A stretch of 64,000 nucleotides of DNA from Trypethelium eluteriae (Eukaryota): NCBI GenBank assembly GCA_051942245.1, contig JAVECL010000008.1, forward strand, positions 1 through 64,000. Direction: 5' to 3'. The position numbers and the translations under genes were made by a program. Shown here piece after piece: positions 1 through 64,000 of the stretch; positions within the stretch are counted from its first letter, which is position 1; every line of letters begins with the position of its first letter. The notes beneath the pieces are model-generated. The model searched no databases. It saw nothing but the letters and a program-made list of their open reading frames with translations, and was not told the DNA's origin.

Positions 1-1378
1 GCATTCAATAGTACATTACATCTAGTTATCGCAATTTTTAATAGAGTGGTGGTGGAGTAATAATTAATTGAAAGGGTGGAGATTGGAAGGTGGTGCGCCT
101 GCAGGAGGTGGTGGCCTGCAGGAGGTGGGAACCATGGATAACGAATGCCCCACAATTTCTCCTTACTACCCATGAGTGTCGAAAGATTGAAGTCGGAAAT
201 CCAATGGTCACCAGTGCTGCGACAAGGACAACATCACCTGGTTTCTTTGCCTTCAAAGATTTGACTATATCTTGATTCCAATCAATCCGACAATGTCTTG
301 CCTGTTCGCAAAGATCATTGTCATTACCTCGACACCGCGATAGCCTAGATCGACTAATTCCATGGGGTCCGACCCGAGACTGACGCAATGAAATCTGCAA
401 GCTCGAGTATTGGGTCATTCCCAAAACCCATCTACCATCTGTCTTTTCATTCTGTTTGAGTGTATTGTTCGTCTCGGGAGCGTTTGTGTTGATGCCAACG
501 AGCAGTAGCTAGAGCACTAGTTCGAGAAAGTGCAAGTCCACAGTAATGTTTCATGATCTCCGCAACCTCCATTCTTGTCCATTTACTTTTACGTCAATCA
601 TTCGGTCTACCAAAACATTTCCGGCATTGGCTCTTACTGGCTGTCGTTCATACATAAAGAGACAACTTGAACCAACATTTCTTACCACCGCCTAGTTTTA
701 AACTCTTTGACGTGAGCATCCAGCATCAGCCTCAGGTCTATATTGATCAATACAGTGCGTCATCACCCGTAAGTTCCCCATCCAAAAGAATTTAAGGCAG
801 GCCGAACGTGCAAATCAGCGGATTATATGAAGCGGAATCAAAGCTTCAGGCAATGAGTTTTTGAAGCTGCAAATTCCGCGTGGGCGCGAAACAATACCGA
901 GATCTGACACTCGCGCCAATCATGGCCACGCCCTGCGGATATGCAGTGGCTTACGTTCTCCAATCGGTCGAATTACGGCGAATCTTGTCATTGGTCGAAC
1001 ATGCAACGCTAAGCAGTACCATGGCAGCTCTGCAGGATATCCCAAATATTTCACCATCTAGACTCGTCAAGTTATGGTGTACCTACCTATCTAGGTAACT
1101 ACTTAATACCCTTTGCGGAATGGCAACCAGATTTTACATTGATGACACAGCAGCCTATTTATGTTTTTTGCTGTTTTAGCGACCAATCCTTCGACTAACT
1201 GTAACTTTGTGACGTAATTGCATACTCAGACGTCTGTGTATCTTCATATTTCGTATTCTATAGGACCTCCCGACTCTATAAATTAGGACACCCAACCACC
1301 AACCAAGACGACAATTTGCGGCCGACAGATTGTTTCCCCTCTCCCATCCTAGGTTTTAGCACAATCATTCCAGCCAAC

Positions 1379-2275
1379 ATGACCACCTATCACAACCTCA
1401 CCGTCGCCGACGGGGTGAACGTCTTCTACCGCGAAGCCGGCTCGACCTCCAAGCCCACCCTCCTCCTCTTGCATGGCTTCCCAGCTTCCTCATTCCAGTA
1501 CCGCAACCTCATTCCCCTCCTCTCAGACTCCTACCACATCATCGCCCCCGACATGCCCAGCTTCGGCTTCACCACCACACCATCCAACTACACCTACACC
1601 TTCTCCGCCCTCACCAGCACCATCTCCGCCTTCCTCCTCGCCCTCAACCTCACCACCTTCTCGCTCTACATCTTCGACTACGGCGCCCCTGTCGGCCTAC
1701 GCCTCGCCCTGCAACCCGACTTCACCATCACCGCGCTAATCACGCAAAACGGTAACGCCTACCTCGACGGCTTCGGCCACCCCTTCTGGGACCCCATCAT
1801 GGCCTACTGGCGCTCCCACTCCGCAGCCGACCGCTCCTTCATACGCGATAACGTCCTCACCCTCGATGGCTTCGCGTCGCAGTACACCACCGGCGTGCCA
1901 GCCTCCCATCTCGACCGCCTCGACCCCGCCGCCTGGACCCTGGACTACGCGCAGAGCGTGGCGCGGCCTGGCACCGCGGACGCGCAGCTGGACCTGCTGT
2001 ATGACTACCAAACGAACGTCGAGCTGTACCCCCGCTTTCAGGCGTGGTTGAGGGAGCGCCAGCCGCCGCTGCTGGTGGCGTGGGGCAAGAATGATCCGGC
2101 GTTTGTGCCGCCGGGCGCGGAGGCGTTTCGGCGCGATGTACCGGGGGCGGAGGTGACGTTTTTGGATACGGGCCATTTTGCGGTGGAGACGGATTGGGTG
2201 GAGTTGGCGGGGTTGATGAGGAGGTTTTTGGGGAGGGTGGTTGGTGGGAAGAAGGACGGAGAGGCTGGTGCGTAG
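1379..2275 (+). CDS. Alpha/beta-fold hydrolase (epoxide hydrolase/haloalkane dehalogenase-like), intronless
   Basis: ATG at 1379 in ORF 1316-2275. Motifs LLLLHGFP, IAPDMPSFG, nucleophile FDYGAP, WGKND and C-terminal GHF. Confidence 0.9.
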   Translation: MTTYHNLTVADGVNVFYREAGSTSKPTLLLLHGFPASSFQYRNLIPLLSDSYHIIAPDMPSFGFTTTPSNYTYTFSALTSTISAFLLALNLTTFSLYIFDYGAPVGLRLALQPDFTITALITQNGNAYLDGFGHPFWDPIMAYWRSHSAADRSFIRDNVLTLDGFASQYTTGVPASHLDRLDPAAWTLDYAQSVARPGTADAQLDLLYDYQTNVELYPRFQAWLRERQPPLLVAWGKNDPAFVPPGAEAFRRDVPGAEVTFLDTGHFAVETDWVELAGLMRRFLGRVVGGKKDGEAGA

Positions 2276-2486
2276 TATGAGGAGGGGTCGTTTGTGGCGG
2301 GGAATGATGGGGAGGGTTGTCGAATGGTAGAGGTGAGAGGGCGGTCACCCTTTTAGTATTGCTGGAAAAATAACTAAGCTTTTCTCCCTTGGTGCACTCT
2401 CAGTGTCTTAGGTTACTTACCTCGGAACAATTCCATTGCTCGTTGTCCAGAAATATTCCTGCCTGAGCCCATTGTGCGCAGTGTCT

Positions 2487-3839
2487 TTACACAGCCTCAT
2501 TCGGGTGCGCCTCCACTCTGCCTGACGCTGGTGGAAACAAGTCTTCATACCTCCTCTTCGCTTCGGTACTCCTTGTATCTGCTGCCTGACTCTCGACCCA
2601 AAAGTCCATTCGATACCCAATTCCACGTAACTCCGTCTCCGAATCTTCCCCCGACTCGCGGACAGAATGATTCGTCCCCTTATTCGACCCCTTATTCGAC
2701 CTCGACGTCGCTTGATAGCCACGATAATCATGCTTACTTCCAACGCGATGTGATCCACGTTTGGAGGCTCGGCGCGAGATCCAAGCCCATCGGAGATTGT
2801 GGAAGAACGTGCCGGTGTAGAGCGTGGGGAGGCAAATGGCGATGAGGGCGACGCCGACCTCAACCATGGCAAGCATCATGACAATGGAGGCCACACTAAT
2901 AGCATCAGTGTCGGCTACGCCAAGAGTCATGCCGCTTCCTGGGTGGACGCGAGTATAGGCGAGGGAACTAGCCCCGACAAGATGGAGAACACTAAAGGCG
3001 ATGGAGCTGGGTTGAATTAGGGAATCCGTTCTTCGAGGAGTACGATAGGGGGTTATGGGACATGAAATTGCTATTTGAATGGGGGATTAGAGACTCACAT
3101 TGCGCCGGTCAAAAAGACACCAATGACCCCAATCTTACGCTCTCTGGACATTTGAAGTCGCCATACCATGACGGCCGGTACGGAGAAGATGAAGACGTCT
3201 AGGATGAAGTCGACAGCGGCTCCCCCAGTCACTTGGGAGAAAACATCCAAACAACTGGTCTCAACGTTCTCAAGCGTGGCCCAGAAATACTCGAAGTGGG
3301 TACCGCAGCTGAAAATGAAAAGGAGACCAAAGACCAACATCCAAAGGAGGACGAGCGTGATGAGTGTCCAAGTCACAATGTTGAAGATGGGTCCACGGAA
3401 GATTCTCCGGTAGAAGAAGAGGGCTGAAAGTTTGGCGAAGCCCAGAGCAAAGTACGTGAGGAATGTGAATATTACAGTGGATTTGTGCACAATTGATAAC
3501 TGCGCGCTGTAGGCATTTTTAAATGCATTGATATTCTCTTGCGGAGGAGAATGCTGGCCGACTGCATGTTTGGAAACCCCTAATGCGGTTCTATGAGCAT
3601 GAGTACAGCAATTATTATTGCGTCGGTGGGTTGAAACGAGTACACTTACCCCAGTAAACAACTGCAGCACATCCCCACGTGCAGACCAGAGCCGGTAGAC
3701 AGAGCCAGTCATCTGTACCAAGTCCTGTCTTCCTTGTTATCCGCAACCAGAACCGCAACGCGATTATGAAGCTCCCCAACAGCGGTAGCAGAATGCTGAC
3801 TGCAAGCTGTGCAGGTGGTTCCGCGTTGAACGCCGGCAT
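2487..3839 (-). CDS. Pth11-like (fungal rhodopsin-domain) integral membrane protein, no CFEM domain; 3 exons
   Basis: Exons approx. 3839-3650, 3579-3099 and 3006-2487, with GTAAGT/GTGAGT donors. Motifs LRFWLR..G.DDWL, AKLSALFFYRRIF, D.ILDVFI..P..VWRLQMS..RK and E..VA.I..CLPTL. The 3' end is uncertain. Confidence 0.8.
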
Positions 3840-5001
3840 CGTGGTAATGGAAGATGAAAGGCTGGCAGGTGAGGAGACACAGGCCAGAGGTTTCCGAGAC
3901 GATGCCAATATCCTATACGGAATGGAGCTTGGCCGGGGCTCTCAATGAGCTTTTCCACAGCACTTCAATCAATAATTCGTAATTGACTGAGCTGTATCAT
4001 CTCGGATAGCGAGGAAATACAGGAATTGCCACGACAATCCTCCGAATGAAGATGTGTACAGAAGAGACAAGGAAGATGATGTGAGAGATGTAGAATGCAC
4101 TGGCCGGCAAGTGCGTCCACTCGAATACCATTCATGTGCATAGCTGAAGTTGGTATCATTGCTTTTTGCACATGATGTAAGTGCCTACCTACCTAGTCAG
4201 GATGAGTGAGACGGTGGAGCCATCTTAGTATAGCAATCCTTCACCGGTCAGGTGATTTATTTAGTCTGGACACTGTGCGGAGTACATACTTCAGCGTTCT
4301 GATTCGAAGCTCAAGCATCTTGCCCCTCTGCTTAGTGAAAGAAAACTCAATTTGACGATTTCTCAGAATGATATCTGGGTCAGACTCGAACTCTGCAAGC
4401 TGTGAAATTGCAAAGACTTTTGCCGGTTGACGAGTTGTGGGTCCGAGTGAAGAGCTAAGGAATATTACTAGGTATCTAAGTTACGGGCGCCGGGCATTGA
4501 CGTGTGTTGTTGTGGCAAAGCTGACGGGAGACAATCTCGTTCTCGTTCATGCAAGTCGGTGATACCAAGGCACACTAAGACTAAAACGGGCTGTACTGCG
4601 GTCAGTGCGCTATCTAGCCCCACATGCCCCACCATGCATTAAATGCACAAGGTTTAGTACTTTGTCACCGCCGTGCTCACTACATGTACATATACCTTTC
4701 TGATTGCCTTTCGTCTCTGGACGTAATACACAAATCTGCAGGCCCGACTTGACAGTAGGCTAGTAATTGTCTTGAAACCTAATTTCCTTTTGATCATTTT
4801 AGACTGTCTAATCGAATTTTCAAAGAAAGCTCGATTAAAATGGTGCCCCTGTGGAAAGCCCAGCTCATTAACAAGTCTTTCGAGAATACTGAAAACTATC
4901 AGGTCTACTGAACTCAGGTATCGAGATTGGCCTGGGATGTAAGTATCTGCATTTACTGTAGAACCACATTTCAACTGAAGAACTCGGGCTACCACATATT
5001 A

Positions 5002-5080
5002 CAGTACTAGGACAAAAGTACCCATGCAACCCTGAGCAATTTTCCCGCACCAGCGAGCGGACATTTTTTTCGTATGACTG
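5002..5080. mobile_element. 79-bp Tc1/mariner-type MITE, copy A
   Basis: TA|CAGT...ACTG|TA ends with imperfect TIRs. Similar to copies at 32361, 57592 and 60795. Confidence 0.75.
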
Positions 5081-5971
5081 TAGATGCAGGCCAAGCATGA
5101 GCTCTAGAAGCAGACAATGTGAAGGTATCACAAAAGACACATATGTACGATAGCTGGTACGGAGCAAATTTATCAAGAGATTAGGCTCATCTGGGAATTG
5201 GGTGGAGATACGAGCAAATTGCGAAATAATGTTAGCTCGAGAAGCAACGACCTCTTAATACTGTCTTTCATTCATGCTATCAAACATATCTCATGGAATC
5301 TTATAGTTAGCGAAATAAGTGCTGTTATGCTCTGATTCACAAGGGACCCATCAATTCAGATCGATGTAGACTATACCATATTTGGCACACATTAGCGATT
5401 CGCTAATATCGCCAAATAATAGTCAGCCTTTGAGGTCCAGACCTATATCCCCATTTTCATTCCAAAGCTGCTAACGCATTGCCTTGGCTTCATACGTAGA
5501 CCTCAATTCAATGGCAGTACTAAGCCCACTCTTTCATTGAGTATAGCTCACCCGATCCTTCCCAGTGGGGTGTACTTTCAGGAGATGGAGCCGCACATCA
5601 ACATCAGGTCAGCACGGTACATCACTCGAGGATCTAGTAAAAATGTAGCCGGATCCATTGGTGAATGTTTCATAGGTCTGAGGTCTAGGCCTTACGTTCT
5701 CAAGGAAAGGCGAAAGTCAGTCTACCAAATCAGACTCGGAAAGCCCTGATGTTATACATTGCCTTTCTGCGGGAGGGCGAAACTTTAATAGTAAATGCAA
5801 TTCGGATATAAAAATAATCAATTTTCAATTTGAACTTGGGTTGTAATGAATATTAGAATGAATAACAAGTCGCTGGACAAAGAATGACTTTCTTGCACTG
5901 TAATCATACAACATAGAAGGACAAAATTGAGCAATCAAGGATCTTTGTTCACTATCTTCCAGCACACCCTT

Positions 5972-6400
5972 TCAAGCCCCAACGAAACTCGAGACTGCGG
6001 AATAGTAGCTGGCAGCTTGGCAGACATCAGCATGGAATGCACCATCCGCGAGCTTGTTAGCTGGGTTGAGGAGATCGAGCGAAAGCGATTGCAGTCTGCT
6101 CGTCGAGGATTGAAGCGCCTGAATCGCGGCACTCTGGGTCGTCGGCTTGCCGGGAGTGAACGGTGAGCATGGCTGAGGACCTTGGAGCTCATTTGTGAGG
6201 ACGCCGAACTGCTGTGCGCCAGCGGCGTAGTCGGTCTTGAGGGCTGGATTCGACTGGACGATATCGTTGATGACGTTGAGGATCGCAATCTCGAGAGTCT
6301 GGATTTGCTTCTGAAGACCGTCATCAGGAGCATTTACGGGCGTCGGAGTTGCAAATGCGGAGCCAGCAAGGGCAAGAGCTGCAATGAGAGAGAAGCGCAT
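5972..6400 (-). CDS. Small secreted protein (142 aa, 2 Cys), effector-like
   Basis: Signal-peptide-like MRFSLIAALALAGSAFA, intronless ORF, upstream TATAAAA on the minus strand at ~6535-6541. Confidence 0.8.
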   Translation of the reverse strand: MRFSLIAALALAGSAFATPTPVNAPDDGLQKQIQTLEIAILNVINDIVQSNPALKTDYAAGAQQFGVLTNELQGPQPCSPFTPGKPTTQSAAIQALQSSTSRLQSLSLDLLNPANKLADGAFHADVCQAASYYSAVSSFVGA

Positions 6401-7727
6401 ATTGTATCTGTGGTGAGTGGTTGAACGTTGAAGTATGAGAGGTAGAAGATAGTTATTAGAGGATTATCAGTGAGTAGGTTTGATTGGTCTTGTTCGTGAT
6501 GGTGAAGACGAAAATTGGCAGGGCTTCACTGCCTTTTTATAATCTGAGAACAGGGCTTTGGAGGATCTGACTTACCTCGCGAAGAGGTGTGATTCGATCA
6601 GACAATAGGTCGCAGTGGCTGACCTGTCGAAGACTTATTATTTCGCTCGTAATGACTTCGCCTGAGTTGCAGTGAGAAGCTCGTAACGCCATCCTGGCAC
6701 CGTGTAGACTTTTGAGAGGTTGATCGTCTACACAGTGCTGCGCCCGAGCACGTAAGAGATCGTTTATTAGGTAATGAGTATGACTCGGAAAAGGTAGGGC
6801 TTGATCATTATACCATCGTGACAAAGAGTTGAGCGTACACGCCGTCTGCAGTTTTCGTCGCCATGGACCGTAAACACTACTATGAATAGCCTAGCGAGAT
6901 CGAGGGCGCGTCTCTTGGCGCTTGGCAGTAGCAGTCTTGCGATCGAGTGTACCACCTTGGTCGCGCTGGGCGGCTTGTGGCGGCTGTAAAGCTCTTCGAG
7001 GGGTTGAATCTGTAGGCGCAGGCGCAGTTAAGTACCATCGTGGCTGAGCAATCACGCGAATAGGGCGCGGAATACCTGAGCATCTCGGACATGCGACTGT
7101 AGTATCGTAGCAGCAAGCTGGAACGAAGTCACTAGGCGTCTGAGTCATCCACCTATTGGACAATGCCTGACCAATCGTCACAGCCACTTGCAGCGCTCCA
7201 GCTTGCACAATTGTGCGGCTGCATGTGGCTTCACGCACCGGCCGCCACCATACACATAATCGCCCTGAACGTATATAGATGGGGTAGCGGGGGTAGGTAC
7301 TAGCTGAAGCTCGTACTATCTACCTGCTGGATGTTGCGATTATCTTAGAGTATCCGATATTTTCTGAAAGAAAAAGATACCTGATGTGGCCATGTGGCCC
7401 GTGCTGAGAACTGCCCTCTTAGCCTTTGCCGCAAACCTACCTAGAGATTACTAGGTACACACTCATCTCTAGAGCTTACAGACACCTCTCATTCTGCTTC
7501 TGTGCACACTTGCCTGCGCCAACGAGCCTGATTTTTGTGCTTGTCTCTATGAGATCCTGCTAGAACCACAAATTTTTAATGTAGCGCTTAGAAAGCAGCT
7601 GAAGTATGTGGACCATGTCTGTCCCAACGGTGTTAGATCACGCTAGACAGCTCTAACAGTGAACTGAGAATTGCAATGTACATATAATCATACCTTAGAA
7701 GACGTCACTGGTTCCTCAAAAGCGACA

Positions 7728-8455
7728 TTAGAAGCCGTCTCCATCCCCGTCCGCCTCAAACACCATCTGACCACACATGCTAACCCCTGGCCCCGTCAAC
7801 GCCGGCAAATTCTGCAGTGTCTGCGACCCAGCAGCGGGATCCGCAACCACAAATACTTTGGGGTAACACCCGTGGTACAAACAGACCACCGTTCCATACG
7901 CACCCCCGTTCGTACTGGCCACCATCAAGAAATCCTGCCCACCGGCAGGGTCCTGCGCCGTCACTAAGCTCAACACCACGGCTGTCTTGGCATCGCCGTA
8001 GGATCGTGAAGTCTCAATCTCGATACATTGTATGCTGAGAACTCGTCCAAGTACCCGTGAAGAGTTCGTCCATTCGCGTCGCCGAGTACGGAAGTGTTGT
8101 ACGCGGCGAAGAGGGCAGTGACGTCGTTGGTATCGACACTAGAGTCGGTGTCGGAGGCATCTGTGGGGTCGGCTGAGGAGTCGCTTGTATCGTTTGAAGG
8201 GACGGCATAGATGTTGCCGTTCTCGGCCCAGTGGAGCGAGAAGGAAAAGTCCAACGAGGTGATCACGGTGTAGTCGAGCTCGGCGTCGGAGTTGTCTGTA
8301 TCAGGAGTAGAAGAGGATAAAGAGGCATCTGTGGTGTTTTCGGTCGTGTCGGTGGGATCTGATCTGGCAATGGCATTTGAGACATGAGATGACGCGGTAA
8401 AGACTCGAGGAGGCGCTTGACTCTCGGGTGCCCACGTACTTTGGTAATCACTTAG
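7728..8455 (-). pseudogene. 5'-truncated, frameshifted remnant of a fungal Asp/Ser/Thr-rich (probably secreted) protein
   Basis: Protein-like frame (...AENGNIYAV...GDANGRTLHGYLDEFSAYNVSRLRL...MP) lacks an upstream ATG. It shifts frame near 7985 into ...LSLVTAQ...KVFVVADP. Confidence 0.55.
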
Positions 8456-8739
8456 TCACAGCACGTGGCAGCCTAACTCTAGGTAGCTTTGCGCTTCATG
8501 GTGCGCATAAAAGATACTTGCATCACCGGCGTTCCAAAAACACTGCTGAGCGAGTTCTCTTGCTTTTACATCATTGTCGACAACCTGCCTCGGGGTCTGA
8601 AGATATCCGCGATTCTTGAGGATTCTCGCCAATACATCAATCGACTCAACTGCTCCGCCTCATCGTCTGGTACTTGAGAATTCTGTGTGAATGAAGACTA
8701 GCTTTTGCGGCATAACATAAGTATCAGTGAGAGCATCGA

Positions 8740-9100
8740 ATGTCTTTTGTACATGATCCTGATTGTTGCACGTTAATTTGTTCCACGTCACTAACATTCC
8801 CTTCAGGTAGCACCACGAGACCCTCAAAAAGTGAGTTTCTGAGACAATGTTCCTTCCGAGTTGTGTTCGTCTTGGAGACTGATTCATGTGGATCAGTACG
8901 TACAAGCCTTCAGCAAGGGCGAAGTAGTAACCATGAACATAAAGGAGGATGGAAAACACATGCTGATGGAATTCATCGTAGCGGATGTCCGGCAGACCGA
9001 GGGAGGCCGCTGGGAGTATCAACTGAAATCTAAAGGGGATCCATCGAGTGCCTATGATGGTGGCAAATGGTTTTCAGAGTCCAATCTAAGGTGGATTTGA
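8740..9100 (+). CDS. 78-aa micro-protein with a predicted SH3/Tudor-like beta-barrel pattern; 3 exons
   Basis: Exons 8740-8748, 8807-8830 and 8897-9100. Introns GTACAT..CTAAC..CAG and GTGAGT..CTGAT..CAG are both phase 0. Product MSFVAPRDPQKYVQAFSKGEVV...WEYQL...WFSESNLRWI. Confidence 0.65.
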
Positions 9101-9677
9101 CCCGCAAGGCTGAGGCTCCAGCATCATTAATTAGCGCTGGAGTCACTTCTGCCTCGTGCGGCTGAGCGGGGTTGAGAGATAGAGCATTGAATACCCACTT
9201 CAACTTTGTCCGCTCCTGTGTCTTTTTGTACTTTTGTTGGTATCGACTACGATTAACGCCATATTTTCGGGAAACATGACTAGCACTGCCCCCCGGGATC
9301 AACCAATGCACTTCGTTGTAAACATAGCGGAAAACGCCAGCCCAGCCACAAATGCGTCCGCGAAGCGTAAGTCTATCACCAGCAGCCCGATGTATTGGAT
9401 TGAAATCTCTAAATCTACTGTTAGGCAAATGCACAACGAAACGCTTTCGCCGAAAGCCCAGTAATCAGCAGACTGAATGGCAGGAAGAAGCCCGTCGTAA
9501 ATACATGAAAGAGAGCCGGACCAGGATACGTAAGCCCCCCGGTTTATCCTATGCCCGAAATATTCGGACAGCAATATTTCTCATTGGCGAGGAGCTCAAA
9601 CCCCGAGATTCAAATGTGAAAGCCTCGCTTCCTGTCGCATAGAGCGGTCGCAAGGAATAAAGAATCCTACAGGGATT

Positions 9678-10690
9678 ATGGTCATGCTAACGTCCATTCA
9701 AGTAGATGAGTGGGTTGGGTACCCTCATCTTGCAACCTTCCAGAGTAGCACGCCGAAATTCTCCTTGTATCGAGGTTTCAGTTACCTTCATGGACGGATG
9801 CTACTGGAACTTCAAGACGAAGTAGCAGTGCTTGAAAGAGAGTTGGATCAATTTGACCGCGGGGACAAGGAGGGTACATCCAGCCAACAACTGAGCCTGC
9901 GCTCCCGTGCATATGACATGCGCGAGTCCAAAAATCTATCGAAAGGTACAAGGACAAGACGAGATATCCTGAAAGAGATTCGGACTAAATTGGTAGAATA
10001 TGGTACGTCAGCTTTGGTTTCGTGGCTATTTGCCTAAAATTTGGCATAGATGATTTGCTGATTAAGGCTCGCGAAATCGCTGCGTTTCGGAAGCCATCGG
10101 GTGAAGATTATAAGAGCGTGAAGCAGTGGTTCTTCAATAACAAGCCTCTTACTGAAGCTGCTAGAGAGGATGAATTCATTACTTGGAAAGAGGACATTGT
10201 TTCACTCCACTAGGGAAAAGAATGGGCTACCTTTGACGGATTACTCATCACTTTGCTTCGCGGATTCGATGTGAGCTTCAACCAGGTACGTATTGTATCC
10301 GGCCCTGTAATCCCAAAAGCCAGGACTCATTGACTGTAGGGCCTTTTTCGGATTGCTGAATTACGAAAAAAAGCAGGAGGGGATCGTAGCGTCAACCTTT
10401 ACACCCCAGAACGAATTGAAGCGTTTGTTGATCTTCTTATTACTCCCGTGCTCTGCGGAATGCTGGTCCTTCCAATTGTTGCGATGTACAGTTTGAATAT
10501 TTCCGGGGCCAGGTCCGCGTACAGATCGGCAGTAGTAGTTCTCATTGTCTTCACTCTTATTTTTGCGGGATCGATGCCACTCTTCACCAAAGCTGGCCGG
10601 AACGAGATCTTTGCGGCAGCAGCGGCATACTGTGCAGTCCTAGTTGTGTTCATTAGTAACTTCAGCACTTCGCCGCATGCTGATTCGTAG
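9678..10690 (+). pseudogene. DUF6594-like membrane protein with one in-frame stop
   Basis: GYP.LA.F..S...F..YR.F.YL..R.LL.LQDE...LE.EL motif, introns 10003-10049 and 10286-10339, C-terminal hydrophobic helices. TAG at 10211-10213 interrupts SLH*GKEWATFD. The 5' end is uncertain. Confidence 0.7.
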
Positions 10691-10897
10691 GGCGATGTTA
10701 TGCCTTTCAAAAGCTCCGTAGCAGAATATCTTTCTCAAGGGGGTCTTGTGACGGATGAAATCCTGTAATTATTTCCAAAGAAAGCCGAGAATGAAGGATC
10801 TTTCGTATGCTGTGTGATAAGAAAGCTGTTTACTTTGCTAAAAGTAAAGAGGAAAATGATGCTTTTAGTGTACTTCTTTTTTGTTATAGTAATGCCT

Positions 10898-11179
10898 TTA
10901 ATAAGCTATATTTAGACTAACGATCTTTTTCTTACACTCATCTATGTCACACTTGTTGCGGTCCGGCGAAGTGCATCCTATCGCAGAAGTTTCGACTTCA
11001 ACTCTAAGCCCTGCAAATTTGTCCGTTGTCGGGCCATCAGCAACTTCGACCATGTTGATATCCTCTGGCGGAGGAGGAACCCTTTCCCAGTGCTTAAAGC
11101 CATGACTTTGAAAGGCTAGAGTAAATAATATGGATAGCAGTGTAGATACTCTCCTAAACGGGTACGAAAACACACGCAT
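10898..11179 (-). CDS. Possible small secreted Cys-containing protein (93-aa ORF)
   Basis: Hydrophobic N-terminal stretch LLSILFTLAFQSHG and three Cys near the C-terminus. No recognised family. Confidence 0.35.
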   Translation of the reverse strand: MRVFSYPFRRVSTLLSILFTLAFQSHGFKHWERVPPPPEDINMVEVADGPTTDKFAGLRVEVETSAIGCTSPDRNKCDIDECKKKIVSLNIAY

Positions 11180-12245
11180 GATTGTGGTGTATTAGATCGA
11201 CCAGCGACCAGCGAAGAGGAAAAGCACTCCGATAAAAAGGAGTAAAAGAGAGATAAGAATTTTTCAGACCGATATTGGTAAAGCAAACTGGAGAACTAGA
11301 CAGCGTCACTGCGCTAAGAGGCGTTCGACGGGAGATGACCATTTATTAAGGGGTGCCTTGATCAACATTGTGAACACAGCAATCGGATTGCGGTAGAGGC
11401 CACGCTGGAGCTCGTTTTACAATTTGAGTTCCATTCCATGAAATCCCACATCGTGTCGATTCTAAGCGAAGACTGTGCCGCTTCTCGACGCCACTTGTAA
11501 TGCCTCCCACATTCTAGTATGAGGATATTCAGCGGCGAAGACGAGCTTCTCTGTCAGATTTGCCACCTCTCCATGATAGATTTCTTCGGTAGAATGCATC
11601 GGCAAGAGACATTGCATTAATGAATAGCGCAACGGCAAAGACGACCTGGCACTGGAAATCAAGCCTAGAATACCTAGAATACCCGGCTACATGTGACTAC
11701 AAGGTGAAGATCATTGTCTCATAAACCGACCTGGGTTCAGGAAATAGAGAGGCGTCAAGAAGAAGACCAGATATCAGCACTCGATAGCATGGAGAATAAC
11801 CGCTGACGGAGGTGAGAATTTATCATGCAGTTTACCAGTGGAATGTAATTGATCCATTGACAGTCGGCCTAGCATCAGCCCACTTACCATCCGTCAATTT
11901 TTGCGTGAACGTAAGACCTTGGATTGGGAAGGTAATGATGCGGGACTGCGTTTTCCAAACAAATGAGAAGACACGGGATATTGCGGCAAGGCTTCGACGG
12001 CGCAACTATGTTGGCAGGAAGTGGCACATACCTAGGTACCTACCTACCTACTTAGGTAGATAGAGAATGAGCAAAGTATGACGTAAGACGGCCAGATTCA
12101 ATGATCGCTTGGCTACCTAGGCACCAACTTGTCAAAACCTGCATGTCGTTCATAGCTAGTAGCTGAAGCGCGCCAGTGCTGTGCCCCGTTCAAAGCATTG
12201 CACTCGAACGTAGGCTTCTCGTTTCATTTCTCCCTCTTCGAAAAG

Positions 12246-13147
12246 ATGAACGAACAAGCCTCATCTTTGCCTTTACCTCCGGAATTGGTGACTAGAATTT
12301 TTCAAGCATTGCCATGCTTCTTGGACGTATTTAATTTTGCGAGCACAGCCCGTCGATTCAGAATCATCTGGTGTGAGAATGCACCTTCGATCTACGAAAG
12401 GGTTGTTCGGAGAAGTATCCCGTGCCATCGCCATGCGCGTCGTCTTCTTGCCGACCAAGGAGGCCCTCCGGTCGATTCTGCGACATTATCCATGCCAGAA
12501 ATCCTCAAACTGGCGCACAATGCAGCACTTGTAGACAAGGCGATTTCGAGATTCGAAAGGGATGTCGTTCGCTATGTGCGTTGTACGTTCTCAGCACTGT
12601 TCACAGGCTGGTGCCTCACGCTAACGACCGGGTTATAATCTTAGTCCCTTATCCCGCGGAGCAATTCTACGGACCTACATCAAACCACCATCCTCCCACT
12701 TTAACGCAGACTGAGCGACCACGGTTCATACGGTCATACTATCAGCTATGGAGCTTGAAAAAGCTTTGCGCCGCCGAACAGGAGTCGAGGCTCAAGGCCA
12801 TGATACTCAAGCGGTTATACCAGCTATTTGAGATGTCCATGCTCGACCAGAACATCGGCTGCGAAGAGGAGGAAGACATAACGTTGAGATGGGAACAGCG
12901 GCTCACTCTGCAGTTCAAAGTCAATGGACAGATGGACCGGATTTCTGGACATCTCCGACGTTGCCCGGCGCCGCGTGTTGACCACTATGGGGCAACAGAG
13001 GGATCTTCAACCTTTGTGAGCATGTGGGATCATTGGCAGCCGAGCTTATTCGAGGTCGTTTGCTGCCGGAAACCAACGTGGAGATGTCTGGACTCAGAAT
13101 TGGAGAGACTTGTGCTGTGGGACAACAGCTCCGATGAAGATACCTAG
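12246..13147 (+). CDS. F-box-like protein; 2 exons
   Basis: LPPELVTRIFQAL...DVFNFASTARRF N-terminus. Intron 12583-12644 (GTACGT..GCTAAC..TAG) joins the two ORF frames. Confidence 0.7.
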
Positions 13148-13176
13148 AAGCTGAATGAAGCCCTTGGAAAGGAGAG

Positions 13177-13950
13177 GTGTCACGAAGTTACTACGAAGCA
13201 GAAGAGTGGGCTAAATTTGGTACGATGGACATTCATACAAGGAGCGATCGTCTCTGGTGGTCTCCTAATATACGTTACGCGAGAAACAATGATGTGATAT
13301 CATCTGAAGATGACGAAAAGCGGACCTTGGAAGCTTGGCTAACGATATATGCTGCGCTGAAGTGTTCTGAAGAAAATTTAGACGACGTCCTTATATGCCA
13401 GAACATCGCAAGCTATGTCGATAGCAAAGTCGCCGAAACGGCCCTAAACACTAGGCTCCGAAACGCAAAAAAAGAAATGGTACAGGCGAATGATGCGCTG
13501 CGCTGGAAGAATACAGAAGAGCTCAATGCTTCTAAAAGTCTACGCAAGTCGGCAACGTTCCGCGTCCATGCACCAAGCTCAACGCCACGGTGTAACAAAA
13601 GCGATAGCCGCACTCGTAAAGCTTTGTTGGCATCCGTTTCCTATAAGACAAACAACACGGCATCGATTCTACACGCCTTGCCTGGTAAAAGTATCGAGCA
13701 GTATGATCCTAGCAATGTAAAAACTGCGTTAGATATGGCAACCCACGGCTCTCTTCCGAACTCCTTTGAGCCCGTGATCGACGCTTTGCCCCGCTCACAT
13801 TATGAAGGACGGCAGCTTTTTTTCAAGATGTCATGTTGTAACGGTATCTCGGCATCAAATGCTGCCCAAAGACTTCAGGAAAGGTTCCCCATACATCGTG
13901 GTGATCTGTTGTGGTTTCTTGATCAATTTCTTCTAGAGTTCTGGCCTTAG
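13177..13950 (+). CDS. Hypothetical protein (257-aa ORF)
   Basis: ORF length only; no recognised motif. Confidence 0.3.
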   Translation: MSRSYYEAEEWAKFGTMDIHTRSDRLWWSPNIRYARNNDVISSEDDEKRTLEAWLTIYAALKCSEENLDDVLICQNIASYVDSKVAETALNTRLRNAKKEMVQANDALRWKNTEELNASKSLRKSATFRVHAPSSTPRCNKSDSRTRKALLASVSYKTNNTASILHALPGKSIEQYDPSNVKTALDMATHGSLPNSFEPVIDALPRSHYEGRQLFFKMSCCNGISASNAAQRLQERFPIHRGDLLWFLDQFLLEFWP

Positions 13951-15176
13951 GGTGGCTCCATCATTTGCGCAGACCCTTCGATCTTCCCTGTTTTAGACTC
14001 CGTCTGGTTTAAGTTGTTAAATTTTTGCGATTTTTCCCAATTCCGTCTTCATCCCTTTGCAGAATATCTTGATATAATAGCCAAGCGCGCAAGTCAAGGC
14101 ACCTGCACTACGATGCAGGCTGTAGTGTCTCTACATGCAGACTTGAAGATATTACGCGCATCTGTAACCAAGGAGTCTTTCGTGAAGTACACGGATACAG
14201 TCTCAAAACAACAGAGACGATATACAAATTTCATAGTTGGCACTGCTTGCGCCGGGGGTCTTCATTTTGCCTAATTGATTGATGGGTCAAAACAAACATT
14301 AGAGGATAGACTTCTTAGATCTTCTAAGAATACCGAGTTATCACGTGCTGCTCCTAGAAAATCATATCATGCGATCAGGAGGCTGTAGGCGTGGTATATC
14401 AATTGGTCTGCTTTAGCGGTATCGGTGGAGGGTGAAGTGAGACACTCAGAGTTATAGCGACAATGCTAGTGGACAAACTTGTAGTTTTTAGACATATGAC
14501 ATATGACAACAGTGAGAAGGTACATTGGTTTATTTCAAATGATGCGTACAAGTCAAGCTAGAAAGCAAGCGTTCATACAATACTTCTGCATGTCTCTATC
14601 AAGTTTTCAACATTTCAATGACTCACAGCATACTTTAGGCACTCTGCCCAATGCTTTCCCAGATTAACGATCTCATTCCTATCCTCGATTTTTGAAGCCT
14701 TCACAAAATCAATTCGTACTGCTGAGATTTTCGTCGCAATTTCTCAAGGTCTAATATCGGGGTCTTGCAAGTTTTAAGCAATTCAAAGTTGCGGCAAACT
14801 ACACGCAGTGGCTCTGGAGCACTAAATACGGAACAAATTGACAGATTTCCACGTCAACGAAATGAGAGATCTATTCTTTGTTCTGAGAATGTTATGAGAG
14901 CGCTTGGATTTTTTTGGACTCGACGGTCAATCCATGAGTTAGCTGCGTTGATATAGACAAAAAGAGCCGCCATCAATAGAGAGGTATTGAATATTATACC
15001 TTAAACCCAGAGTCGAGCGCGAGTATTTGTTTGTAGACTGATGATAGATACAAAAAATAAAAACCGAGTGTCAGAAAAAGTTGTGGGCAATGTAATTGAG
15101 GGAGGGTTAAGGCTTAGTGCTTGGAATCAGTTATTACATTATATAATATTTTCTAAATGGTTCGCCATTTAAGTTG

Positions 15177-15302
15177 TCCGAGTTGGTCTAGTGGTCATGA
15201 GTGAGCGCTTCCAACACCCTAATGTATTCATCGCTAATTCGTATAGTTTCCGCTTGTCATTGTCAAGCGCGGGAGACCGGGGTTCGATTCCCCGACTCGG
15301 AG
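15177..15302 (+). tRNA. tRNA-Asp(GTC) with a 46-nt spliceosomal-type intron (15201-15246) and an 8-nt canonical-position intron (15260-15267)
   Basis: Acceptor TCCGAGT/ACTCGGA plus G73. T-arm CGGGG-TTCGATT-CCCCG. Anticodon stem TCCGC/GCGGG with GTC at 15256-15258. The D-stem closes only after 15201-15246 is removed. Confidence 0.9.
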
Positions 15303-15303
15303 G

Positions 15304-15313
15304 TTTTTTTTTT
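15304..15313 (+). terminator. RNA polymerase III oligo(T) terminator of tRNA-Asp
   Basis: T10 run starts 2 nt after the discriminator base. Confidence 0.8.
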
Positions 15314-15594
15314 CTTATTCTTATTTTTACTGCCGCTGTGGTAGGTCGAGTTTAGCTGCGGGGTAAAAGGGGCATTATTTCAGTTTTTACCCAACTGCAG
15401 CAAAAAACACCGAACTATCCTGGTATAACTTTGGACAATTATCAACACACTTAACAATCCAACGCCGTACATGTGTATCTTTCCAGACTCCTTCCACTCT
15501 GCACCAAAGAAGCATCGGTCCAGAGTTAAGTAAAAAAGAAAAATTCTTTCTCTACTTTTACAGAGGGAGGGAAAAGCAAAAAGAAATGGTTGTG

Positions 15595-15778
15595 TAGTCA
15601 CTACGAGGATCGAACTCGCGACCTTCTATAGAATTAGGAGTGCGTTTTTAAGGGATAGTTTGGGAGGAGAATCACCTTGGCGTCACAGTTATTATTAGCA
15701 CCACCTATAAGATGTTAGATTTGCCTAAAGAAAAGATCTCCTGGTACTTACGCTCTAAACCAGCTGAGCTAAGCGACT
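15595..15778 (-). tRNA. tRNA-Ile(AAT) with two spliceosomal-type introns (15705-15751; 15623-15675) and a 9-nt canonical-position intron (15684-15692)
   Basis: Spliced sequence AGTCGCT TA GCTC AGCTGGTTTA GAGC G TGGTG CT AAT AA CGCCA AGGTC GCGAG TTCGATC CTCGT AGTGACT A folds as a standard cloverleaf. A T5 run lies downstream. Confidence 0.88.
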
Positions 15779-17039
15779 GTTGATTCTCTGCAATGGTTTC
15801 ATAAAACACTCTATAGTAAAAATATCTCTCCTCTTTAAGCCTCTTCGCTATCGGGTCAATATTACCAGTTGGAAAACCCCCCCCCCGCCACATTGTACTA
15901 TCAGGCAGTGATATACCTTCACAGTTTGAATTTAGGTGCGGAGTAATAAGGACTGTGTTTTACTTTCTACATAACTCTTATAAAAGATTTACAGCCCCTT
16001 ATTATATAAATCAGGAAATATTTTCTTGAAAGAGTATATTCTTTAGCCGATTTACCAGAACACAGATTACCAGCAAAGGACTTAAAGTCGCGGATAATAA
16101 GGCCGAAAACGGTAGCTGATTCACCGGAACATTGGAGCAGTTGATCAAGTAATAAGGACGCACTTATCTAAAATTTGGTGTCAACAGCATTCTTGTAACT
16201 TATTCATGGTAAATCCAGCTTATTTGATAGAAATAGATAGTAACATCATATGAACGAAGGCTCGACAAGAAATTACGCTTTTAACAGGGAGGTCTAGATA
16301 ACTGTGTCCTTATTCCCTGTTGGGGCACCCCTCCACCGTAAGGTCCCTTGTGTACCGTAGACATGTGACCTGAATCTAATGAATTTTTGGTTGTTTAGGT
16401 AACGTTGTTTCTCTAGGATCGTGAGCAGCTAGTCGTAAAATTTGCGTCGAAGTCGGGCTGGAATGGGTGTATCCAAGGAATACGCCATAATTGCAAGATC
16501 AACAAAAAGACATTCTGGCAGCTTACCTTCGGGTTTTCAATAGACAATCAACGCGGGATAGGAGCCTCGCGATCTCGTTACCAGTCTTGAAGAACAGAAA
16601 TAATGGGTGTTCGCTCAACACCCACCAGAAAACAAATAAAGCCAAAAATCTCTTCTTCCAATCAGAGAAAACATACTCCACAAAACCAAATAGAAAAACT
16701 TCCAATCTCGCTCCATTATATAGGAGTCGTGCATAAGCTACATTATGTGTGCATAACTGCAGGTACAGTATCTCTGGGCCAATTAGCACCGGTTCAGAGA
16801 CCGGGTACACACTATGCTTGCGTGGCATTCCACAATGTCGAACCATACAGCAGTCAATCAGCTTACTCGACGAATCCAAGTCTGCGAGATTCAGCGCAGT
16901 CATGTGCTTTTACGAAGTTGTTGCCTCAGAAAGTTGGTGTTTTGGTAAATCTGCTACCAATTTCGGCCCAACTAGCTGCTGCTTTATGTGCCTCCGCATG
17001 TAGAGTCCAAGTACAGAGCAATGGACACCTTGTTCCATC

Positions 17040-17160
17040 CAGCGTTGTAAGAAATAGTAAAGTAGTAATTACTATTAATAAATAGCAAATTGTAGTAATT
17101 ATCAAATAGTATTACTATTTACTATTACTATTACTTAGTAAAATAGTAATTACTTAGTAA
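17040..17160 (+). mobile_element. Internally deleted, right-TIR-less copy of the hAT-type MITE at 49584-49999
   Basis: Starts CAGCGTTGTAAGAAATAGTAAA and ends TTACTTAGTAAAATAGTAATTACTTAGTAA, matching both ends of the full copy apart from its right TIR. Confidence 0.75.
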
Positions 17161-17221
17161 GGTAGGTACCTACCTCTCATTTCGCCTAGTTGCACGTGCA
17201 GCTAGCTCGCGCACTAGCTTT

Positions 17222-19624
17222 TTAGTTACCTAGAAGATTTGTTTGTATCGAGCCTAACTTTCGCATTCGTCTCTTAACATCTTGATTAGAGACATTGAGA
17301 TAGTTGTTCAACTCATTTTCCTTAACGACTAACGTATCATCTTGTATATATTCCAAGAGCGCGCGGAAATTGTTGGCACAAGCGCTTTGAGATTGGAGTT
17401 CTTGTTGCAACAGACGTGAGTTGGTGTTCACTTTTGACAGAAGGTTTAAACTGACAGAGTCTTTCACCTTTGCTCTCGGCGTACCTAACTCGTCGTGCTC
17501 AATCGTGAAAAGGGTATCAGAAGAGATGTGATGCCAATAACGATCGCTAGCCATGCGTTTGCTTGCGAATCCCTTCACGTAACTCCAAAAACCATGTTGT
17601 GAACACCAGATACACGCATCCGAGGGCCCAAATGTCACATTGGGGACCAATTTCAATATCGCACTCTGGCGAACGATATGTAGCCGAATTAGGGACTATG
17701 CCGCGTTTTCACTCCGACTTGATACTGTCAATGGTAAACTGGGCGATGCCGAAGTCGGTAATTTTTAAAGTACCGTATCTACCGTTCAGCAATCGATCGC
17801 AAAACCAGAGAATGTTCTTGGGCTTGATGTCTCCATGACGGTCATATAATCTTATCGATGCGGATGGAGTTTGTATCGTGTTCGAGTTTTCCTTTGCGAG
17901 CGAGCTTTCATAGGACATGGTAGTACTCGATATACCTTGGAGGCCGAGGGGGTTAGTGGATGCGAGATCCTGACACTCAGGAGGCTGAATTCGATGCGTA
18001 GCTATTGATAAAATAAAAGTCAATGTAACTAGTAGTCTCTGAACCTTAGTTGGTACTGTGAAACTATTAGGAATACTTAATAGTCAGGAGTTAGTTGTTC
18101 TTATTATTGTTAAAGCATCATAAGAGCATTGTTAGAGCGTTGTGAGACTGCTGTTTGCCTAAGGTTTTGGCTAATTTGGCCAATATCTTGACCTTGAATT
18201 TGTAAAGGCCTGCGGGAAGCTGCTGCAGCTGCGCACACACACACACACACATAGACACGTAAGGTATCCACAGCATTACAGGGGTAGGCCTGCGGCACTG
18301 ATCCTAGTGATGGACGTGATCTAGTCCTTCGGCTACCGGCAAGTCCTTGACATTGATCGATCAGCCATGTCGCCATGCTCGGCTCAAGTCTGGTCTCTTC
18401 CCAAAATTGTTCGAGGTCTGCATCAGCCCATGAAAGAGCTGCTTCCCAGGAAGGAAGGAGCTCTCAGAACTAAGACAGCTTTTGAGAAAGAGTCAATGAT
18501 TTTAAGAAATCGTAGCCGCGAAGGACACACGCACGAGCACCTCATAACCCTTTTGGGGACGTACGAACAGAGCCTTTTCAAAATTATGGTGGTCGGGGTG
18601 GAGCTTGGTCTCATACACCTGGCCAAAACCACCTCTCTCTAGCGGCTTCCAAGTGAAGGGCAGGATTTGGTGCGGATGCAGTTCAAGATGCGGATTAACT
18701 TCTTCCCTGGCGTTTTCAAATACAGGAGCGAGAACAATCCATTGATGCTCTAGGAAGTGCTTTATAGCGCCGCTCTCCCAACTCTTGAAAGACCGCAGCG
18801 GTAGATTGAGGCTCTTTTTCGACCTCAGATCCAAGCGGGCCCCTCGATTTTTATTTGTCAGTACTTCTTCGAATGGAAGGTCAACATCGCAGATACCTTC
18901 GTCATGGAATGACCAAATTTTATCTGGTCGTCCAATGAACACCAAGATCGCAAAGATCTTGCAGTATGTTTTTTCCTCCGCGAGTTTCGAGAAAAGCTGA
19001 GAGTCGGATCTTGAACGGCTGTAGATGCAATTGCGCCGATGCTTGTGTTCTTCAATGGGAATGCTGATTGGTCCCTTCTGCGACCGAGATCCCCTCGGAG
19101 GAAAGTATTCTCGTCTGGCGAGTTCTTTTATCAACTGAGCTTTGGGTGAAGAAACTTTGATGTTGTAAATTGGGTGGTGAAAGCTTGTAGATTAAGCTAT
19201 GGAGGCGAGGTTATCTACATACGTAGCCAATTCACGAACCCCACTCCTATTAACGTGATAGGATTGCCAATTTCCTAATAAGATTGCCTTCTCACACATC
19301 ACATGCAACATCAAACTTCCGATGTTCAAGGTATGATGGCTCCATGGCTGCTTTGAGTTGGTCTTCTAGCCGATTAAAAACGATACTTCGCGAATCTAAC
19401 CAGAAACGACTTGGTCGAAGTTCTTGCCTCAATCTTTTCCCCAAGTTAGTCACTTGACTGATATCCGAGCTGGAATCCGAATAACGTAACTGAATCAGAC
19501 TATCAATTGTACGAGATCTTCGAGGGAACCCCTGAATGGGTCTATTATGTGACACAAGTGGTTCATAAGTCCCGGGAGACCCAGTAGAGGTGGCTGAAGG
19601 GATGGAGGCTGAAGGTATAGTCAC
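17222..19624 (-). pseudogene. Protein kinase pseudogene, paralogous to the kinase part of the kinase-HET gene
   Basis: KIFAILVFI..QWIVLAPVF N-domain, GGFGQV, WADADL, HGDIKPKNILWF, DFG, TYRSPE and DIWALGCVYL are spread over several frames. It has stops, an insertion near 17930-18330 and an internal inversion. Confidence 0.85.
18234..18251 (+). repeat. (CA)9 microsatellite
   Basis: Direct reading; lies inside the insertion in the kinase pseudogene. Confidence 0.9.
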
Positions 19625-20602
19625 AATGTTAGACGATGGCTCTAATACAAGTCAGTCATTGAGTACTGCATTCGTGGGCAGATGGAACAGATGCCATTCT
19701 CCTCGTACAGCTTACCTTCTAAAACATCCCAATCCGAGAGACTTTTGTCGCGACGGGGGTGTCATTCCTATGACTGGCCGCTTTTAGGCGAGCTTGTTCG
19801 CTTGTTGCCTCCGGGGCGAGTAGTTGTCGCGGACGATGCCGGGTATCACTCACATCGGCGATGCTATCCAATTCTTTCAATGGTAGAACTGCTACCATGA
19901 TGCGTTTTCATTCGAAAATAAAGGATACCGTGCACTAGGACCAGGTCGACGCGATAACCCAGCCATCAGATTTGATGTTCGCGATCTATGCTTCGCCGAA
20001 TGAGCAAAACCCTTACATGATATGGCTATGTAACTGGAGGAAGAGTATGGGCGCAGGGCTGAAGCATCTCTATACATAGCAATCGCATTCGGCAGAACCT
20101 ATTTTTACCTTATTGATGGCCTCCAAACATGTCGGGTCACCTGGACAAGGTGGAGGGCATACCAATGGACATCACTATATGAAACAGGCGTCAATTCATT
20201 TGAAAAGTCCTCAGGAATAAGCGAACGAACTCCTGATGTGCTATAGACTTACGAATTGCACAGTCCAGCCCTCATCGGTGTCTTTAACGTCACAGGATCG
20301 ACACACTACGTAGCTAGTAAATGCGCCACAAATCGCTTATCGAAACCAAATTTCGGCTATTTTAGATACCGGTAGGCCGGCTCGGGCAAGCATTCAGTCA
20401 GTTGTGGTTGTGACTTGACTGAAAGGGAGATGAGCTCGCTGCATAGACCGGATTTGGCACTCAGGCTGAGGGGGCTGTGACAGCTTCGCAGACACTTAAG
20501 AAGGTCCGCTTTGGAGACAGTCGTTCGAAGGTAGCATTCTTGGCTACTTCCTATCACTAGCCCCGATCGTCTCATTTTATCATTAATCGATCTTGCTTTA
20601 AG

Positions 20603-20903
20603 ATGGCCGAGTCAATCAGAGAAGGTCATCTCGAACTTCAGAGCATTTGCGGCGGAAATATTGACCCAGTCAAGTTGATGAACAAGCTAGAATTGATATT
20701 TCACTCTCAATTCAAAGTCATTGTGGGACACGCAGGAGGCAGCATAATGTTGGCGCTCGCTGATTTGATGGCTACAGATCATGCATAATGTCTATGGAAT
20801 CCGAGCTCCTCGACTTCTTTCTGCTGTAGGACTCCGTATCTGTATGGCTCTTAGTCATAGGAACTAATAAGTTCTGTAGAAAGAAATTGAGGACTGTAGA
20901 TAG
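20603..20903 (+). CDS. 63-aa micro-protein; 3 exons
   Basis: Exons 20603-20722, 20778-20825 and 20880-20903, with phase-0 introns GTGGGA..GCTGAT..CAG and GTAGGA..ACTAAT..TAG. Product MAESIREGHLELQSICGGNIDPVKLMNKLELIFHSQFKVIIMHNVYGIRAPRLLSAKEIEDCR. Confidence 0.7.
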
Positions 20904-21366
20904 CAAGCGTACCTTCTGGTTGGAGTATCACGGATGTTAGGGGGAAGGAGCTAGGAAAGCACGTGAGATACACCTACTTATTTGTCTTCACTTCCTACCT
21001 GTACATAGCTTCTTCGGACATCAGAGACACAATCAATTGACACTACTTTTGTTCTACCGTAAGACACCCTCTCACAACGGAGCAGTATGTGAGGCCGGTA
21101 CATGAGAGCTTTTTTTTGGGGATAAAGGGGTCGTCTGGTTGGTGTCAAAATTGAGTTGATTGATAAGTGTAGGCAATCATGATGCCGAAAACTTTTCAAG
21201 TGTAGAGAGGCAACTAGATAGAATGTTAAGCATGGGCGTTTAGAGCTAACAAGACCTTGGCATAGCATCATCGCAAGCGCGTTTCGTTCCTCTCTTTTCA
21301 CACTGCGGAATCTCGCCAGCTGATCCCGGTTTACATCTTCGCCGTACACCAATTGCGCCATCTCTC

Positions 21367-21643
21367 AAGCCATGAAGGTCAGTGCTCGAGGCAGAGATGG
21401 CCCTATACTTGCTTCTTTCTAGCTGAAGTCTAGAGTAGCTGAAGTCCGGCTGAAATCCGGCTGAAATCCGGCTGACGCCATAAATCGCCCAGAAACGCCC
21501 AATTGTGCGACCCTACTGAAGCCATGAAGGTCAGTATTCTAGGCAGAGATGCCCCCATACTTGCTTCTTTCTAGATCAAAGTCCGGCTGAAGTCCAGCTG
21601 ACGTGATACATCGCCCAGAAACGTCCTGTTGCGCGACCTTACT
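21367..21643 (+). repeat. Diverged tandem duplication (152 bp + ~125 bp) with internal 10-bp GCTGAARTCC repeats
   Basis: Both units start AAGCCATGAAGGTCAGT and share ATACTTGCTTCTTT and ATCGCCCAGAAACG. Confidence 0.85.
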
Positions 21644-22325
21644 TAATGCATTACCTGCTTAGGCTGCCGCGGTGATTGGTATCGAACTGCGGCAGCAGCT
21701 ACATCAGGGCGAAAAACTCTGTTGTTCTACATAGCTACAGCTGACTATTTAATGACCTCGGAAATTAAGGAGATGAAGTCTCTGAGGTGGTCGATACCAA
21801 TTCGGGCAGGGATCTACACCACCAAGGACCTAGAAACATCACCTAGTAGAAAAGGACAAAAGGTGAGTTTTCAGGTTCGACAATTGGCCTTTCATTCAAC
21901 TTATGGAGATGATGGCTAGCCAAAGCCTGGCGCTACAAGCACTGCCACATTCAAAAAGTACAGTCTCGTTTCTCTGGAAACCGATTAGAAAAATAGAGAC
22001 ACCTAATATACGGTAACAGCGAGCCTCGTTATGTGCTTGATAAGCTTGAGCATTGGCATGTCTGTGGCCTGGTCATTTCAGCTGTTTTCGTACAGGTCGA
22101 TGCAATATCCATAAAAACCGTAAGCCGACGTACAGTATAGCAGCTCACTGGTAAAAGGTTCCTCCATATAAAATGGCTATTTCGAGCCTTGTACAAGTAT
22201 GAGCTAGGAGCAAGATTGCTTTCACGTATTTTAATTGCTTTACCACCCTTATTTTCGAGCTACCAACGTCGTTTGCGCCTTTTGGATATTCACAAGCCTC
22301 TCCGCGGATTATCGACTCCAGGAAG

Positions 22326-25300
22326 ATGGGATCATTGAAGGTCAGGGGCCAACTCTCCGATAAGCTGCGTGGAAAACTAGTAGAGAGCAAATTCGATAAA
22401 ACCCCGTACGAATTTGTCCCGCAAGGCGCCTTTGACGACATCTTCTCGAGAGTGTCAATCATGGAAGCGATGAATATTACGCAGTCTAATGATGCGCTGG
22501 TAGATTTCGTCTACACAAGGGCACGGAAGGTCTTTGCTACAATGGCTTACATCGAGCCAAAAAGAAAATTTCTGAAAATGGCTATGTCGTGGTTCTTCAA
22601 GAACAACTTCCACGATAGAAAGCTACCCATCGATAAGTGGTCTGGCAAAAAGTTCCGAGACAACGAAGCGAAAGGCATTCTGCATCCTTTCGCATCAATG
22701 GAAGATACCGTCGAAGACGAAGATGATCGATTCTGGACTACGACCAAGATATACGACTTCCAGGAGGCGCAATTCAAATTCCTCGCGCCTGTGTTCTCGA
22801 CAGATAAGCCCAGTCACGATCTTTGGAACTGCACCATACCTTTCGAGGCGAAGGACGTCACCTATGCCGAGGGCTCGTTCGGCACGGTATCTAAATATAC
22901 GATCCACAGCGATCACGTTCAGGATCCAATGAAATCGGTAAGCCAATCATCGCAAGTGGCCATTTACCGGTCTCCACGCTGACACACTGTAGGACGCTTC
23001 ATATTCCCATGCTTTCGCTGTCAAGGAGCTCAAGGTCGATAATGACCAGGATCGCCAAAAGGTGGCCCGAAATTGGGCGTCTGAGGTGAAGGCCATGGCG
23101 ACGATGAATAAGCTTGACCATAAAGATCACATCGTCCGCTTCATTACCGCCTTTCGTCGCGGCACGCCGGAGGAACCAGAACATTACTTGATCACCGAAT
23201 GGGCGGATGGTGGTAATCTACACGATCTGTGGAAGCAGACACCCAGACCCCAAGAGACGAACTTGAACGTTCAAGAGGTGATCAAGCAACTATTGGGGCT
23301 TGCAGAAGCCTTAAATGCAGCTCACTTTCTGTCCGATGGACGTGCCTACAGTGGTGCATCGTATCGCCATGGGGATCTCAAACCGGCGAACATTCTGTGG
23401 TTTAAGGAGAAAAGCAAATTAGGCACACTCAAGATTTGTGATTGGGGCTGTGCCAAGAACAAAAAAATTGTGACTGCTATGCGCCACAGCAAGACTTCGG
23501 CTGAGTACGGCACTCGACGCTACCAGCCTCCAGAGATTGAGACTGGAATGAGTTCGATGCTTCCGGGATCCCAAGAGAAGCGGATTTCTCGGCTATACGA
23601 TATTTGGTCCATGGGCTGCATCGCTCTCGAATTCATCGTATGGCTTCTTTACGGTATCGATGGACTGGAAATGTTCAATAAAAGTATGAAGGGAGATATG
23701 AGCGACGGCTCACCATTCTATCAATTAAGCTATGTTGGGGGTAGGAAGCTGGCCAGAGTCCACAATATCGCTACATATTGGATGAATCACATGGCCGAAG
23801 ATCCCGCCTGTAGGGTCGGTACTACCGCCCTTGGTGACCTTCTCGAGATCGTCCAGAGAGGTCTTCTGGTTGTAAAACTCCCTCGGAGAGGAGGTACCTT
23901 TGCCGAGAATGGCTTTCAACGACCTTATATAAGCCCTCCTACGGCGCGGCGACACGGACTTGGTAGTGGTGAGATCCATAGCGAGTCAGCGCCCAATTGG
24001 ATGTCGACCACCCAGGGAAGCCCTTCAGCAACCGTCCCAGAGATAGACTTATCCTCAGCAGGGCTACCTGAAGATGATTTGGAACCGCAGTTCGGTATGG
24101 TAGGACCCGAACGACTTCGTGCTGACCAGCTGCGTGACAGGTTGGATCATATTGCGACAGCGGACGAAAAAGAGAGCTACTGGTCTACAAAGCCAGGGCG
24201 ACCGGTCTCTCACATTCCCACACATATATATTCCGATGAATCAGTTCCTGACTCTCTCAGCAGACCTATACAGGACCAGGTAGATTACGACTATCCCAAG
24301 CTTGACCCTCACCACTGGGGATTTGAAACGGATAATAAGCTTGCGACTGAAGTTTTCTCTATCTTAAAAGATAACGACCACTTTCCCATTCCTAGGACCT
24401 GCATAACATCGAATCTTTGCGGTGAATGTACGAGACTCCGTGACGGCTTGTGGGATTTGTTTTTCGAGATCTCCTATGACCTAGACAGCCTTGAGACCAG
24501 GGGCAAAGCTCATAAGTGCGACCTGTGTGGTTTGCTCTGGAGAACATGCGAAAGGAATTGGGGGACAATATTTGACAAAGTTCGGTTTGAGAGATCTGGA
24601 TGCTCGTTGACAATGAATGGCGGACGCCTTCCTGTCCTCTCAATTTTCCGCGATATCGGTAAGTCACACATGACACCTTCAAGGTGTTGATTTGCAAGCA
24701 CAAGCTGACTTCAAGTCTCTAGACTGCAAGAGTCCAGCAACTGCAGATCTTCAGATTGGATTTGCGGAGCTTCCAAAGGCTGGAAGTCCGACGCACCTCG
24801 AAGTAGTTCGCAAGTGGCTCCACGATTGCGACCATCACCACTGTACATCAACATGCAAACCAACCCAGCGAGAAAATAGACTTGCATCCGGTACGTCAAC
24901 ACAATTGCCTACCCGGCTCATTGATGTTGGCATCGATGGCGACCATACGGTCCGCCTTTGGGAGACGAATTCCCAGGATTTCGTTACCCAGGATACTGGA
25001 GGATGGATTTCGTTATCTCATCGATGGGGACTGCGATCTCACCTTTGCACTACATCGGACAACGTTAGAGAGCATCTCACGGGAATGAACCTAGAAGCGC
25101 TACCTGCTACATTTAAGGACGCTGTTCTGGTCACGCGCGCCCTTGGGCGGCGATATCTCTGGATTGACTCAATTTGCATCATTCAAGAGGGAGACCAAGC
25201 CGATTTCGAGCAGGAAAGCAAGTGCATGGAAGATGTCTACAGTGGCGCATATTGTGTCATCGCAGCCACCTGCGCCACTGGTCACAACTCTGGGTTTCTC

Positions 25301-26358
25301 AAGCCACGAAGCAAGAGAGACTATGTCGCCCTTCGCCGCGAAGCTGAGAGCGAAGCGCCGTTCTATGTATGCCAGACAATCGATAGCTTTCAAGAGCACG
25401 TGCTGGAAGACACTTTGAATAGTCGCGGCTGGGTGTTGCAGGAGCATGCACTTGCCCGTCGAACCGTCTTCTTCACGGAGCATCAGACGTACTGGGAATG
25501 TAGCCACGGCGTGCGATGCGAGACTATGACTGAATTACGCAAGTAAGTAGATTCGCGTCATTGGACTTAATGATCCTTTTGAGATAACTGATACCAACAT
25601 TGCATTGTAGTGTGTCGGCGCAACTGCTAGGAGATCCTAACTTCCCCCAGATTCTCGAATCAGCCCCCCAGGGGGAGAGGATCATTCGTTATCAGGAGCT
25701 TTACCAGATCTATTCACGTCTAGGTCTTTCAGACGCTTCAGATCGACCCAGAGCTATCAACGGCCTCGAAAAACGACTGCTGCGCACCATGAACGTGAGA
25801 GGTGGTTTTGGGATATTCGATGCGGGTTCAACTAAAGGACTACTTCGCCGAAGTCTCTTGTGGCATCGGGGATCTGACACACCCAGTTTGACTCGCATCT
25901 CATGGATCACCGTCCCATCATGGTCTTGGATGGCCTACGCAGGTGGGAAAGATACGAATGGGAAAGAATTTCCTGGAGGAATCAACTATTTCCAACTGAG
26001 CTTTAATGGATTCGATTGGGAAGATATTGAATCGCCGTGGTCGCATCCCAAGAATGGCGAGTCAAGCGATAAGCTTATCGCCAAGGTTCGAGAGTTCAAG
26101 CAGAGCGCCGCACGAACACGTGAAGATTATCTCATGTTCGACACTCCTGCAGACACGAATAGAAAGAATGCCAAGTGTATTATCTTAGGGATTCAAAAAG
26201 GCCCGATAGCCTCAAGTGAAAAACGACATTACGTTCTCGTGGTCGTTCCAACGGTCCGTTTCGATGATAAAAACACCAGGATATATGAGAGAGTTGGTGC
26301 AGGATATCTACCTGGAAGATGCTTCACCGACGGTTCTGTGCTGGCCAGCATTCAATAA
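22326..26358 (+). CDS. Protein kinase-HET domain fusion protein (~1281 aa); 4 exons
   Basis: Exons 22326-22937, 22993-24658, 24723-25542 and 25611-26358 join in frame. Kinase motifs EGSFGTV, FAVKEL, HGDLKPANILWF, DWG, YQPPE and DIWSMG. HET motifs LPTRLIDV, LSHRWG, YLWIDSICIIQ, VYSGA and RGWVLQE. Confidence 0.92.
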
Positions 26359-27185
26359 AAGCCATTCTTCCTTTATTTCATCTCCCTTCTTGAGTAGAGC
26401 GAATCACGCTTCCGGAGGCGATCTAGAAAGTAGCTTTATTATGTTCGGTCCATCGTTGTATCTACATAGATACCTTTATGCAATGATAGTGGTTGCATAG
26501 TTCTTCTTTCAGGTCTCCTTGATATCAGTGGTGTTTATTTTACCATTGAACCTACTTTTGAACACCATTGTAAATTTTTCCAAAAGCTTGACAGTTTTAC
26601 TTTCCATTCCAATGATGACTTCTTAGTACAGTAGGCTTCGTGGCTTTTGTTTTTATCCTTCCTCAAAAATTTATTGTTACGTAGTATTGATACTTGCTAG
26701 CTAATACTCGTTGACCAATGGACTCATGCGTGCTGCTTTGTTCAACTACCATCTGCCAATTAACTTCTCCAACAAGCACTCTCACGACCACCTTTTCACT
26801 CAGGTCAAAAGCCTTCGATGAGCCCGTGCCATCTGCCTGCAAATCTAGATACACGTACTAAGTCTAAGATCGATGCGGCTACCAAAAACGAAGGCGACAT
26901 GATTGGCTAGGAAGATAATTTTGAAAGGAAGTAGCTTTGGTACTTTGGTGGTGGATGCTTCCTTATTGATATTAGCGCCGTATGTACTATTTAGTTTCGT
27001 CTGTGGTTTCTCTGCAACTTAGACTCTATACTAATTTATCTAATTTAAATTAGCTTTATCTTTATTAGGTCATGAGCCCGGTTACATGCCGGTGTGTCGC
27101 CCAGCTCAGTATCAACCCTCCCTCTATAAGCTCGACTTGATGAAGGCCAATGATCCAGTAATTTTGTGACAACGTAACGATCGTA

Positions 27186-27782
27186 TTACCCATAAAGATC
27201 GGCCAATTCAGTAAGGGTTTTATGGTGGATTGATGGTGTTTTAGGATCCTCCGGTAAGAATGTCCCAGATGATCTATTGAGTTTTAGGCAATTCAGGCAG
27301 GTCACACGGCGTTCGACATGAAGAGGGCGACGTTCACCAAGAGTCCGCACTGACTCATTGTCCACAAACGCGTTCCTACCACCCATGACTTCTGTCCCAT
27401 CTTGGCAACGCAGAAAAAAGCTTTCTACTGATTGCGATTGCTGAGGTCTCGACGTTTCTGGCTCCGCAAGCACGCTTCTATATCTCGCACGATGTCCCTT
27501 CTTTGTCGCGGCAGAGGAGAGCGTTCTGAGCGAAGTGGATAGATCATCCCACGCATCGCGACTTGTTTTCCTACTGCACGCTTTGCATTTGCGTTGGTTG
27601 CAGACAACGTAATGTCCTGAACGATTGACAGAGAATTTAGGCGTCCCGACAACCCCATCCTTTGCTTTATATGCCGCACATTTCACGACCATAGGGACGC
27701 CGTCAAACAGACAGTGGACAAGGTCAACTATTCGAGATTGAAGAAGGTTACCCTGCTCAAGAACTTGTGTTTGTGTTTCCAT
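27186..27782 (-). CDS. Hypothetical protein (198-aa ORF)
   Basis: ATG-initiated ORF with several Cys pairs; no recognised family. Confidence 0.3.
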   Translation of the reverse strand: METQTQVLEQGNLLQSRIVDLVHCLFDGVPMVVKCAAYKAKDGVVGTPKFSVNRSGHYVVCNQRKCKACSRKTSRDAWDDLSTSLRTLSSAATKKGHRARYRSVLAEPETSRPQQSQSVESFFLRCQDGTEVMGGRNAFVDNESVRTLGERRPLHVERRVTCLNCLKLNRSSGTFLPEDPKTPSIHHKTLTELADLYG

Positions 27783-27902
27783 GGGTCTACCCCTTCTTAG
27801 CCTTGTAACGTGATTAGCTATCTACTCTGTAGACACGCGTACCATTTAGACACTCTGGCATTTTTTCCCTCTAAAACTTATATAAATCATGCAAACTTAA
27901 CG

Positions 27903-29327
27903 CTATTGAGAAAGAGGGTTATCACGAAGATACTCTCGGCTCTGATAAAGAGTTAGCGATAGACTCAGAACGACTTGGTTGAAACAACTCACCACTGTAA
28001 TGGTATCATACCCGTATAGCCATTTGAGCAACGCTGGCGACGGATATATAGCTGCCTCGTCTCCCACCTGTGACGCTTGCAGCGCTTTCCGATCTTCACT
28101 GCTCAGCTTCAGATACTCAGCGAGCTCTTCTGTTGCTTTCCTCAACCCTTCATTCCGAGCGGCAACAGCATCATTGTACGACTTCGCTGTGTAGGAGCTG
28201 ACATTCCGTTGGCTGATCATCGAGATCTCCCACACCCGATCATTCCGTCGCTTCCGGATTGCCTCGTACGCTTTGACTGCTGACTTGAGCTCGGAGACAT
28301 CTTTGCAGGCTGAGATGCATTCGCAAAGTGCGGCTGCGTCTTCCACAGCCATATTCGAGGCACTTGCTGCTGCGGGAAGCATGGCGTGCGCAGCATCGCC
28401 TAGTAATACTATGCGACCATTCTCGCTCGAGTAGGTTGGTAGATCGGGAAGATACACGATTGTCCATTTCACGCATTTTTTGATCGAACTCAAGAGCTCC
28501 GGTACAGGGGAGAAGAAGTCTTTGTAGGCGTCTACAAGCTCTACGGGGTCGACCTCGGGGTTGAAGGTGTCATGAGCCTCTTTGTTGACGGGTCGATGGC
28601 AAGGAGCTACGATGTTGAAGGATTTCCCTTGGTTGCATGGATAGCAGAGCAAGATCCCGCTCGGACCGAGGAAGAAATTGGTGTCGCCGTTGTTCGATAG
28701 TGCTGCTGTCGGTGGAGCTGTGAGCATATGGTCTCGATCAGCAAGACAGCGATATGCGTATTCGTCCCATACTATAGGTACAATGTCCCGGCACGAAGCA
28801 ATTCCAGCTCGAGCCTTGGACCATATACCGTCTGCGCCGACAATCAGATCGGCTTTAAAGCACCGACCATCGGTCGTATACACGGTCCCAGTGTCTGCGT
28901 CGACCTTGACGGCTTTCGCTGAGAACACGAGTTCTGCTCCGTGAGACACGGCACTTTCTGCCAGGAGCTGCTGATAGTGCGGTCGATAGATAGTCCAAAG
29001 CGGAGACCCATATATGTCCTCGTACCATGAGTTGATATTTCTCGGATGCTTGCCCAGTGTTTCACCTGCATCGTACGTTCGGTACTGTACCCAAGGTGGC
29101 TGACAAACAAACTCTTCGAAACGCGCTCGTAGACCCCACGCACAGAGTATTCGAGATCCATTTGGAGAGATTTGAAGACCGGCCCCTAGTTCTGAAAGCG
29201 CAGGACGAGCTTCAAGAACGCAGACACGGTGACCTCTGCGAGCTAGCCCTAGAGCGCTGGCACAGCCACAGATGCCGGCGCCTATGACAATTATCGAGAA
29301 TTTGGGCTGAGTATCTGGGTCTCTCAT
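27903..29327 (-). CDS. FAD-dependent monooxygenase (salicylate hydroxylase-like)
   Basis: GAGICG Rossmann motif, GAGLQI, DLIVGADG and LLGDAAHAM. Probable in-frame 51-nt intron 27942-27992 (GTGAGT..GCTAAC..CAG). Confidence 0.92.
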   Translation of the reverse strand: MRDPDTQPKFSIIVIGAGICGCASALGLARRGHRVCVLEARPALSELGAGLQISPNGSRILCAWGLRARFEEFVCQPPWVQYRTYDAGETLGKHPRNINSWYEDIYGSPLWTIYRPHYQQLLAESAVSHGAELVFSAKAVKVDADTGTVYTTDGRCFKADLIVGADGIWSKARAGIASCRDIVPIVWDEYAYRCLADRDHMLTAPPTAALSNNGDTNFFLGPSGILLCYPCNQGKSFNIVAPCHRPVNKEAHDTFNPEVDPVELVDAYKDFFSPVPELLSSIKKCVKWTIVYLPDLPTYSSENGRIVLLGDAAHAMLPAAASASNMAVEDAAALCECISACKDVSELKSAVKAYEAIRKRRNDRVWEISMISQRNVSSYTAKSYNDAVAARNEGLRKATEELAEYLKLSSEDRKALQASQVGDEAAIYPSPALLKWLYGYDTITVVSCFNQVVLSLSLTLYQSREYLRDNPLSQ

Positions 29328-30472
29328 GTTTTACCTTGTCTAAAATCTTGAGCGGCGACGAGAGGGAAAAAAGTACCAGATGGAACGCTCCGGTCACGGT
29401 TTCCTCTATGAATTATTTTCCCCGAAAATCGACATTTCCCATTGTTCTACCAGCAGGGTCCAGCTCATGAGGATGCAAGATATTCCAGAAGGCAGAAACC
29501 ATTATCTGAGGAATTCAACCGTAATAGATGGTCCACCGTGGTTTCCTCCTGCCCCGCAATTGCAGGTTCCTTGCCGTGTGAGGAGAACTCGGACGGACAC
29601 GGACGGAGCCACTATCCGAGGCTTTGCGAAATCGGAGAAGCACAAATTTCTAAAATTAATTATATTATAATTTTATAACAATATATCAATAGGGTATTAT
29701 TTTATAAATTTAAACTTTCTAATTAGCTAGAAACAACTAGGGGTGCTCTTACATATATACTGTATCAAGAGCTACCTAAGGAGCTTCGTGAAACTGTGGT
29801 GTGCAGGTGGTGGGCCCGTGCAGGTGGTGGGGGAAACCTCTAGCGGCGACTTGAGCGGCCGAAACGAGTAAAGTACCGGTTATCACTCTACCCAGGCACA
29901 GATTGTTATTGTAGTAAATACCTTAATGGCATGATTATTCCACGCAGCGTTGAAAGAATCTCCAAATCCCTCTGGTACCTAAGCGTTCGATATTACAGTC
30001 CTCTGGGCAGTCCAGCTCCCTTGAGGTTGACTTACCTAGTCTGTCATAAGATACGGCGTCGGAATCACCGAGTAAGTGCCCGACCGTAGATTATCGCCTA
30101 GACTAACAACAGTGACTAGAAGAAGTTGTGTGAATATTTTTGGGGTTTCGGAATTATCTGTCTTTATGTTGCGCTGTAGCATTTCCGGCCAGCTCTTTTC
30201 TTCGGTGTGACCGAGCCCTGTAGAGATGAAAATAGAGAAGCCAACAACAGTGGCTTTCCGACAGCACGAAATGACGTCACATATGTTTGTGATTGCAGAT
30301 CGACTTTCTTTAATAGCCACTAGTCGTCGTTGCTGGCATGAAGTCGTACGTAGATGGTGAGCGTCGTGAGATTGATATACAGCCACTGTTCCTCGCTCGC
30401 TCTTTCCCCCCCTCGTATGCTATGCTCTTACATACCGAGTTGACAAAGCCTACCTCTTCTCGATCTCACGAA

Positions 30473-31450
30473 ATGCGTACTGCAACTTATTCCAAAGCTA
30501 ATGTCTTAATCATGCTCCTAGCAAACGGTGTAATTACGATTTTAGCGACTAATCCAGCGAGGAACCTAACCTCTCTCTTTGGCGGGAAGATTCTAGGCAA
30601 TCAGACCTTAGACCCTGACACTTTTAGTGGCCTGCACATTGACAATCGCACTATTTGTCAGTCCGATAATTGCAGCACTGCGTGTAGTAACGCGATTGGG
30701 GCTGTCAAGGCCAATAATACAATTCATGCTCTGGCCATCCCTGCTGATCCTACAAACAGTCCGCACAAGCGGATGCCAGATACGAGACAATACCTCAGAA
30801 GGCTATGGGCTGCAATGGATAGGCAACATTTATGGAGCGATCTTAGCAGTCCTGGTGATCAGACGAGAAATCATTGGTCGCTTTTTCCGAATTACCCAGA
30901 CCAGGGTGCTCTTGGTACCCAGACCTTAGCCGGGAACACAGCTGTCGTAATTATGACTAGGAAAGGTGTCTTTATCTCCCTTGTCCATGAGAGTGATATA
31001 CTAAATGCGCGAAATGATGAGGATTTTTTAGCACGTACCTACGGAATAATACGATTTGGAAACCGGGCCTGCCGAGGTGCAAGCCTTGGAATAGAACAGC
31101 TTAAAGAAAGAGGACAATTATTTTCTGAGGAGAACCAATTTATATATATCTACATCATTACACAGCGACCCCGTAGTCTTACTACTAACTCTAATGTCGA
31201 GTATGAGCGTCGGATTACTTTACTTCGGGATAGCCTCAGCCTGTTATTTCCAAATGTGAGAGAAGTGGATGTCATCCAATATAGAGATGATCGTATACAC
31301 CCTCGGTCAAGCGGAATTGCTATAGAGGTTAATACAGATAAAGGATATTTCTGGGAACACTCTTTGAACATTCGACCTGAGTATGGAGCATGGAGGTTGT
31401 GGGTGGGAGAGCGGCTGATAAAGGAGGCCTATTTTCTTCAAGACGCGTAG
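30473..31450 (+). CDS. Putative secreted protein of unknown function (325 aa from the ATG at 30473)
   Basis: Long intronless ORF with a hydrophobic N-terminal segment (VLIMLLANGVITILA). Contains LAGNTAVVIMTRKGVFISLVHE. Confidence 0.6.
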   Translation: MRTATYSKANVLIMLLANGVITILATNPARNLTSLFGGKILGNQTLDPDTFSGLHIDNRTICQSDNCSTACSNAIGAVKANNTIHALAIPADPTNSPHKRMPDTRQYLRRLWAAMDRQHLWSDLSSPGDQTRNHWSLFPNYPDQGALGTQTLAGNTAVVIMTRKGVFISLVHESDILNARNDEDFLARTYGIIRFGNRACRGASLGIEQLKERGQLFSEENQFIYIYIITQRPRSLTTNSNVEYERRITLLRDSLSLLFPNVREVDVIQYRDDRIHPRSSGIAIEVNTDKGYFWEHSLNIRPEYGAWRLWVGERLIKEAYFLQDA

Positions 31451-32360
31451 TAGCGATCTCGCTGTCTCCACAGCAATGTATTCCTTTGTAGAAATTCCGT
31501 GGAAATGCTGTGGAAATGATGTGCTTCCTCACAAGTACCTCCTCCTTCACCGCTCGAACTTGCCTTGTCACCGTCAAGATTGTACCTCCTTACAGCCGCT
31601 CCAAGCAGGACGTACAGCGTCACACTCACAGCACTCTTCTTTAACTGAACGAACTAGCAACGCCTGAGTTTTTCTAGCTAAGAGGTTCACTCACTTACCG
31701 AATCGCTGCTCAAGCAATCCCCAGGACTGGCCGATACTTGTTAGACAGAGCCCATCCAAACGATGAGGTTTAGAAGCAACCGAGACACCCATAACACCAG
31801 GCTACAACAAGTTCCTGCCCTCCCCGTGCGAAAGCATTTTGTAGAACTCTTCACGCACTTGTCGTGGTCCGAGGGTAACTCGGAGTTCCGTGACTACACG
31901 CGCAACAATTTGATACCGACTGTCTTGTCATGTTTGATTCTGAGATTGGACAATTTTGGCGTCTATTCTCCATGTTTTCCTGATAAATTCATCCACTACT
32001 CTAGGGTCTTATTAGTCTTGCCGAAGGAGCCGACGAATGCTCTAGACGAGGGCATGAGCATCATCTTCGATAACGGCAGCCTCACGGGGGACACAAGATC
32101 GACCGAGATGCCAGGGAAAGCAAATTTTTCGACCAAACCGAAAGCCGCGAATGATGCCGCGGAAAGAAACTAGATTGGGTGATCAGCCAGAGCATCTAGC
32201 AAGATCCAGCTGAACTCTCCTCGTTACTGCTAGCGTAAGCGGATATGACGGGCGTCGAACTCCTTCTGCGCTGGAAGATGAGCGAGAATAAACTCAAACG
32301 AGGGTCTCAGCATTCTAGCTCTAGAGACTTTTGGGGAAGGAGAGGAGAAAAACTTGCTTA

Positions 32361-32439
32361 CAGTCACGCAAAAAAGGTGTCCGCTCGCTGGCACGGGAAA
32401 ATTGCCGGGGGCTGCCCGCACACTTTTGTCCTAGAACTG
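32361..32439. mobile_element. 79-bp Tc1/mariner-type MITE, copy B
   Basis: TA|CAGTCACGCAAAAAAGGTGTCCG...CACTTTTGTCCTAGAACTG|TA. Confidence 0.75.
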
Positions 32440-33269
32440 TAAGGGAGGTTCGACCCTTTGAGGCGTTATCGTTTGTGTATGACTGTGACATGCCATCCAC
32501 CCAGAATCTGGAGGCTTTTATCTCGCATTCAGACGCTCGTGCGTGTATCGATACCCGGAGACAGCGTCTTTAGTTCGGGAATCACACATCTATACCACAA
32601 TGTCCCTGCCAATGCTTTGCTTGGTGAAATGCAGTTATTTGCTGGAAGAATGGCGCTGAAACTCCGTAGAGTAGAACGTGGTATTAGGATGAACGACGAC
32701 GAGGTGTGCTCGACCAAGGAACAAAATGGTAAAAGCATGAGGAAAAGCCGGGGAACATCATTTCGCAGTGAAACGGGAATCTAATTTATAAACCACAATG
32801 TCCACACAATGCTTACCCAAGGGAAACTCTCCATTCGATTATGGTAATTCACTGAAGCATTATCGGTGATTGCTGGTACTACGAGGTGAGTAGTGTGTCA
32901 GCGAGGACGGTTAGATAAAGACGATTTATATAGAAAAGAGAGGGTCAATGCAAACAGAGTACGGAGCAAACTACATGGAACTTTTCAATAGGAATCGCGG
33001 GGAATACTTCGATCTAAGCATCCCGAAAGCGGAGCTTGTTCGATACGAAGTCCAGTATCTGCACGTACACGGAGATGCAGACATCGAGAACAGAATGAGG
33101 AGTACAAGACTGCGACAGACAGGTTCGTCTCATCATGGATGGGTGTTGAGTCCAGATTACCCTTCCTTAGCTGCAGCAGCCCACTCACAAGCTCTTCTTC
33201 CCCCTAGGCATCCTCGCTAGCCAGTATAGAGCCAGCTAGGAGTAAGCAAAGGAGACGGTCGCATCTACA

Positions 33270-35375
33270 TTGTCAACAGTAGGTCAAGGTCGGGATATGT
33301 GCGACCGTATCATGCGCATCGAGGCCCTGATCGAGCAGTTGGCCAAGAAAGTCCGCAACGGAAATAATGGCTCCATGGCGGGAGCTAGCTTCTCCGCCCT
33401 GAGTGAGGATGGCTACCCAGCCTCAAGATCGAGCAACGGGGCGGAACTGAGTCGCTCACTAACCGCGTATGAGCAAGTCAGATCGTGTAAGCCGGCCTTT
33501 AGGGCAGGCGTTGACCTGTTGTAGCCGGAAGCGGGACCAGGTAGGAGCTCTCCGAAAGAGTCGTGCTCGACACCCATAATACGAACACCCGAATTTCTGG
33601 CGATAACAACGCCTCCAGAGGCGCTAGGTGTGAGAGGATCTTCAGCCGCTCTGTACGCTACGCTACCACACCGGGAGGATATCCGTCACATAACCAAGGC
33701 AGGTATCGACGGATCAATTCACAGATTCATCACCCATTCTTTCGCTGTGCTGGCCTAGAGACCGGAGGCTGAAAGGGCGAACTTAGCGGACATATCTGAA
33801 GCAAGCATTCATCCATTACTGCACGTCTGGAACTCCATGCCGCATCAGAACTGCCATGCCAACTAATGCGACGGTTCACCAACTCAGTTGGGAACCTGGC
33901 GATCAACAATGACGAATTCCTGGGTTCCGTGGTCAGGCTGGAATGCATCATGCTCGACGTCATGTACCAAGCGTACGGCGGCAATCTTCGACGTGATTGG
34001 TTCGTGTGCAGACGTGCGATGGTGCATGCACAGATGATGCATACTCATCGCAGCGACATTCAGTGCCCACTAAGGGTGGTCGACTCGAGCGAGCCTATCT
34101 ATCCAAATTTCATCTGGTATCGAATCGTCTACACAGACCATCAGCTAAGGTTAATGGCAGGCCTGCCGCAGGGCTCTCCACACGTCTCGATGGCGTCTGA
34201 AGCTGCACTTCCAAGCGACACTCCTTCAGGCAGATTTAAGCGCAAGCAGACCGTCATCGCGTCGTGCATCCCCGAGCGCAAAGAGTCGTCACATCCTGCC
34301 ATAATAGACGACTTCGCAGTCCTACAGGACATCGATGCCGAGCTCCAGAAGGCGGCAAATGAGATGCCCAGTAAGTGGTGGCGGGTTCCCAGCCTTGCTA
34401 GCGTTGGACATATCCGGAGAAGATAGTTTTGGAGATGCTGCGTCTGCTCGACCAAGTATTCTACCTGTCCTCGCTCAACCTGCTGCGCCTCTCCTACATG
34501 CTTCGATCGAGCGCTTCCGTCCCAGAGCGTGGCGGCGACTTTGGCGCCAGCAGCAGGTATGAGGACAGCAAGCTGAGCAACATCAATGCAGCGCGTGAGC
34601 TGTCAGCCCGCTTCATGGCCACCCGCTCTCGAAATCATGTGGCTTTCTGCTGTCGATTTGTCGACTCTTTCGCGCTCACGGTCGCGATGACGCTGGTCAT
34701 CGCGCACCTCTGCGGACACTGCAAGCAACGACAGCGGCGGCAGGAACCAGGAATCACAGCAGTCAATGTGCTCGCGCATTAGAAAAATAGCGACCGTGCG
34801 ATTTTGGAACAGGTTCCGAGAACGTGGAGGCCGTCACGCGGCTGAACACGGACGTCCTGAGCGAGCACAGCTCGAGCCTGCTGAAGAGACTGCTGAGCCT
34901 CAAGGCGGATGCCGCCGCTACGGTCACAATGGATCTGTATCCTCACTCAGCGACGGATGATGCGCAGTTTCTACAGATCGGCATCCCATACTTCGGCAAC
35001 GTCCGAATCAGCCGCGATGACGCCGTCTCCATGGGGGCTTCTCCGTGTGCTACCCTACCATCGCCGACGCGGCAGCGGCGTGTGCCGGCTAATACAGTGG
35101 TGTTCCTGCCAGAAATACAGGCCTCTGGATGCGGTCATACGGTGGGGCAGGTAGATGGTCGTTCTGATCCTGGCATTCTGACCCAGATACAGCCCTTGCT
35201 TGACGAGGTTGCCTCAGAGATGTTGCTCATTCCTCAGGAGGCCACGTGGATCTCTTCATCAGCTATAAAGGTACCCGACCTGCAGGCGTGCCGGCCGTCT
35301 GCTACACAGTTACCGATAGCCATAAACAATGCCCTGCATCCGCAGGAGCAGACGAGTAGGTGTTCCAGGGAGTAG
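33270..35375 (+). pseudogene. Degenerate Zn2Cys6-type transcription factor (middle region; no intact zinc cluster seen)
   Basis: DRIMRIEALIEQL coiled coil, IWYRIVYTD...GLPQG, WWRVP and FCCRFVDSFAL fragments are broken by stops and frameshifts. Confidence 0.7.
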
Positions 35376-36710
35376 GCATGGTGCTCTTTAATACCCCGAT
35401 CAGGGGGTTCAGGAGTAGGCATTGTCGGTGATGATACCGGTAGGGCGAGCTGGGAAGGCGTTTACTAGAGCCTGGAGACAGGAGCCATCTCATACTCCCT
35501 ATAGTTCATAGCATCTCAGAGCGTTGAATAGATTGACTGTCGGTCCGCTTGGAGATAATAGCTTGCTTAAATGAAAGAGGGCTGTTATATACAGACTTGA
35601 GCGTGACGGTGCAATCACTTGTTCGTGTAAACATGTATCTCTCTGCCAATGCTCCCATGAAACCGAGTCTGGATCTTGCAGATTGTATCCGTGCAAGTAG
35701 ACTCTCAAGCTACGGAGGAGAGTTACGGTCATTGGACAAAAGTGTCCGCGTGCTCGTATGGGAGATTTGGTGAGGGTTGCCTGAGGACCTTTTTCGTAGA
35801 AGTCCGCACCACTCCGTGCACGATCCACCTCCGTGCACGGTGGGACGCGTTTCATCTCCACAGCTTCATAAGGCTATAATTCAACAACGAACTGCTTAAT
35901 AAACTAGATAATTAGATAGATAGATAGTAGAGAACTAGAAAAATCGAATGCGCTATTTAATTTACTCCATAGACTGTTGTGGTAGGCGAATTTCGCGCTG
36001 AGAGCGCGAAACACGAGAAATTACCTCAACCACCAGAGATTTTACCTCTGCAGGTGCGACTTCCGAATTAGGCTGTTTTGAGGCCTTCTGTGTTTTTGTC
36101 TGCTTCTGTTTATAGTGTTTTGACTTATTTTGAAGCTGTTAAGCTGCTTGTTTTGCTTTAAAAAAGTCCTGCCGAATCTGAGCTTTTTTAGTTTAAGCCT
36201 GCTGTCGCCAAATTTGAGCTTCTTCGCGCTGTTGCTTTTGCTGCTGTTTCTCCTGCTCTTTAATCTGCCTATTTAATTATAACTGCTTTTTTTGAGCTGC
36301 TTTTTGCTGTTTTTGCTGTGCTTTTTCCTCATCTAAACGCTTTTATTTATTGCGAAATAATTAAACCTTTATAGGGGTCAAAATTTGAGCCTTATTAAGC
36401 TTATTATTAATAAATACTTTTTTATTTAACTGTTTGGTGTTCTTTTTAGTTATAGCTTACTAAAAACCCTTATTTTTAGCGCGGAGAAGGCTATTCTCTG
36501 CTTAAATAGTGTTAAGAGATTAAAGGAGCTTTTTTATTACCAGATCTTTAGTTTAGATAATAACTTGTTGTAGCTTAAATAGATTAAGGGGAATTTAAGG
36601 TATAAGCTTTATTAAATTGTTTTTTAATTTTAGAGATAATAATTACCGCAGTATGCCTAACACGCACTTAGAATTAAACAGTTAAAGCCCTACAGCCTCC
36701 CATCTACTAA

Positions 36711-39700
36711 TGTTACGAACGCTCCTGACCAAGGACGCGTTGGAAGTAGCCACTACTTGTAGTGCACCAATCGCGTAACACTAAGCGCGTCTCACAACAG
36801 GGGTAAGCGAGGACGTGGTATGGACACCTCAACCATCTCGCAATGAGATAAGCGAGATTTTACCTTGCAAAGAGTGAGATAATATCTCGCCCTCCTTGCT
36901 GCAATATTAATAAGAAAAAAGGCTGTAATAAAGAAGGAATAAATATTTAAGGAACTGGATTTTAGGCACACTTTTATTCTTCTTTTTGCGTTTTATTACT
37001 ATTATTATACCCAGCTGTACCTATAATTAGTTATAAGCCAAATTAAATAAGACCTTATTTATTATTAAGTTGTTTAAAGCTTAGTAACCCTTTTTACATT
37101 ATTAAATCCTTAATACTCCGCTCTTATGTGAAAACTCCTGAGACCCTTTTATGTACCTGCTACAAGCTGCGCTTATACCAGGGGGTATAGGCTTATAACA
37201 TAATAAAACGCCCTTAAGGATGAGTTAATTAAGATCCACTCTGCGGCTGGAGTCCCGCATTAAAGCCCTATTAAAGGAAGGCAAGGTGGGATAACCTAAT
37301 AAGTACTTTAGGGAAAGAAGTAAGTTGGAAGAATGGCTATGCTAAATCCAACTTTACTTCTTATTTAAAAGAATTCTAAATAATTAATAAACCTTAATAG
37401 CCTTATTATACTTAAGAGGATAAGCCCAATACTGGATAAAACCCAAATTAACTTTATATTTTAATAACTTAAAAAACCCTAATAATCTTTTTGTAAGATT
37501 CCCTTAATTTAAGAAAGAGCTTAAATAAATTTTTGGGATTTTTAATAAAGTTAAGATAGCGGAGTAAGCTGTTTAAAATTTAATATAAAAAACTTTAATA
37601 GCGGATTATGCAGCTAAGTTCTAAAAATATTCTAACAAATTAGAATGGAATAATAAAGCATTACAACCTATGTACTGGAGAGAACTTAAAAATAATATTA
37701 AGGATAAGCTAATATATTATAGTGGCTTTATTAACACATTGCAAGAATTTATTAATGCCTTAATTAAACTGAATAATAAACTTTACGCAAGGCGTATAAA
37801 AAAGCAATTAGCCCTATACATTCCAGTAAGAAGGATTAAAGGAATTACTTAGCATTACAGTAATAATAAACCAATAAAAGGAGTTTAGTACTCCAACCTT
37901 GCGCAAAATAAAAAGGAAAAAAGTGCTTAAACAAAAAAAAAATACTATACCTATAGAAAATTAGGGCATATAACAAGAAATTATTAATCCAAGAATAAAG
38001 TGGATCACAAAAAAGAATTTAATATAGTAACCTAAGTCCACCTAAGAGAAGATAAAATTATTATTAACAAACCAATAAGTAATAATAATATTAAGAACTT
38101 AAATATTTTCCAGTATTAAACAATCAACAATAAATCCAATGCAGAGGAAAAAAGTGCTTTATAAGAAGAAGTTATTAACCCTATAAATAGCTAAGAGGAC
38201 TTATAAGCACCCACATACACAATCCAAGGAAAGGAAGCAACTCAGGACAAACACAAGAATTATGTGCATTTAGTATTAAAAATAAAGGATCACCCAGATT
38301 ATTAACTCCTAGGATAATGCCTACTGCAAGAATGCAATATTTATAAAATGTATGTAAGTGTAAAACCTAAACTTTTACCAATTATGTGGGATTAAAAGCA
38401 AAGGAACTTCTAATATTAAAAAGAAGTCCATAGACTCTCATAATATCCCAACTATAATTAAATAATTGGATAAGAGGAATGTTAAAATAATGCGTGTCTA
38501 AAGTATTAATAGGCAAAAAATTAGAATAAAAAAAAGTTATAACACTAGTTCCAATATTTTATAGCATGTGGGATAAGGAACTATAAATTTTACCAAAAAT
38601 AAGAAAGTAATTATAACTTATTTAATAAAAAATTCTGCAAAAAAAAGGAGACATGCTTATACTATAAACCAGGCAGTAATATAGCTTAAGGAAGGAGCTA
38701 ATCCCAATAAGGACTGTGTCCAAAACCGCCCTACAAACTATTTATGTGTAAAATAATAAGCTGGCTAAAATATATTAGCACTATGTGTGTTAAACACCGC
38801 CAAAAGTAAGCAGACTATTATGCAAAATATTAATGCAACAACCTAAATTATTATAAACATTGCTTAAATTATAAAAGTATAAAACCAGAATAGCAGGAGT
38901 GCTATAAAACTGCTAAGAAGATAAGGGAAGAAGAGGGAAAAATTAATAACTTCTTATAAAGGGGTTATAAGTAAGTTATAATATAACATCCCTTAGCAAA
39001 GCAATAATAGGATTGTTTAAAATTAAGGTTAAGATTAAAAATTAATAAATTAAAGCAATAATTAATAGTAATATATTAATAAACATAATAGCAGTAATAA
39101 CTACTAAAAGGATTAAACTTAATACCAAGGAAAAAAAAAAGTTATATAATTTATATAGAGCTACTGGATTATAACTTGCAGAATAAAGATAAGTGGATAT
39201 TAAAACAGAACTTATTTTCATAATTACGCAAGGGCACACTAAAGAAATCCAACTTAATATTATAAATCTAATTAGGTATAATATTATACTTAAATTACTA
39301 TAATTGCGGAATTATAACCCAGATATTAATTAGGAAATAGGGGAAATTACATTTTATAGGTGCAAATACAGCATTGCATGGGACCCCGGAGGAGCAGCGA
39401 ATTGCTTTAGGGATAAAATAAGGATAAGCTATAATGTGGCTTTAATATTAATAAATAAGGATAACTAAAAAAAAATAAACTAGATCCGGCGTATCTAATA
39501 CTTTAATAAAAGTAAAAGGTTAACTAAGGGATAACATAAAGCGTAAAAACGCTAAACTTATAATAATACCTCTTAAATACAAAAAGTATTTGCCACTCTT
39601 TAAGAAAGGGAGAGCAGACTAAGTACTGCCTCCATATTAACTGTGGGATTATAAGATAAAACTAAAGCTAAGGAAGCAACCCACTTTTGGACCTTTATAT

Positions 39701-42700
39701 CCTTAGTTATAAAAAGAACTAGAGATGCTTTAAGAATAGCTAAGAGAAAACCTTAAAAAAGGATTTATCCAAAAATTAGAGTTTTTAGCAGGACATCTTA
39801 TACTTTTTGTTCCTAAGAAGAATAAAAAACTGCGATTATGTATTAATTATCAGAAACTTAATGCTATTATAATTAAGAATAAGTATCCATTACTTAATGC
39901 GGCAGAACTAAAAGACTGCCTAACTGGAGCAAAGTAGCTTATATTATTAGATTAAAGAGATGCCTATAATTCTATCCGCATAAAAAAAGGTAAGAAATAA
40001 AAAACTGTATTTAGAATAAAATACGGACTATTTAAATCCTTAGTAATACTATTTAGATTAATAAACGCACCTACAACCTGTTAAGAATAGATTAATAATG
40101 CATTACGGCAATATCTAGACATCTTTATAATTGTATATCTTAATAATATACTAATCTATTCCAAAATAAAGGAAGAATATATAAAATATATAAAAATAGT
40201 ACTAAAATATCTAAAAAAAAGGAACCTTAAATTATTACTAAAGAAGTGTATTTTCCACTAAAAATAAATAATATTCTTAGGGTATGTAATAAGAAAGGAT
40301 TAAATTTAAATAAAGCCAGAAAAGGTATAATCAGTCTTAATATAGCTAAAGCCAACAAATATTAAGGGGGTTTAAAGTTTCTTAGGATTTATAAACTTTA
40401 ACCAACAGTTTATCCCTAAATATTCCAAGAAAGCAAAATTACTTACAGACCTTATAAAAAGTAAGCAATTATTCCAATAAGAATAGCCATAAAAAAAAGC
40501 CTTTAAAGTTATTAAAAAAGAGATTACAAAAGACCTAAAACTGATAATCTGCAACCCAAAGTTATTACTAAAGCTTAAGACAGATACTTTAGATTTTATA
40601 ATAAGCGCTTATCTCTTGCAATGGGTAAATAGGAAGTGGAAACTAATAGGATATTACTTAAGAAAAATAACTCCTGCTAAACTAAATTACAACATTTATA
40701 ATAAGAAATTGCTGGCAATAATAGCAGCAATAAAGCACTAAAGAGCGTATATAAAAGAAACACCCAAACTGGATATTTATACCAACCACAAAAATCTATT
40801 AATATTTATAACAACAAAATAATTAAACTAAAAACAAGTTAGATGGGCAGAACTCCTTAGACAGTATAAGTTTACTATATATTACGCACCAAAAAAAAAA
40901 AATAGAAGAGCAGATGCTTTAAGTTAATAAGAAGACTATTAAGGAAATAAAAAAGTGTACTAAGCAGTGTTTAAAAAAAAGAATAATAGCACTCTTAAAA
41001 GCATTTCCTAAAAGTTTGGATTAATTCTTAACATCTTAGAAGATAAAAATAAACAGTTCCTTATTATTACTTAAAAATTACAAATTTTAAATAATAAAGT
41101 TAACCATTATATTTAAAGATATCACAATAAACCGCGATATGGACATCCTAAAATAGCACAAACACTTAAGAATATATCTTAAAACTGCATTTTTAATAAT
41201 ATAAAATAAAAAGTCTAAAGTTATGTGGCAAAATGTGATTACTGTAAAAGAAATAAGCACAGTACCCAAAAAAGAAAAGGTACTATCTAACTAATTTAAG
41301 CACCAATAAGGCCTTAGGAGCAGATTATAATAAACTTTATTACAGACTTACCTGCGTTAAAGCATCTGGTAACCAGAGAGGTTTACACAGCAATCTACAT
41401 AATAGTATACAGACTGATAAAGTATACAATACTAATTCTATTTAACAAGAAATATGGAATAAAAAAAACAGCATAAATACTCCTTAAAAGAGTAATATTA
41501 TACTTCAGATTACCTATCTTAATAATATTAGACCAAAATAGAAGGTTTACAGCTAAATTCTTCCAAACATTAATAGCAAACTTAGGGACTAAAACTAAGT
41601 TATTAATAGCGTACTACAAAGAGACTAACGGATAAACTAAATGGATAAATTAGTTACTGGAACAATTTTTGAGATATTATATTAATAATCTGCAAAATAA
41701 TTGGGTATTATTATTACCTATAGCATAACTGTGTATCAACACCAAAGAATCCAGTACAACTAAGTTTGTGCTTATCTAAGGACTAATAAGATATATACCA
41801 TTATTAATTCAACTAATACTTATTAGAATAATATTAGCATTGGGAGAAGACTGTAGAAAAATAATAAGATTAGTACACAATAAAATGGCTAAAAATATTA
41901 AAAAAAGAAATAGGAAGTTAACTAAAAATAACAATAAAGTAAATAAACCTTAACTAAAGGAGGGGGATAAAGTATATTTACTTACAAAAAATTTGAAAAT
42001 AAAAAGACCCTACAAAAAATTTAGTGTAGTAAAGGTCAGTCTATTTATTATTAAAGAAAAAAAGAACAAAGTTAATTATAAGTTAAACCTTCCGCAGGAT
42101 GCTTAAGTCTACCTGGTGTTTTATTTATCCTTATTAAAATCAGCAGATAAAAGCATATTATATGCAGAAATATTTAGCTATAAATTAAAAAAAGAACATA
42201 AGTTTAAAGTAGAAAAAATTCTACAAAAGAAAAACAAAAAGTATTTAATAAAATAAAAAGGATATCCTAACTCAGAAAATACTTAAAAAACACAAGGAAT
42301 GTTATCCAAATATAGAGGAAAAATACAATAATACTTAAACTTTAAAAAAGGGGGAAAACCTACCCATAGCAATTATATCTTTAACACTAGCAAAAGTTTC
42401 TTATAATAAAAAAGAAAAACTAATAGCAGCAGCAGTAGCAAAACAGTTGTCCTTATTAACCACACCCTTATTTAGCTTATTAAGAGCATGTTTAGTTTTC
42501 TGTTTTGCGCATTCCTTAGCTTAATAAAGAATCTTTTTATAACGCATAAGGTGAGCAAGCACTTTGGCAAGCTCTTCCTTATTCTTTAACACTCTTTTAG
42601 CGTATTCCTCTTAAGTGCGATTAAGAGAAGACTATAATAAGTTTACACACAGTTTCCCTATTTTTACATACTTAGAACACTTAATATAAGACTCCATAAT

Positions 42701-43379
42701 AATGCAGATATAACCGCGGAGGAGGCAGAGGTTATAAGGCGACAGAATTAGGAGGCTAAAGTTTTTAATCTTTAAGGATAAATAGTGGCGATAAAGTTTA
42801 GAGGAAGATATCTTGCTAAATAAATAAAAGCGGGGTTACTTTTACTTATATTTTATGTAAAGACATGTAACTAAGGAGGAGGGGACTAATATTATAAACA
42901 CTCCTAACTAAGGACGCGTTAAAAGTAGCTATTACTTATAGTGCACCAATTGCGTAACACTAAGCGCGTCTTGCAATAGGGGTAAGTAAGGACGTGGTAT
43001 GGACACCTTAACCATCTTGCAACAAGATAAGCAAAATCTCACCTTGCAGAGAGTAAGATAACATCTCACCCTCCTTGCTATAATACCAGCAAGAAGGAAG
43101 GCTATAATAAAGAAGGAATAAATATTTAAGGAACTGGATTTTAGGCACACTCTTATTCTTCTCCTTACATTTTATTATTATTATTATACCCAGCTATACT
43201 TATAATTAGTTGTGAGCTAAATTAAACAAGACCTTATTTATTATTAAGTTGTTCAAAGCTTAGTAACCCTTCTTACATTATTGGATCCTTGACACTCCGC
43301 TCCTACGTGAAAACTCCTGAGACCCTTCTATGTACCTGCTACAAGCTGCGCTTGTACCAGGGGGTATAGGCTCATAACA
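36711..43379 (+). mobile_element. Full-length RIP-inactivated Ty3/Gypsy (chromovirus-like) LTR retrotransposon, 6669 bp
   Basis: 490-bp LTRs 36711-37200 and 42890-43379, TSD ACTAA, polypurine tract before the 3' LTR. RT remnants (YLNNIL for YLDDIL), then RNase H/integrase and chromodomain-like remnants (~42200-42290). Very TpA-rich. Confidence 0.93.
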
Positions 43380-46300
43380 ACTAAGTATATTTTTTAGTGT
43401 TATTACACGCTTAAATGCAGGCTAAAAGAGGTTAAAAAAGTTGTGTTTACCTAAATTATTAATATGCTATAAGTTATTAAGAAACTTGTCTCATTCTTTT
43501 AAGTAATAATGCGCAAGTGGATAGAAAAGTTTAATATCTAATAGCTAAAGCCTATAAGTTAAATAGGACGGGAATATAGCTAATATAATGCTGTATTTAT
43601 TGCTTAGGTTAATAAACTGCATATTATAATAGCTGCTGTAACTATTAATAATAAGTAGATGTAAATCTTGTCTATTTTTAGCCTTCTCTCACGTGTGTTG
43701 GTGGAATAGCTCCTGGAGCTTGTATGCTCTTTAGGCTTAAAATTATTAATCCAGCTATATTTAATATTGTTTGTTTTTAAGGCGTAGATAATATGTGGTA
43801 GTAAAGCTGTCCCATCCATACAAATTAAAGCAATTATTATAATCTATTTTTTTAAGCTATATTGGCCTACGCTGAGTAGTTTACTGTTCTCCTAAGCTTG
43901 GACATTAAAGACATGTTATGAGCCTATACCCCTGGTACAAGCGCAGCTTGTAGCAGGTACGTAGAGTGGTCTCAGGGTTTTCACGTAGGAGCGGAGTATC
44001 AAGGATCCAAGGGGTGTAAGAAGGTTACTAAGCTTTGAACAACTTAATAGTAAATAAGAACTTGTTTAATTAGCTTATAACTAACTATAAGGTACAGTAA
44101 TAATAATAAAATGCAAGGAGGAAAATAAGAATGCGCCTAGAGTTAGGTTCCTTAAATATTCATTAATCCTCCATTACAGCTCTCCTTCTTGCTGGTCTTG
44201 CAGCGAGGAGGGCGAGATGTTATCTTACTTCCTGCGAGGTAAGATCTCGCTTATCTCGCTGCGAGATGGTTAAGGTGCCTGTGCCGCATCCTCGCCACTT
44301 CTATTGTGAGACGCGCCTAGTGTTACGCGATCAGTATACTACAAGTAGTGCCTACCTCCGACGCGTTCCTGGTCAGGAGCGTTCGTAACATAAATAATCC
44401 ATATCTTGTTCTAAAAGCAGTTTTTTATTTCTTACCTTTTTTTATACGGATAAAATTATAAGCATCTCTTTAGTCTAATAATATAAGCTACTTTACTCCG
44501 GTTAGGCAGTCTTTTAATTCTACCGCGTTAGGTAATAAATACCTATTCTTAATTATAATAGCATTAAGTTTTTAGTAATTAATATATAATTGCAGTCTCC
44601 TATTCTTTTTGGGAATAAAAAGTATTGGATATTCTGCCAAAAACTCTAATTTTTAAATAAAGCCTTTCTTTAGGTTTTTTTTTTTTTTTTTTTTTTGCTA
44701 TTTTTAAAGCATTTTTAATTCCCTTTATAATTAAGGATATAAGGGTCTAAATATGGGTTGCTTCCCTAGCTTAAGCTTAATCTTATAATCCCATAATTAG
44801 TATAAAGGCAAGGCTTTTTTTGCCCTCCCTTTTTTAAAGAGTAGTAAGTACTCCTTATATTTAAAAGGAATTATTATAAGTTTAGCGTCCTTATACTCTG
44901 CACTATCCTTAGGTTGATTTTCTACCCTTATTAAAGTATTAAATATGCCAGACCCAGTGTTATTTTGATTATTCTTATTTATTAACATTAAGGCTATATT
45001 ATAGCTATTTATTTTATTCCTAAAGCAATTTACTGCTCCTTTAGGGTCTTATGTGGTGTTATATTTACATCTGCTAAACATAATTTCTCCTATTTCCTAA
45101 TTAATATTTAGGTTATAAGTTCTTAATTATAATAATTTAAGTATAATTTTATGCTTAATTAGGTTTATAATATTTAATTATATTCCCTTAATATGCCCTT
45201 AAGTTATTATAAAAATAAGTTTAGTTTTAGTATCCACCTTTTTTTGTCCTGCAAATTATAATCCAGTAGCTTTATATAAGTTATATAGCTTTTATTTTAC
45301 CCTAATATTAAGTCTAATTCTTTTTATAATTCTTACTGCAATTATATTAATAACTGTATTATAATTAATAATTGCTTTAACTTTTTAATCCTAAATTTTA
45401 ACTAAAATTCTAATTATTAAATTAATAATTTTTAAGGATGTTATATTATAATTCTTTTATCTCCCCTTTATAAGGAATTTATAGCTTTTTCCTCCTACAA
45501 TATTATATCCTTAAAAGTTTTATAGCATGCTTATTATTCCGGCTTTATCTTATTATAATTTAGGTAATATTTATAGCAGTTTAGGTTATTGTATTAATAT
45601 TTTATACAGTAATCTGCTTATTTTTAATAGTGTTTATAATATGCGATATTAACACATAATATCTAATTTATTATTCTGCATAATTATAAGCTGTATACAT
45701 CTCTGGGTGCCAGTCCTTATTTTATTTAAATATTTCCTTATTTAGGGTTGTTTAATCCATAATATGGGCAAGTTTTATAATTTTTGTAGAAATTTTTATT
45801 AAGTCTAATATATTCTTTTTCCTGCTTTTAATAATATTAGCAATTTAGATTATTATAGGCAGTAAAGTGTTATTATTTATGTTTAAGCTTCTTTTTTTAT
45901 TAATTTTTTTCCCACTAATATTTTTAATAATTATTATTTTGGCATTCTTCCTATTTGACTATTTAGTTATAATTAAGATATTACAAAAGTTTATGGACTT
46001 CTTTTTAATATTAGAAGTTTCTTTATTTCTATCCTTATATAATTATTAGGAGTTCTGGTTTTACCCCCATATAAACTGGGTGTATTTTATAATCTTATAA
46101 TTTATATTATTTCAGCAACTTATAATCTGGGTAATTCTTATTATTAGATACTAAATGCGCGTAAATTTTATATCTTTTTTAAGTTGCTTTTTCTCCTTTA
46201 ATTTTATATATGGGTAATTTTAAGTCCTTTTAGCTATCTGCAGGGTTAATAATTTCCTCCCATAAAGTATCTTCTTCTTTTGCTTTAGGTTTATTATTAA

Positions 46301-47101
46301 ATATTTAATATTAAAATATATTTAGTTTCCTTATATTATTATTACTTATTTATTTATTAATAAAGATTTTATCTTCTCTTAAATAGATTTAGGTAGCCAT
46401 ATTAAATTCTTCTTTATAATTTACTTTATTTTGGGATTAGCAGTTCCTTATTATGTGTCTGGTTTTTTTACATGCATAATTTTTTTTTTTATTTTAAGCA
46501 CTTTTTATCTTCTTACTTTATGCAAAATTAAAGTATTAAACTTCTTTTATTAATTTATTATTATTAAATTGGATATATTTTTTAGTTTATCTTATTAGGA
46601 TGTATGTAGCTAATTTTTTATTTATTTACCTTGTATAAAGCTTATTATCTAGTTTAATAAAGGCGCTTATAAGTTTTTATAATATATTAATTAAACCTTT
46701 ATAATGCATTAATTTATTCTTTATGTTATTTTTAAGCCCTTTTTAATACATAAGTTATAGCGCTTTATTATTTTATTTTAATATATTTAAGTACTCCTAA
46801 AACTTTGCTGCGTACTCTGCTGCTAAAGTTTTTTATACTATTTTTTAAACTGCTCTTTTTATTATCTTAACCTTATTAAAGATTTTAAAAATTTATTTAA
46901 GCTCTTTTTTAAATTAAAGGAACCTTATAAAAAAACCTAAAAGGTTTTTTTAATTATTAAGATATAAAGTTAACTTTAGTTTAACCCAGTATTATGCTTA
47001 TCCTCTTATGTATAATAAGGCTACTAAAGCTTATTATTTTTTTAGAATTCTTTTAAACAGAAAGTGAAGTTAAATTTAGTATAGCTATTTTTCTAACTTA
47101 T

Positions 47102-48084
47102 TATTACGAACGCTCCTGACCAAGGACGCGTCGGAGGTAGTCACTACTTGTAGTGCACCAATCGCGTAACACTAGGCGCGTCTCACAATAGAAGTGGCGA
47201 GGTTGCGGCATAAACACCTTAACTATCTCGCACCGAGATGAGCGAGATCTTACCTCGCGGGAAGCAAGATAACATCTCGCCCCCCTCACTGCGAGACCAG
47301 CAAGAAGGAAAGCTGTAGTGGAGGACTAATGGATATTTAAGGAGCCTGGTTCTAGGCGCATTCTCGTTTGTTCCTCCTTGCGTTTTATTATTATACCATA
47401 CTGTACCCTACAGTTAGTTATGAGCCTAATTAAACAAGTTCTTATTTGTTACAAGTTGTTCAAAGCTTAGTAACCTTCTTACACCTTTGGATCCTTGACA
47501 CTCCGCTCCTACGTGAAAAAACCCTGAGACCATTCTACATACCTGCTACAAGCTGCGCTTATACCAGGGGTATATGTTACGACCCAGCCGCGTCAAGGCT
47601 GAACGCCATCTCCTTTGTACTTGCTGCAAGCGTTCCACAGATAGGTCGTAACGAGCAGAGATCACGTGACTGATTAGTAGCGAGAAGCTACAGATCAGGA
47701 TAGAGCGATCTGGAGCGATCACCCACGGATCACAGGTTATCACACCGATCAACAGCGATCAATCAGAGATCAGTAGAGATCTGATCAGAGGAGGAACAGC
47801 TGTGATCGGGAGGAATCACAAGTATATATATGTAGGAAGGAATCAGCTTAACTAATTCCCTCGCGTTTTATTACCATACCAAACTGTACTTACAGTTAGT
47901 TACGAGCCAAATTGAACAAGACCTTATTCAGTACAAGTTGTTCAAAGCTTAGTGACCCTTCTTACATCATTGGATCCTTGACACTCCGCTCCTACGTGAA
48001 AAAACCTGAGACCCTTCTACGGACCTGCTACAAGCCGCGCTTGTACCAGGGGGTATAGGCTCATAACAGTATAGGCTCATAACA
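47102..48084 (+). mobile_element. Solo LTR inserted in the gag region of element 2, itself interrupted
   Basis: LTR sequence 47102-47574 plus 48074-48084, flanked by TSD CTTAT. Confidence 0.88.
47575..48068 (+). mobile_element. Variant or chimeric solo LTR (494 bp) nested in the solo LTR
   Basis: TG...CA ends and TSD GTATA. The 3' part matches the family LTR; the 5' ~280 bp does not. Confidence 0.85.
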
Positions 48085-49583
48085 CTTATTTCTGTTTTTA
48101 AAGTATTTATTAGGTTGTCCAACCTTACCTTCCTTTAATAAGGCTTTAGTACGGGATTCCAGCCGCGGAGTAAATCCTAATTAACTTATCCTTAAGGGCG
48201 TTTTATTATGTTATGAGCCTATACCCCTAGTATAAGCACAGCTTATAGCAGGTATGTAGAGTGGTCTTAGGGTTTTTCACGTAAGAGCGGAGTATTAAGG
48301 ATCCAAGGGGTGTAAAAAGGTTACTAAACTTTAAACAACTTAATAGTAAATAAGGACTTATTTAATTAGCTTATAACTAATTATAAGGTATAATAATAGT
48401 AATAAAACATAAGGAGGAAAATAAGAATGCGCCTAAAGTTAGGTTCCTTAAATATTTATTAATCCTCCACTACAGCTCTCCTTTTTGCTGGTCTCACAGT
48501 GAGGAGGGTGAGATGTTATCTTGCTTCCTGTAAGGTAAGATCTCGCTTATCTTGCTGCAAGATGGTTAAGGTGTTTATGCCGCATCCTTGCCACTTCTGT
48601 TGCGAGACGCGCCTAGTGTTACGCGATTGGTGCATTACAAGTAGTGACTACCTCCGACGCGTCCTTGGTCAGGAGCGTTCGTAACAAGACATGTTAAGAC
48701 TTTTTAATAATACCTAAAAAGAAGCCTTTTTTGTCTATATTATAGATGTTTTGGGGTTGGATTTTCTATTTCTTAATTTTCTCCCTAATTTATTAAATTA
48801 TAAAAAAACAAATAAAGCAATTAAGAAGACTTATAAGGTTAAAAAACTTTTAAATCCTAGGAATGTTATTGGCCTTTTTACACTCTAAATTTAGCCCCAT
48901 TAGGTAGGTAGATTTAAGATTTTTATGGTAATATTTAATAAAATAATGCGTCCAGTTTTTTCCTAATAGCTTTTTAAGGATTTCTAAAGCAAAATTTCTA
49001 ATCATTCGCACTATAGGAGGGATGCCATAGTCCAAAAGCTTATTAATATAGTCCACAAGAGCTAATTTTTGTTGTTTTAATATAAGGAGTTTGCTTTCCT
49101 AAATAAACTGCTCCTTACCCCGTGTCGCGCCCTTATAGCAACGCAATAACGTTATACAGTCAACATTAAAAATTTAAGCAGCCTCAGCATAATTAAAAAC
49201 CTCCGCAGTTTCTAAATAAGCAAGAGCTGAAGCAATTAACCCCATATTGGTGGAGATAATCAATTTTGAACATGTGTGCGCCGGACGAATTGAGGCGTGC
49301 ACGGAGGTGGATCGTGCACGGAGTGGTGCGGACTTCTACGACTGTAGAGGTTACGAGAAGAAGAGGAAACAATACCGAGGATTGATCAGAGATAATCACC
49401 GAGATAATTATCAGAATTAGCCTCTATCTTCTTTATTCATTGAGCCAGATTCGCTGGCATCTTGGAAGTCAGACACGCGGTAGTTGGTGATCAAAAGCGT
49501 TAAGACGACGCTCGAAATTTCGAGACGTTGCTGCGGTCGCAAAAGCTTTGGTCACCCCCCTGCCTGGCTGCCCTCCACCCGTG

Positions 49584-49999
49584 CAGTGTTGTAAGAAATA
49601 GTAAATTAGTAATTACTAAATAGTATTACTATTTACTATTACTTTTACTATTACTAATGAATTTAAAATTTTATTACTATTACTATTTACTATTATTATT
49701 AACAAAAATAGTATTACTAAGTATTATTATTAGTAAAATGCATAAATTATATAAGTTTATGCAAAATTGTGTAAATTTGTGTAAAATTATGTAAATTTAT
49801 GTGAAAATAGTAATATACAATTACTACTAATAATACTATTCTTATTAAATAGTATTACTATTTACTATTACTATTTATTATTACTATCAAATTTTAAAAC
49901 TTTTTATTATTACAATTTACTATTACTATCATGAAATTTGCGTTACTATGCTACTATTACTTAGTAAAATAGTAATTACTTAGTAAACTTACATCACTG
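49584..49999. mobile_element. 416-bp AT-rich hAT-type MITE
   Basis: 12-bp TIR CAGTGTTGTAAG / CTTACATCACTG with 1 mismatch, perfect 8-bp TSD CACCCGTG and subterminal TATTAC repeats. Confidence 0.9.
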
Positions 50000-50290
50000 C
50001 ACCCGTGCCACCCTCGAACCAAACCCTGCCCACGCACGGACCTGATTCTGAGGTAGTCTGGTTGTGTAAGAAGCATAGATTGGATCATGCGACTAGGACC
50101 AGCTCCGCAAACGACTCCAGCACTCTATTAGACAAAAGTCGTGAACTTGTCGCACAATTTCCGAAGAAGGTCTGAGGAAAGCCTCCACTGTACGACTGTG
50201 TTGACCTGAGATCTACCTCGCAACCGTCTGATTGACGAATCTTGAGATGGCTCAAGGGGTTGCACCTTGCTGCGGCCGTGGCCGTGGTGT

Positions 50291-50318
50291 GGCTGAGTCT
50301 ATGCAGTTAGACTCAGCC
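50291..50318. promoter_or_regulatory. Perfect 11-bp inverted repeat upstream of the HET-NACHT-ANK gene
   Basis: GGCTGAGTCTA-tgcagt-TAGACTCAGCC. A regulatory function is inferred only from its position. Confidence 0.35.
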
Positions 50319-50581
50319 TGACCACAACACCCCACTCTGCTCCGTAGGCAGCCTGCTGAGAGCCCTTAAGAAAAGTGATTAGGTTGAAAGAAATGCTCTC
50401 CTTCACCTGCTCTATCTTACAGCAAATCGTCCGCCACATGGAACATCAGTATCCCATCACAACTCCCTATCCGAATCGACTCTCCTCAGCACACCATACG
50501 TAAATGATACCCTGACGCCAAAGACGCTTGTAGCGCCGCGGATTCCCGGAGAAACATAGGCCTCCGGTTTATATCGCGGAG

Positions 50582-53500
50582 ATGCGTCTCCTGGAAATTG
50601 GCAGTCGTGGTGAGGTCAGCCTGACTGAGGATTATCATGACAACGTCCCTCGCTATGCGATACTGTCGCACACTTGGGGACCGGAGGAGGAAGAAGTAAC
50701 TTTCGAAGATTTGATCATGTCCAAAGGCCGGAACAAGGCGGGTTATAAAAAAGTCTCGTTCTGCGCGAAACAAGCCGAAAAGGACGGCCTGCAATATGTA
50801 TGGATCGACGCTTGCTGTATTGATAGGGCGAATCTTACAGAGCTTGCCGAAGCCATCGCTTCGATGTTCCGCTGGTACCATAATGCTACGAAATGCTATG
50901 TATATTTATCGGATGTACCGATCGGCGACTACAACAGTAGGTGTTACCAAGAGACGTGGGACCGAGCCTTCAGACACAGTAGATGGTTCAGACGAGGCTG
51001 GACACTTCAGGAGCTTATTGCTCCGCAATCCGTCCAGTTCTTCTCATCAGAGGGCACACTTCTCGGTGATAAGGAACTGCTCGAGCGACAAATCCATGAG
51101 ATCACACAGATTCCCTTGCAAGCTCTCCGCGGAGCCCCTTTATCTCACTTTAGTGCCGAAGAGCGAATGAACTGGACAATCGGACGCAAGCCTACACGTA
51201 AAGAAGACAGGGCATACTGCTTACAAGGAATATTCGGTGTCTTCATACCTCTCATCTACGGCGAAGGCGAGAATGCATTCAGCCGACTTCGGGGGGAAAT
51301 TAATAGATCGTTAGAAGGTACCATGCGCATTGCCTCTTGGGCTCCCTCACCAACTTGTTACCCTCGGTTTTTTGTCTATTATACTGATGTCCAAGCGTCT
51401 TATAGATGGGAATGCAGAACCAAACTCAAAACGTAGGAGGATTGAATCAAATATCCCGGACGACTACACTTCCTCCCAATCTGCGAAGAATGAATTACTC
51501 GATGCTTTGCGCTTCGACCAAATTGATGATCGCTTTATGAACATCAAGCCCGGTCAGACAAAGACTTGCAGATGGTTACTTCAAACGAAGGAATACCAGG
51601 ACTGGTTGGATACTGATAAGATCTTGGAATGTCACGGGTTCTTCTGGATTAAAGGAAAGCCTGGGTCTGGCAAATCAACATTAACAAAGTTTGCTTTCAT
51701 GAAGATCAAGGAATCCTTTCGCAACACCATTCTCCTATCTTTCTTCTTCAATGCTCGAGGTACCTATCTGGAGAAGACTACCCTAGGGCTATATAGGTCC
51801 TTGCTTGTTCAACTGTTAGAAGAATTTTCCGATGATCAGCGACTTTGGAACGCAACCGGTTTGACGTACCGGTCCTCCGACGATCAACTTAAGGCAAACC
51901 GTGAATCACTCAAGCATTTATTATTACAAGTGGTGCAAAAGTTGGACCAACGAAACATCATGATCATCATTGATGCTCTTGACGAGTGCGATGAGGATGA
52001 AGTGCGGGATATGATTTCATTCTTTGAGAAAGTTGGTGAAGACGCAATTTCTGACAGGAGGAAATTTCACGTCCTATTCTCCAGTCGACATTACCCCCAT
52101 ATAACGATCGCGCGATCAGTTGAAATAAAACTGGAAGATCAACAGGGTCATACCCAGGACATCGACAAATATGTTTCCAAAGAACTCAAGGCTGGACGGG
52201 GCAGGTACGCTGGACAAATCAGGCAAGAAATACGCAACAGAGCCTCGGGGATCTTTATGTGGGTTGTTCTAGTCGTGCATATTCTCAATAAAGCCTTCGA
52301 CCGTGGCCAAGTCCACGCTCTACAAAAAAAGCTTCGAGAGATACCGACTGATCTGAACGAACTTTTCCGGAGCATTTTGACTCGCGATTGTGAAAACTTA
52401 AACGAAATGAAGCTTTGCCTTCAATGGATTCTATGCGCTATTCGACCTCTGAAGCGAGAGGAACTTTACTTCGCAATATTATCTGGGATAGCATCCGAGG
52501 AATCTTTCCTTTGGGATCAGGACGCAATCTCCGTGGAAATGATGAATTTATTCATCCTTAGCTCCTCGAAGAGTTTGGCGGAAATTACAAAGTCAAAGGA
52601 TCATACTGTGCAGTTCATTCATGAATCTGTGCGAGACTTCCTCCTTAAAAAGGATGGACTTGCCCAAGTCTGGACTGATCTAAAGTCTAATCCAATCGGC
52701 CTAAGTCACGATAGCTTGAAAGAATCCTGCTACAACTACATGAGATCTGACATACCTCATCATCTGATTGTTCCAGAGCCACTTCCGGTAGCAAACTCTC
52801 CTCCCGCAGCCGAACTCCGCAGAGACGCATCACACAAATTTCCGTTTCTAAAATATGCAGTTCATCACATTTTTGCTCATGCTGATACTGCAGGTGCTAA
52901 AGGAGTCAGTCAAGAAGACTTCATGAAAGATTTTAAGCTTAATGAATGGATCCAGCTGAATAATATAATCGAAAGGCATGAGATCAGACGTCTAACCCCC
53001 AGACATAGATCTGATGTACATACTTGCTGAAAAGGACTGTTCCGATCTCATTAACATGCTGTTCTACGATACACCCCGTATACACTCTCCGAGGGCAAGA
53101 TACGGCAATCCCATATTTGCTGCTCTTGCGAACGGTAGCCACCAAGCCTTCGAAGTGCTCACCAAGCGAGATAGACAATTACATCCGAGTGGCTGCGAGT
53201 TTCCTTATCCGTGTAGCAACATTCATTCATTCTTAACCAGCCTACGGAAACCAACACTCTTATATCAATTTTTAGTCGTCTATAATATAGACCTGACTTG
53301 GCAATCCAAGGGCGGCCAGACACTACTTTCATGGGCTATGGAGGCTGGCTACGAGGAGATTGCCGAGTTACTCATTAACAAGAGCTCCTTAGCCGATGCG
53401 CGATCCCAAACTTTTAGCGATACCCTGTTCGCCGCACCGTCATGTGGTAACACTCGTATCATTACGCTATTGCTAGATAAGGGTACTGATGTCAATGCGC

Positions 53501-54858
53501 GAACTAGAATGAATGGCAAGACGCCGCTGTATGCGGCATCGGTACGGGATATTGAGAAGGCCGTGAAGCTATTACTAGAAAGGGGTGCTGATGTCAACAA
53601 ACAATGCGGACCTGATGGTACCGCGCTATATGCTGCCTCTTCGAGAGGTCACGCGAGAATAGTTGAGCTACTGCTGGACAATGGTGCCTATATCGACGCG
53701 CAAATCGAATTCGTCAATCACGTAACTCCGCTATATTCTGCATCTTCACAGGGTTATGAGAATATCACAAAACTGTTGCTGGATAGAGGTGCCGATGTCA
53801 ACATACAATGCGGAACTGATGGCACCGCGCTGAATGCTGCATTTGTGCGAGGTCATCAGGTGATCGTTAAGCTGTTGCTAGATTCGGCCGCCGATATCTA
53901 TACACGAGGAGCAGAATATGGGAATGGGCTCCCGGTGGCAATTGTGTATGGTCGCAGTGAGGCCGTCGAAGTCTTGCTACGCAGTGCAGCAAATGGTACA
54001 TTGCAGAGTTCAGAGTGTAGTATTGCGCTGCAGCTAGCCTCGGCACAAGGGTCCCTTGAAGTTGCGAGGCAAATACTATTCGGGAATTCGGGGCGATATA
54101 CCCTCGCTAATGCGCTGAAAAATCGCCAGTCTCTTTCCATTAAACCTTCGTTGGAAACGTACGAGGAGATTATCAAGATTCTGCTAGGTAGGGGCGCCGG
54201 CATCAGCTTCCAGATAGAGTCTGGTAGCTTCCTCAATAAATATCGCGATCAGATCACGAAACTGCTGCACAAAATCAGAGCTGAAGTTGATACGGGGAGC
54301 GGAGGCAGAGAAAGGGATGACGAGTCGCAGACTGCTATTGCGAGAGGTAACGAAAGTAGTACCTCGGAGTACATGTCACCAGACAACAGCATAGACGTTG
54401 ATAAACGAGACTGGACAGGTAATGCTACCGACAATCATGCCCTTCAAGATTATCAGATGCATTTGTCGCGCCTCGAGTTACGGAACAAGAAGCAGATGGT
54501 GAGCTGGACCCTCGAATCGCTACTATATAGTGGAATTGATGTGAATGCAGAAGGCGGAAAATTTGGCAATGCGCTGCAGGTGGCATCTTTGATGGGTAAA
54601 GAGGATTGTGTTCGGCTGTTACTTGATCAAGGTGCCCTTGTCAATGCGAACGGCGGAATTTGCGGTACTGCGCTACAAGCAGCATCATTGGCAGGCCGTG
54701 CGGATGTCGTCCAGATGTTACTCGATAGAGGTGCTAACGTTTATGCAAAAGGAGGAATATGTGGTAGCGCGCTGGAGGCCGCGTTGTTTGTTCGGGCCTC
54801 TAAGACACAATTTTCTTGGGTCTGCTCGTTGCAAGAATCTCGGTCCACCGCTCTATGA
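50582..54858 (+). CDS. Fungal NLR, HET-NACHT-ankyrin architecture, with an apparent +1 frameshift at 52996-53000
   Basis: HET: MRLL..YAILSHTWG..WIDACCID..RGWTLQELIAP. Intron 51318-51405. NACHT: WIKGKPGSGKST, IIIDALDEC, GIFMWV, FIHESVRDF. Ankyrin repeats (GTALYAAS.RGH..IV.LLLD.GA) follow in a different frame. Confidence 0.9.
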
Positions 54859-55908
54859 GTAGGATATAGTGGTCTCAAAGCTATAGAAAGCCAGTCACAC
54901 AACCTTCGCTGGCTGAGGAGGGAAATGCCAAAGATATTGCAAGGCAACACGTCGATCAGTGTGAATGCAAAACACACAAATATGTATTCGGGATAGCTGA
55001 AACTATCATAGAGACTGTGATCTGGGAGGCGTTGTATCACTCCATTGCAAGGGAACAATCTTGAGGCTTGAAGTGAAGATTGAAAGAGTGACGACGTAGT
55101 TCTGGAGGAATCCAATTTCTACTGTCGAAATTTTTTTAGTCAGTCTTCAGCCCACCGTGAGATAGTAAAAGGAGTGTATTTAAAGAATGCCTATAATGGA
55201 GCATATCTAGGATCTCTCCAGCCAATGGGCTTGCCTTTAGAAAATGTGGATATCTTGAACAAGAGATTTCGATGGGTTCGTAATTCTTGACCCAACTATC
55301 GTCTGTCTTTTTATCAGGGAACAAGGCCAAGAAGGGGGTGGAAGAAGGAAGCGAGTCCACTAAGCAGGGTGTGACTAACCTCGTATGAGGGTCACCCTAT
55401 GGAAGCACTGTATTTCATAGTTCCACAGATCCGTCGTTGACATTTGAATCATTGTCCCATATCTCAGCAGCTGTTCTGTGATTGTCTTAATCTAAGCTTA
55501 CGGACACCATAAGGAGCGAATAGCCCACTGAAAATCTTCAATATGGGCCGTGCTTCTAGATGAAAGTCACGGGCATATATGCTTCGATCGGAATGGCTTC
55601 CAAAGAGGTTCGACACAGGAATCCATAATCCATCAAGAATTGTCGATTCGATTTCTTAAAACCCCATTACTTCAGGTGGGCCACATATCTCTATTTTCTG
55701 ATTCTATAACAAAGTAATCTCTCGTACTCATGAGACCTCTCGGCCACACCCTATCCAGATTTATGAGGATCTCCAGGCGCAGCTCAAGCTTATTATCTTC
55801 AATGGACGTAGAAGCATTGACAGGCTATGCGAAAAAGCGACAGCGGTAGATCTGACAAATCCAAGGTTCTGCATGGAAATACTACACGACTCAAGCCCCT
55901 ATTGATCC

Positions 55909-58040
55909 CTACCCCCGCGCGCCGTACGTCGACGGGAGATCCGGGTAGCAAGCATAGCGCTCATCGCCCTTATCCCACCCCACGCAATCCCAACAGGTGA
56001 GGACATTGCCCGGATCGACCGCAGCCTTGATCCGGCTTAAGCGCTCATAATTGTCCGCGCCCCAGAAAGCGGCGACGGGGTCCGGCTCAAAGACGTCCGC
56101 CTCATTCTGGTAGGCGCCGCTGTCCGGGGCGAGCCGGCGCAGGATCTGGGCGGCAGCGGTGGCGCCGGTGAAGGCGCGCTGGATGGTGGCGGGGTCGGCC
56201 TGGTTGCTGAAGCTCTGGCCGGCGATCGTGTGCCAGAGGGCGGAGCGCCAGGCCGGGGTCACGGAGGAGGTGTTATCGGCTGGGTAGCTGGCCGGAGTGG
56301 TGACGAGGATCTGGAGCGGGGCGCCGTAGGATGCGGAGAGGGCGTCTGAGGCGTAGGGCCCTGGGTAGGCGACGGTTTGGGCGACTTCGCTGATGGCGGT
56401 GAGGATCTGTTGCTGGCCTCCGGGTGACTGGAAGAGGGAGCGTGGGATGAGGCGGCTGCCGAGGGCGAGGCTGATATCGACTACTTCGGCGCCAGGGGCG
56501 ATGAAGGTCTCATAGGCTTGGTAGAAGCTGGGCATGGGGACGAGACCAGATCCAAGGGTTCGGTTGCCGAGGGAGGAGGAAAAGTTGAAGATCGGTGCCA
56601 TGGAAGAATTGGCTTCGGATGCGGACAATTTGGGGGTCATCATAAGGAAGGAAGATGTTATGCTAGCTTCACCAGGCGGCGCAGGGATGATATAGCCGCC
56701 CCAGCCTTCGAATGCCCATTTGTCGGAATTGGCGATTATTGTTTGCATGAAGTCGTGGAAGGTTTGGTTGGAGTTGGTACCGTTAAAGTCGAGGTACGCG
56801 ACCTACGAAGACAGTAAGAGGTTTGCAACGATAGAATAAAGAGGCAAGGGAATTTACTTGAAGAGTAACCTGAGGATGCGCTTGATATGTGACCTCCATA
56901 TTCACGCCAAAGGTGCTTCCCCCACCACCTCGAAGAGCGAAGAACAGGTCGGTATTCTGGCACCGATTGGCTGTGACGTACGTGCCATTTGGCAATACTG
57001 CTTTAATTTGAAGGGCATTGTCGACACCGAGTCCAAGAGTATTGGAAAGAGCGCCGTGACCGCCGCCGTTGAGCCACCCACCAGCTGCACCGACAGTCCG
57101 GTCGGATCCTCCGACCACAGTGATGTTGTTTGCTTCAGCAAATGCGTAAACGCCATCGAAACCCTGCCCAGCTCCTATTGTCACGCCATTTCCAGCTGAT
57201 GCTGAGCAGCCCTCAGGGGTGAAATCAGTTTTAAGAGAAATCGCTGGCTGGTAAGTGTGTGTCCAGAGAGCTAGAGAATTAGGGGCAGAGCTGCGACCCT
57301 TATAGTCGTGCCCACTATTCTTCACCACAAGAGGGACCCCTGTCTTTTGGGCAAACGCTAGCGCTGCTTGGACGTCGGAGACTTGCGTTACCTCAATATA
57401 GTAATTTGGTACACTTCCTTGGTAGCAGTCTGCTGGTGGGGAATAGACCGACGAATTAGCAGGATTGCTAAAATCCAGGTTGCAACCTTGCCCATTGGAT
57501 TGGCACATGGCCCAATTCGACTATGAAGAAATTAGCGTTGCAAATAAAAGTTGTCGAGCAGTGCTATGGAGTATCCTCCTTCACCTGGATACAGTACCAG
57601 GACAAAAGTGTCCGCGCAATCCCCGGCAATTTTCCCGCGCCAGCGAGCGTACACTTTTTTTTTTGCACATGACTGTAGTCTATGGCAGGAGATTGATCGG
57701 AGCGAAAGGTTCGACCAAGGGACCAAAGAACGTCGCTTACGTTTTGATAGCCTCCGAAACTATTGGCAGTACTTGTGTCGTTGTCATACCCTGCTTGAAC
57801 TGCGGAGCACTGAGCAGCATCCGAATTGGTTGGCGCTCCTTCATAGACACCGTAACATGATTTTGCCCATGGATAACCCGCTTGTAGCCTGCCTTGAACG
57901 GTGTTGTTCAAAGAGTGCCATTGGGCTTGAGTAACATTGGAGATCGCTGAAGGAGCGTTTCTTCGATGCAGACAGAGCGCCGAAGAAGAGCTGGCGAGCA
58001 CGAAGAACAAGGAGAGACCAACGAGCAACCGGGAAAGCAT
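55909..58040 (-). CDS. Secreted FAD-linked oxidoreductase (berberine bridge enzyme-like, ~618 aa); 3 exons
   Basis: Exons 58040-57741, 57520-56858 and 56802-55909 join in frame. Signal peptide, VKNSGHDYKGRSS, FALRGGGG, and BBE tail GAYQNEAD..FWG.NY.RL..IK..VDP. Confidence 0.92.
57592..57675. mobile_element. Tc1/mariner-type MITE, copy C (84 bp), inside intron 1 of the oxidoreductase gene
   Basis: TA|CAGTACCAGGACAAAAGTGTCCG...GCACATGACTG|TA lies within intron 57521-57740. Confidence 0.78.
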
Positions 58041-60794
58041 TTCGACTTCCAAAGATGATCAGAAACACCCAATTGCCTACCGATCCCAAAATGAAAAGTT
58101 CACGTCAGCGGCGTAGATAGTGACACGGATGTCCTCCTTCGCGGATGCCAAACCCAGGGGAAGAGCATCTTTATACAGACCAAGTGGCGATCGAGCATGC
58201 GGATAGCAAGGCATGGCCTCGATTGGCGACCAAGCTGATAACAAACGCGTGCGATTTGGGCTGAAGTGCTTTTGGGCGTAGCGAACGCGCGTTTTGGCCG
58301 GATCAATACATGTATGCAAGCTGCATGTATCGTATCTTGCCCTGCCATAAAGATCTACGTGTCCTTGTCTCTTTCCCAAATCTGGAACTAGAAACGAGCA
58401 GCTATCACCGCTCCCTTACTTCAGGATCAGCATGTGGGACCATCTTCAAGCAGACGGTCAAGGTCGAATTATGATGGTCGCTGACCAAGTCTTATGCGAT
58501 CCACGCTCGAGAGCCTTATAATCTTGTCGAGTTAGCATTCCGTACGCTAGCGAAGATTGCATACAAGTTATCGTAGTGGCGTCTGCCATGTGGGATGTGG
58601 CTGAGAAGGTAAGTTCATGCAAAGCAGTGGCCCTTGTGGATCGTAGCTGTACCACGCCGGCACTGCTCACAGACAGACCGGTCGTAGATATACAAGATAC
58701 CCACATTATAGCAGCGAAAAATGAATTGATTTTATGTCCCTGTGGGACGTCTGACTACCACAAGCAGCAGTGACTGCGCCGGCGCGGCTGCAGTGGATTC
58801 AGTGGCTCTCCTTACGCTGATTTGCCGGCGGAACCCGGCCACGGACGGAACCGGAACAGACTTACCTAATTAGTCACTGTCATCCCGAATGTGCTAGAAT
58901 ACCTTGTTCAGGCACAGGAACGATAATTGCTGATCGTCCGGAGATAAGTGTCAGATGCTGCTTCGGTACACAAGATTCTCACTCCCATTCAATGCGGCTG
59001 ACGACGTGACGCGTGAACTTTGAAGGTTTGGGATTTTTGTGGGGCGCTCATTTTCCCCGAGCCAGCGTTCGCAGCTCTGCCTCATTATTGTCTCACTACC
59101 TCTACAATTATATCAGTGTATGCGAATCCTTAGCTCCACTTACCTAATACCACTGGCTTCAACCTGCAGCGCTAGGCGACTGAACTGATATCGAAAAAGC
59201 GCAAGAAACCCTCCAAAGGACCAGGACCGCAGATGCCTACTTCTTTTCCCTCCGACCCTCGTTTTGCCCTCTTCGACAAATCCTCGAATATCGCCAACTC
59301 TTTCTTTTAGCCGAATCCAAACGATCTTCCACACTATCTCCCGCGTATTTTGACATCCCGTGGCAATTACATTCCTATCAACCTCGCCTTTATTCCCATT
59401 ACAGAAAACTAGACCACTGGGTTCAGCGACAGCGACTTGTGGACCTTGCTTAATAGCAATCATCTTCTCTGCAATTAGCTGCGAGCAGCCGATATCGATT
59501 CAGCATGCTCTATCACGCCAAAGGTAGTTGAATTAAAGCTCCGGGCCGCTAGGCTTACTACGTACTCTACCGCAAATGACGCCCCACCAAGTCCTTGGGC
59601 AGCTTGCGGTGCCTCGTCATCTCGGCCGTGGCTCCAAGCTTGGTGCTCAGCAATGGGATCGGGCAAGGGAAAATGAATGAATCGGCCTCAAGGATGGGTT
59701 GGATGCTGTCTTCAGCATAGGAAGATCTGCCATGGCAACGTCGATGATGGTCTGACGTGCCGTACTGCATGTACTGCCTCGTTGAATCAGAGTAGTGGCA
59801 TAGCCGTTATCAAAGTAGCCATGCGCAATGTTGTGGGCGAATTTTGAGGAACTTATAATACTCTAACGGTTTTCCTCTCCTTCCCGTTCCCTCGCGGAAT
59901 ATCGAATTCGGCGCAATGGGCTAGAGAGTCGCCTTAGAAGGATCCAAGACCTCGAACATTTGCGGCTCGTGGGGATCACCGGCAAGTCTAGTAGGTATTA
60001 CGATGTGCTTTGGATATAAGGTGGCTGCAATGCCCCTCAATCAAGGCAGTATACTATTAGCTTGGATTCACTTACGGTCCTCTTTCACCCCATCCTTAGA
60101 TCTCATCACCAGAAAAGAGCGCTATTGGCTCGTGCCCACCTATGAAGTTCCACCGAGGGGTCCCGCGAGTCTTTCCAGTCCCGCAATCCACCTCCATGGA
60201 CGCGCTCAGATCCTGCAGATCTTCGACTTTTTCTGCCTCCCAGACGGGCTTTCAACTCCTCGAGGTAGATGAATAGGGTCATGACGTTCAATTTTCGATA
60301 TGTGCCAAGTCTGTTATTGTCTGAAGGTGCACTTAGCCTCTCCCTATTAGTATCCGTGCTTCAATTAAAATCTGCACTTCGTCCGGATCTTCAAGAGGGC
60401 CGAATCTTGATGTCTCATGCACAAGTGCTCTATGTCTCTTGACGCTACTAACACTTCTATCCTTTTAGGACTCACCGCTCAGCTTTGGGATACGGTCTAA
60501 GATATGGACAGTGCGGAGGTCCTAGGTTATGCAAAGCAGGTCGCTCCAATATAATTCTTGGAGATGACCTACCCGACTGACGCATCTTCGCCATGAAGTA
60601 GCAGGGTGGACCGCTATGCTCGTTATGAGGCAAGAATTTCTGCCGATAGCACATAATTTGCCTTATTAGCTGATCAATTCGCAGGGTAATCCTCTGGGAC
60701 CAGAGCGCTTTATCACTGGTGGAAGCCTGGTGAGACCTGGTCCAATCGAGGATACTCAATTGCAACAATGATCGTGCTAGTTAAGAGACCTCTA

Positions 60795-60873
60795 TAGTCA
60801 TGCAAAGAAAGCGTCCGCTCGTTGGCGCGGGGAAATTGCTAGGGGTTACTCGAACAATTTTGTCCTAGTGCTG
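60795..60873. mobile_element. 79-bp Tc1/mariner-type MITE, copy D (diverged)
   Basis: TA|TAGTCATGCAAAGAAAGCGTCCGCTCG...TTTTGTCCTAGTGCTG|TA. Confidence 0.7.
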
Positions 60874-61555
60874 TATGTCACCAAGGCCGCCGTAGGGCTA
60901 CGCCGAATACTTCACAACGACACAGAAAAGATAGGATGCTAATCAAGACACTTCGATGAGACCTACAGTCAGAGCTATGATGTTCGTTAGATGTTACTCG
61001 ACGGTAGCTTTAGAATAGCTGCCCCCCTTATACGGTTAGCCTCGGCGACATCATCAGCGTCTGTTTCTGTCCGGTCGATACAAAATCACAACGCCCACAT
61101 CGATGTTACTTTGCCGATGTGGCCGATGATGTGCAGAAGGCGATGCTTTGCATCTGTGGCTCCGTTCGGATTATGAGCTTGGTCAGCTGAACCTCTTTAC
61201 CCCTCACCCTTCGTCTCCAACGTATAGGTGAGGGGTAACAACTTTTGCAATGAAGGTTAAGTGATATAGGTTGGCATCACATTCTATTGTCTCCAGGAGC
61301 AGCTTGAAGACGAATCAAGTGAGACCTACGCCAGCGTCGTGGTCTGCAGCTAAAACAACATGCACCGGCTCTCTAATCTTGCATGTGCACACAGTGGACA
61401 ATATTTGCGATTAAATCATCGTCACGTCTAGTCACTCCACCAATTTCTTTAGCCAGTCCTTGTAATTGAATTTCTTCTTTCATGTTTCCCAGGCTCTAGG
61501 TCATCGTGTCCACATAGAAAATTTTGACTCTGCTACTGCCTTCCAGATATCCATA

Positions 61556-62644
61556 ATGTCTACTCCCCTTCTCTCCAATCGCCTCGAGTCTCGGGTTAGC
61601 ATAATCACGGGTGCATCATCCGGTCTTGGTAGGGCGATAGCACTAGCATTCGCTGCTAATGGAGCTCATCCTATCATCTGTGCGGACCTAAGGCCTAATC
61701 CTCGTGGTGATTGGGGCGTAGCTGAAGCCGACATCTGCACGCACGATCTAATTTGCAAACGATACGGCGAGGGAAAGGCAGTTTTTCTTCGAACCGACGT
61801 CACAGTGGCAGCAGAGGTGGAAAGGTTAATCATGAAAGGTGCGGAGATCGGTAGAGGTAGGGTAGATGTGTAAGAATCCACGTCTCGCGGACAAAAACAT
61901 ACGGTAGCCGATCACGGTCACTAATTTGTCTCTTAATTGTCGTAGAATGATCAACAATGCTGGAACTGGAGGCACTGAGACAGCAGGCAAGATACACGAA
62001 ATGTCTGACGACGTCTGGGATTTTACAATGTAGGGAGCCTGTTGAACTCTTTCCCTCCCTTTTCACTTTTCCCCATGTACGGATTTCGCTTACTATCTTC
62101 ATGTCCCTAGGAGAATAAATACCCGTTCCGTCTATCTCGGCTGCAAATACGCGATCTCACAATTTCTCTCCCAGCCCCTCCATCCCTCGGGCCACAAAGG
62201 TTGGATTATCAATACGGCGTCCATGCTCGGACTCGTGGGGTTGAAACCCGGAGCGGGGGCGTACTGTGCCAGCAAAGGCGCCGTGGTGCTCCTGACGAAA
62301 CAAGTTGCTGTGGAATATGCAGCTGAGAAGATTCATTGCAACTGTCTATGTCCGGGATGTGAGTTGGCAACAGCTTCCGAGCCCTCTTGGCAGTGATTCG
62401 GGGGTTGGATGATGGGTATTTGTTTGTATGAAACTGATGAGGCAATGCAGATCTCCGAACTCCTATGACGGAGCCAATCTACGAGGACAAGCCGGTGAGG
62501 GATGGTATCAATGCATTGACGCCGTGGGGAGACTGGGGCTCCGCGGACGACGTGGCGAAATGTGCTGTGTTTTTGGCGAGTGATGATGCGGCGTATGTGA
62601 CAGGCCATCCACTGGTAATTGATGGGGGATATACAGCGCAATAG
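61556..62644 (+). CDS. Short-chain dehydrogenase/reductase (classical SDR); 4 exons
   Basis: Exons 61556-61869, 61946-62029, 62111-62358 and 62451-62644. Motifs TGASSGLG, NNAG, YCASK and VTG..LVIDGG. Confidence 0.92.
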
Positions 62645-63183
62645 GAGCATTTTATGGTAATGAAAAGATGCTCCTTTGATGACGACGAGCGTGAAGTTCT
62701 GTCTGTGAGCATAAAGGATCCAATGCGAATTTTGCAGTGGAACATAGGATGGAACATCAAGACTCAAATGTTGAGCCAGTTTCCGCAACCGGAAATCAAG
62801 GGACAATGAGCCACGTCCCCAGACCTGTTTTCAGATATTATTCCCGTACCTCATTACCTTCGCAGAGAAAGCTGTCTGGAAATCCGCCATCTCCAAAGAC
62901 ACTTATTTTCATGATTCAGACAAAACTGCTTCTCCTTTTCATCTCTTAATTTTTCATATCACCGTCTTGACAGGCATGGCGACGGCTTCAAGCAATGGAG
63001 AAGCGCAGAAGAAATGGCTGGCCTCGCTGTCGATCTCTATATGGCATGGTGCTGAAGATTATACTATGGTGCACCTCTGTCAGCATGTGACGTGTAGTCA
63101 ATAAGCACGTCACAGAGTAGCTTCAGACCTTTGCTGAGCTGCCACTGTGCAATTAGCATGTTCTATAACATTTATTTAGTTAC

Positions 63184-64000
63184 TCAAGCGATATCAAGAC
63201 TCTCTAGTTTCCAGTCATTCAATGCTTTCATCGAAGAAAGTGTAAGGTGATGACTGGGACCTAGTATCTGCGTTCGTAGCTGAACACACTTGTTCATAAG
63301 CTTGACTGCCTCCTCGTTATGACCTTGTCCTTTCCATATGATGGCCAGAGTACTCATGCTGATCAGTGTATCAGGATGCTCTTCGCCAAGTACTTTCTTC
63401 CTCGTCTCCATCGCTATCACCCCCAGCTCCTCCGCCTCTTTCCATCGGCCTTGACCCCTGTACGTTAACGCCAGGCTGGCTATACTAATCAGTGTATTAG
63501 GATGCTCTAAGCCGAGCTTGGTCTTACGAGCTTGCATTACCTCCACGTCCAGCGCTTCTGCGTCCTGCCACCGGTCGAGCTTCCTATACGTCGATGCCAG
63601 ATCGGTCATGCTCTCCAGAGTATCGGGATGCTCTTTGCCAAGCGTCCTTTTCGTCATCTCCACTACGCGGAATGCCAGATCTTCCGCCTCCTGCAGCCGA
63701 CCTTGACTGCTATATATCAACCCCAACCAGCTCATTTTTCTGAGCGTTGCAAGATGATCCGTGCCAAGCACTCGTGAACTTGCATCTACCACTCGCATGG
63801 TTATTTCTTCAGCCTCGTTCCATCGGCCTTGATGCATGTACGCTTTCGCCACCATTGCCATACTTTCGAGTGTGTCTGGATGCTCCTTACCAAGTACCTT
63901 TATTCTTATCTCCATTACTTGTGTGTCGAGCTTTTCAGCGTCATTGCATCGACCTTGCTCCTTATACGCCCAAGCTAGGTCAAACATGCTGATCAGGGTA
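63184..64000 (-). CDS. C-terminal 42-aa TPR repeat array (kinesin-light-chain type), probably from an NB-ARC/NACHT-TPR NLR; 5' part lies outside the window
   Basis: Repeated LG.EHPDTL.SM..LA..Y..QGRW.EAE.L units. Confidence 0.85.
   Translation of the reverse strand, partial: TLISMFDLAWAYKEQGRCNDAEKLDTQVMEIRIKVLGKEHPDTLESMAMVAKAYMHQGRWNEAEEITMRVVDASSRVLGTDHLATLRKMSWLGLIYSSQGRLQEAEDLAFRVVEMTKRTLGKEHPDTLESMTDLASTYRKLDRWQDAEALDVEVMQARKTKLGLEHPNTLISIASLALTYRGQGRWKEAEELGVIAMETRKKVLGEEHPDTLISMSTLAIIWKGQGHNEEAVKLMNKCVQLRTQILGPSHHLTLSSMKALNDWKLESLDIA

Follow-up and report, generated by a model that had tools for sequence, protein, structure and literature searches.

Candidate mRNA-type introns in a convergent pair of tRNA genes that also carry short inserts at the canonical tRNA-intron position

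INTRODUCTION

Spliceosomal introns are found in some genes that do not code for proteins. The sections of a review that deal with them (PMC5855946) mention that U6 snRNA of S. pombe, a Pol III transcript, has such an intron and that fungal U6 genes can have up to four; for these mRNA-type introns they refer to Tani and Ohshima (1989, 1991) and to Canzler et al. (2016). The non-coding hosts listed in these sections are U1, U2, U5, U6 and rRNA, and no tRNA appears in that list. The rRNA cases include the rDNA of ascomycetes, mostly lichen-forming ones (Bhattacharya et al. 2000, cited in PMC5855946; see also the relevant part of PMC8527467).

According to the passages of three other reviews that touch upon tRNA introns, those of eukaryotes lie between N37 and N38 (PMC10275265), a eukaryotic tRNA gene has no more than one intron (PMC8450103), and spliceosomal introns and tRNA introns belong to classes that are unrelated and occur in different transcripts (PMC12530127). 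In Cyanidioschyzon merolae, D-arm and T-arm introns are known, and the non-anticodon introns leave before the anticodon-arm intron; all are treated as tRNA-type introns, the link to the bulge-helix-bulge (BHB) motif being made in the part of PMC3978253 that concerns them.

Here we analyse a stretch of DNA of 64,000 nt (hereafter the window), in which each of two tRNA genes is interrupted both by long GT-AG inserts located outside the anticodon loop and by a short insert at 37/38. We think it likely that the window is ascomycete nuclear DNA and that both genes are working. Judging from sequence features, we put at about 0.65 the probability that the long inserts (one in the Asp gene, two in the Ile gene) are U2-type spliceosomal introns sitting beside a small canonical 37/38 tRNA intron; maturation of both tRNAs would then probably depend on two unrelated splicing machines.

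RESULTS

Two tRNA genes with long and short inserts

As listed in Table 1, a tRNA-Asp(GTC) gene and a tRNA-Ile(AAT) gene face each other on opposite strands, within a 2.6-kb stretch without long ORFs. The original prediction had described three GT..CTAAY..AG inserts of 46-53 nt, plus a separate insert of 8 or 9 nt after position 37: all of them are present. The long inserts measure 46, 47 and 53 nt and are located away from the anticodon loop; the insert at 37/38 has 8 nt in the Asp gene and 9 nt in the Ile gene.

Table 1. Coordinates of the two tRNA genes, of their inserts and of the neighbouring signals
Feature	Position in the window	Strand	Description
TATATAA	15140..15146	+	37-31 nt upstream of tRNA-Asp; possible Pol III/TATA element
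tRNA-Asp(GTC) gene	15177..15302	+	126 nt with inserts; predicted mature product 72 nt; discriminator G at 15302
Asp exon 1	15177..15200	+	acceptor 5' strand, positions 8-9, D stem 5' strand, D loop, three D stem 3'-strand bases; A-box region
Asp GT-AG insert	15201..15246	+	46 nt; GTGAGC 5' end, TAG 3' end; between D-stem positions 24 and 25
CTAAT of Asp GT-AG insert	15234-15238	+	putative branch A 15237, 9 nt before insert end
Asp exon 2	15247..15259	+	positions 25-37, including anticodon GTC
Asp short insert	15260..15267	+	8 nt at 37/38, canonical tRNA-intron position
Asp exon 3	15268..15302	+	position 38 to 73; T arm and B box
T10 run	15304..15313	+	terminator-like (Pol III), 2 nt after Asp discriminator base
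tRNA-Ile(AAT) gene	15595..15778	-	184 nt with inserts; predicted mature product 75 nt
Ile exon 1	15752..15778	-	acceptor 5' strand and complete D arm; A-box region
Ile GT-AG insert 1	15705..15751	-	47 nt; GTAAGT 5' end, TAG 3' end; just after D stem
CTAAC of Ile insert 1	15718-15714	-	putative branch A 15715, 10 nt before insert end
Ile exon 2	15693..15704	-	positions 26-37, including anticodon AAT
Ile short insert	15684..15692	-	9 nt at 37/38; ARAGORN reports intron of 9
Ile exon 3	15676..15683	-	positions 38-45
Ile GT-AG insert 2	15623..15675	-	53 nt; GTGATT 5' end; TAGAAG 3' end; variable loop 45/46
CTAAT of Ile insert 2	15637-15633	-	putative branch A 15634, 11 nt from 3' end
Ile insert 2 tandem acceptors	TAG ends 15626, AAG ends 15623	-	
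Ile exon 4	15595..15622	-	positions 46-73; T arm and B box
T5 run	15578..15582	-	terminator-like, 13-17 nt downstream of tRNA-Ile

On the raw window, ARAGORN called no tRNA and Rfam gave no RF00005 match, neither at the gathering threshold nor at E<=10, which bears out the expectation that standard finders would miss such genes. Once the inserts were removed by their coordinates, ARAGORN called an Asp(gtc) tRNA of 72 nt and an Ile(aat) tRNA of 75 nt. The stems of these products are well paired, as had been anticipated: 20 pairs out of 21 form in Asp (the only failure being T13xT22) and 21 out of 21 in Ile. The rest of the cloverleaf is equally normal, with stems of 7, 4, 5 and 5 bp, a 7-nt anticodon loop, a TTCRANN T loop, and G (Asp) or A (Ile) as discriminator.

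A scan of the window for the T-arm motif GTTCRANNC gave 18 matches; two have a full stem, and these are the two genes described here. The recognisable tRNA genes of the window thus carry such inserts in two cases out of two, a count made by a scan that a gene interrupted in its T loop would escape. The T-arm-like match at 32447 was considered as a further tRNA and discarded (three stem pairs out of four, no tRNA context).

Resemblance of the long inserts to mRNA introns

The three long inserts all show GT, CTAAY and AG, the putative branch A being 9 to 11 nt from the 3' end; two begin with GTGAGC or GTAAGT, and the third one, GTGATT, is without G at +5. Six mRNA introns could be predicted in the window because their removal restores a reading frame. 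They are 55-68 nt long and start with GTAAGY, GTGAAG or GTAAAT. A CTRAY motif is found 10-19 nt from the YAG in five of them (22938-22992, 24659-24722, 25543-25610, 57584-57521 and 3138-3071); the sixth one (56857-56803, with the GTAAAT start) has no CTRAY. The claim that the inserts look like the mRNA introns of this genome therefore holds for the 5' site, the branch site, the distance from branch to acceptor and the size class of the introns of the window.

How often such a combination arises by chance was estimated from random stretches of 46, 47 or 53 nt taken from the window, by counting those with a GT start, an AG end and a CTAAY 5-30 nt from the 3' end: there were 334 in 2,000,000 (1.67e-4). 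The boundaries of an insert can sometimes be slid without changing the mature sequence. The Asp insert has a single register, and hence a unique boundary, while Ile insert 1 has three registers and Ile insert 2 has five; only one of them is GT-AG (insert 1) or GT..AAG (insert 2). When these registers are allowed for, simple arithmetic from the 334 in 2,000,000 gives a probability of about 1e-10 for three such inserts.

Ile insert 2 is the odd one. To leave a normal variable loop of 5 nt, it must end at the AAG situated 3 nt behind the TAG; use of the proximal TAG would add three bases, i.e. give a 78-nt product with a variable loop of 8 nt. The usual spliceosomal 3' site is the first YAG after the branch. 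This awkward tandem acceptor and the weak 5' site of the same insert count against the spliceosomal reading. The exons are very short, the first one being 24-27 nt long and the two long Ile inserts lying 29 nt apart, the 37/38 insert included. Uncapped Pol III transcripts with exons of that size are unusual substrates for the spliceosome, which also counts against it.

Two other origins were considered. No other copy of the three inserts exists in the window, where the best extra match is 11 nt long, and a repeat-element origin was rejected on that basis. Self-splicing group I and group II introns have a conserved catalytic core of hundreds of nucleotides; the inserts, which are 46-53 nt long, match no Rfam intron family.

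The 37/38 inserts and the search for BHB motifs

The short inserts have the features of substrates of the tRNA splicing endonuclease. In both genes all five pairs of the anticodon stem (the outer helix) are formed and position 32 pairs with intron position -3, in keeping with a rule reportedly put forward by Baldi and co-workers in 1992. The latter pair is found in three cases out of three when the related gene L001 (see below) is counted.

Might the long inserts be cut in the same manner? They would then be ectopic tRNA introns, comparable to archaeal non-canonical introns or to those in the D arm and T arm of C. merolae tRNAs; the tRNA splicing endonuclease, or some other protein nuclease, would excise them, and their GT-AG look would be incidental. 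There is a precedent for eukaryotic tRNA genes with several introns and no involvement of the spliceosome, since at least 12 tRNA genes of C. merolae are of that kind. We searched the three long inserts, in 13 registers altogether, for a BHB motif defined by two 3-nt bulges containing the splice sites, a central helix of 4 bp and both flanking helices. None was found: nowhere in these 13 registers do four central pairs out of four coexist with both flanking helices, and the best case, with three central pairs out of four, belongs to a register from which a different product would result. The motif is thus impossible for all three inserts at any register giving the tRNA. An endonuclease route would also leave unexplained why the three inserts and that of L001 all have GT, AG and a correctly spaced branch consensus, and why sizes and signals equal those of the local mRNA introns. 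We regard this explanation as very unlikely.

An independent tRNA-Asp gene interrupted at another site

We scanned metagenome contigs with an Asp pattern in which only exon bases were fixed, neither GT nor AG being required. The single match, L001, is a tRNA-Asp(GTC) gene on a contig of 4055 nt. It has a 37/38 intron of 15 nt, T5 and T6 runs downstream, and a 49-nt insert of the form GTGAGT..GCTGAC..CAG, located after the GGT of the D loop, i.e. 5 nt upstream of the Asp site of the window. The predicted products of the two Asp genes are identical at 64 of 72 positions. The eight differences affect both members of acceptor pairs 3-70, 4-69, 5-68 and 6-67, and all four pairs are kept, so that the changes are compensatory. 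The flanks of the two genes show no similarity. Since each gene is uninterrupted across the insertion site of the other, each confirms the junction predicted for the other; L001 is the sole relative supporting the Asp gene (n = 1).

The same patterns gave nothing elsewhere, in collections where a blank says little: there was no match for the Ile pattern in genome and viral contigs, which are from prokaryotes and viruses, and none for the Asp pattern in genome contigs, which are from prokaryotes. Common descent of the two Asp inserts is not supported: MAFFT aligns several short blocks, but the global score has a p of about 0.04, and several pairs of unrelated introns reach 0.003-0.03, which is no worse. 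The comparison does not support membership of an 'introner' family.

L001 also bears on a different reading of the two genes, namely that they encode other tRNAs, each with one long anticodon-loop intron. Such models, a Thr(tgt) with a 49-nt intron on the forward strand and an Arg(cct) with a 104-nt intron on the reverse strand, are indeed what ARAGORN proposed when it was run, introns allowed, on excised and padded stretches. On the whole window, however, the program reports nothing. The Thr(tgt) model has a D stem with only two standard pairs, an intron at 33/34 and a pyrimidine at 37, and L001, with the same exons, is read as Gly(tcc), whereas the GT-AG reading gives Asp(GTC) for both genes. 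The three raw calls (Thr, Arg and, for L001, Gly) were rejected as mutually inconsistent, and we consider this reading of the genes extremely unlikely.

Transcription signals and status of the genes

TATA elements, of which one candidate lies upstream of the Asp gene (Table 1), are used at fungal tRNA genes. The three long inserts all fall downstream of the A-box region (positions 8-19) and upstream of the B box of the T loop, both box regions being uninterrupted; they and the short inserts lengthen the distance from A to B box by 54 nt in Asp and 109 nt in Ile. TFIIIC tolerates such distances. Within the genes, T runs reach at most 3 nt in Asp and 4 nt in Ile. What had been said of the two genes, i.e. 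intact A and B boxes with the long inserts between them, no run of five T in these inserts and an oligo(T) run downstream, is correct for both.

These features have a bearing on which polymerase is involved. The inserts could be spliceosomal and yet be removed from a longer Pol II transcript, spliced co-transcriptionally, from which RNase P and RNase Z would then cut out the tRNAs. Splicing is normally coupled to Pol II, and the locus lies in a region without long ORFs, as noted above. The tRNA-Sec of Trypanosoma brucei is moreover given as a Pol II-transcribed tRNA in the pertinent part of PMC2943599. Against such a scheme, intact boxes, the lack of internal T5 and the T10 and T5 runs right downstream form the layout expected under selection for Pol III, and, the two genes being convergent, no single host transcript could include both of them. 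U6 shows that splicing of Pol III transcripts is possible (PMC5855946, in the sections cited above). Transcription by Pol II appears unlikely to us.

The other question is whether the genes work at all. They could be dead or dying copies broken by insertions, intact copies located elsewhere supplying the tRNAs, and two facts fit: both genes are rejected by the standard finders, and the 5' site of Ile insert 2 is weak and its tandem acceptor awkward. A decaying copy, however, would not keep all stem pairs but one, and random insertions would not all display GT, a CTAAY at 9-11 nt and AG, a combination as rare as 334 in 2,000,000. The Asp product is, save for four compensatory pair changes, that of L001, an unrelated locus without flank similarity; terminators have been kept and T5 runs avoided. 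Finally, the same peculiar mode of decay would be needed for both tRNA genes of the window. There is some chance that the genes are dead or dying copies, although we judge it to be small.

DISCUSSION

The original prediction had cautiously suggested that in this lineage pre-tRNAs may be substrates of the spliceosome, the endonuclease being used for the 37/38 insert. The match with local introns, the lack of BHB motifs, the features of the 37/38 inserts and the existence of L001 all support that view. As to how the long inserts are excised, in which order and after transcription by which polymerase, we infer a pathway of the following kind. Starting from the intact A and B boxes, Pol III would transcribe each gene as far as its oligo(T) run. 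GTRAGY or GTGATT, CTAAY and AG would be recognised by the spliceosome, which would take out the inserts of 46-53 nt and thereby restore the D arm and the variable loop. The cloverleaf body that the eukaryotic tRNA splicing endonuclease measures would exist only after that step; endonuclease and tRNA ligase would then remove the 8- or 9-nt intron at 37/38, and the ends would be finished by RNase P, RNase Z and CCA addition.

Extended beyond the window, the proposal is that in a broad set of ascomycetes the spliceosome is a routine enzyme of tRNA maturation: Pol III pre-tRNAs would first lose one or two mRNA-type introns and then be passed to the tRNA endonuclease, and a given tRNA would have acquired such introns repeatedly, at sites that differ. 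We lean, slightly, towards this generalisation.

If the proposal is true, a tRNA that needs both machines breaks the three statements quoted in the Introduction from passages of PMC10275265, PMC8450103 and PMC12530127, and the U6 precedent then covers the Pol III transcripts of the most abundant class. One would also have to ask how a spliceosome can assemble on an uncapped, highly structured RNA of 130-190 nt with exons of 8-35 nt. The same tRNA with inserts at different sites in different fungi would provide a natural system for the study of intron gain, and translation capacity would be wired to the activity of the spliceosome. There is a practical side as well. ARAGORN and Rfam do not see such genes, so that standard finders would systematically undercount the tRNA genes of fungi; the resulting gene sets would be incomplete, and so would analyses of codon usage or tRNA adaptation based on them.

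Our search of the open-access literature and bioRxiv, which leaves room for a paper in a subscription journal, found no description of a spliceosomal intron in a tRNA gene; a ciliate preprint that came up speaks of tRNA introns that are non-spliceosomal. How, then, does the locus compare with what is known? The 8- and 9-nt inserts are like canonical eukaryotic tRNA introns, both in lying at 37/38 and in having position 32 paired with intron position -3, whereas the three long inserts break the two rules on such introns, i.e. location between N37 and N38 only (PMC10275265) and one intron per gene (PMC8450103), as worded in the passages concerned. As in C. merolae, a nuclear tRNA gene has up to three interruptions, one of them in the D arm; unlike those of C. 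merolae, the inserts described here have spliceosomal signals and no BHB motif. The ascomycete rDNA introns offer another likeness, being spliceosomal-type introns of Ascomycota in a gene not transcribed by Pol II, but they reside in a Pol I-transcribed rRNA and no second splicing system acts on the same RNA.

The closest parallel is with fungal U6. In both cases the host is a small, structured, non-coding RNA gene of the Pol III type, and the introns are short with canonical 5', branch and 3' sites, otherwise unconserved, possibly several per gene and located at sites that differ between species. The differences are that a tRNA is no component of the spliceosome and that tRNA endonuclease and ligase are required for the same precursor as well. 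A tRNA is not at the catalytic centre, hence the origin usually proposed for U6 introns, reverse splicing, does not apply directly. Spliceosomal introns in tRNA genes would quite probably represent a variant of the U6 snRNA case, the new element being the host.

Structure of the two tRNA genes

When the region 14900-16100 was read and the inserts were excised by script, the three GT-AG inserts of the original prediction and the additional insert at 37/38 of both tRNAs were found as listed in the table below. The two genes are convergent, with ~290 nt between their 3' ends. The stems, claimed to be well paired once the inserts are removed, then form 20 of 21 pairs in Asp and 21 of 21 in Ile (standard or G-U); the D, anticodon and T loops have their normal form, the variable loop measures 4 nt in Asp and 5 nt in Ile, and the discriminator base is G in Asp and A in Ile. 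ARAGORN recognized the insert-free sequences as Asp(gtc) (72 nt) and Ile(aat) (75 nt). On the whole raw window it returned no tRNA at all, and Rfam on the raw sequence gave none, either at gathering scores in the window or at E<=10 in the vicinity of the locus, in line with the expectation that standard finders would probably miss these genes. Upstream of the Ile gene, ~100 nt away, is a run of nine C (15866-15879, +).

Location of the tRNA genes, their inserts and the inferred mRNA introns
Feature	Position	Strand	Remarks
tRNA-Asp(GTC) gene	15177-15302	+	sequence reading, coordinate excision by script
Asp long insert, 46 nt	15201-15246	+	splits D-stem positions 24/25
Asp short insert, 8 nt	15260-15267	+	at positions 37/38
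tRNA-Ile(AAT) gene	15778-15595	-	sequence reading, coordinate excision by script
Ile long insert 1, 47 nt	15751-15705	-	immediately 3' of D stem
Ile short insert, 9 nt	15692-15684	-	at 37/38
Ile long insert 2, 53 nt	15675-15623	-	within variable loop
mRNA introns, kinase gene	22938-22992, 24659-24722, 25543-25610		inferred; frame-restoring GT..AG
mRNA introns, oxidase gene	57584-57521, 56857-56803		inferred; frame-restoring GT..AG
mRNA intron	3138-3071		inferred; frame-restoring GT..AG
Metagenomic tRNA-Asp(GTC), L001	start of 4055-nt contig		

Forcing a single long anticodon-loop intron, ARAGORN proposed Thr(tgt) for the raw Asp stretch, Arg(cct) for the raw Ile stretch and Gly(tcc) for L001, a metagenomic tRNA-Asp locus described below. 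These models were rejected because their D stems are poor, position 37 is a pyrimidine and two genes having the same exons receive different models. The spurious Thr model makes use of a potential pairing between GAGCGCTT, located near the start of the GT-AG insert of Asp (15203-15210, +), and AAGCGC at 15266-15271, which reaches across the end of the short insert at 37/38.

Comparison with mRNA introns

The window is of fungal origin. Its genes code for an NPHP3_N/NACHT protein with ankyrin repeats, a kinase, FAD monooxygenases, for one of which the nearest protein clusters are all from Ascomycota, and a BBE-type oxidase. The NLR-type gene (50534-54858, +; NPHP3_N/NACHT NTPase, then ankyrin repeats) contains a pair of short GT-AG introns, one near 51357-51405 and the other near 52894-53008. 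A 12-kb block (36001-48000) has 29-30% G+C against 41-53% elsewhere in the window, with an AT skew of +0.13 to +0.15 that then flips to -0.15, and a 17-mer that includes GTTCAAAGC is present at 43251, 47458 and 47940 on the + strand and once more, at 44040, on the - strand; the block looks like degraded RIP-like repeats or inverted transposon remains.

mRNA introns were inferred as GT..AG intervals restoring the frame between adjacent long ORFs of one gene. The short ones are of 55-68 nt, begin with GTAAGY, GTGAAG or GTAAAT and, in five cases out of six, carry CTRAY 10-19 nt ahead of YAG; no CTRAY was found in 56857-56803 (the GTAAAT intron). The long inserts begin with GTGAGC (Asp), GTAAGT (Ile 1) and GTGATT (Ile 2), have CTAAT, CTAAC and CTAAT as branch motifs, in which the branch A lies 9, 10 and 11 nt before the 3' end, and all finish with AG. 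Compared with the six inferred introns, the resemblance to the mRNA introns of this genome that had been noticed covers 5' sites, AG and, for five of the six, the branch motif. When 2,000,000 stretches of 46/47/53 nt were drawn at random from the window, 334 of them combined GT and AG with a CTAAY located 5-30 nt before the end; tRNA structure allows only 1, 3 and 5 boundary registers for the three inserts. Three chance matches (~1e-10 by arithmetic from the random-stretch rate) are therefore out of the question.

The second long insert of Ile has a weak 5' site and tandem acceptors at 15623-15628 (-), TAG (ending at 15626) then AAG (15623). A normal 5-nt variable loop requires the distal AAG; use of TAG lengthens the product to 78 nt and its variable loop to 8 nt, and ARAGORN still calls this form Ile(aat). 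TAG is just 8 nt from the branch A, a short distance that, speculatively, may disfavour it. This arrangement could serve as a natural test of acceptor choice very near a branch point.

Comparison with endonuclease-type introns

Removal of ectopic tRNA introns by the endonuclease needs a bulge-helix-bulge (BHB) motif. For each long insert, all registers shifted by up to two bases were checked for two 3-nt bulges enclosing a central 4-bp helix, with outer and inner helices in addition; none of the three qualified in any register, and the best case had 3 of 4 central pairs, in a register that would alter the product. Canonical tRNA introns obey a pairing rule between position 32 and intron position -3. 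The short inserts are canonical-like: in both genes the anticodon stem is 5/5 and the 32/-3 pair forms.

A related tRNA-Asp gene

A metagenome scan was run with a pattern that specified tRNA-Asp bases in the D loop, the anticodon and the T arm alone, leaving 40-70 bases free from D loop to anticodon. A single locus, L001, was found. It contains a 49-nt insert (GTGAGT..GCTGAC..CAG) that follows the D-loop GGT, at a site 5 nt upstream of the Asp insertion site in the window, and a 15-nt intron at 37/38. Since neither GT nor AG was required, the spliceosomal look of this insert was not built into the search. Each gene is continuous across the insertion site of the other, which confirms the exon junction predicted for its counterpart. 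Without inserts, the two are equal at 64 of 72 positions, and all eight differences are the two sides of acceptor pairs 3-70, 4-69, 5-68 and 6-67, where all four still form; such compensatory changes reveal selection on the folded product and argue against pseudogenes. No similarity was seen between the flanks compared. The two long inserts align no better than unrelated intron pairs, so that at sequence level their homology is not demonstrable, and both independent gain and intron sliding are possible. In L001, T5 and T6 runs lie within 30 nt 3' of the gene (131-160), a terminator layout as in the window. Pattern scans of prokaryote and virus contig collections gave no relatives of tRNA-Ile.

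Transcription and maturation

Intact A and B boxes and oligo(T) terminators had been put forward for both genes, and the lack of T5 for the three long inserts. Indeed, no insert interrupts the A-box region (positions 8-19) or the T loop of Asp or Ile, the longest internal T runs are of 3 and 4, T10 begins 2 nt past Asp, and T5 is found 13-17 nt past Ile; in addition, TATATAA is found 37-31 nt upstream of Asp. This layout is compatible with Pol III genes under selection, short of proving the polymerase. It is possible that the tRNAs are instead carried, with their spliceosomal inserts, by a Pol II host transcript; that would match the promoter and terminator layout less well than Pol III does, and convergence excludes one shared transcript for Asp and Ile.

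In the Pol III scheme, the polymerase would make a precursor of 130-190 nt, from which the spliceosome would take out the GT-AG inserts, thereby restoring D arm and variable loop. Endonuclease and ligase would presumably act next on the 37/38 intron; the eukaryotic tRNA endonuclease sets its cut site by measuring the folded tRNA body. End processing and CCA addition would come last. The proposal that the spliceosome may splice these pre-tRNAs is supported by every test run (intron signals, absence of BHB, L001). We put at roughly 0.65 the probability that the long inserts are spliceosomal introns, presumably excised as such, of genes transcribed by Pol III; with either polymerase accepted, their spliceosomal nature becomes distinctly likely.

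Relation to known systems

A full-text search of the open-access literature and bioRxiv returned no description of a spliceosomal intron in any tRNA gene. In a major review the site of eukaryotic tRNA introns is given as between N37 and N38 (PMC10275265), the tRNAscan-SE 2.0 paper gives one intron as the limit for eukaryotic tRNA genes (PMC8450103), and a 2025 paper treats the three nuclear intron types as unrelated, with spliceosomal introns belonging to mRNAs and other transcripts of Pol II (PMC12530127). The multi-intron tRNA genes of Cyanidioschyzon merolae are described as having tRNA-type introns, unlike the spliceosomal-looking long inserts found here. [quoted passage not shown] The review that describes it also lists U6 genes of other fungi, each with as many as four unrelated introns, and introns in U1, U2, U5 snRNA and rRNA genes; it names no tRNA host (PMC5855946). 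The genes analyzed here would extend the spliceosomal introns of small non-coding RNA genes to tRNA genes, in combination with a canonical tRNA intron.

Follow-up and report, generated by a model that had tools for sequence, protein, structure and literature searches.

A candidate spliceosomal intron in the D arm of a fungal-type tRNA-Asp(GTC) gene

A motif-based scan of both strands of the window, by which is meant the whole 64-kb stretch of DNA that was analysed, finds only two tRNA-like genes. One of them encodes tRNA-Asp(GTC) and the other, its neighbour on the opposite strand, tRNA-Ile(AAT). Both are split by inserts that begin with GT and end with AG (Table 1). Standard tools pass over the locus: ARAGORN in its default mode returns no tRNA anywhere in the 64-kb window, and neither does Rfam at its gathering threshold. 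When Rfam is run in E-value mode on the unspliced sequence, a partial match to RF00005 is obtained at 15233-15294; its 23.8 bits fall short of the gathering score, which is 29. Other weak Rfam matches near the locus (DdR16, RAGATH-30, mascRNA and others) lie far below their gathering scores and were taken as chance.

The A box, the B box and the T-run terminator of the tRNA-Asp gene are all intact, and the TATA-like sequence upstream is a putative promoter element. The acceptor stem is formed by TCCGAGT (15177-15183) and ACTCGGA (15295-15301). The gene is interrupted at two places. The first interruption is an insert of 46 nt with A24 on its left and U25 on its right, a position that sets it apart from canonical tRNA introns, which lie at 37/38. 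The second is an 8-nt intron at exactly that canonical site. In the DNA the anticodon region reads TTGTCA-TTGTCAAG-C-GCGGG, with the GTC loop split after position 37, and the purine at position -3 of this short intron can pair with U32.

The 46 bases quoted in the preliminary description of this DNA, together with the signals GTGAGC, GCTAAT and TAG named there, are present exactly, and they lie between tRNA positions 24 (15200) and 25 (15247) as it had stated. The donor fits the GTRAG pattern of U2-type GT-AG introns. In fungi, the extended donor consensus is GTRAGY. Two copies of CTAAT, both of the CTRAY type, are found a short distance before the 3' end, and the 3' end itself is of the YAG type. 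The frequency of such a combination was estimated from 2,000,000 random 46-mers with the base composition of the window. A GT start together with an AG end occurs in 4.0e-3 of them; with a purine at +3, YAG at the end and CTRAY 5-35 nt from the end, the fraction falls to 9.7e-5; and with AG at +4/+5, which completes the full set of GTRAG, CTRAY and YAG, it is 6e-6. The insert is a real observation and far from chance. Two other classes of element were considered. A group I or group II self-splicing intron is ruled out by size alone, given what is established about these introns and a length of 46 nt. A repeated, introner-like element would be expected in many near-identical copies across the genome, and no further copy of any of the three GT-AG inserts of the window is found within its 64 kb.

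Excision at the GT-AG ends is the sole cut that restores the Asp cloverleaf: in a boundary-shift test, zero is the only equivalent shift. The D-stem pairs G10-U25, U11-A24 and C12-G23 are recovered in this way, as is the spacing to the anticodon stem, in agreement with the earlier account. Its assignment of the gene to tRNA-Asp(GTC) also holds, with one correction: removal of the 46 nt does not suffice. When the 46-nt insert alone is taken out, ARAGORN mis-models the product as Asn(att), and when the 8-nt intron alone is taken out, it reports Gly(tcc) with a long variable arm. Since either single removal gives the wrong tRNA, Asp(GTC) needs the removal of both inserts. Once both are removed in silico, ARAGORN returns a 72-nt tRNA-Asp(gtc) cloverleaf, in which the acceptor stem has 7 bp and the anticodon and T stems 5 bp each, and the variable loop is the 4-nt AGAC. 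The predicted spliced junctions read GGTCATGA/TTTCCGC at 24/25 and TTGTCA/CGCGGG at 37/38. The 8-nt canonical intron and the adjacent tRNA-Ile gene had both been overlooked in the preliminary description.

A different gene model is reported by ARAGORN when introns are allowed, in which 15212-15260 is the single, 49-nt intron of a tRNA-Thr(TGT). The potential of GCGCT (15205-15209) to pair with AGCGC (15265-15269) is in its favour, but in the resulting molecule the D stem is 2 bp long, the variable loop measures 7 nt, position 37 is a C and the intron is away from the usual site, and the GCGCT segment is missing in five of the six related genes described below (L006 has it). This model is extremely improbable. 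Single-intron calls of this kind were set aside as artefacts: the six unspliced orthologues give Gly, Ser, Leu, none, Lys and Thr, despite near-identical exons.

The tRNA-Ile(AAT) gene contains three inserts, two of the GT-AG type and one at the canonical 37/38 site. After removal of the two GT-AG inserts, ARAGORN recognises Ile(aat) with a 9-nt canonical intron, and after removal of all three it returns a 75-nt cloverleaf. Judged from its sequence, this gene would need the same double treatment as tRNA-Asp, namely removal of its canonical intron and of both GT-AG inserts. Of the three GT-AG inserts in the window, the one in the variable loop makes the weakest case. Its position +5 is not a G, its 3' end is AAG, with a competing TAG 3 nt upstream, and the GT-AG cut is one of six equivalent boundaries.

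Table 1. Features of the split tRNA genes, other features of the window, and the D-region inserts of related tRNA-Asp genes from metagenomes
Feature	Window position	Strand	tRNA position	Sequence or remark	Basis
TATA-like element	15140-15147	+		TATATAAT; 30-37 nt upstream of tRNA-Asp	sequence read
tRNA-Asp(GTC) gene	15177-15302	+
Asp exon 1	15177-15200	+	1-24	5' acceptor strand, D-stem 5' strand, D-loop, U22-A24
Asp A box	15184-15194	+		TGGTCTAGTGG; within exon 1
Asp insert, 46 nt	15201-15246	+	24/25		sequence read
Donor of Asp insert	15201-15206	+		GTGAGC	sequence read
CTAAT, first copy	15219-15223	+		branch A 24 nt from 3' end
Branch-type sequence	15233-15238	+		GCTAAT	sequence read
CTAAT, second copy	15234-15238	+		branch A 9 nt from 3' end
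Acceptor of Asp insert	15244-15246	+		TAG	sequence read
Asp exon 2	15247-15259	+	25-37	anticodon GTC at 15256-15258
Asp canonical intron, 8 nt	15260-15267	+	37/38	TTGTCAAG	ARAGORN after in-silico removal
Asp exon 3	15268-15302	+	38-73	B box within; discriminator G at 15302
Asp B box	15281-15291	+		GGTTCGATTCC; sole perfect GGTTCRANYCC match in window
T10 run	15304-15313	+		Pol III terminator-like	sequence read
tRNA-Ile(AAT) gene	15778-15595	-		three inserts; missed by default ARAGORN and Rfam
Ile exon 1	15752-15778	-	1-25	A box TAGCTCAGCTGG	motif scan, ARAGORN
Ile insert 1, 47 nt	15705-15751	-	25/26	after D stem; GTAAGT...CTAAC...TATAG
Ile exon 2	15693-15704	-	26-37	anticodon AAT	ARAGORN
Ile canonical intron, 9 nt	15684-15692	-	37/38		ARAGORN once two GT-AG inserts removed
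Ile exon 3, 8 nt	15676-15683	-	38-45		ARAGORN
Ile insert 2, 53 nt	15623-15675	-	45/46	variable loop; GTGATT...CTAAT...GAAG
Ile exon 4	15595-15622	-	46-73	then TTTCTTTTT 10 nt downstream
Kinase-HET gene	22203-26358	+		three short introns
Kinase/HET intron, 55 nt	22938-22992
Kinase/HET intron, 64 nt	24659-24722
Kinase/HET intron, 68 nt	25543-25610
AT-rich block	~35.5-50 kb
HET gene, then NACHT-ankyrin gene	50534-54858	+
TPR_10 repeat gene	63184-63999	-
L001, D-region insert			24/25	same site as window; GTAAGT...CTAAC...TAG
L009, D-region insert			25/26	GTGAGT...CTAAC...CAG
L026, D-region insert			25/26	GTGAGG...CTAAC...TAG
L006, D-region insert			27/28	GTAAGC...CTAAC...CAG
L008, D-region insert			27/28	GTGAGT...CTAAT...CAG
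L042, D-region insert			27/28	GTAAGT...CTAAC...TAG

Ordinary mRNA introns are found in the same window. The three introns of the kinase/HET gene lie at the junctions of consecutive open reading frames, and arithmetic on the ORF coordinates indicates that each of them restores the reading frame. They run from GTAAGC or GTAAGT through CTGAC or CTGAT to YAG, and the Asp insert bears the same kinds of signal, which bears out the earlier description of it as spliceosomal in type. These are the only three mRNA introns verified in the window, and the insert is shorter than any of them (46 nt versus 55, 64 and 68 nt).

The remaining content of the window was surveyed by Pfam, which identifies HET domains, an NPHP3_N/NACHT protein followed by ankyrin repeats, and TPR_10 repeats. 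Such a combination of HET, NACHT-ankyrin and TPR_10 genes is typical of fungal non-self-recognition (NLR-like) loci. The AT-rich block has a G+C content of 30% (19-46% in 500-nt steps), a TpA/ApT ratio of 1.33 and a (CpA+TpG)/(ApC+GpT) ratio of 0.87, values like those of repeat-induced point mutation (RIP), and its AT skew switches near 44 kb. The block probably holds decayed repeats. HET-type genes and RIP-like indices point to a filamentous ascomycete.

The same locus is present in DNA of a second isolate (run X1), on a contig of 13.4 kb that differs from the window over 15100-15807 by five substitutions and no indel. As the insert recurs there without any indel, it is not an assembly artefact. 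All five substitutions fall in flanks and inserts, and none in exons. One of them, C to T at 15218, lies in the Asp insert beside the first CTAAT. Another, T to C at 15749 on the plus strand, turns the donor of the first Ile insert, GTAAGT, into GTGAGT, which likewise fits the consensus.

Related genes were sought in metagenomes with the pattern TGGTNANGA-N45-75-GCYTGTCA-N10-40-GGGTTCGANTCC, which requires an insert but does not require GT, AG or a branch sequence. It matched 52 loci, a number that is not a frequency of the split arrangement, as the pattern recovers insert-bearing genes only. Six of the loci are fungal-type tRNA-Asp genes with an insert in the D-arm/anticodon-stem region, while 43 others mostly look like uninterrupted, largely bacterial-type tRNA-Asp genes with a chance TGGTNANGA upstream. 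The loci L013, L039 and L041 are tRNA-Asp-like and have long inserts in the anticodon-stem region without GT-AG boundaries; L041 contains ACTAAC. They probably belong to other lineages.

The D-region inserts of the six relatives are located at three neighbouring sites, 24/25, 25/26 and 27/28. GTRAG and YAG are found in every one of the six, as is CTRAY, which stands 10-14 nt before the end. Each relative also has an insert at the canonical 37/38 site, of 4-26 nt, with a purine at -3 and an end in RAG or GCG before C38. When the inserts are removed, ARAGORN identifies all seven genes (the window gene and the six relatives) as Asp(gtc) of 72 nt. The preliminary description had called the spliced gene collinear with eukaryotic tRNA-Asp, and this is confirmed by the fungal-type relatives. 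L006, L008 and L042 have TGATTT contiguous, which is the junction predicted for the window gene, and the window gene has TTTCCGC contiguous where those three are split. As each is contiguous where the other is split, the window gene and the 27/28 genes confirm each other's exon junctions. An own scan of the relative loci, which are about 1.3 kb long, found no further tRNA gene beside Asp.

L042 has an additional insert of 56 nt (GTGAGT...CTAAC...CAG) in its acceptor stem, on the minus strand and some 70 nt upstream of the A box. The first exon of this gene is only 5 nt long (TCCTC), which raises the question of where transcription starts. With this insert included, the relatives contribute seven GT-AG inserts of 49-61 nt and the window three. 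GTRAG is present in nine of these ten, YAG in nine and CTRAY in all ten, the exception to YAG being the variable-loop insert of tRNA-Ile. The branch A lies 9-14 nt from the 3' end in every one of them, and 9 nt from it in the Asp insert of the window. In L009 and L026, there are only 4 nt (TGCG) at 37/38 and a C-A mismatch at pair 4-68; either the intron is unusually short in these two genes or their anticodon arm has been drawn wrongly.

A likeness between the window gene and L006 may be added here. The Asp insert begins GTGAGCGCT and the 27/28 insert of L006 begins GTAAGCGCT. In the window, AGCGCT (15205-15210) can pair with AAGCGC (15265-15270), at the 3' end of the canonical intron. The shared AGCGCT could be due to chance, it could be the trace of a common origin followed by a 3-nt slide, or it could reflect a helix in the precursor.

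Could the locus be a dead pseudogene, broken by the chance insertion of something intron-like? The failure of standard tools to find a tRNA here would agree with this. However, three GT-AG inserts in two adjacent genes and seven more in the relatives all have splice signals at boundaries that restore a tRNA, and the promoter boxes and the terminator are intact. The pattern of divergence points the same way. The mature Asp sequences of the seven genes are identical at 60-72 of 72 positions in pairwise comparison (83-99% apart from the pair L009/L026), whereas the D-region inserts are 48-68% identical between genes, and 53-68% where they occupy the same site. In the near-identical pair L009/L026, the figures are 100% for the mature sequence and 94% for the insert. 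The difference between exons and inserts was assessed by Fisher's test, with p = 3.7e-4 for the window gene against L001, p = 3.9e-7 for L008 against L042, and p = 4.7e-10 for L006 against L008.

The exon changes sit in stems and are mostly two-sided and compensatory, at pairs 3-69, 5-67, 6-66 and 7-65 of the acceptor stem, 29-41 of the anticodon stem and 49-63 of the T stem. Non-pairs among the seven genes are limited to the invariant U13-U22 and to C-A at 4-68 in L009 and L026. The D-stem pairs that the insert interrupts are invariant in all seven genes and are thus uninformative. Constrained exons together with diverged inserts are the pattern of a working gene, and a pseudogene that had decayed since the insertion would look different. 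The pseudogene explanation is therefore distinctly unlikely.

Removal of the insert by a non-spliceosomal route, for example by the tRNA-splicing endonuclease acting on an ectopic bulge-helix-bulge (BHB)-like structure, has precedents. In a red alga and in archaea, according to the passages concerned, the endonuclease cuts tRNA introns that are ectopic or multiple (PMC3728597, PMC4033280). At the locus studied here, a BHB motif (two 3-nt bulges and a 4-bp helix) was looked for in both orientations and at every equivalent boundary, and none was found: the central helix reaches at most three of four pairs, and neither the outer nor the inner helix is well formed. Nor are the precursor folds unusually stable, with z = -1.84 for Asp and +1.13 for Ile. 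GTRAG, CTRAY and YAG are kept in inserts that have otherwise diverged, while the endonuclease route needs none of these signals. Such a route is very improbable for the 46-nt insert.

A further possibility is that the intron is a true spliceosomal one but that RNA polymerase II makes the transcript. The tRNA would then have a dedicated Pol II transcript or be part of a longer precursor, and RNase P and RNase Z would free it after splicing. The spliceosome normally acts on Pol II transcripts, and several of the genes have TATA-like elements upstream. The acceptor-stem insert of L042 can be read in the same direction, as the first 5 nt of that tRNA lie 56 nt upstream of the rest and about 60 nt from the A box. 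A distance of about 60 nt is far for the usual start of Pol III transcription guided by the A box, which is awkward for L042. Against a Pol II origin, both internal boxes are intact, and the genes have T runs close behind them (T10 in the window; T6, T7 or T4-5 in L001, L009, L026 and L042). None of the ten GT-AG inserts contains a run of five or more T, which fits read-through by Pol III. No long open reading frame or obvious host gene is found across 14300-16500. Finally, U6 is a Pol III transcript that is spliced, as passages of PMC5855946 attest. A Pol II origin of the tRNA is unlikely.

The explanation that accounts best for these observations is that 15201-15246 is a spliceosomal U2-type GT-AG intron in a working nuclear tRNA-Asp(GTC) gene transcribed by Pol III, and on the sequence data this is fairly probable. 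Because the inserts carry all the signals of ordinary mRNA introns, the Asp and Ile tRNAs probably need the mRNA splicing machinery to mature. For tRNA-Asp, maturation might proceed as follows. RNA polymerase III would transcribe the gene as far as the T10 run, directed by an internal promoter whose A box lies in exon 1 and whose B box lies in exon 3. The spliceosome would recognise GUGAGC, the CUAAU branch site and UAG; the 46 nt would leave as a lariat, and A24 would be joined to U25, completing the junction of D stem and anticodon stem. Removal of the 8 nt at 37/38, which form a separate intron, would fall to the tRNA-splicing endonuclease and ligase. Trimming of the ends and addition of CCA would come last.

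Several points speak against a spliceosomal intron. Firstly, 46 nt is short beside the 55-68 nt of the mRNA introns, and the nearest branch A is only 9 nt from the end. Secondly, the signals of the Ile variable-loop insert are weak. Thirdly, L009 and L026 combine the C-A mismatch with a canonical-site insert of 4 nt. Lastly, the textbook view, given in the relevant part of a 2026 review (PMC13149111), is that tRNA splicing takes place without the spliceosome, with tRNA introns removed by protein enzymes.

Spliceosomal introns are known from other non-coding RNA genes of fungi. Passages of PMC5855946 describe them in genes for U6, which is a Pol III transcript, in U1, U2 and U5 snRNA genes, and in ascomycete rDNA, and they put forward reverse splicing as the origin of spliceosomal introns in ncRNA genes. 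The U6 introns, found in Schizosaccharomyces pombe and others, are credited there to Tani and Ohshima (1989, 1991) and Canzler et al. (2016), and the rDNA introns to Bhattacharya et al. (2000). Introns of this class also occur in fungal U3 genes, according to the part of PMC5832005 concerned.

Like the introns of fungal U6, the Asp insert is a short GT-AG element with a branch site in a small, structured, Pol III-transcribed ncRNA gene of an ascomycete, and in both cases the insertions are lineage-specific and occupy several positions. The host differs, as a tRNA is not a component of the spliceosome, and for this reason proximity to the catalytic centre cannot explain insertion into a tRNA. 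Unlike U6, tRNA-Asp also contains an endonuclease-type intron, and two splicing systems would act on one RNA. With the introns of rDNA, U1, U2, U5 and U3, the insert shares the form of a normal-looking spliceosomal intron in an ascomycete ncRNA gene, recognised largely from its sequence signals. The host genes and the polymerases (Pol I or Pol II) are different there, and the passages in question make no mention of tRNA genes.

The insert resembles canonical 37/38 tRNA introns in that it splits a nuclear tRNA gene and has to be taken out before the tRNA can function, and the Asp gene has one of these introns too. The D-arm insert differs from them in having GT, branch and AG signals, which the endonuclease ignores, and in lacking the structure that this enzyme reads. 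A resemblance to the introns of Cyanidioschyzon merolae and archaea can also be seen, since those accounts (PMC3728597, PMC4033280), in the parts concerned, report several introns per gene and non-canonical sites that include the D arm. The introns described there are defined by the bulge-helix-bulge, which is absent here, and have neither a GT-AG nor a branch consensus. In the full-text literature searched, which does not extend to subscription journals, no tRNA gene with a spliceosomal intron was found to be reported.

The relatives suggest a wider reading, towards which the sequences incline only slightly: the spliceosome may have a routine part in tRNA maturation across a broad group of filamentous ascomycetes, whose Pol III precursors would contain, beside the canonical intron, between one and three of mRNA type. 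The intron sites would then be the hinge of D stem and anticodon stem at 24/25, 25/26 and 27/28, the variable loop and, in one relative with a 5-nt first exon, the acceptor stem. The presence of introns at differing sites of the same tRNA would indicate that they have slid or been gained repeatedly, the simplest route being reverse splicing into abundant tRNAs. If such a routine role exists, the tRNA gene sets of fungi are under-counted, because standard tRNA finders miss split genes.

A spliceosomal intron in tRNA-Asp, if confirmed, would give the spliceosome a second natural Pol III substrate besides U6. Because the same tRNA carries introns at three neighbouring positions in different lineages, these genes would provide a clean system for the entry of spliceosomal introns into structured RNAs. 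It would also explain tRNA genes that are apparently missing from fungal annotations. For the organism itself, translation capacity would be tied to the activity of the spliceosome.

Follow-up and report, generated by a model that had tools for sequence, protein, structure and literature searches.

Whether a transfer RNA can depend on the spliceosome for its maturation is the question raised by a short locus in the window, the whole 64-kb stretch of DNA analysed here. Spliceosomal introns are presented, in the passage concerned of a 2025 paper, as a feature of RNA polymerase II (Pol II) transcripts that is unrelated to the introns of tRNA (PMC12530127). The hosts of spliceosomal introns named in the relevant part of a 2018 review on U6 are U6, U2, U5, U1 and rRNA, tRNA not being among the hosts listed there (PMC5855946). 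The locus in question was read in the initial annotation as a tRNA-Ile(AAT) gene of four exons, interrupted by two inserts of spliceosomal type and by one canonical tRNA intron. The coordinates and lengths given in that reading proved to be exact, and both ARAGORN and the comparative data agree with it. The anatomy of the gene is listed in Table 1, together with that of a neighbouring tRNA-Asp gene and with candidate introns found elsewhere in the window.

Table 1. Features of the tRNA-Ile locus, of the adjoining tRNA-Asp gene and of candidate coding-region introns in the window; L001 and L002 are two metagenome loci used for comparison.
Feature	Position	Strand	Length (nt)	Description
tRNA-Ile(AAT) gene, whole	15595..15778	minus	184 with inserts, 75 without	Length without inserts given by ARAGORN on the joined product
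tRNA-Ile exon 1	15778-15752	minus	27	Acceptor stem 5' strand, then D arm with A box; almost the same in L001 and L002
tRNA-Ile insert 1	15751-15705	minus	47	Spliceosomal type; between tRNA positions 25 and 26; GTAAGT...TCTAAC...TAG
tRNA-Ile exon 2	15704-15693	minus	12	Position 26, anticodon stem 5' strand and loop to position 37; anticodon AAT
tRNA-Ile insert 2	15692-15684	minus	9	ATAACTGTG; canonical 37/38 site
tRNA-Ile exon 3	15683-15676	minus	8	Position 38, anticodon stem 3' strand and first two variable-loop bases
tRNA-Ile insert 3	15675-15623	minus	53	Spliceosomal type; variable loop 45/46; GTGATT...CCTAAT...TATAGAAG
tRNA-Ile exon 4	15622-15595	minus	28	Remaining variable loop, T arm with B box, 3' strand of acceptor stem and discriminator A
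T-rich tract 3' of tRNA-Ile gene	15572..15586	minus		TTT C TTTTT GC TTTT; putative Pol III terminator
tRNA-Asp(GTC) gene	15177..15302	plus		Convergent with tRNA-Ile, 292 nt away
tRNA-Asp exons	15177-15200, 15247-15259, 15268-15302	plus		
tRNA-Asp spliceosomal-type insert	15201-15246	plus	46	D arm; GTGAGC..CTAAT..TATAG
tRNA-Asp canonical insert	15260-15267	plus	8	
T run directly 3' of tRNA-Asp	15304..15313	plus	10	Putative Pol III terminator
Candidate coding-region intron	22938-22992		55	Joins open frames; GTAAGY, CTGAC, YAG
Candidate coding-region intron	24659-24722		64	Joins open frames; GTAAGY, CTGAC, YAG
Candidate coding-region intron	27992-27942		51	Strict-motif match
Candidate coding-region intron	30072-30119		48	Strict-motif match

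In its unspliced form the gene escapes the usual search tools. The raw 64-kb window yielded no tRNA with ARAGORN in default mode and, against Rfam, neither a match at the gathering score nor a tRNA at E<=10, the low-score Rfam matches consisting of a 23-nt tmRNA/T-arm fragment on the tRNA-Asp gene and two chance matches. Scanning the window for a T arm accompanied by a matching acceptor stem revealed only two tRNA-like genes, those for tRNA-Ile and tRNA-Asp. When all three inserts are cut out of the former by their coordinates, ARAGORN calls the product as tRNA-Ile(aat) with a regular class I cloverleaf, which has an acceptor stem of seven pairs, the D, anticodon and T arms, the anticodon AAT and standard base pairing throughout (21/21 pairs). 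When only inserts 1 and 3 are removed, the same tRNA is called with a 9-nt anticodon-loop intron at the canonical site; this call, together with the inserts at the same site in the two comparison loci, identifies insert 2 as an ordinary canonical tRNA intron. Such calls carry a background, however, and ARAGORN alone does not pin the borders of the gene, because a tRNA was also called for 18/500 controls in which three deletions of these lengths were placed at random. The predicted borders rest on the GT and AG ends of the inserts and on the homologous sequence that runs uninterrupted in L001 and L002. The earlier remark that the internal exons measure only 12 and 8 nt, and that a spliceosome acting first would see them as a single exon, is numerically correct (12 + 9 + 8 = 29 nt).

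The two comparison loci were retrieved by a metagenome scan with a pattern composed of the tRNA-Ile D arm, GT, 25-55 bases, AG and a piece of the anticodon stem; the D-arm pattern gave no locus in a scan of viral contigs. In each of the two, a complete tRNA-Ile(AAT) gene is interrupted by one insert at 25/26 (GTAAGT..CTCTAAC..CAG, 55 nt, in L001; GTGAGT..CCTAAC..ATAG, 54 nt, in L002) and by another at the canonical site (16 and 13 nt, respectively). T runs follow the gene at the same place as in the window, the first runs in L001 being only T4. An exon of BCCIP, a family confined to eukaryotes, lies on L002. Exon 2 is identical in both loci, over a stretch that was fixed by the search pattern. 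Sequences were compared exon by exon, as a whole-gene MAFFT alignment misplaced the 3' part owing to the extra insert of the window, and it is the tRNA gene alone that matches between the window and the two loci, the flanks being not alignable. The 25/26 intron of the D arm is probably old, its site being common to these two other fungus-like genomes. Upstream of the tRNA-Ile gene, L001 also contains direct repeats at 900-1438 that are offset by about 190 nt (900-1243 versus 1093-1438) and share 69% identity.

The type of the inserts was assessed on the five that lie outside the canonical site, namely inserts 1 and 3 of tRNA-Ile and the D-arm inserts of tRNA-Asp, L001 and L002. All five open with GT(A/G), four with a G at +5, and all five contain a CTAAY branch box whose branch A lies 9-12 nt before the end; the acceptor is YAG in four, and the lengths fall between 46 and 55 nt. 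For the L001 and L002 inserts, and for these only, the GT and AG ends were imposed by the search pattern, which left the branch box and the remaining donor bases free. The donor of insert 1 fits the fungal U2-type consensus GTRNGT, in its CTAAC box the branch A stands 10 nt from the end, and the acceptor is TAG. Both in size and in signals the two tRNA-Ile inserts (47 and 53 nt) resemble the candidate coding-region introns of the window (48, 51, 55 and 64 nt), which were chosen by motif and frame continuity and are predicted only. With regard to the idea of introners, no further copies of the three tRNA-Ile inserts were found within the 64-kb window, where the best other matches span 9-14 nt. 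Inserts 1 and 3 may be described as short U2-type spliceosomal introns, sized and signalled like the mRNA introns of the genome.

Insert 3 is the weakest part of the case for spliceosomal introns: its donor is weak (GTGATT has no G at +5 and fails GTRNGT), its acceptor is AAG and it is absent from both L001 and L002, the sequences of which run straight through the 45/46 point. Two potential acceptors follow its CTAAT branch box, TAG at 8 nt and AAG at 11 nt from the branch A. The 5-nt direct repeat AAGGT occurs at both borders, so that six placements of the cut give the same product; only one of the six has the form GT...AG, with AAG rather than YAG as the acceptor. The AAG acceptor alone restores a variable loop of 5 nt as in the two relatives. 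Use of the TAG, 3 nt upstream, would leave a variable loop of 8 nt in a 78-nt product, which is still called by ARAGORN. In yeast, a distance of only 8 nt between branch point and AG may be too short for splicing. This spacing would favour the AAG, and we infer that insert 3 ends there and not at the TAG, which lies closer to the branch. The border repeat fits a recent insertion or simply an AG|GT proto-splice site. Insert 3 may thus be proposed as a lineage-specific intron gain flanked by AAGGT; if this is true, it represents a clean recent gain for which the ancestral sequence is known to the base. A scan of genome contigs for inserts in the variable loop returned four loci, all from Luteimonas bacteria, which were rejected as chance matches to the spacer between an ordinary tRNA-Val and an ordinary tRNA-Asp gene.

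The tRNA-Asp gene gives ARAGORN a tRNA-Asp(gtc) of 72 nt once both of its inserts are taken out, and mRNA-type inserts are thus present in 2/2 of the tRNA-like genes of the 64-kb window. The start of its 8-nt canonical insert repeats the anticodon-loop bases TTGTCA.

Judged from sequence and comparison, the locus is likely to be a working nuclear tRNA-Ile(AAU) gene, the precursor of which would lose three intervening sequences of two kinds by way of the spliceosome and the tRNA endonuclease. This tRNA probably needs both of the splicing machines of the cell. Inserts 1 and 3 would be removed by the spliceosome via a lariat, and the 9-nt insert 2 would be cut out by the tRNA splicing endonuclease, followed by sealing by tRNA ligase. 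Position 25/26 and the variable loop are sites at which an extra arm can protrude with the folded tRNA body left intact. An ordered splicing pathway is plausible for this RNA, in which the spliceosome would act before the endonuclease. Predicted folding says nothing on this order, since the minimum free-energy structure differs from the cloverleaf in the unspliced RNA (enforced cloverleaf, -32.2 kcal/mol; minimum, -35.7 kcal/mol) as well as in the mature product (-20.9 and -21.9 kcal/mol, respectively). A wider reading can be offered only tentatively, its chances appearing to us slightly below even: in filamentous ascomycetes the spliceosome may be a regular tRNA-maturation enzyme that acts on RNA polymerase III (Pol III) precursors and removes both old (25/26) and new (variable-loop) introns, and on this one 184-nt transcript it would hand a 29-nt internal segment over to the endonuclease in a fixed order.

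The transcript is presumed to be made by Pol III, given an A box and a B box that are both intact, though some 144 nt apart, and the T runs 3' of both genes. There is one mild argument against this assignment, the single T4 run inside insert 1, as T4 may terminate Pol III in some organisms. The same run could hinder Pol III, which would speak for a different origin of the RNA, in which the two convergent tRNA genes are transcribed also, or only, within longer Pol II RNAs, are spliced co-transcriptionally by the spliceosome and are then freed as tRNAs by RNase P, RNase Z and the endonuclease. Recruitment of the spliceosome is normally coupled to Pol II, and A/T-rich TATA-like stretches are located about 30-40 nt upstream of both tRNA genes, where they would suit either polymerase. 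Such an origin is nevertheless unlikely. Apart from the intact internal boxes, runs of T5 and T10 stand directly 3' of the genes, and a run of five or more T occurs in none of the five non-canonical inserts. Moreover, fission yeast splices its U6 RNA, a Pol III product, according to the part of the review that concerns it, so that Pol II is not required (PMC5855946).

Less probable still is that the locus is a dead gene. The tRNA-Ile sequence would then be a pseudogene broken by insertions, perhaps only since the arrival of the 53-nt insert; nothing would be spliced, and the likeness to mRNA introns would be incidental or a property of ordinary fungal intergenic sequence. Inserts in the D or T arm of eukaryotic tRNA genes have mostly been taken as signs of pseudogenes, as stated in the relevant section of PMC4090602, and insert 3, with the donor and acceptor described above, is unique to the window among the three genomes. 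The strict intron motif (GTRAGY..CTAAY..N4-13..YAG, sought on both strands of the 64-kb window) is also not rare as such, with four matches against a mean of 3.2 and a maximum of 7 in random Markov sequences. Two of those four matches, however, coincide to the base with non-tRNA inserts of the two tRNA-like genes, the splice signals stand exactly at the borders in all five non-canonical inserts, and the adjoining tRNA-Asp gene has the same build. The conservation of the exons also argues against a dead gene. The spliced products share 66/75 identical positions between the window and each of the two loci and 72/74 between L001 and L002 (88-97%), whereas the inserts at the shared D-arm site (32/55, 34/54 and 39/55 identical positions, against shuffle means of 27-32) have bodies that are near random. 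The cloverleaf pairs are standard in all three genes (21/21), and pairs 1-72, 6-67 and 52-62 have changed on both sides without any pair being broken, reading A1-U72, C6-G67 and A52-U62 in the window gene, which also has an extra U in its D loop; the nine varying columns among the three sequences comprise these six stem positions and three loop positions. Within the limits of three sequences, exon conservation and compensatory stem changes thus support selection on the tRNA-Ile structure.

A DNA run from a second strain (X1) bears on the same point. One contig of 13,462 nt covers 15000-15807 and contains all of the inserts, with no indels and no joints. Three differences could be placed within these 808 nt, one in the flank (15156), one in the tRNA-Asp insert (15218) and one in insert 1 of tRNA-Ile (15749). 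The initial annotation had named substitutions accumulating in the exons as fast as in the inserts across strains as evidence that would speak against it; the outcome was in its favour, with 0/3 of the placed differences in exons and 2/3 in mRNA-type inserts, although these numbers are small. The change at 15749, a G at +3, converts GTAAGT into GTGAGT, which leaves the donor in agreement with the consensus. Two more differences, within 30 nt of the contig end (15778-15807), are unplaced and reach at most the first base of exon 1. Further upstream, about 100 nt from the tRNA-Ile gene, a run of some ten G is found at 15871-15886 (minus strand), and the contigs of the second strain break up between 15807 and 15877 into several short alternative pieces. 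This break-up near the G run is probably an assembly problem at a homopolymer or variable tract.

The bulge-helix-bulge structure, taken here as two 3-nt bulges with the cut sites, a 4-bp helix between them and flanking helices, was found in none of the five non-canonical inserts, the best central helix reaching 2/4 pairs and the flanking helices being poor. It is therefore highly improbable that inserts 1 and 3 are non-canonical introns cut by the tRNA splicing endonuclease at a bulge-helix-bulge-like structure, as in archaea, Cyanidioschyzon merolae and nucleomorphs: tRNA genes with more than one intron, in the D arm and at variable sites, do occur in those lineages, with excision demonstrated by RT-PCR in nucleomorphs, but the inserts described here carry a GT, a CTAAY branch box and an AG at fungal distances, all useless to an endonuclease, and in eukaryotes the enzyme takes the tRNA body as the point from which it measures to the anticodon loop (PMC4090602, in the sections on these points). 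The likeness to those systems, as far as the same sections describe them, lies in the presence of two or three introns per tRNA gene, in their location in the D arm or at other non-anticodon sites and in their being missed by standard gene finders; the difference is that their introns, down to 3 nt in length, rely on the bulge-helix-bulge and the splicing endonuclease, in place of which spliceosomal signals are present here (PMC4090602). With respect to the canonical eukaryotic intron, insert 2 is identical in site and shows no difference, whereas inserts 1 and 3 occupy other sites and are of another type.

The reading that we prefer, a tRNA precursor processed by both machines, has its nearest precedent in the mRNA-type introns of fungal U6 snRNA genes (Tani and Ohshima, 1989, 1991; Canzler et al., 2016; summarised in part of PMC5855946). 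There too the host gene has Pol III features and encodes a small non-coding RNA, and the introns are short, with canonical donor, branch and acceptor signals in an otherwise unconserved sequence. Fungal U6 genes contain up to four introns, some at sites shared by descent and others species-specific, as in the account given in that review (PMC5855946), and likewise here. Unlike U6, however, a tRNA is not a part of the spliceosome, and reverse splicing at the catalytic centre, the usual explanation for the U6 introns, is thus not directly applicable. The tRNA-Ile gene differs further in having an endonuclease-type intron as well, which would bring two unrelated splicing systems to bear on one 184-nt precursor.

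Bhattacharya and colleagues are also said to have described, in 2000, spliceosomal introns in ascomycete rDNA, in many cases from lichen-forming species. The parallel is that these too are short introns of GT-AG form, lying in a Pezizomycotina gene for a structural RNA that Pol II does not make; there, however, the host is rRNA transcribed by Pol I, and no second type of intron shares one small RNA with them. The full-text literature searched, in which most subscription journals and the bioRxiv supplements are not represented, yielded no account of tRNA genes with spliceosomal introns. What is known, then, is that genes for non-coding RNAs can contain spliceosomal introns; what would be new is the tRNA host and the combination with an endonuclease-type intron.

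Should this reading be true, a spliceosome-dependent tRNA would tie the capacity for translation to mRNA splicing, and the spliceosome would be able to act on very short, highly structured and probably Pol III-made RNAs. The precursor would also provide a natural substrate, with exon pieces of 12 and 8 nt, for the study of exon-size limits and of the order in which two splicing systems act. Genes of this build would remain unseen by ARAGORN and Rfam, and the counts of tRNA genes in fungi would therefore probably be too low.

Several other features were observed in the window. On the plus strand, 22203-26358 contains, in adjacent open frames, a protein-kinase exon and then a HET-domain exon, linked by the candidate introns of 55 and 64 nt; the two may belong to a kinase-HET fusion gene of the kind that serves non-self recognition in fungi. 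A 12-kb block at 36001-48000 has a G+C content of 0.29-0.30, compared with 0.41-0.53 elsewhere, and AT skews that are strong and of opposite direction in the two halves; it resembles an AT-rich island of the repeat-induced-point-mutation type. HET and NACHT-ankyrin genes are located just beyond this block (50534-54858), and the presence of such proteins suggests that the DNA comes from a filamentous ascomycete. On the minus strand, 28115-28178 gives a weak C/D-box snoRNA-like match to Rfam sR28 (17.1 bits, E = 4.9, the gathering score being 39), which lies inside an FAD-monooxygenase reading frame (27903-29330) and is probably due to chance.
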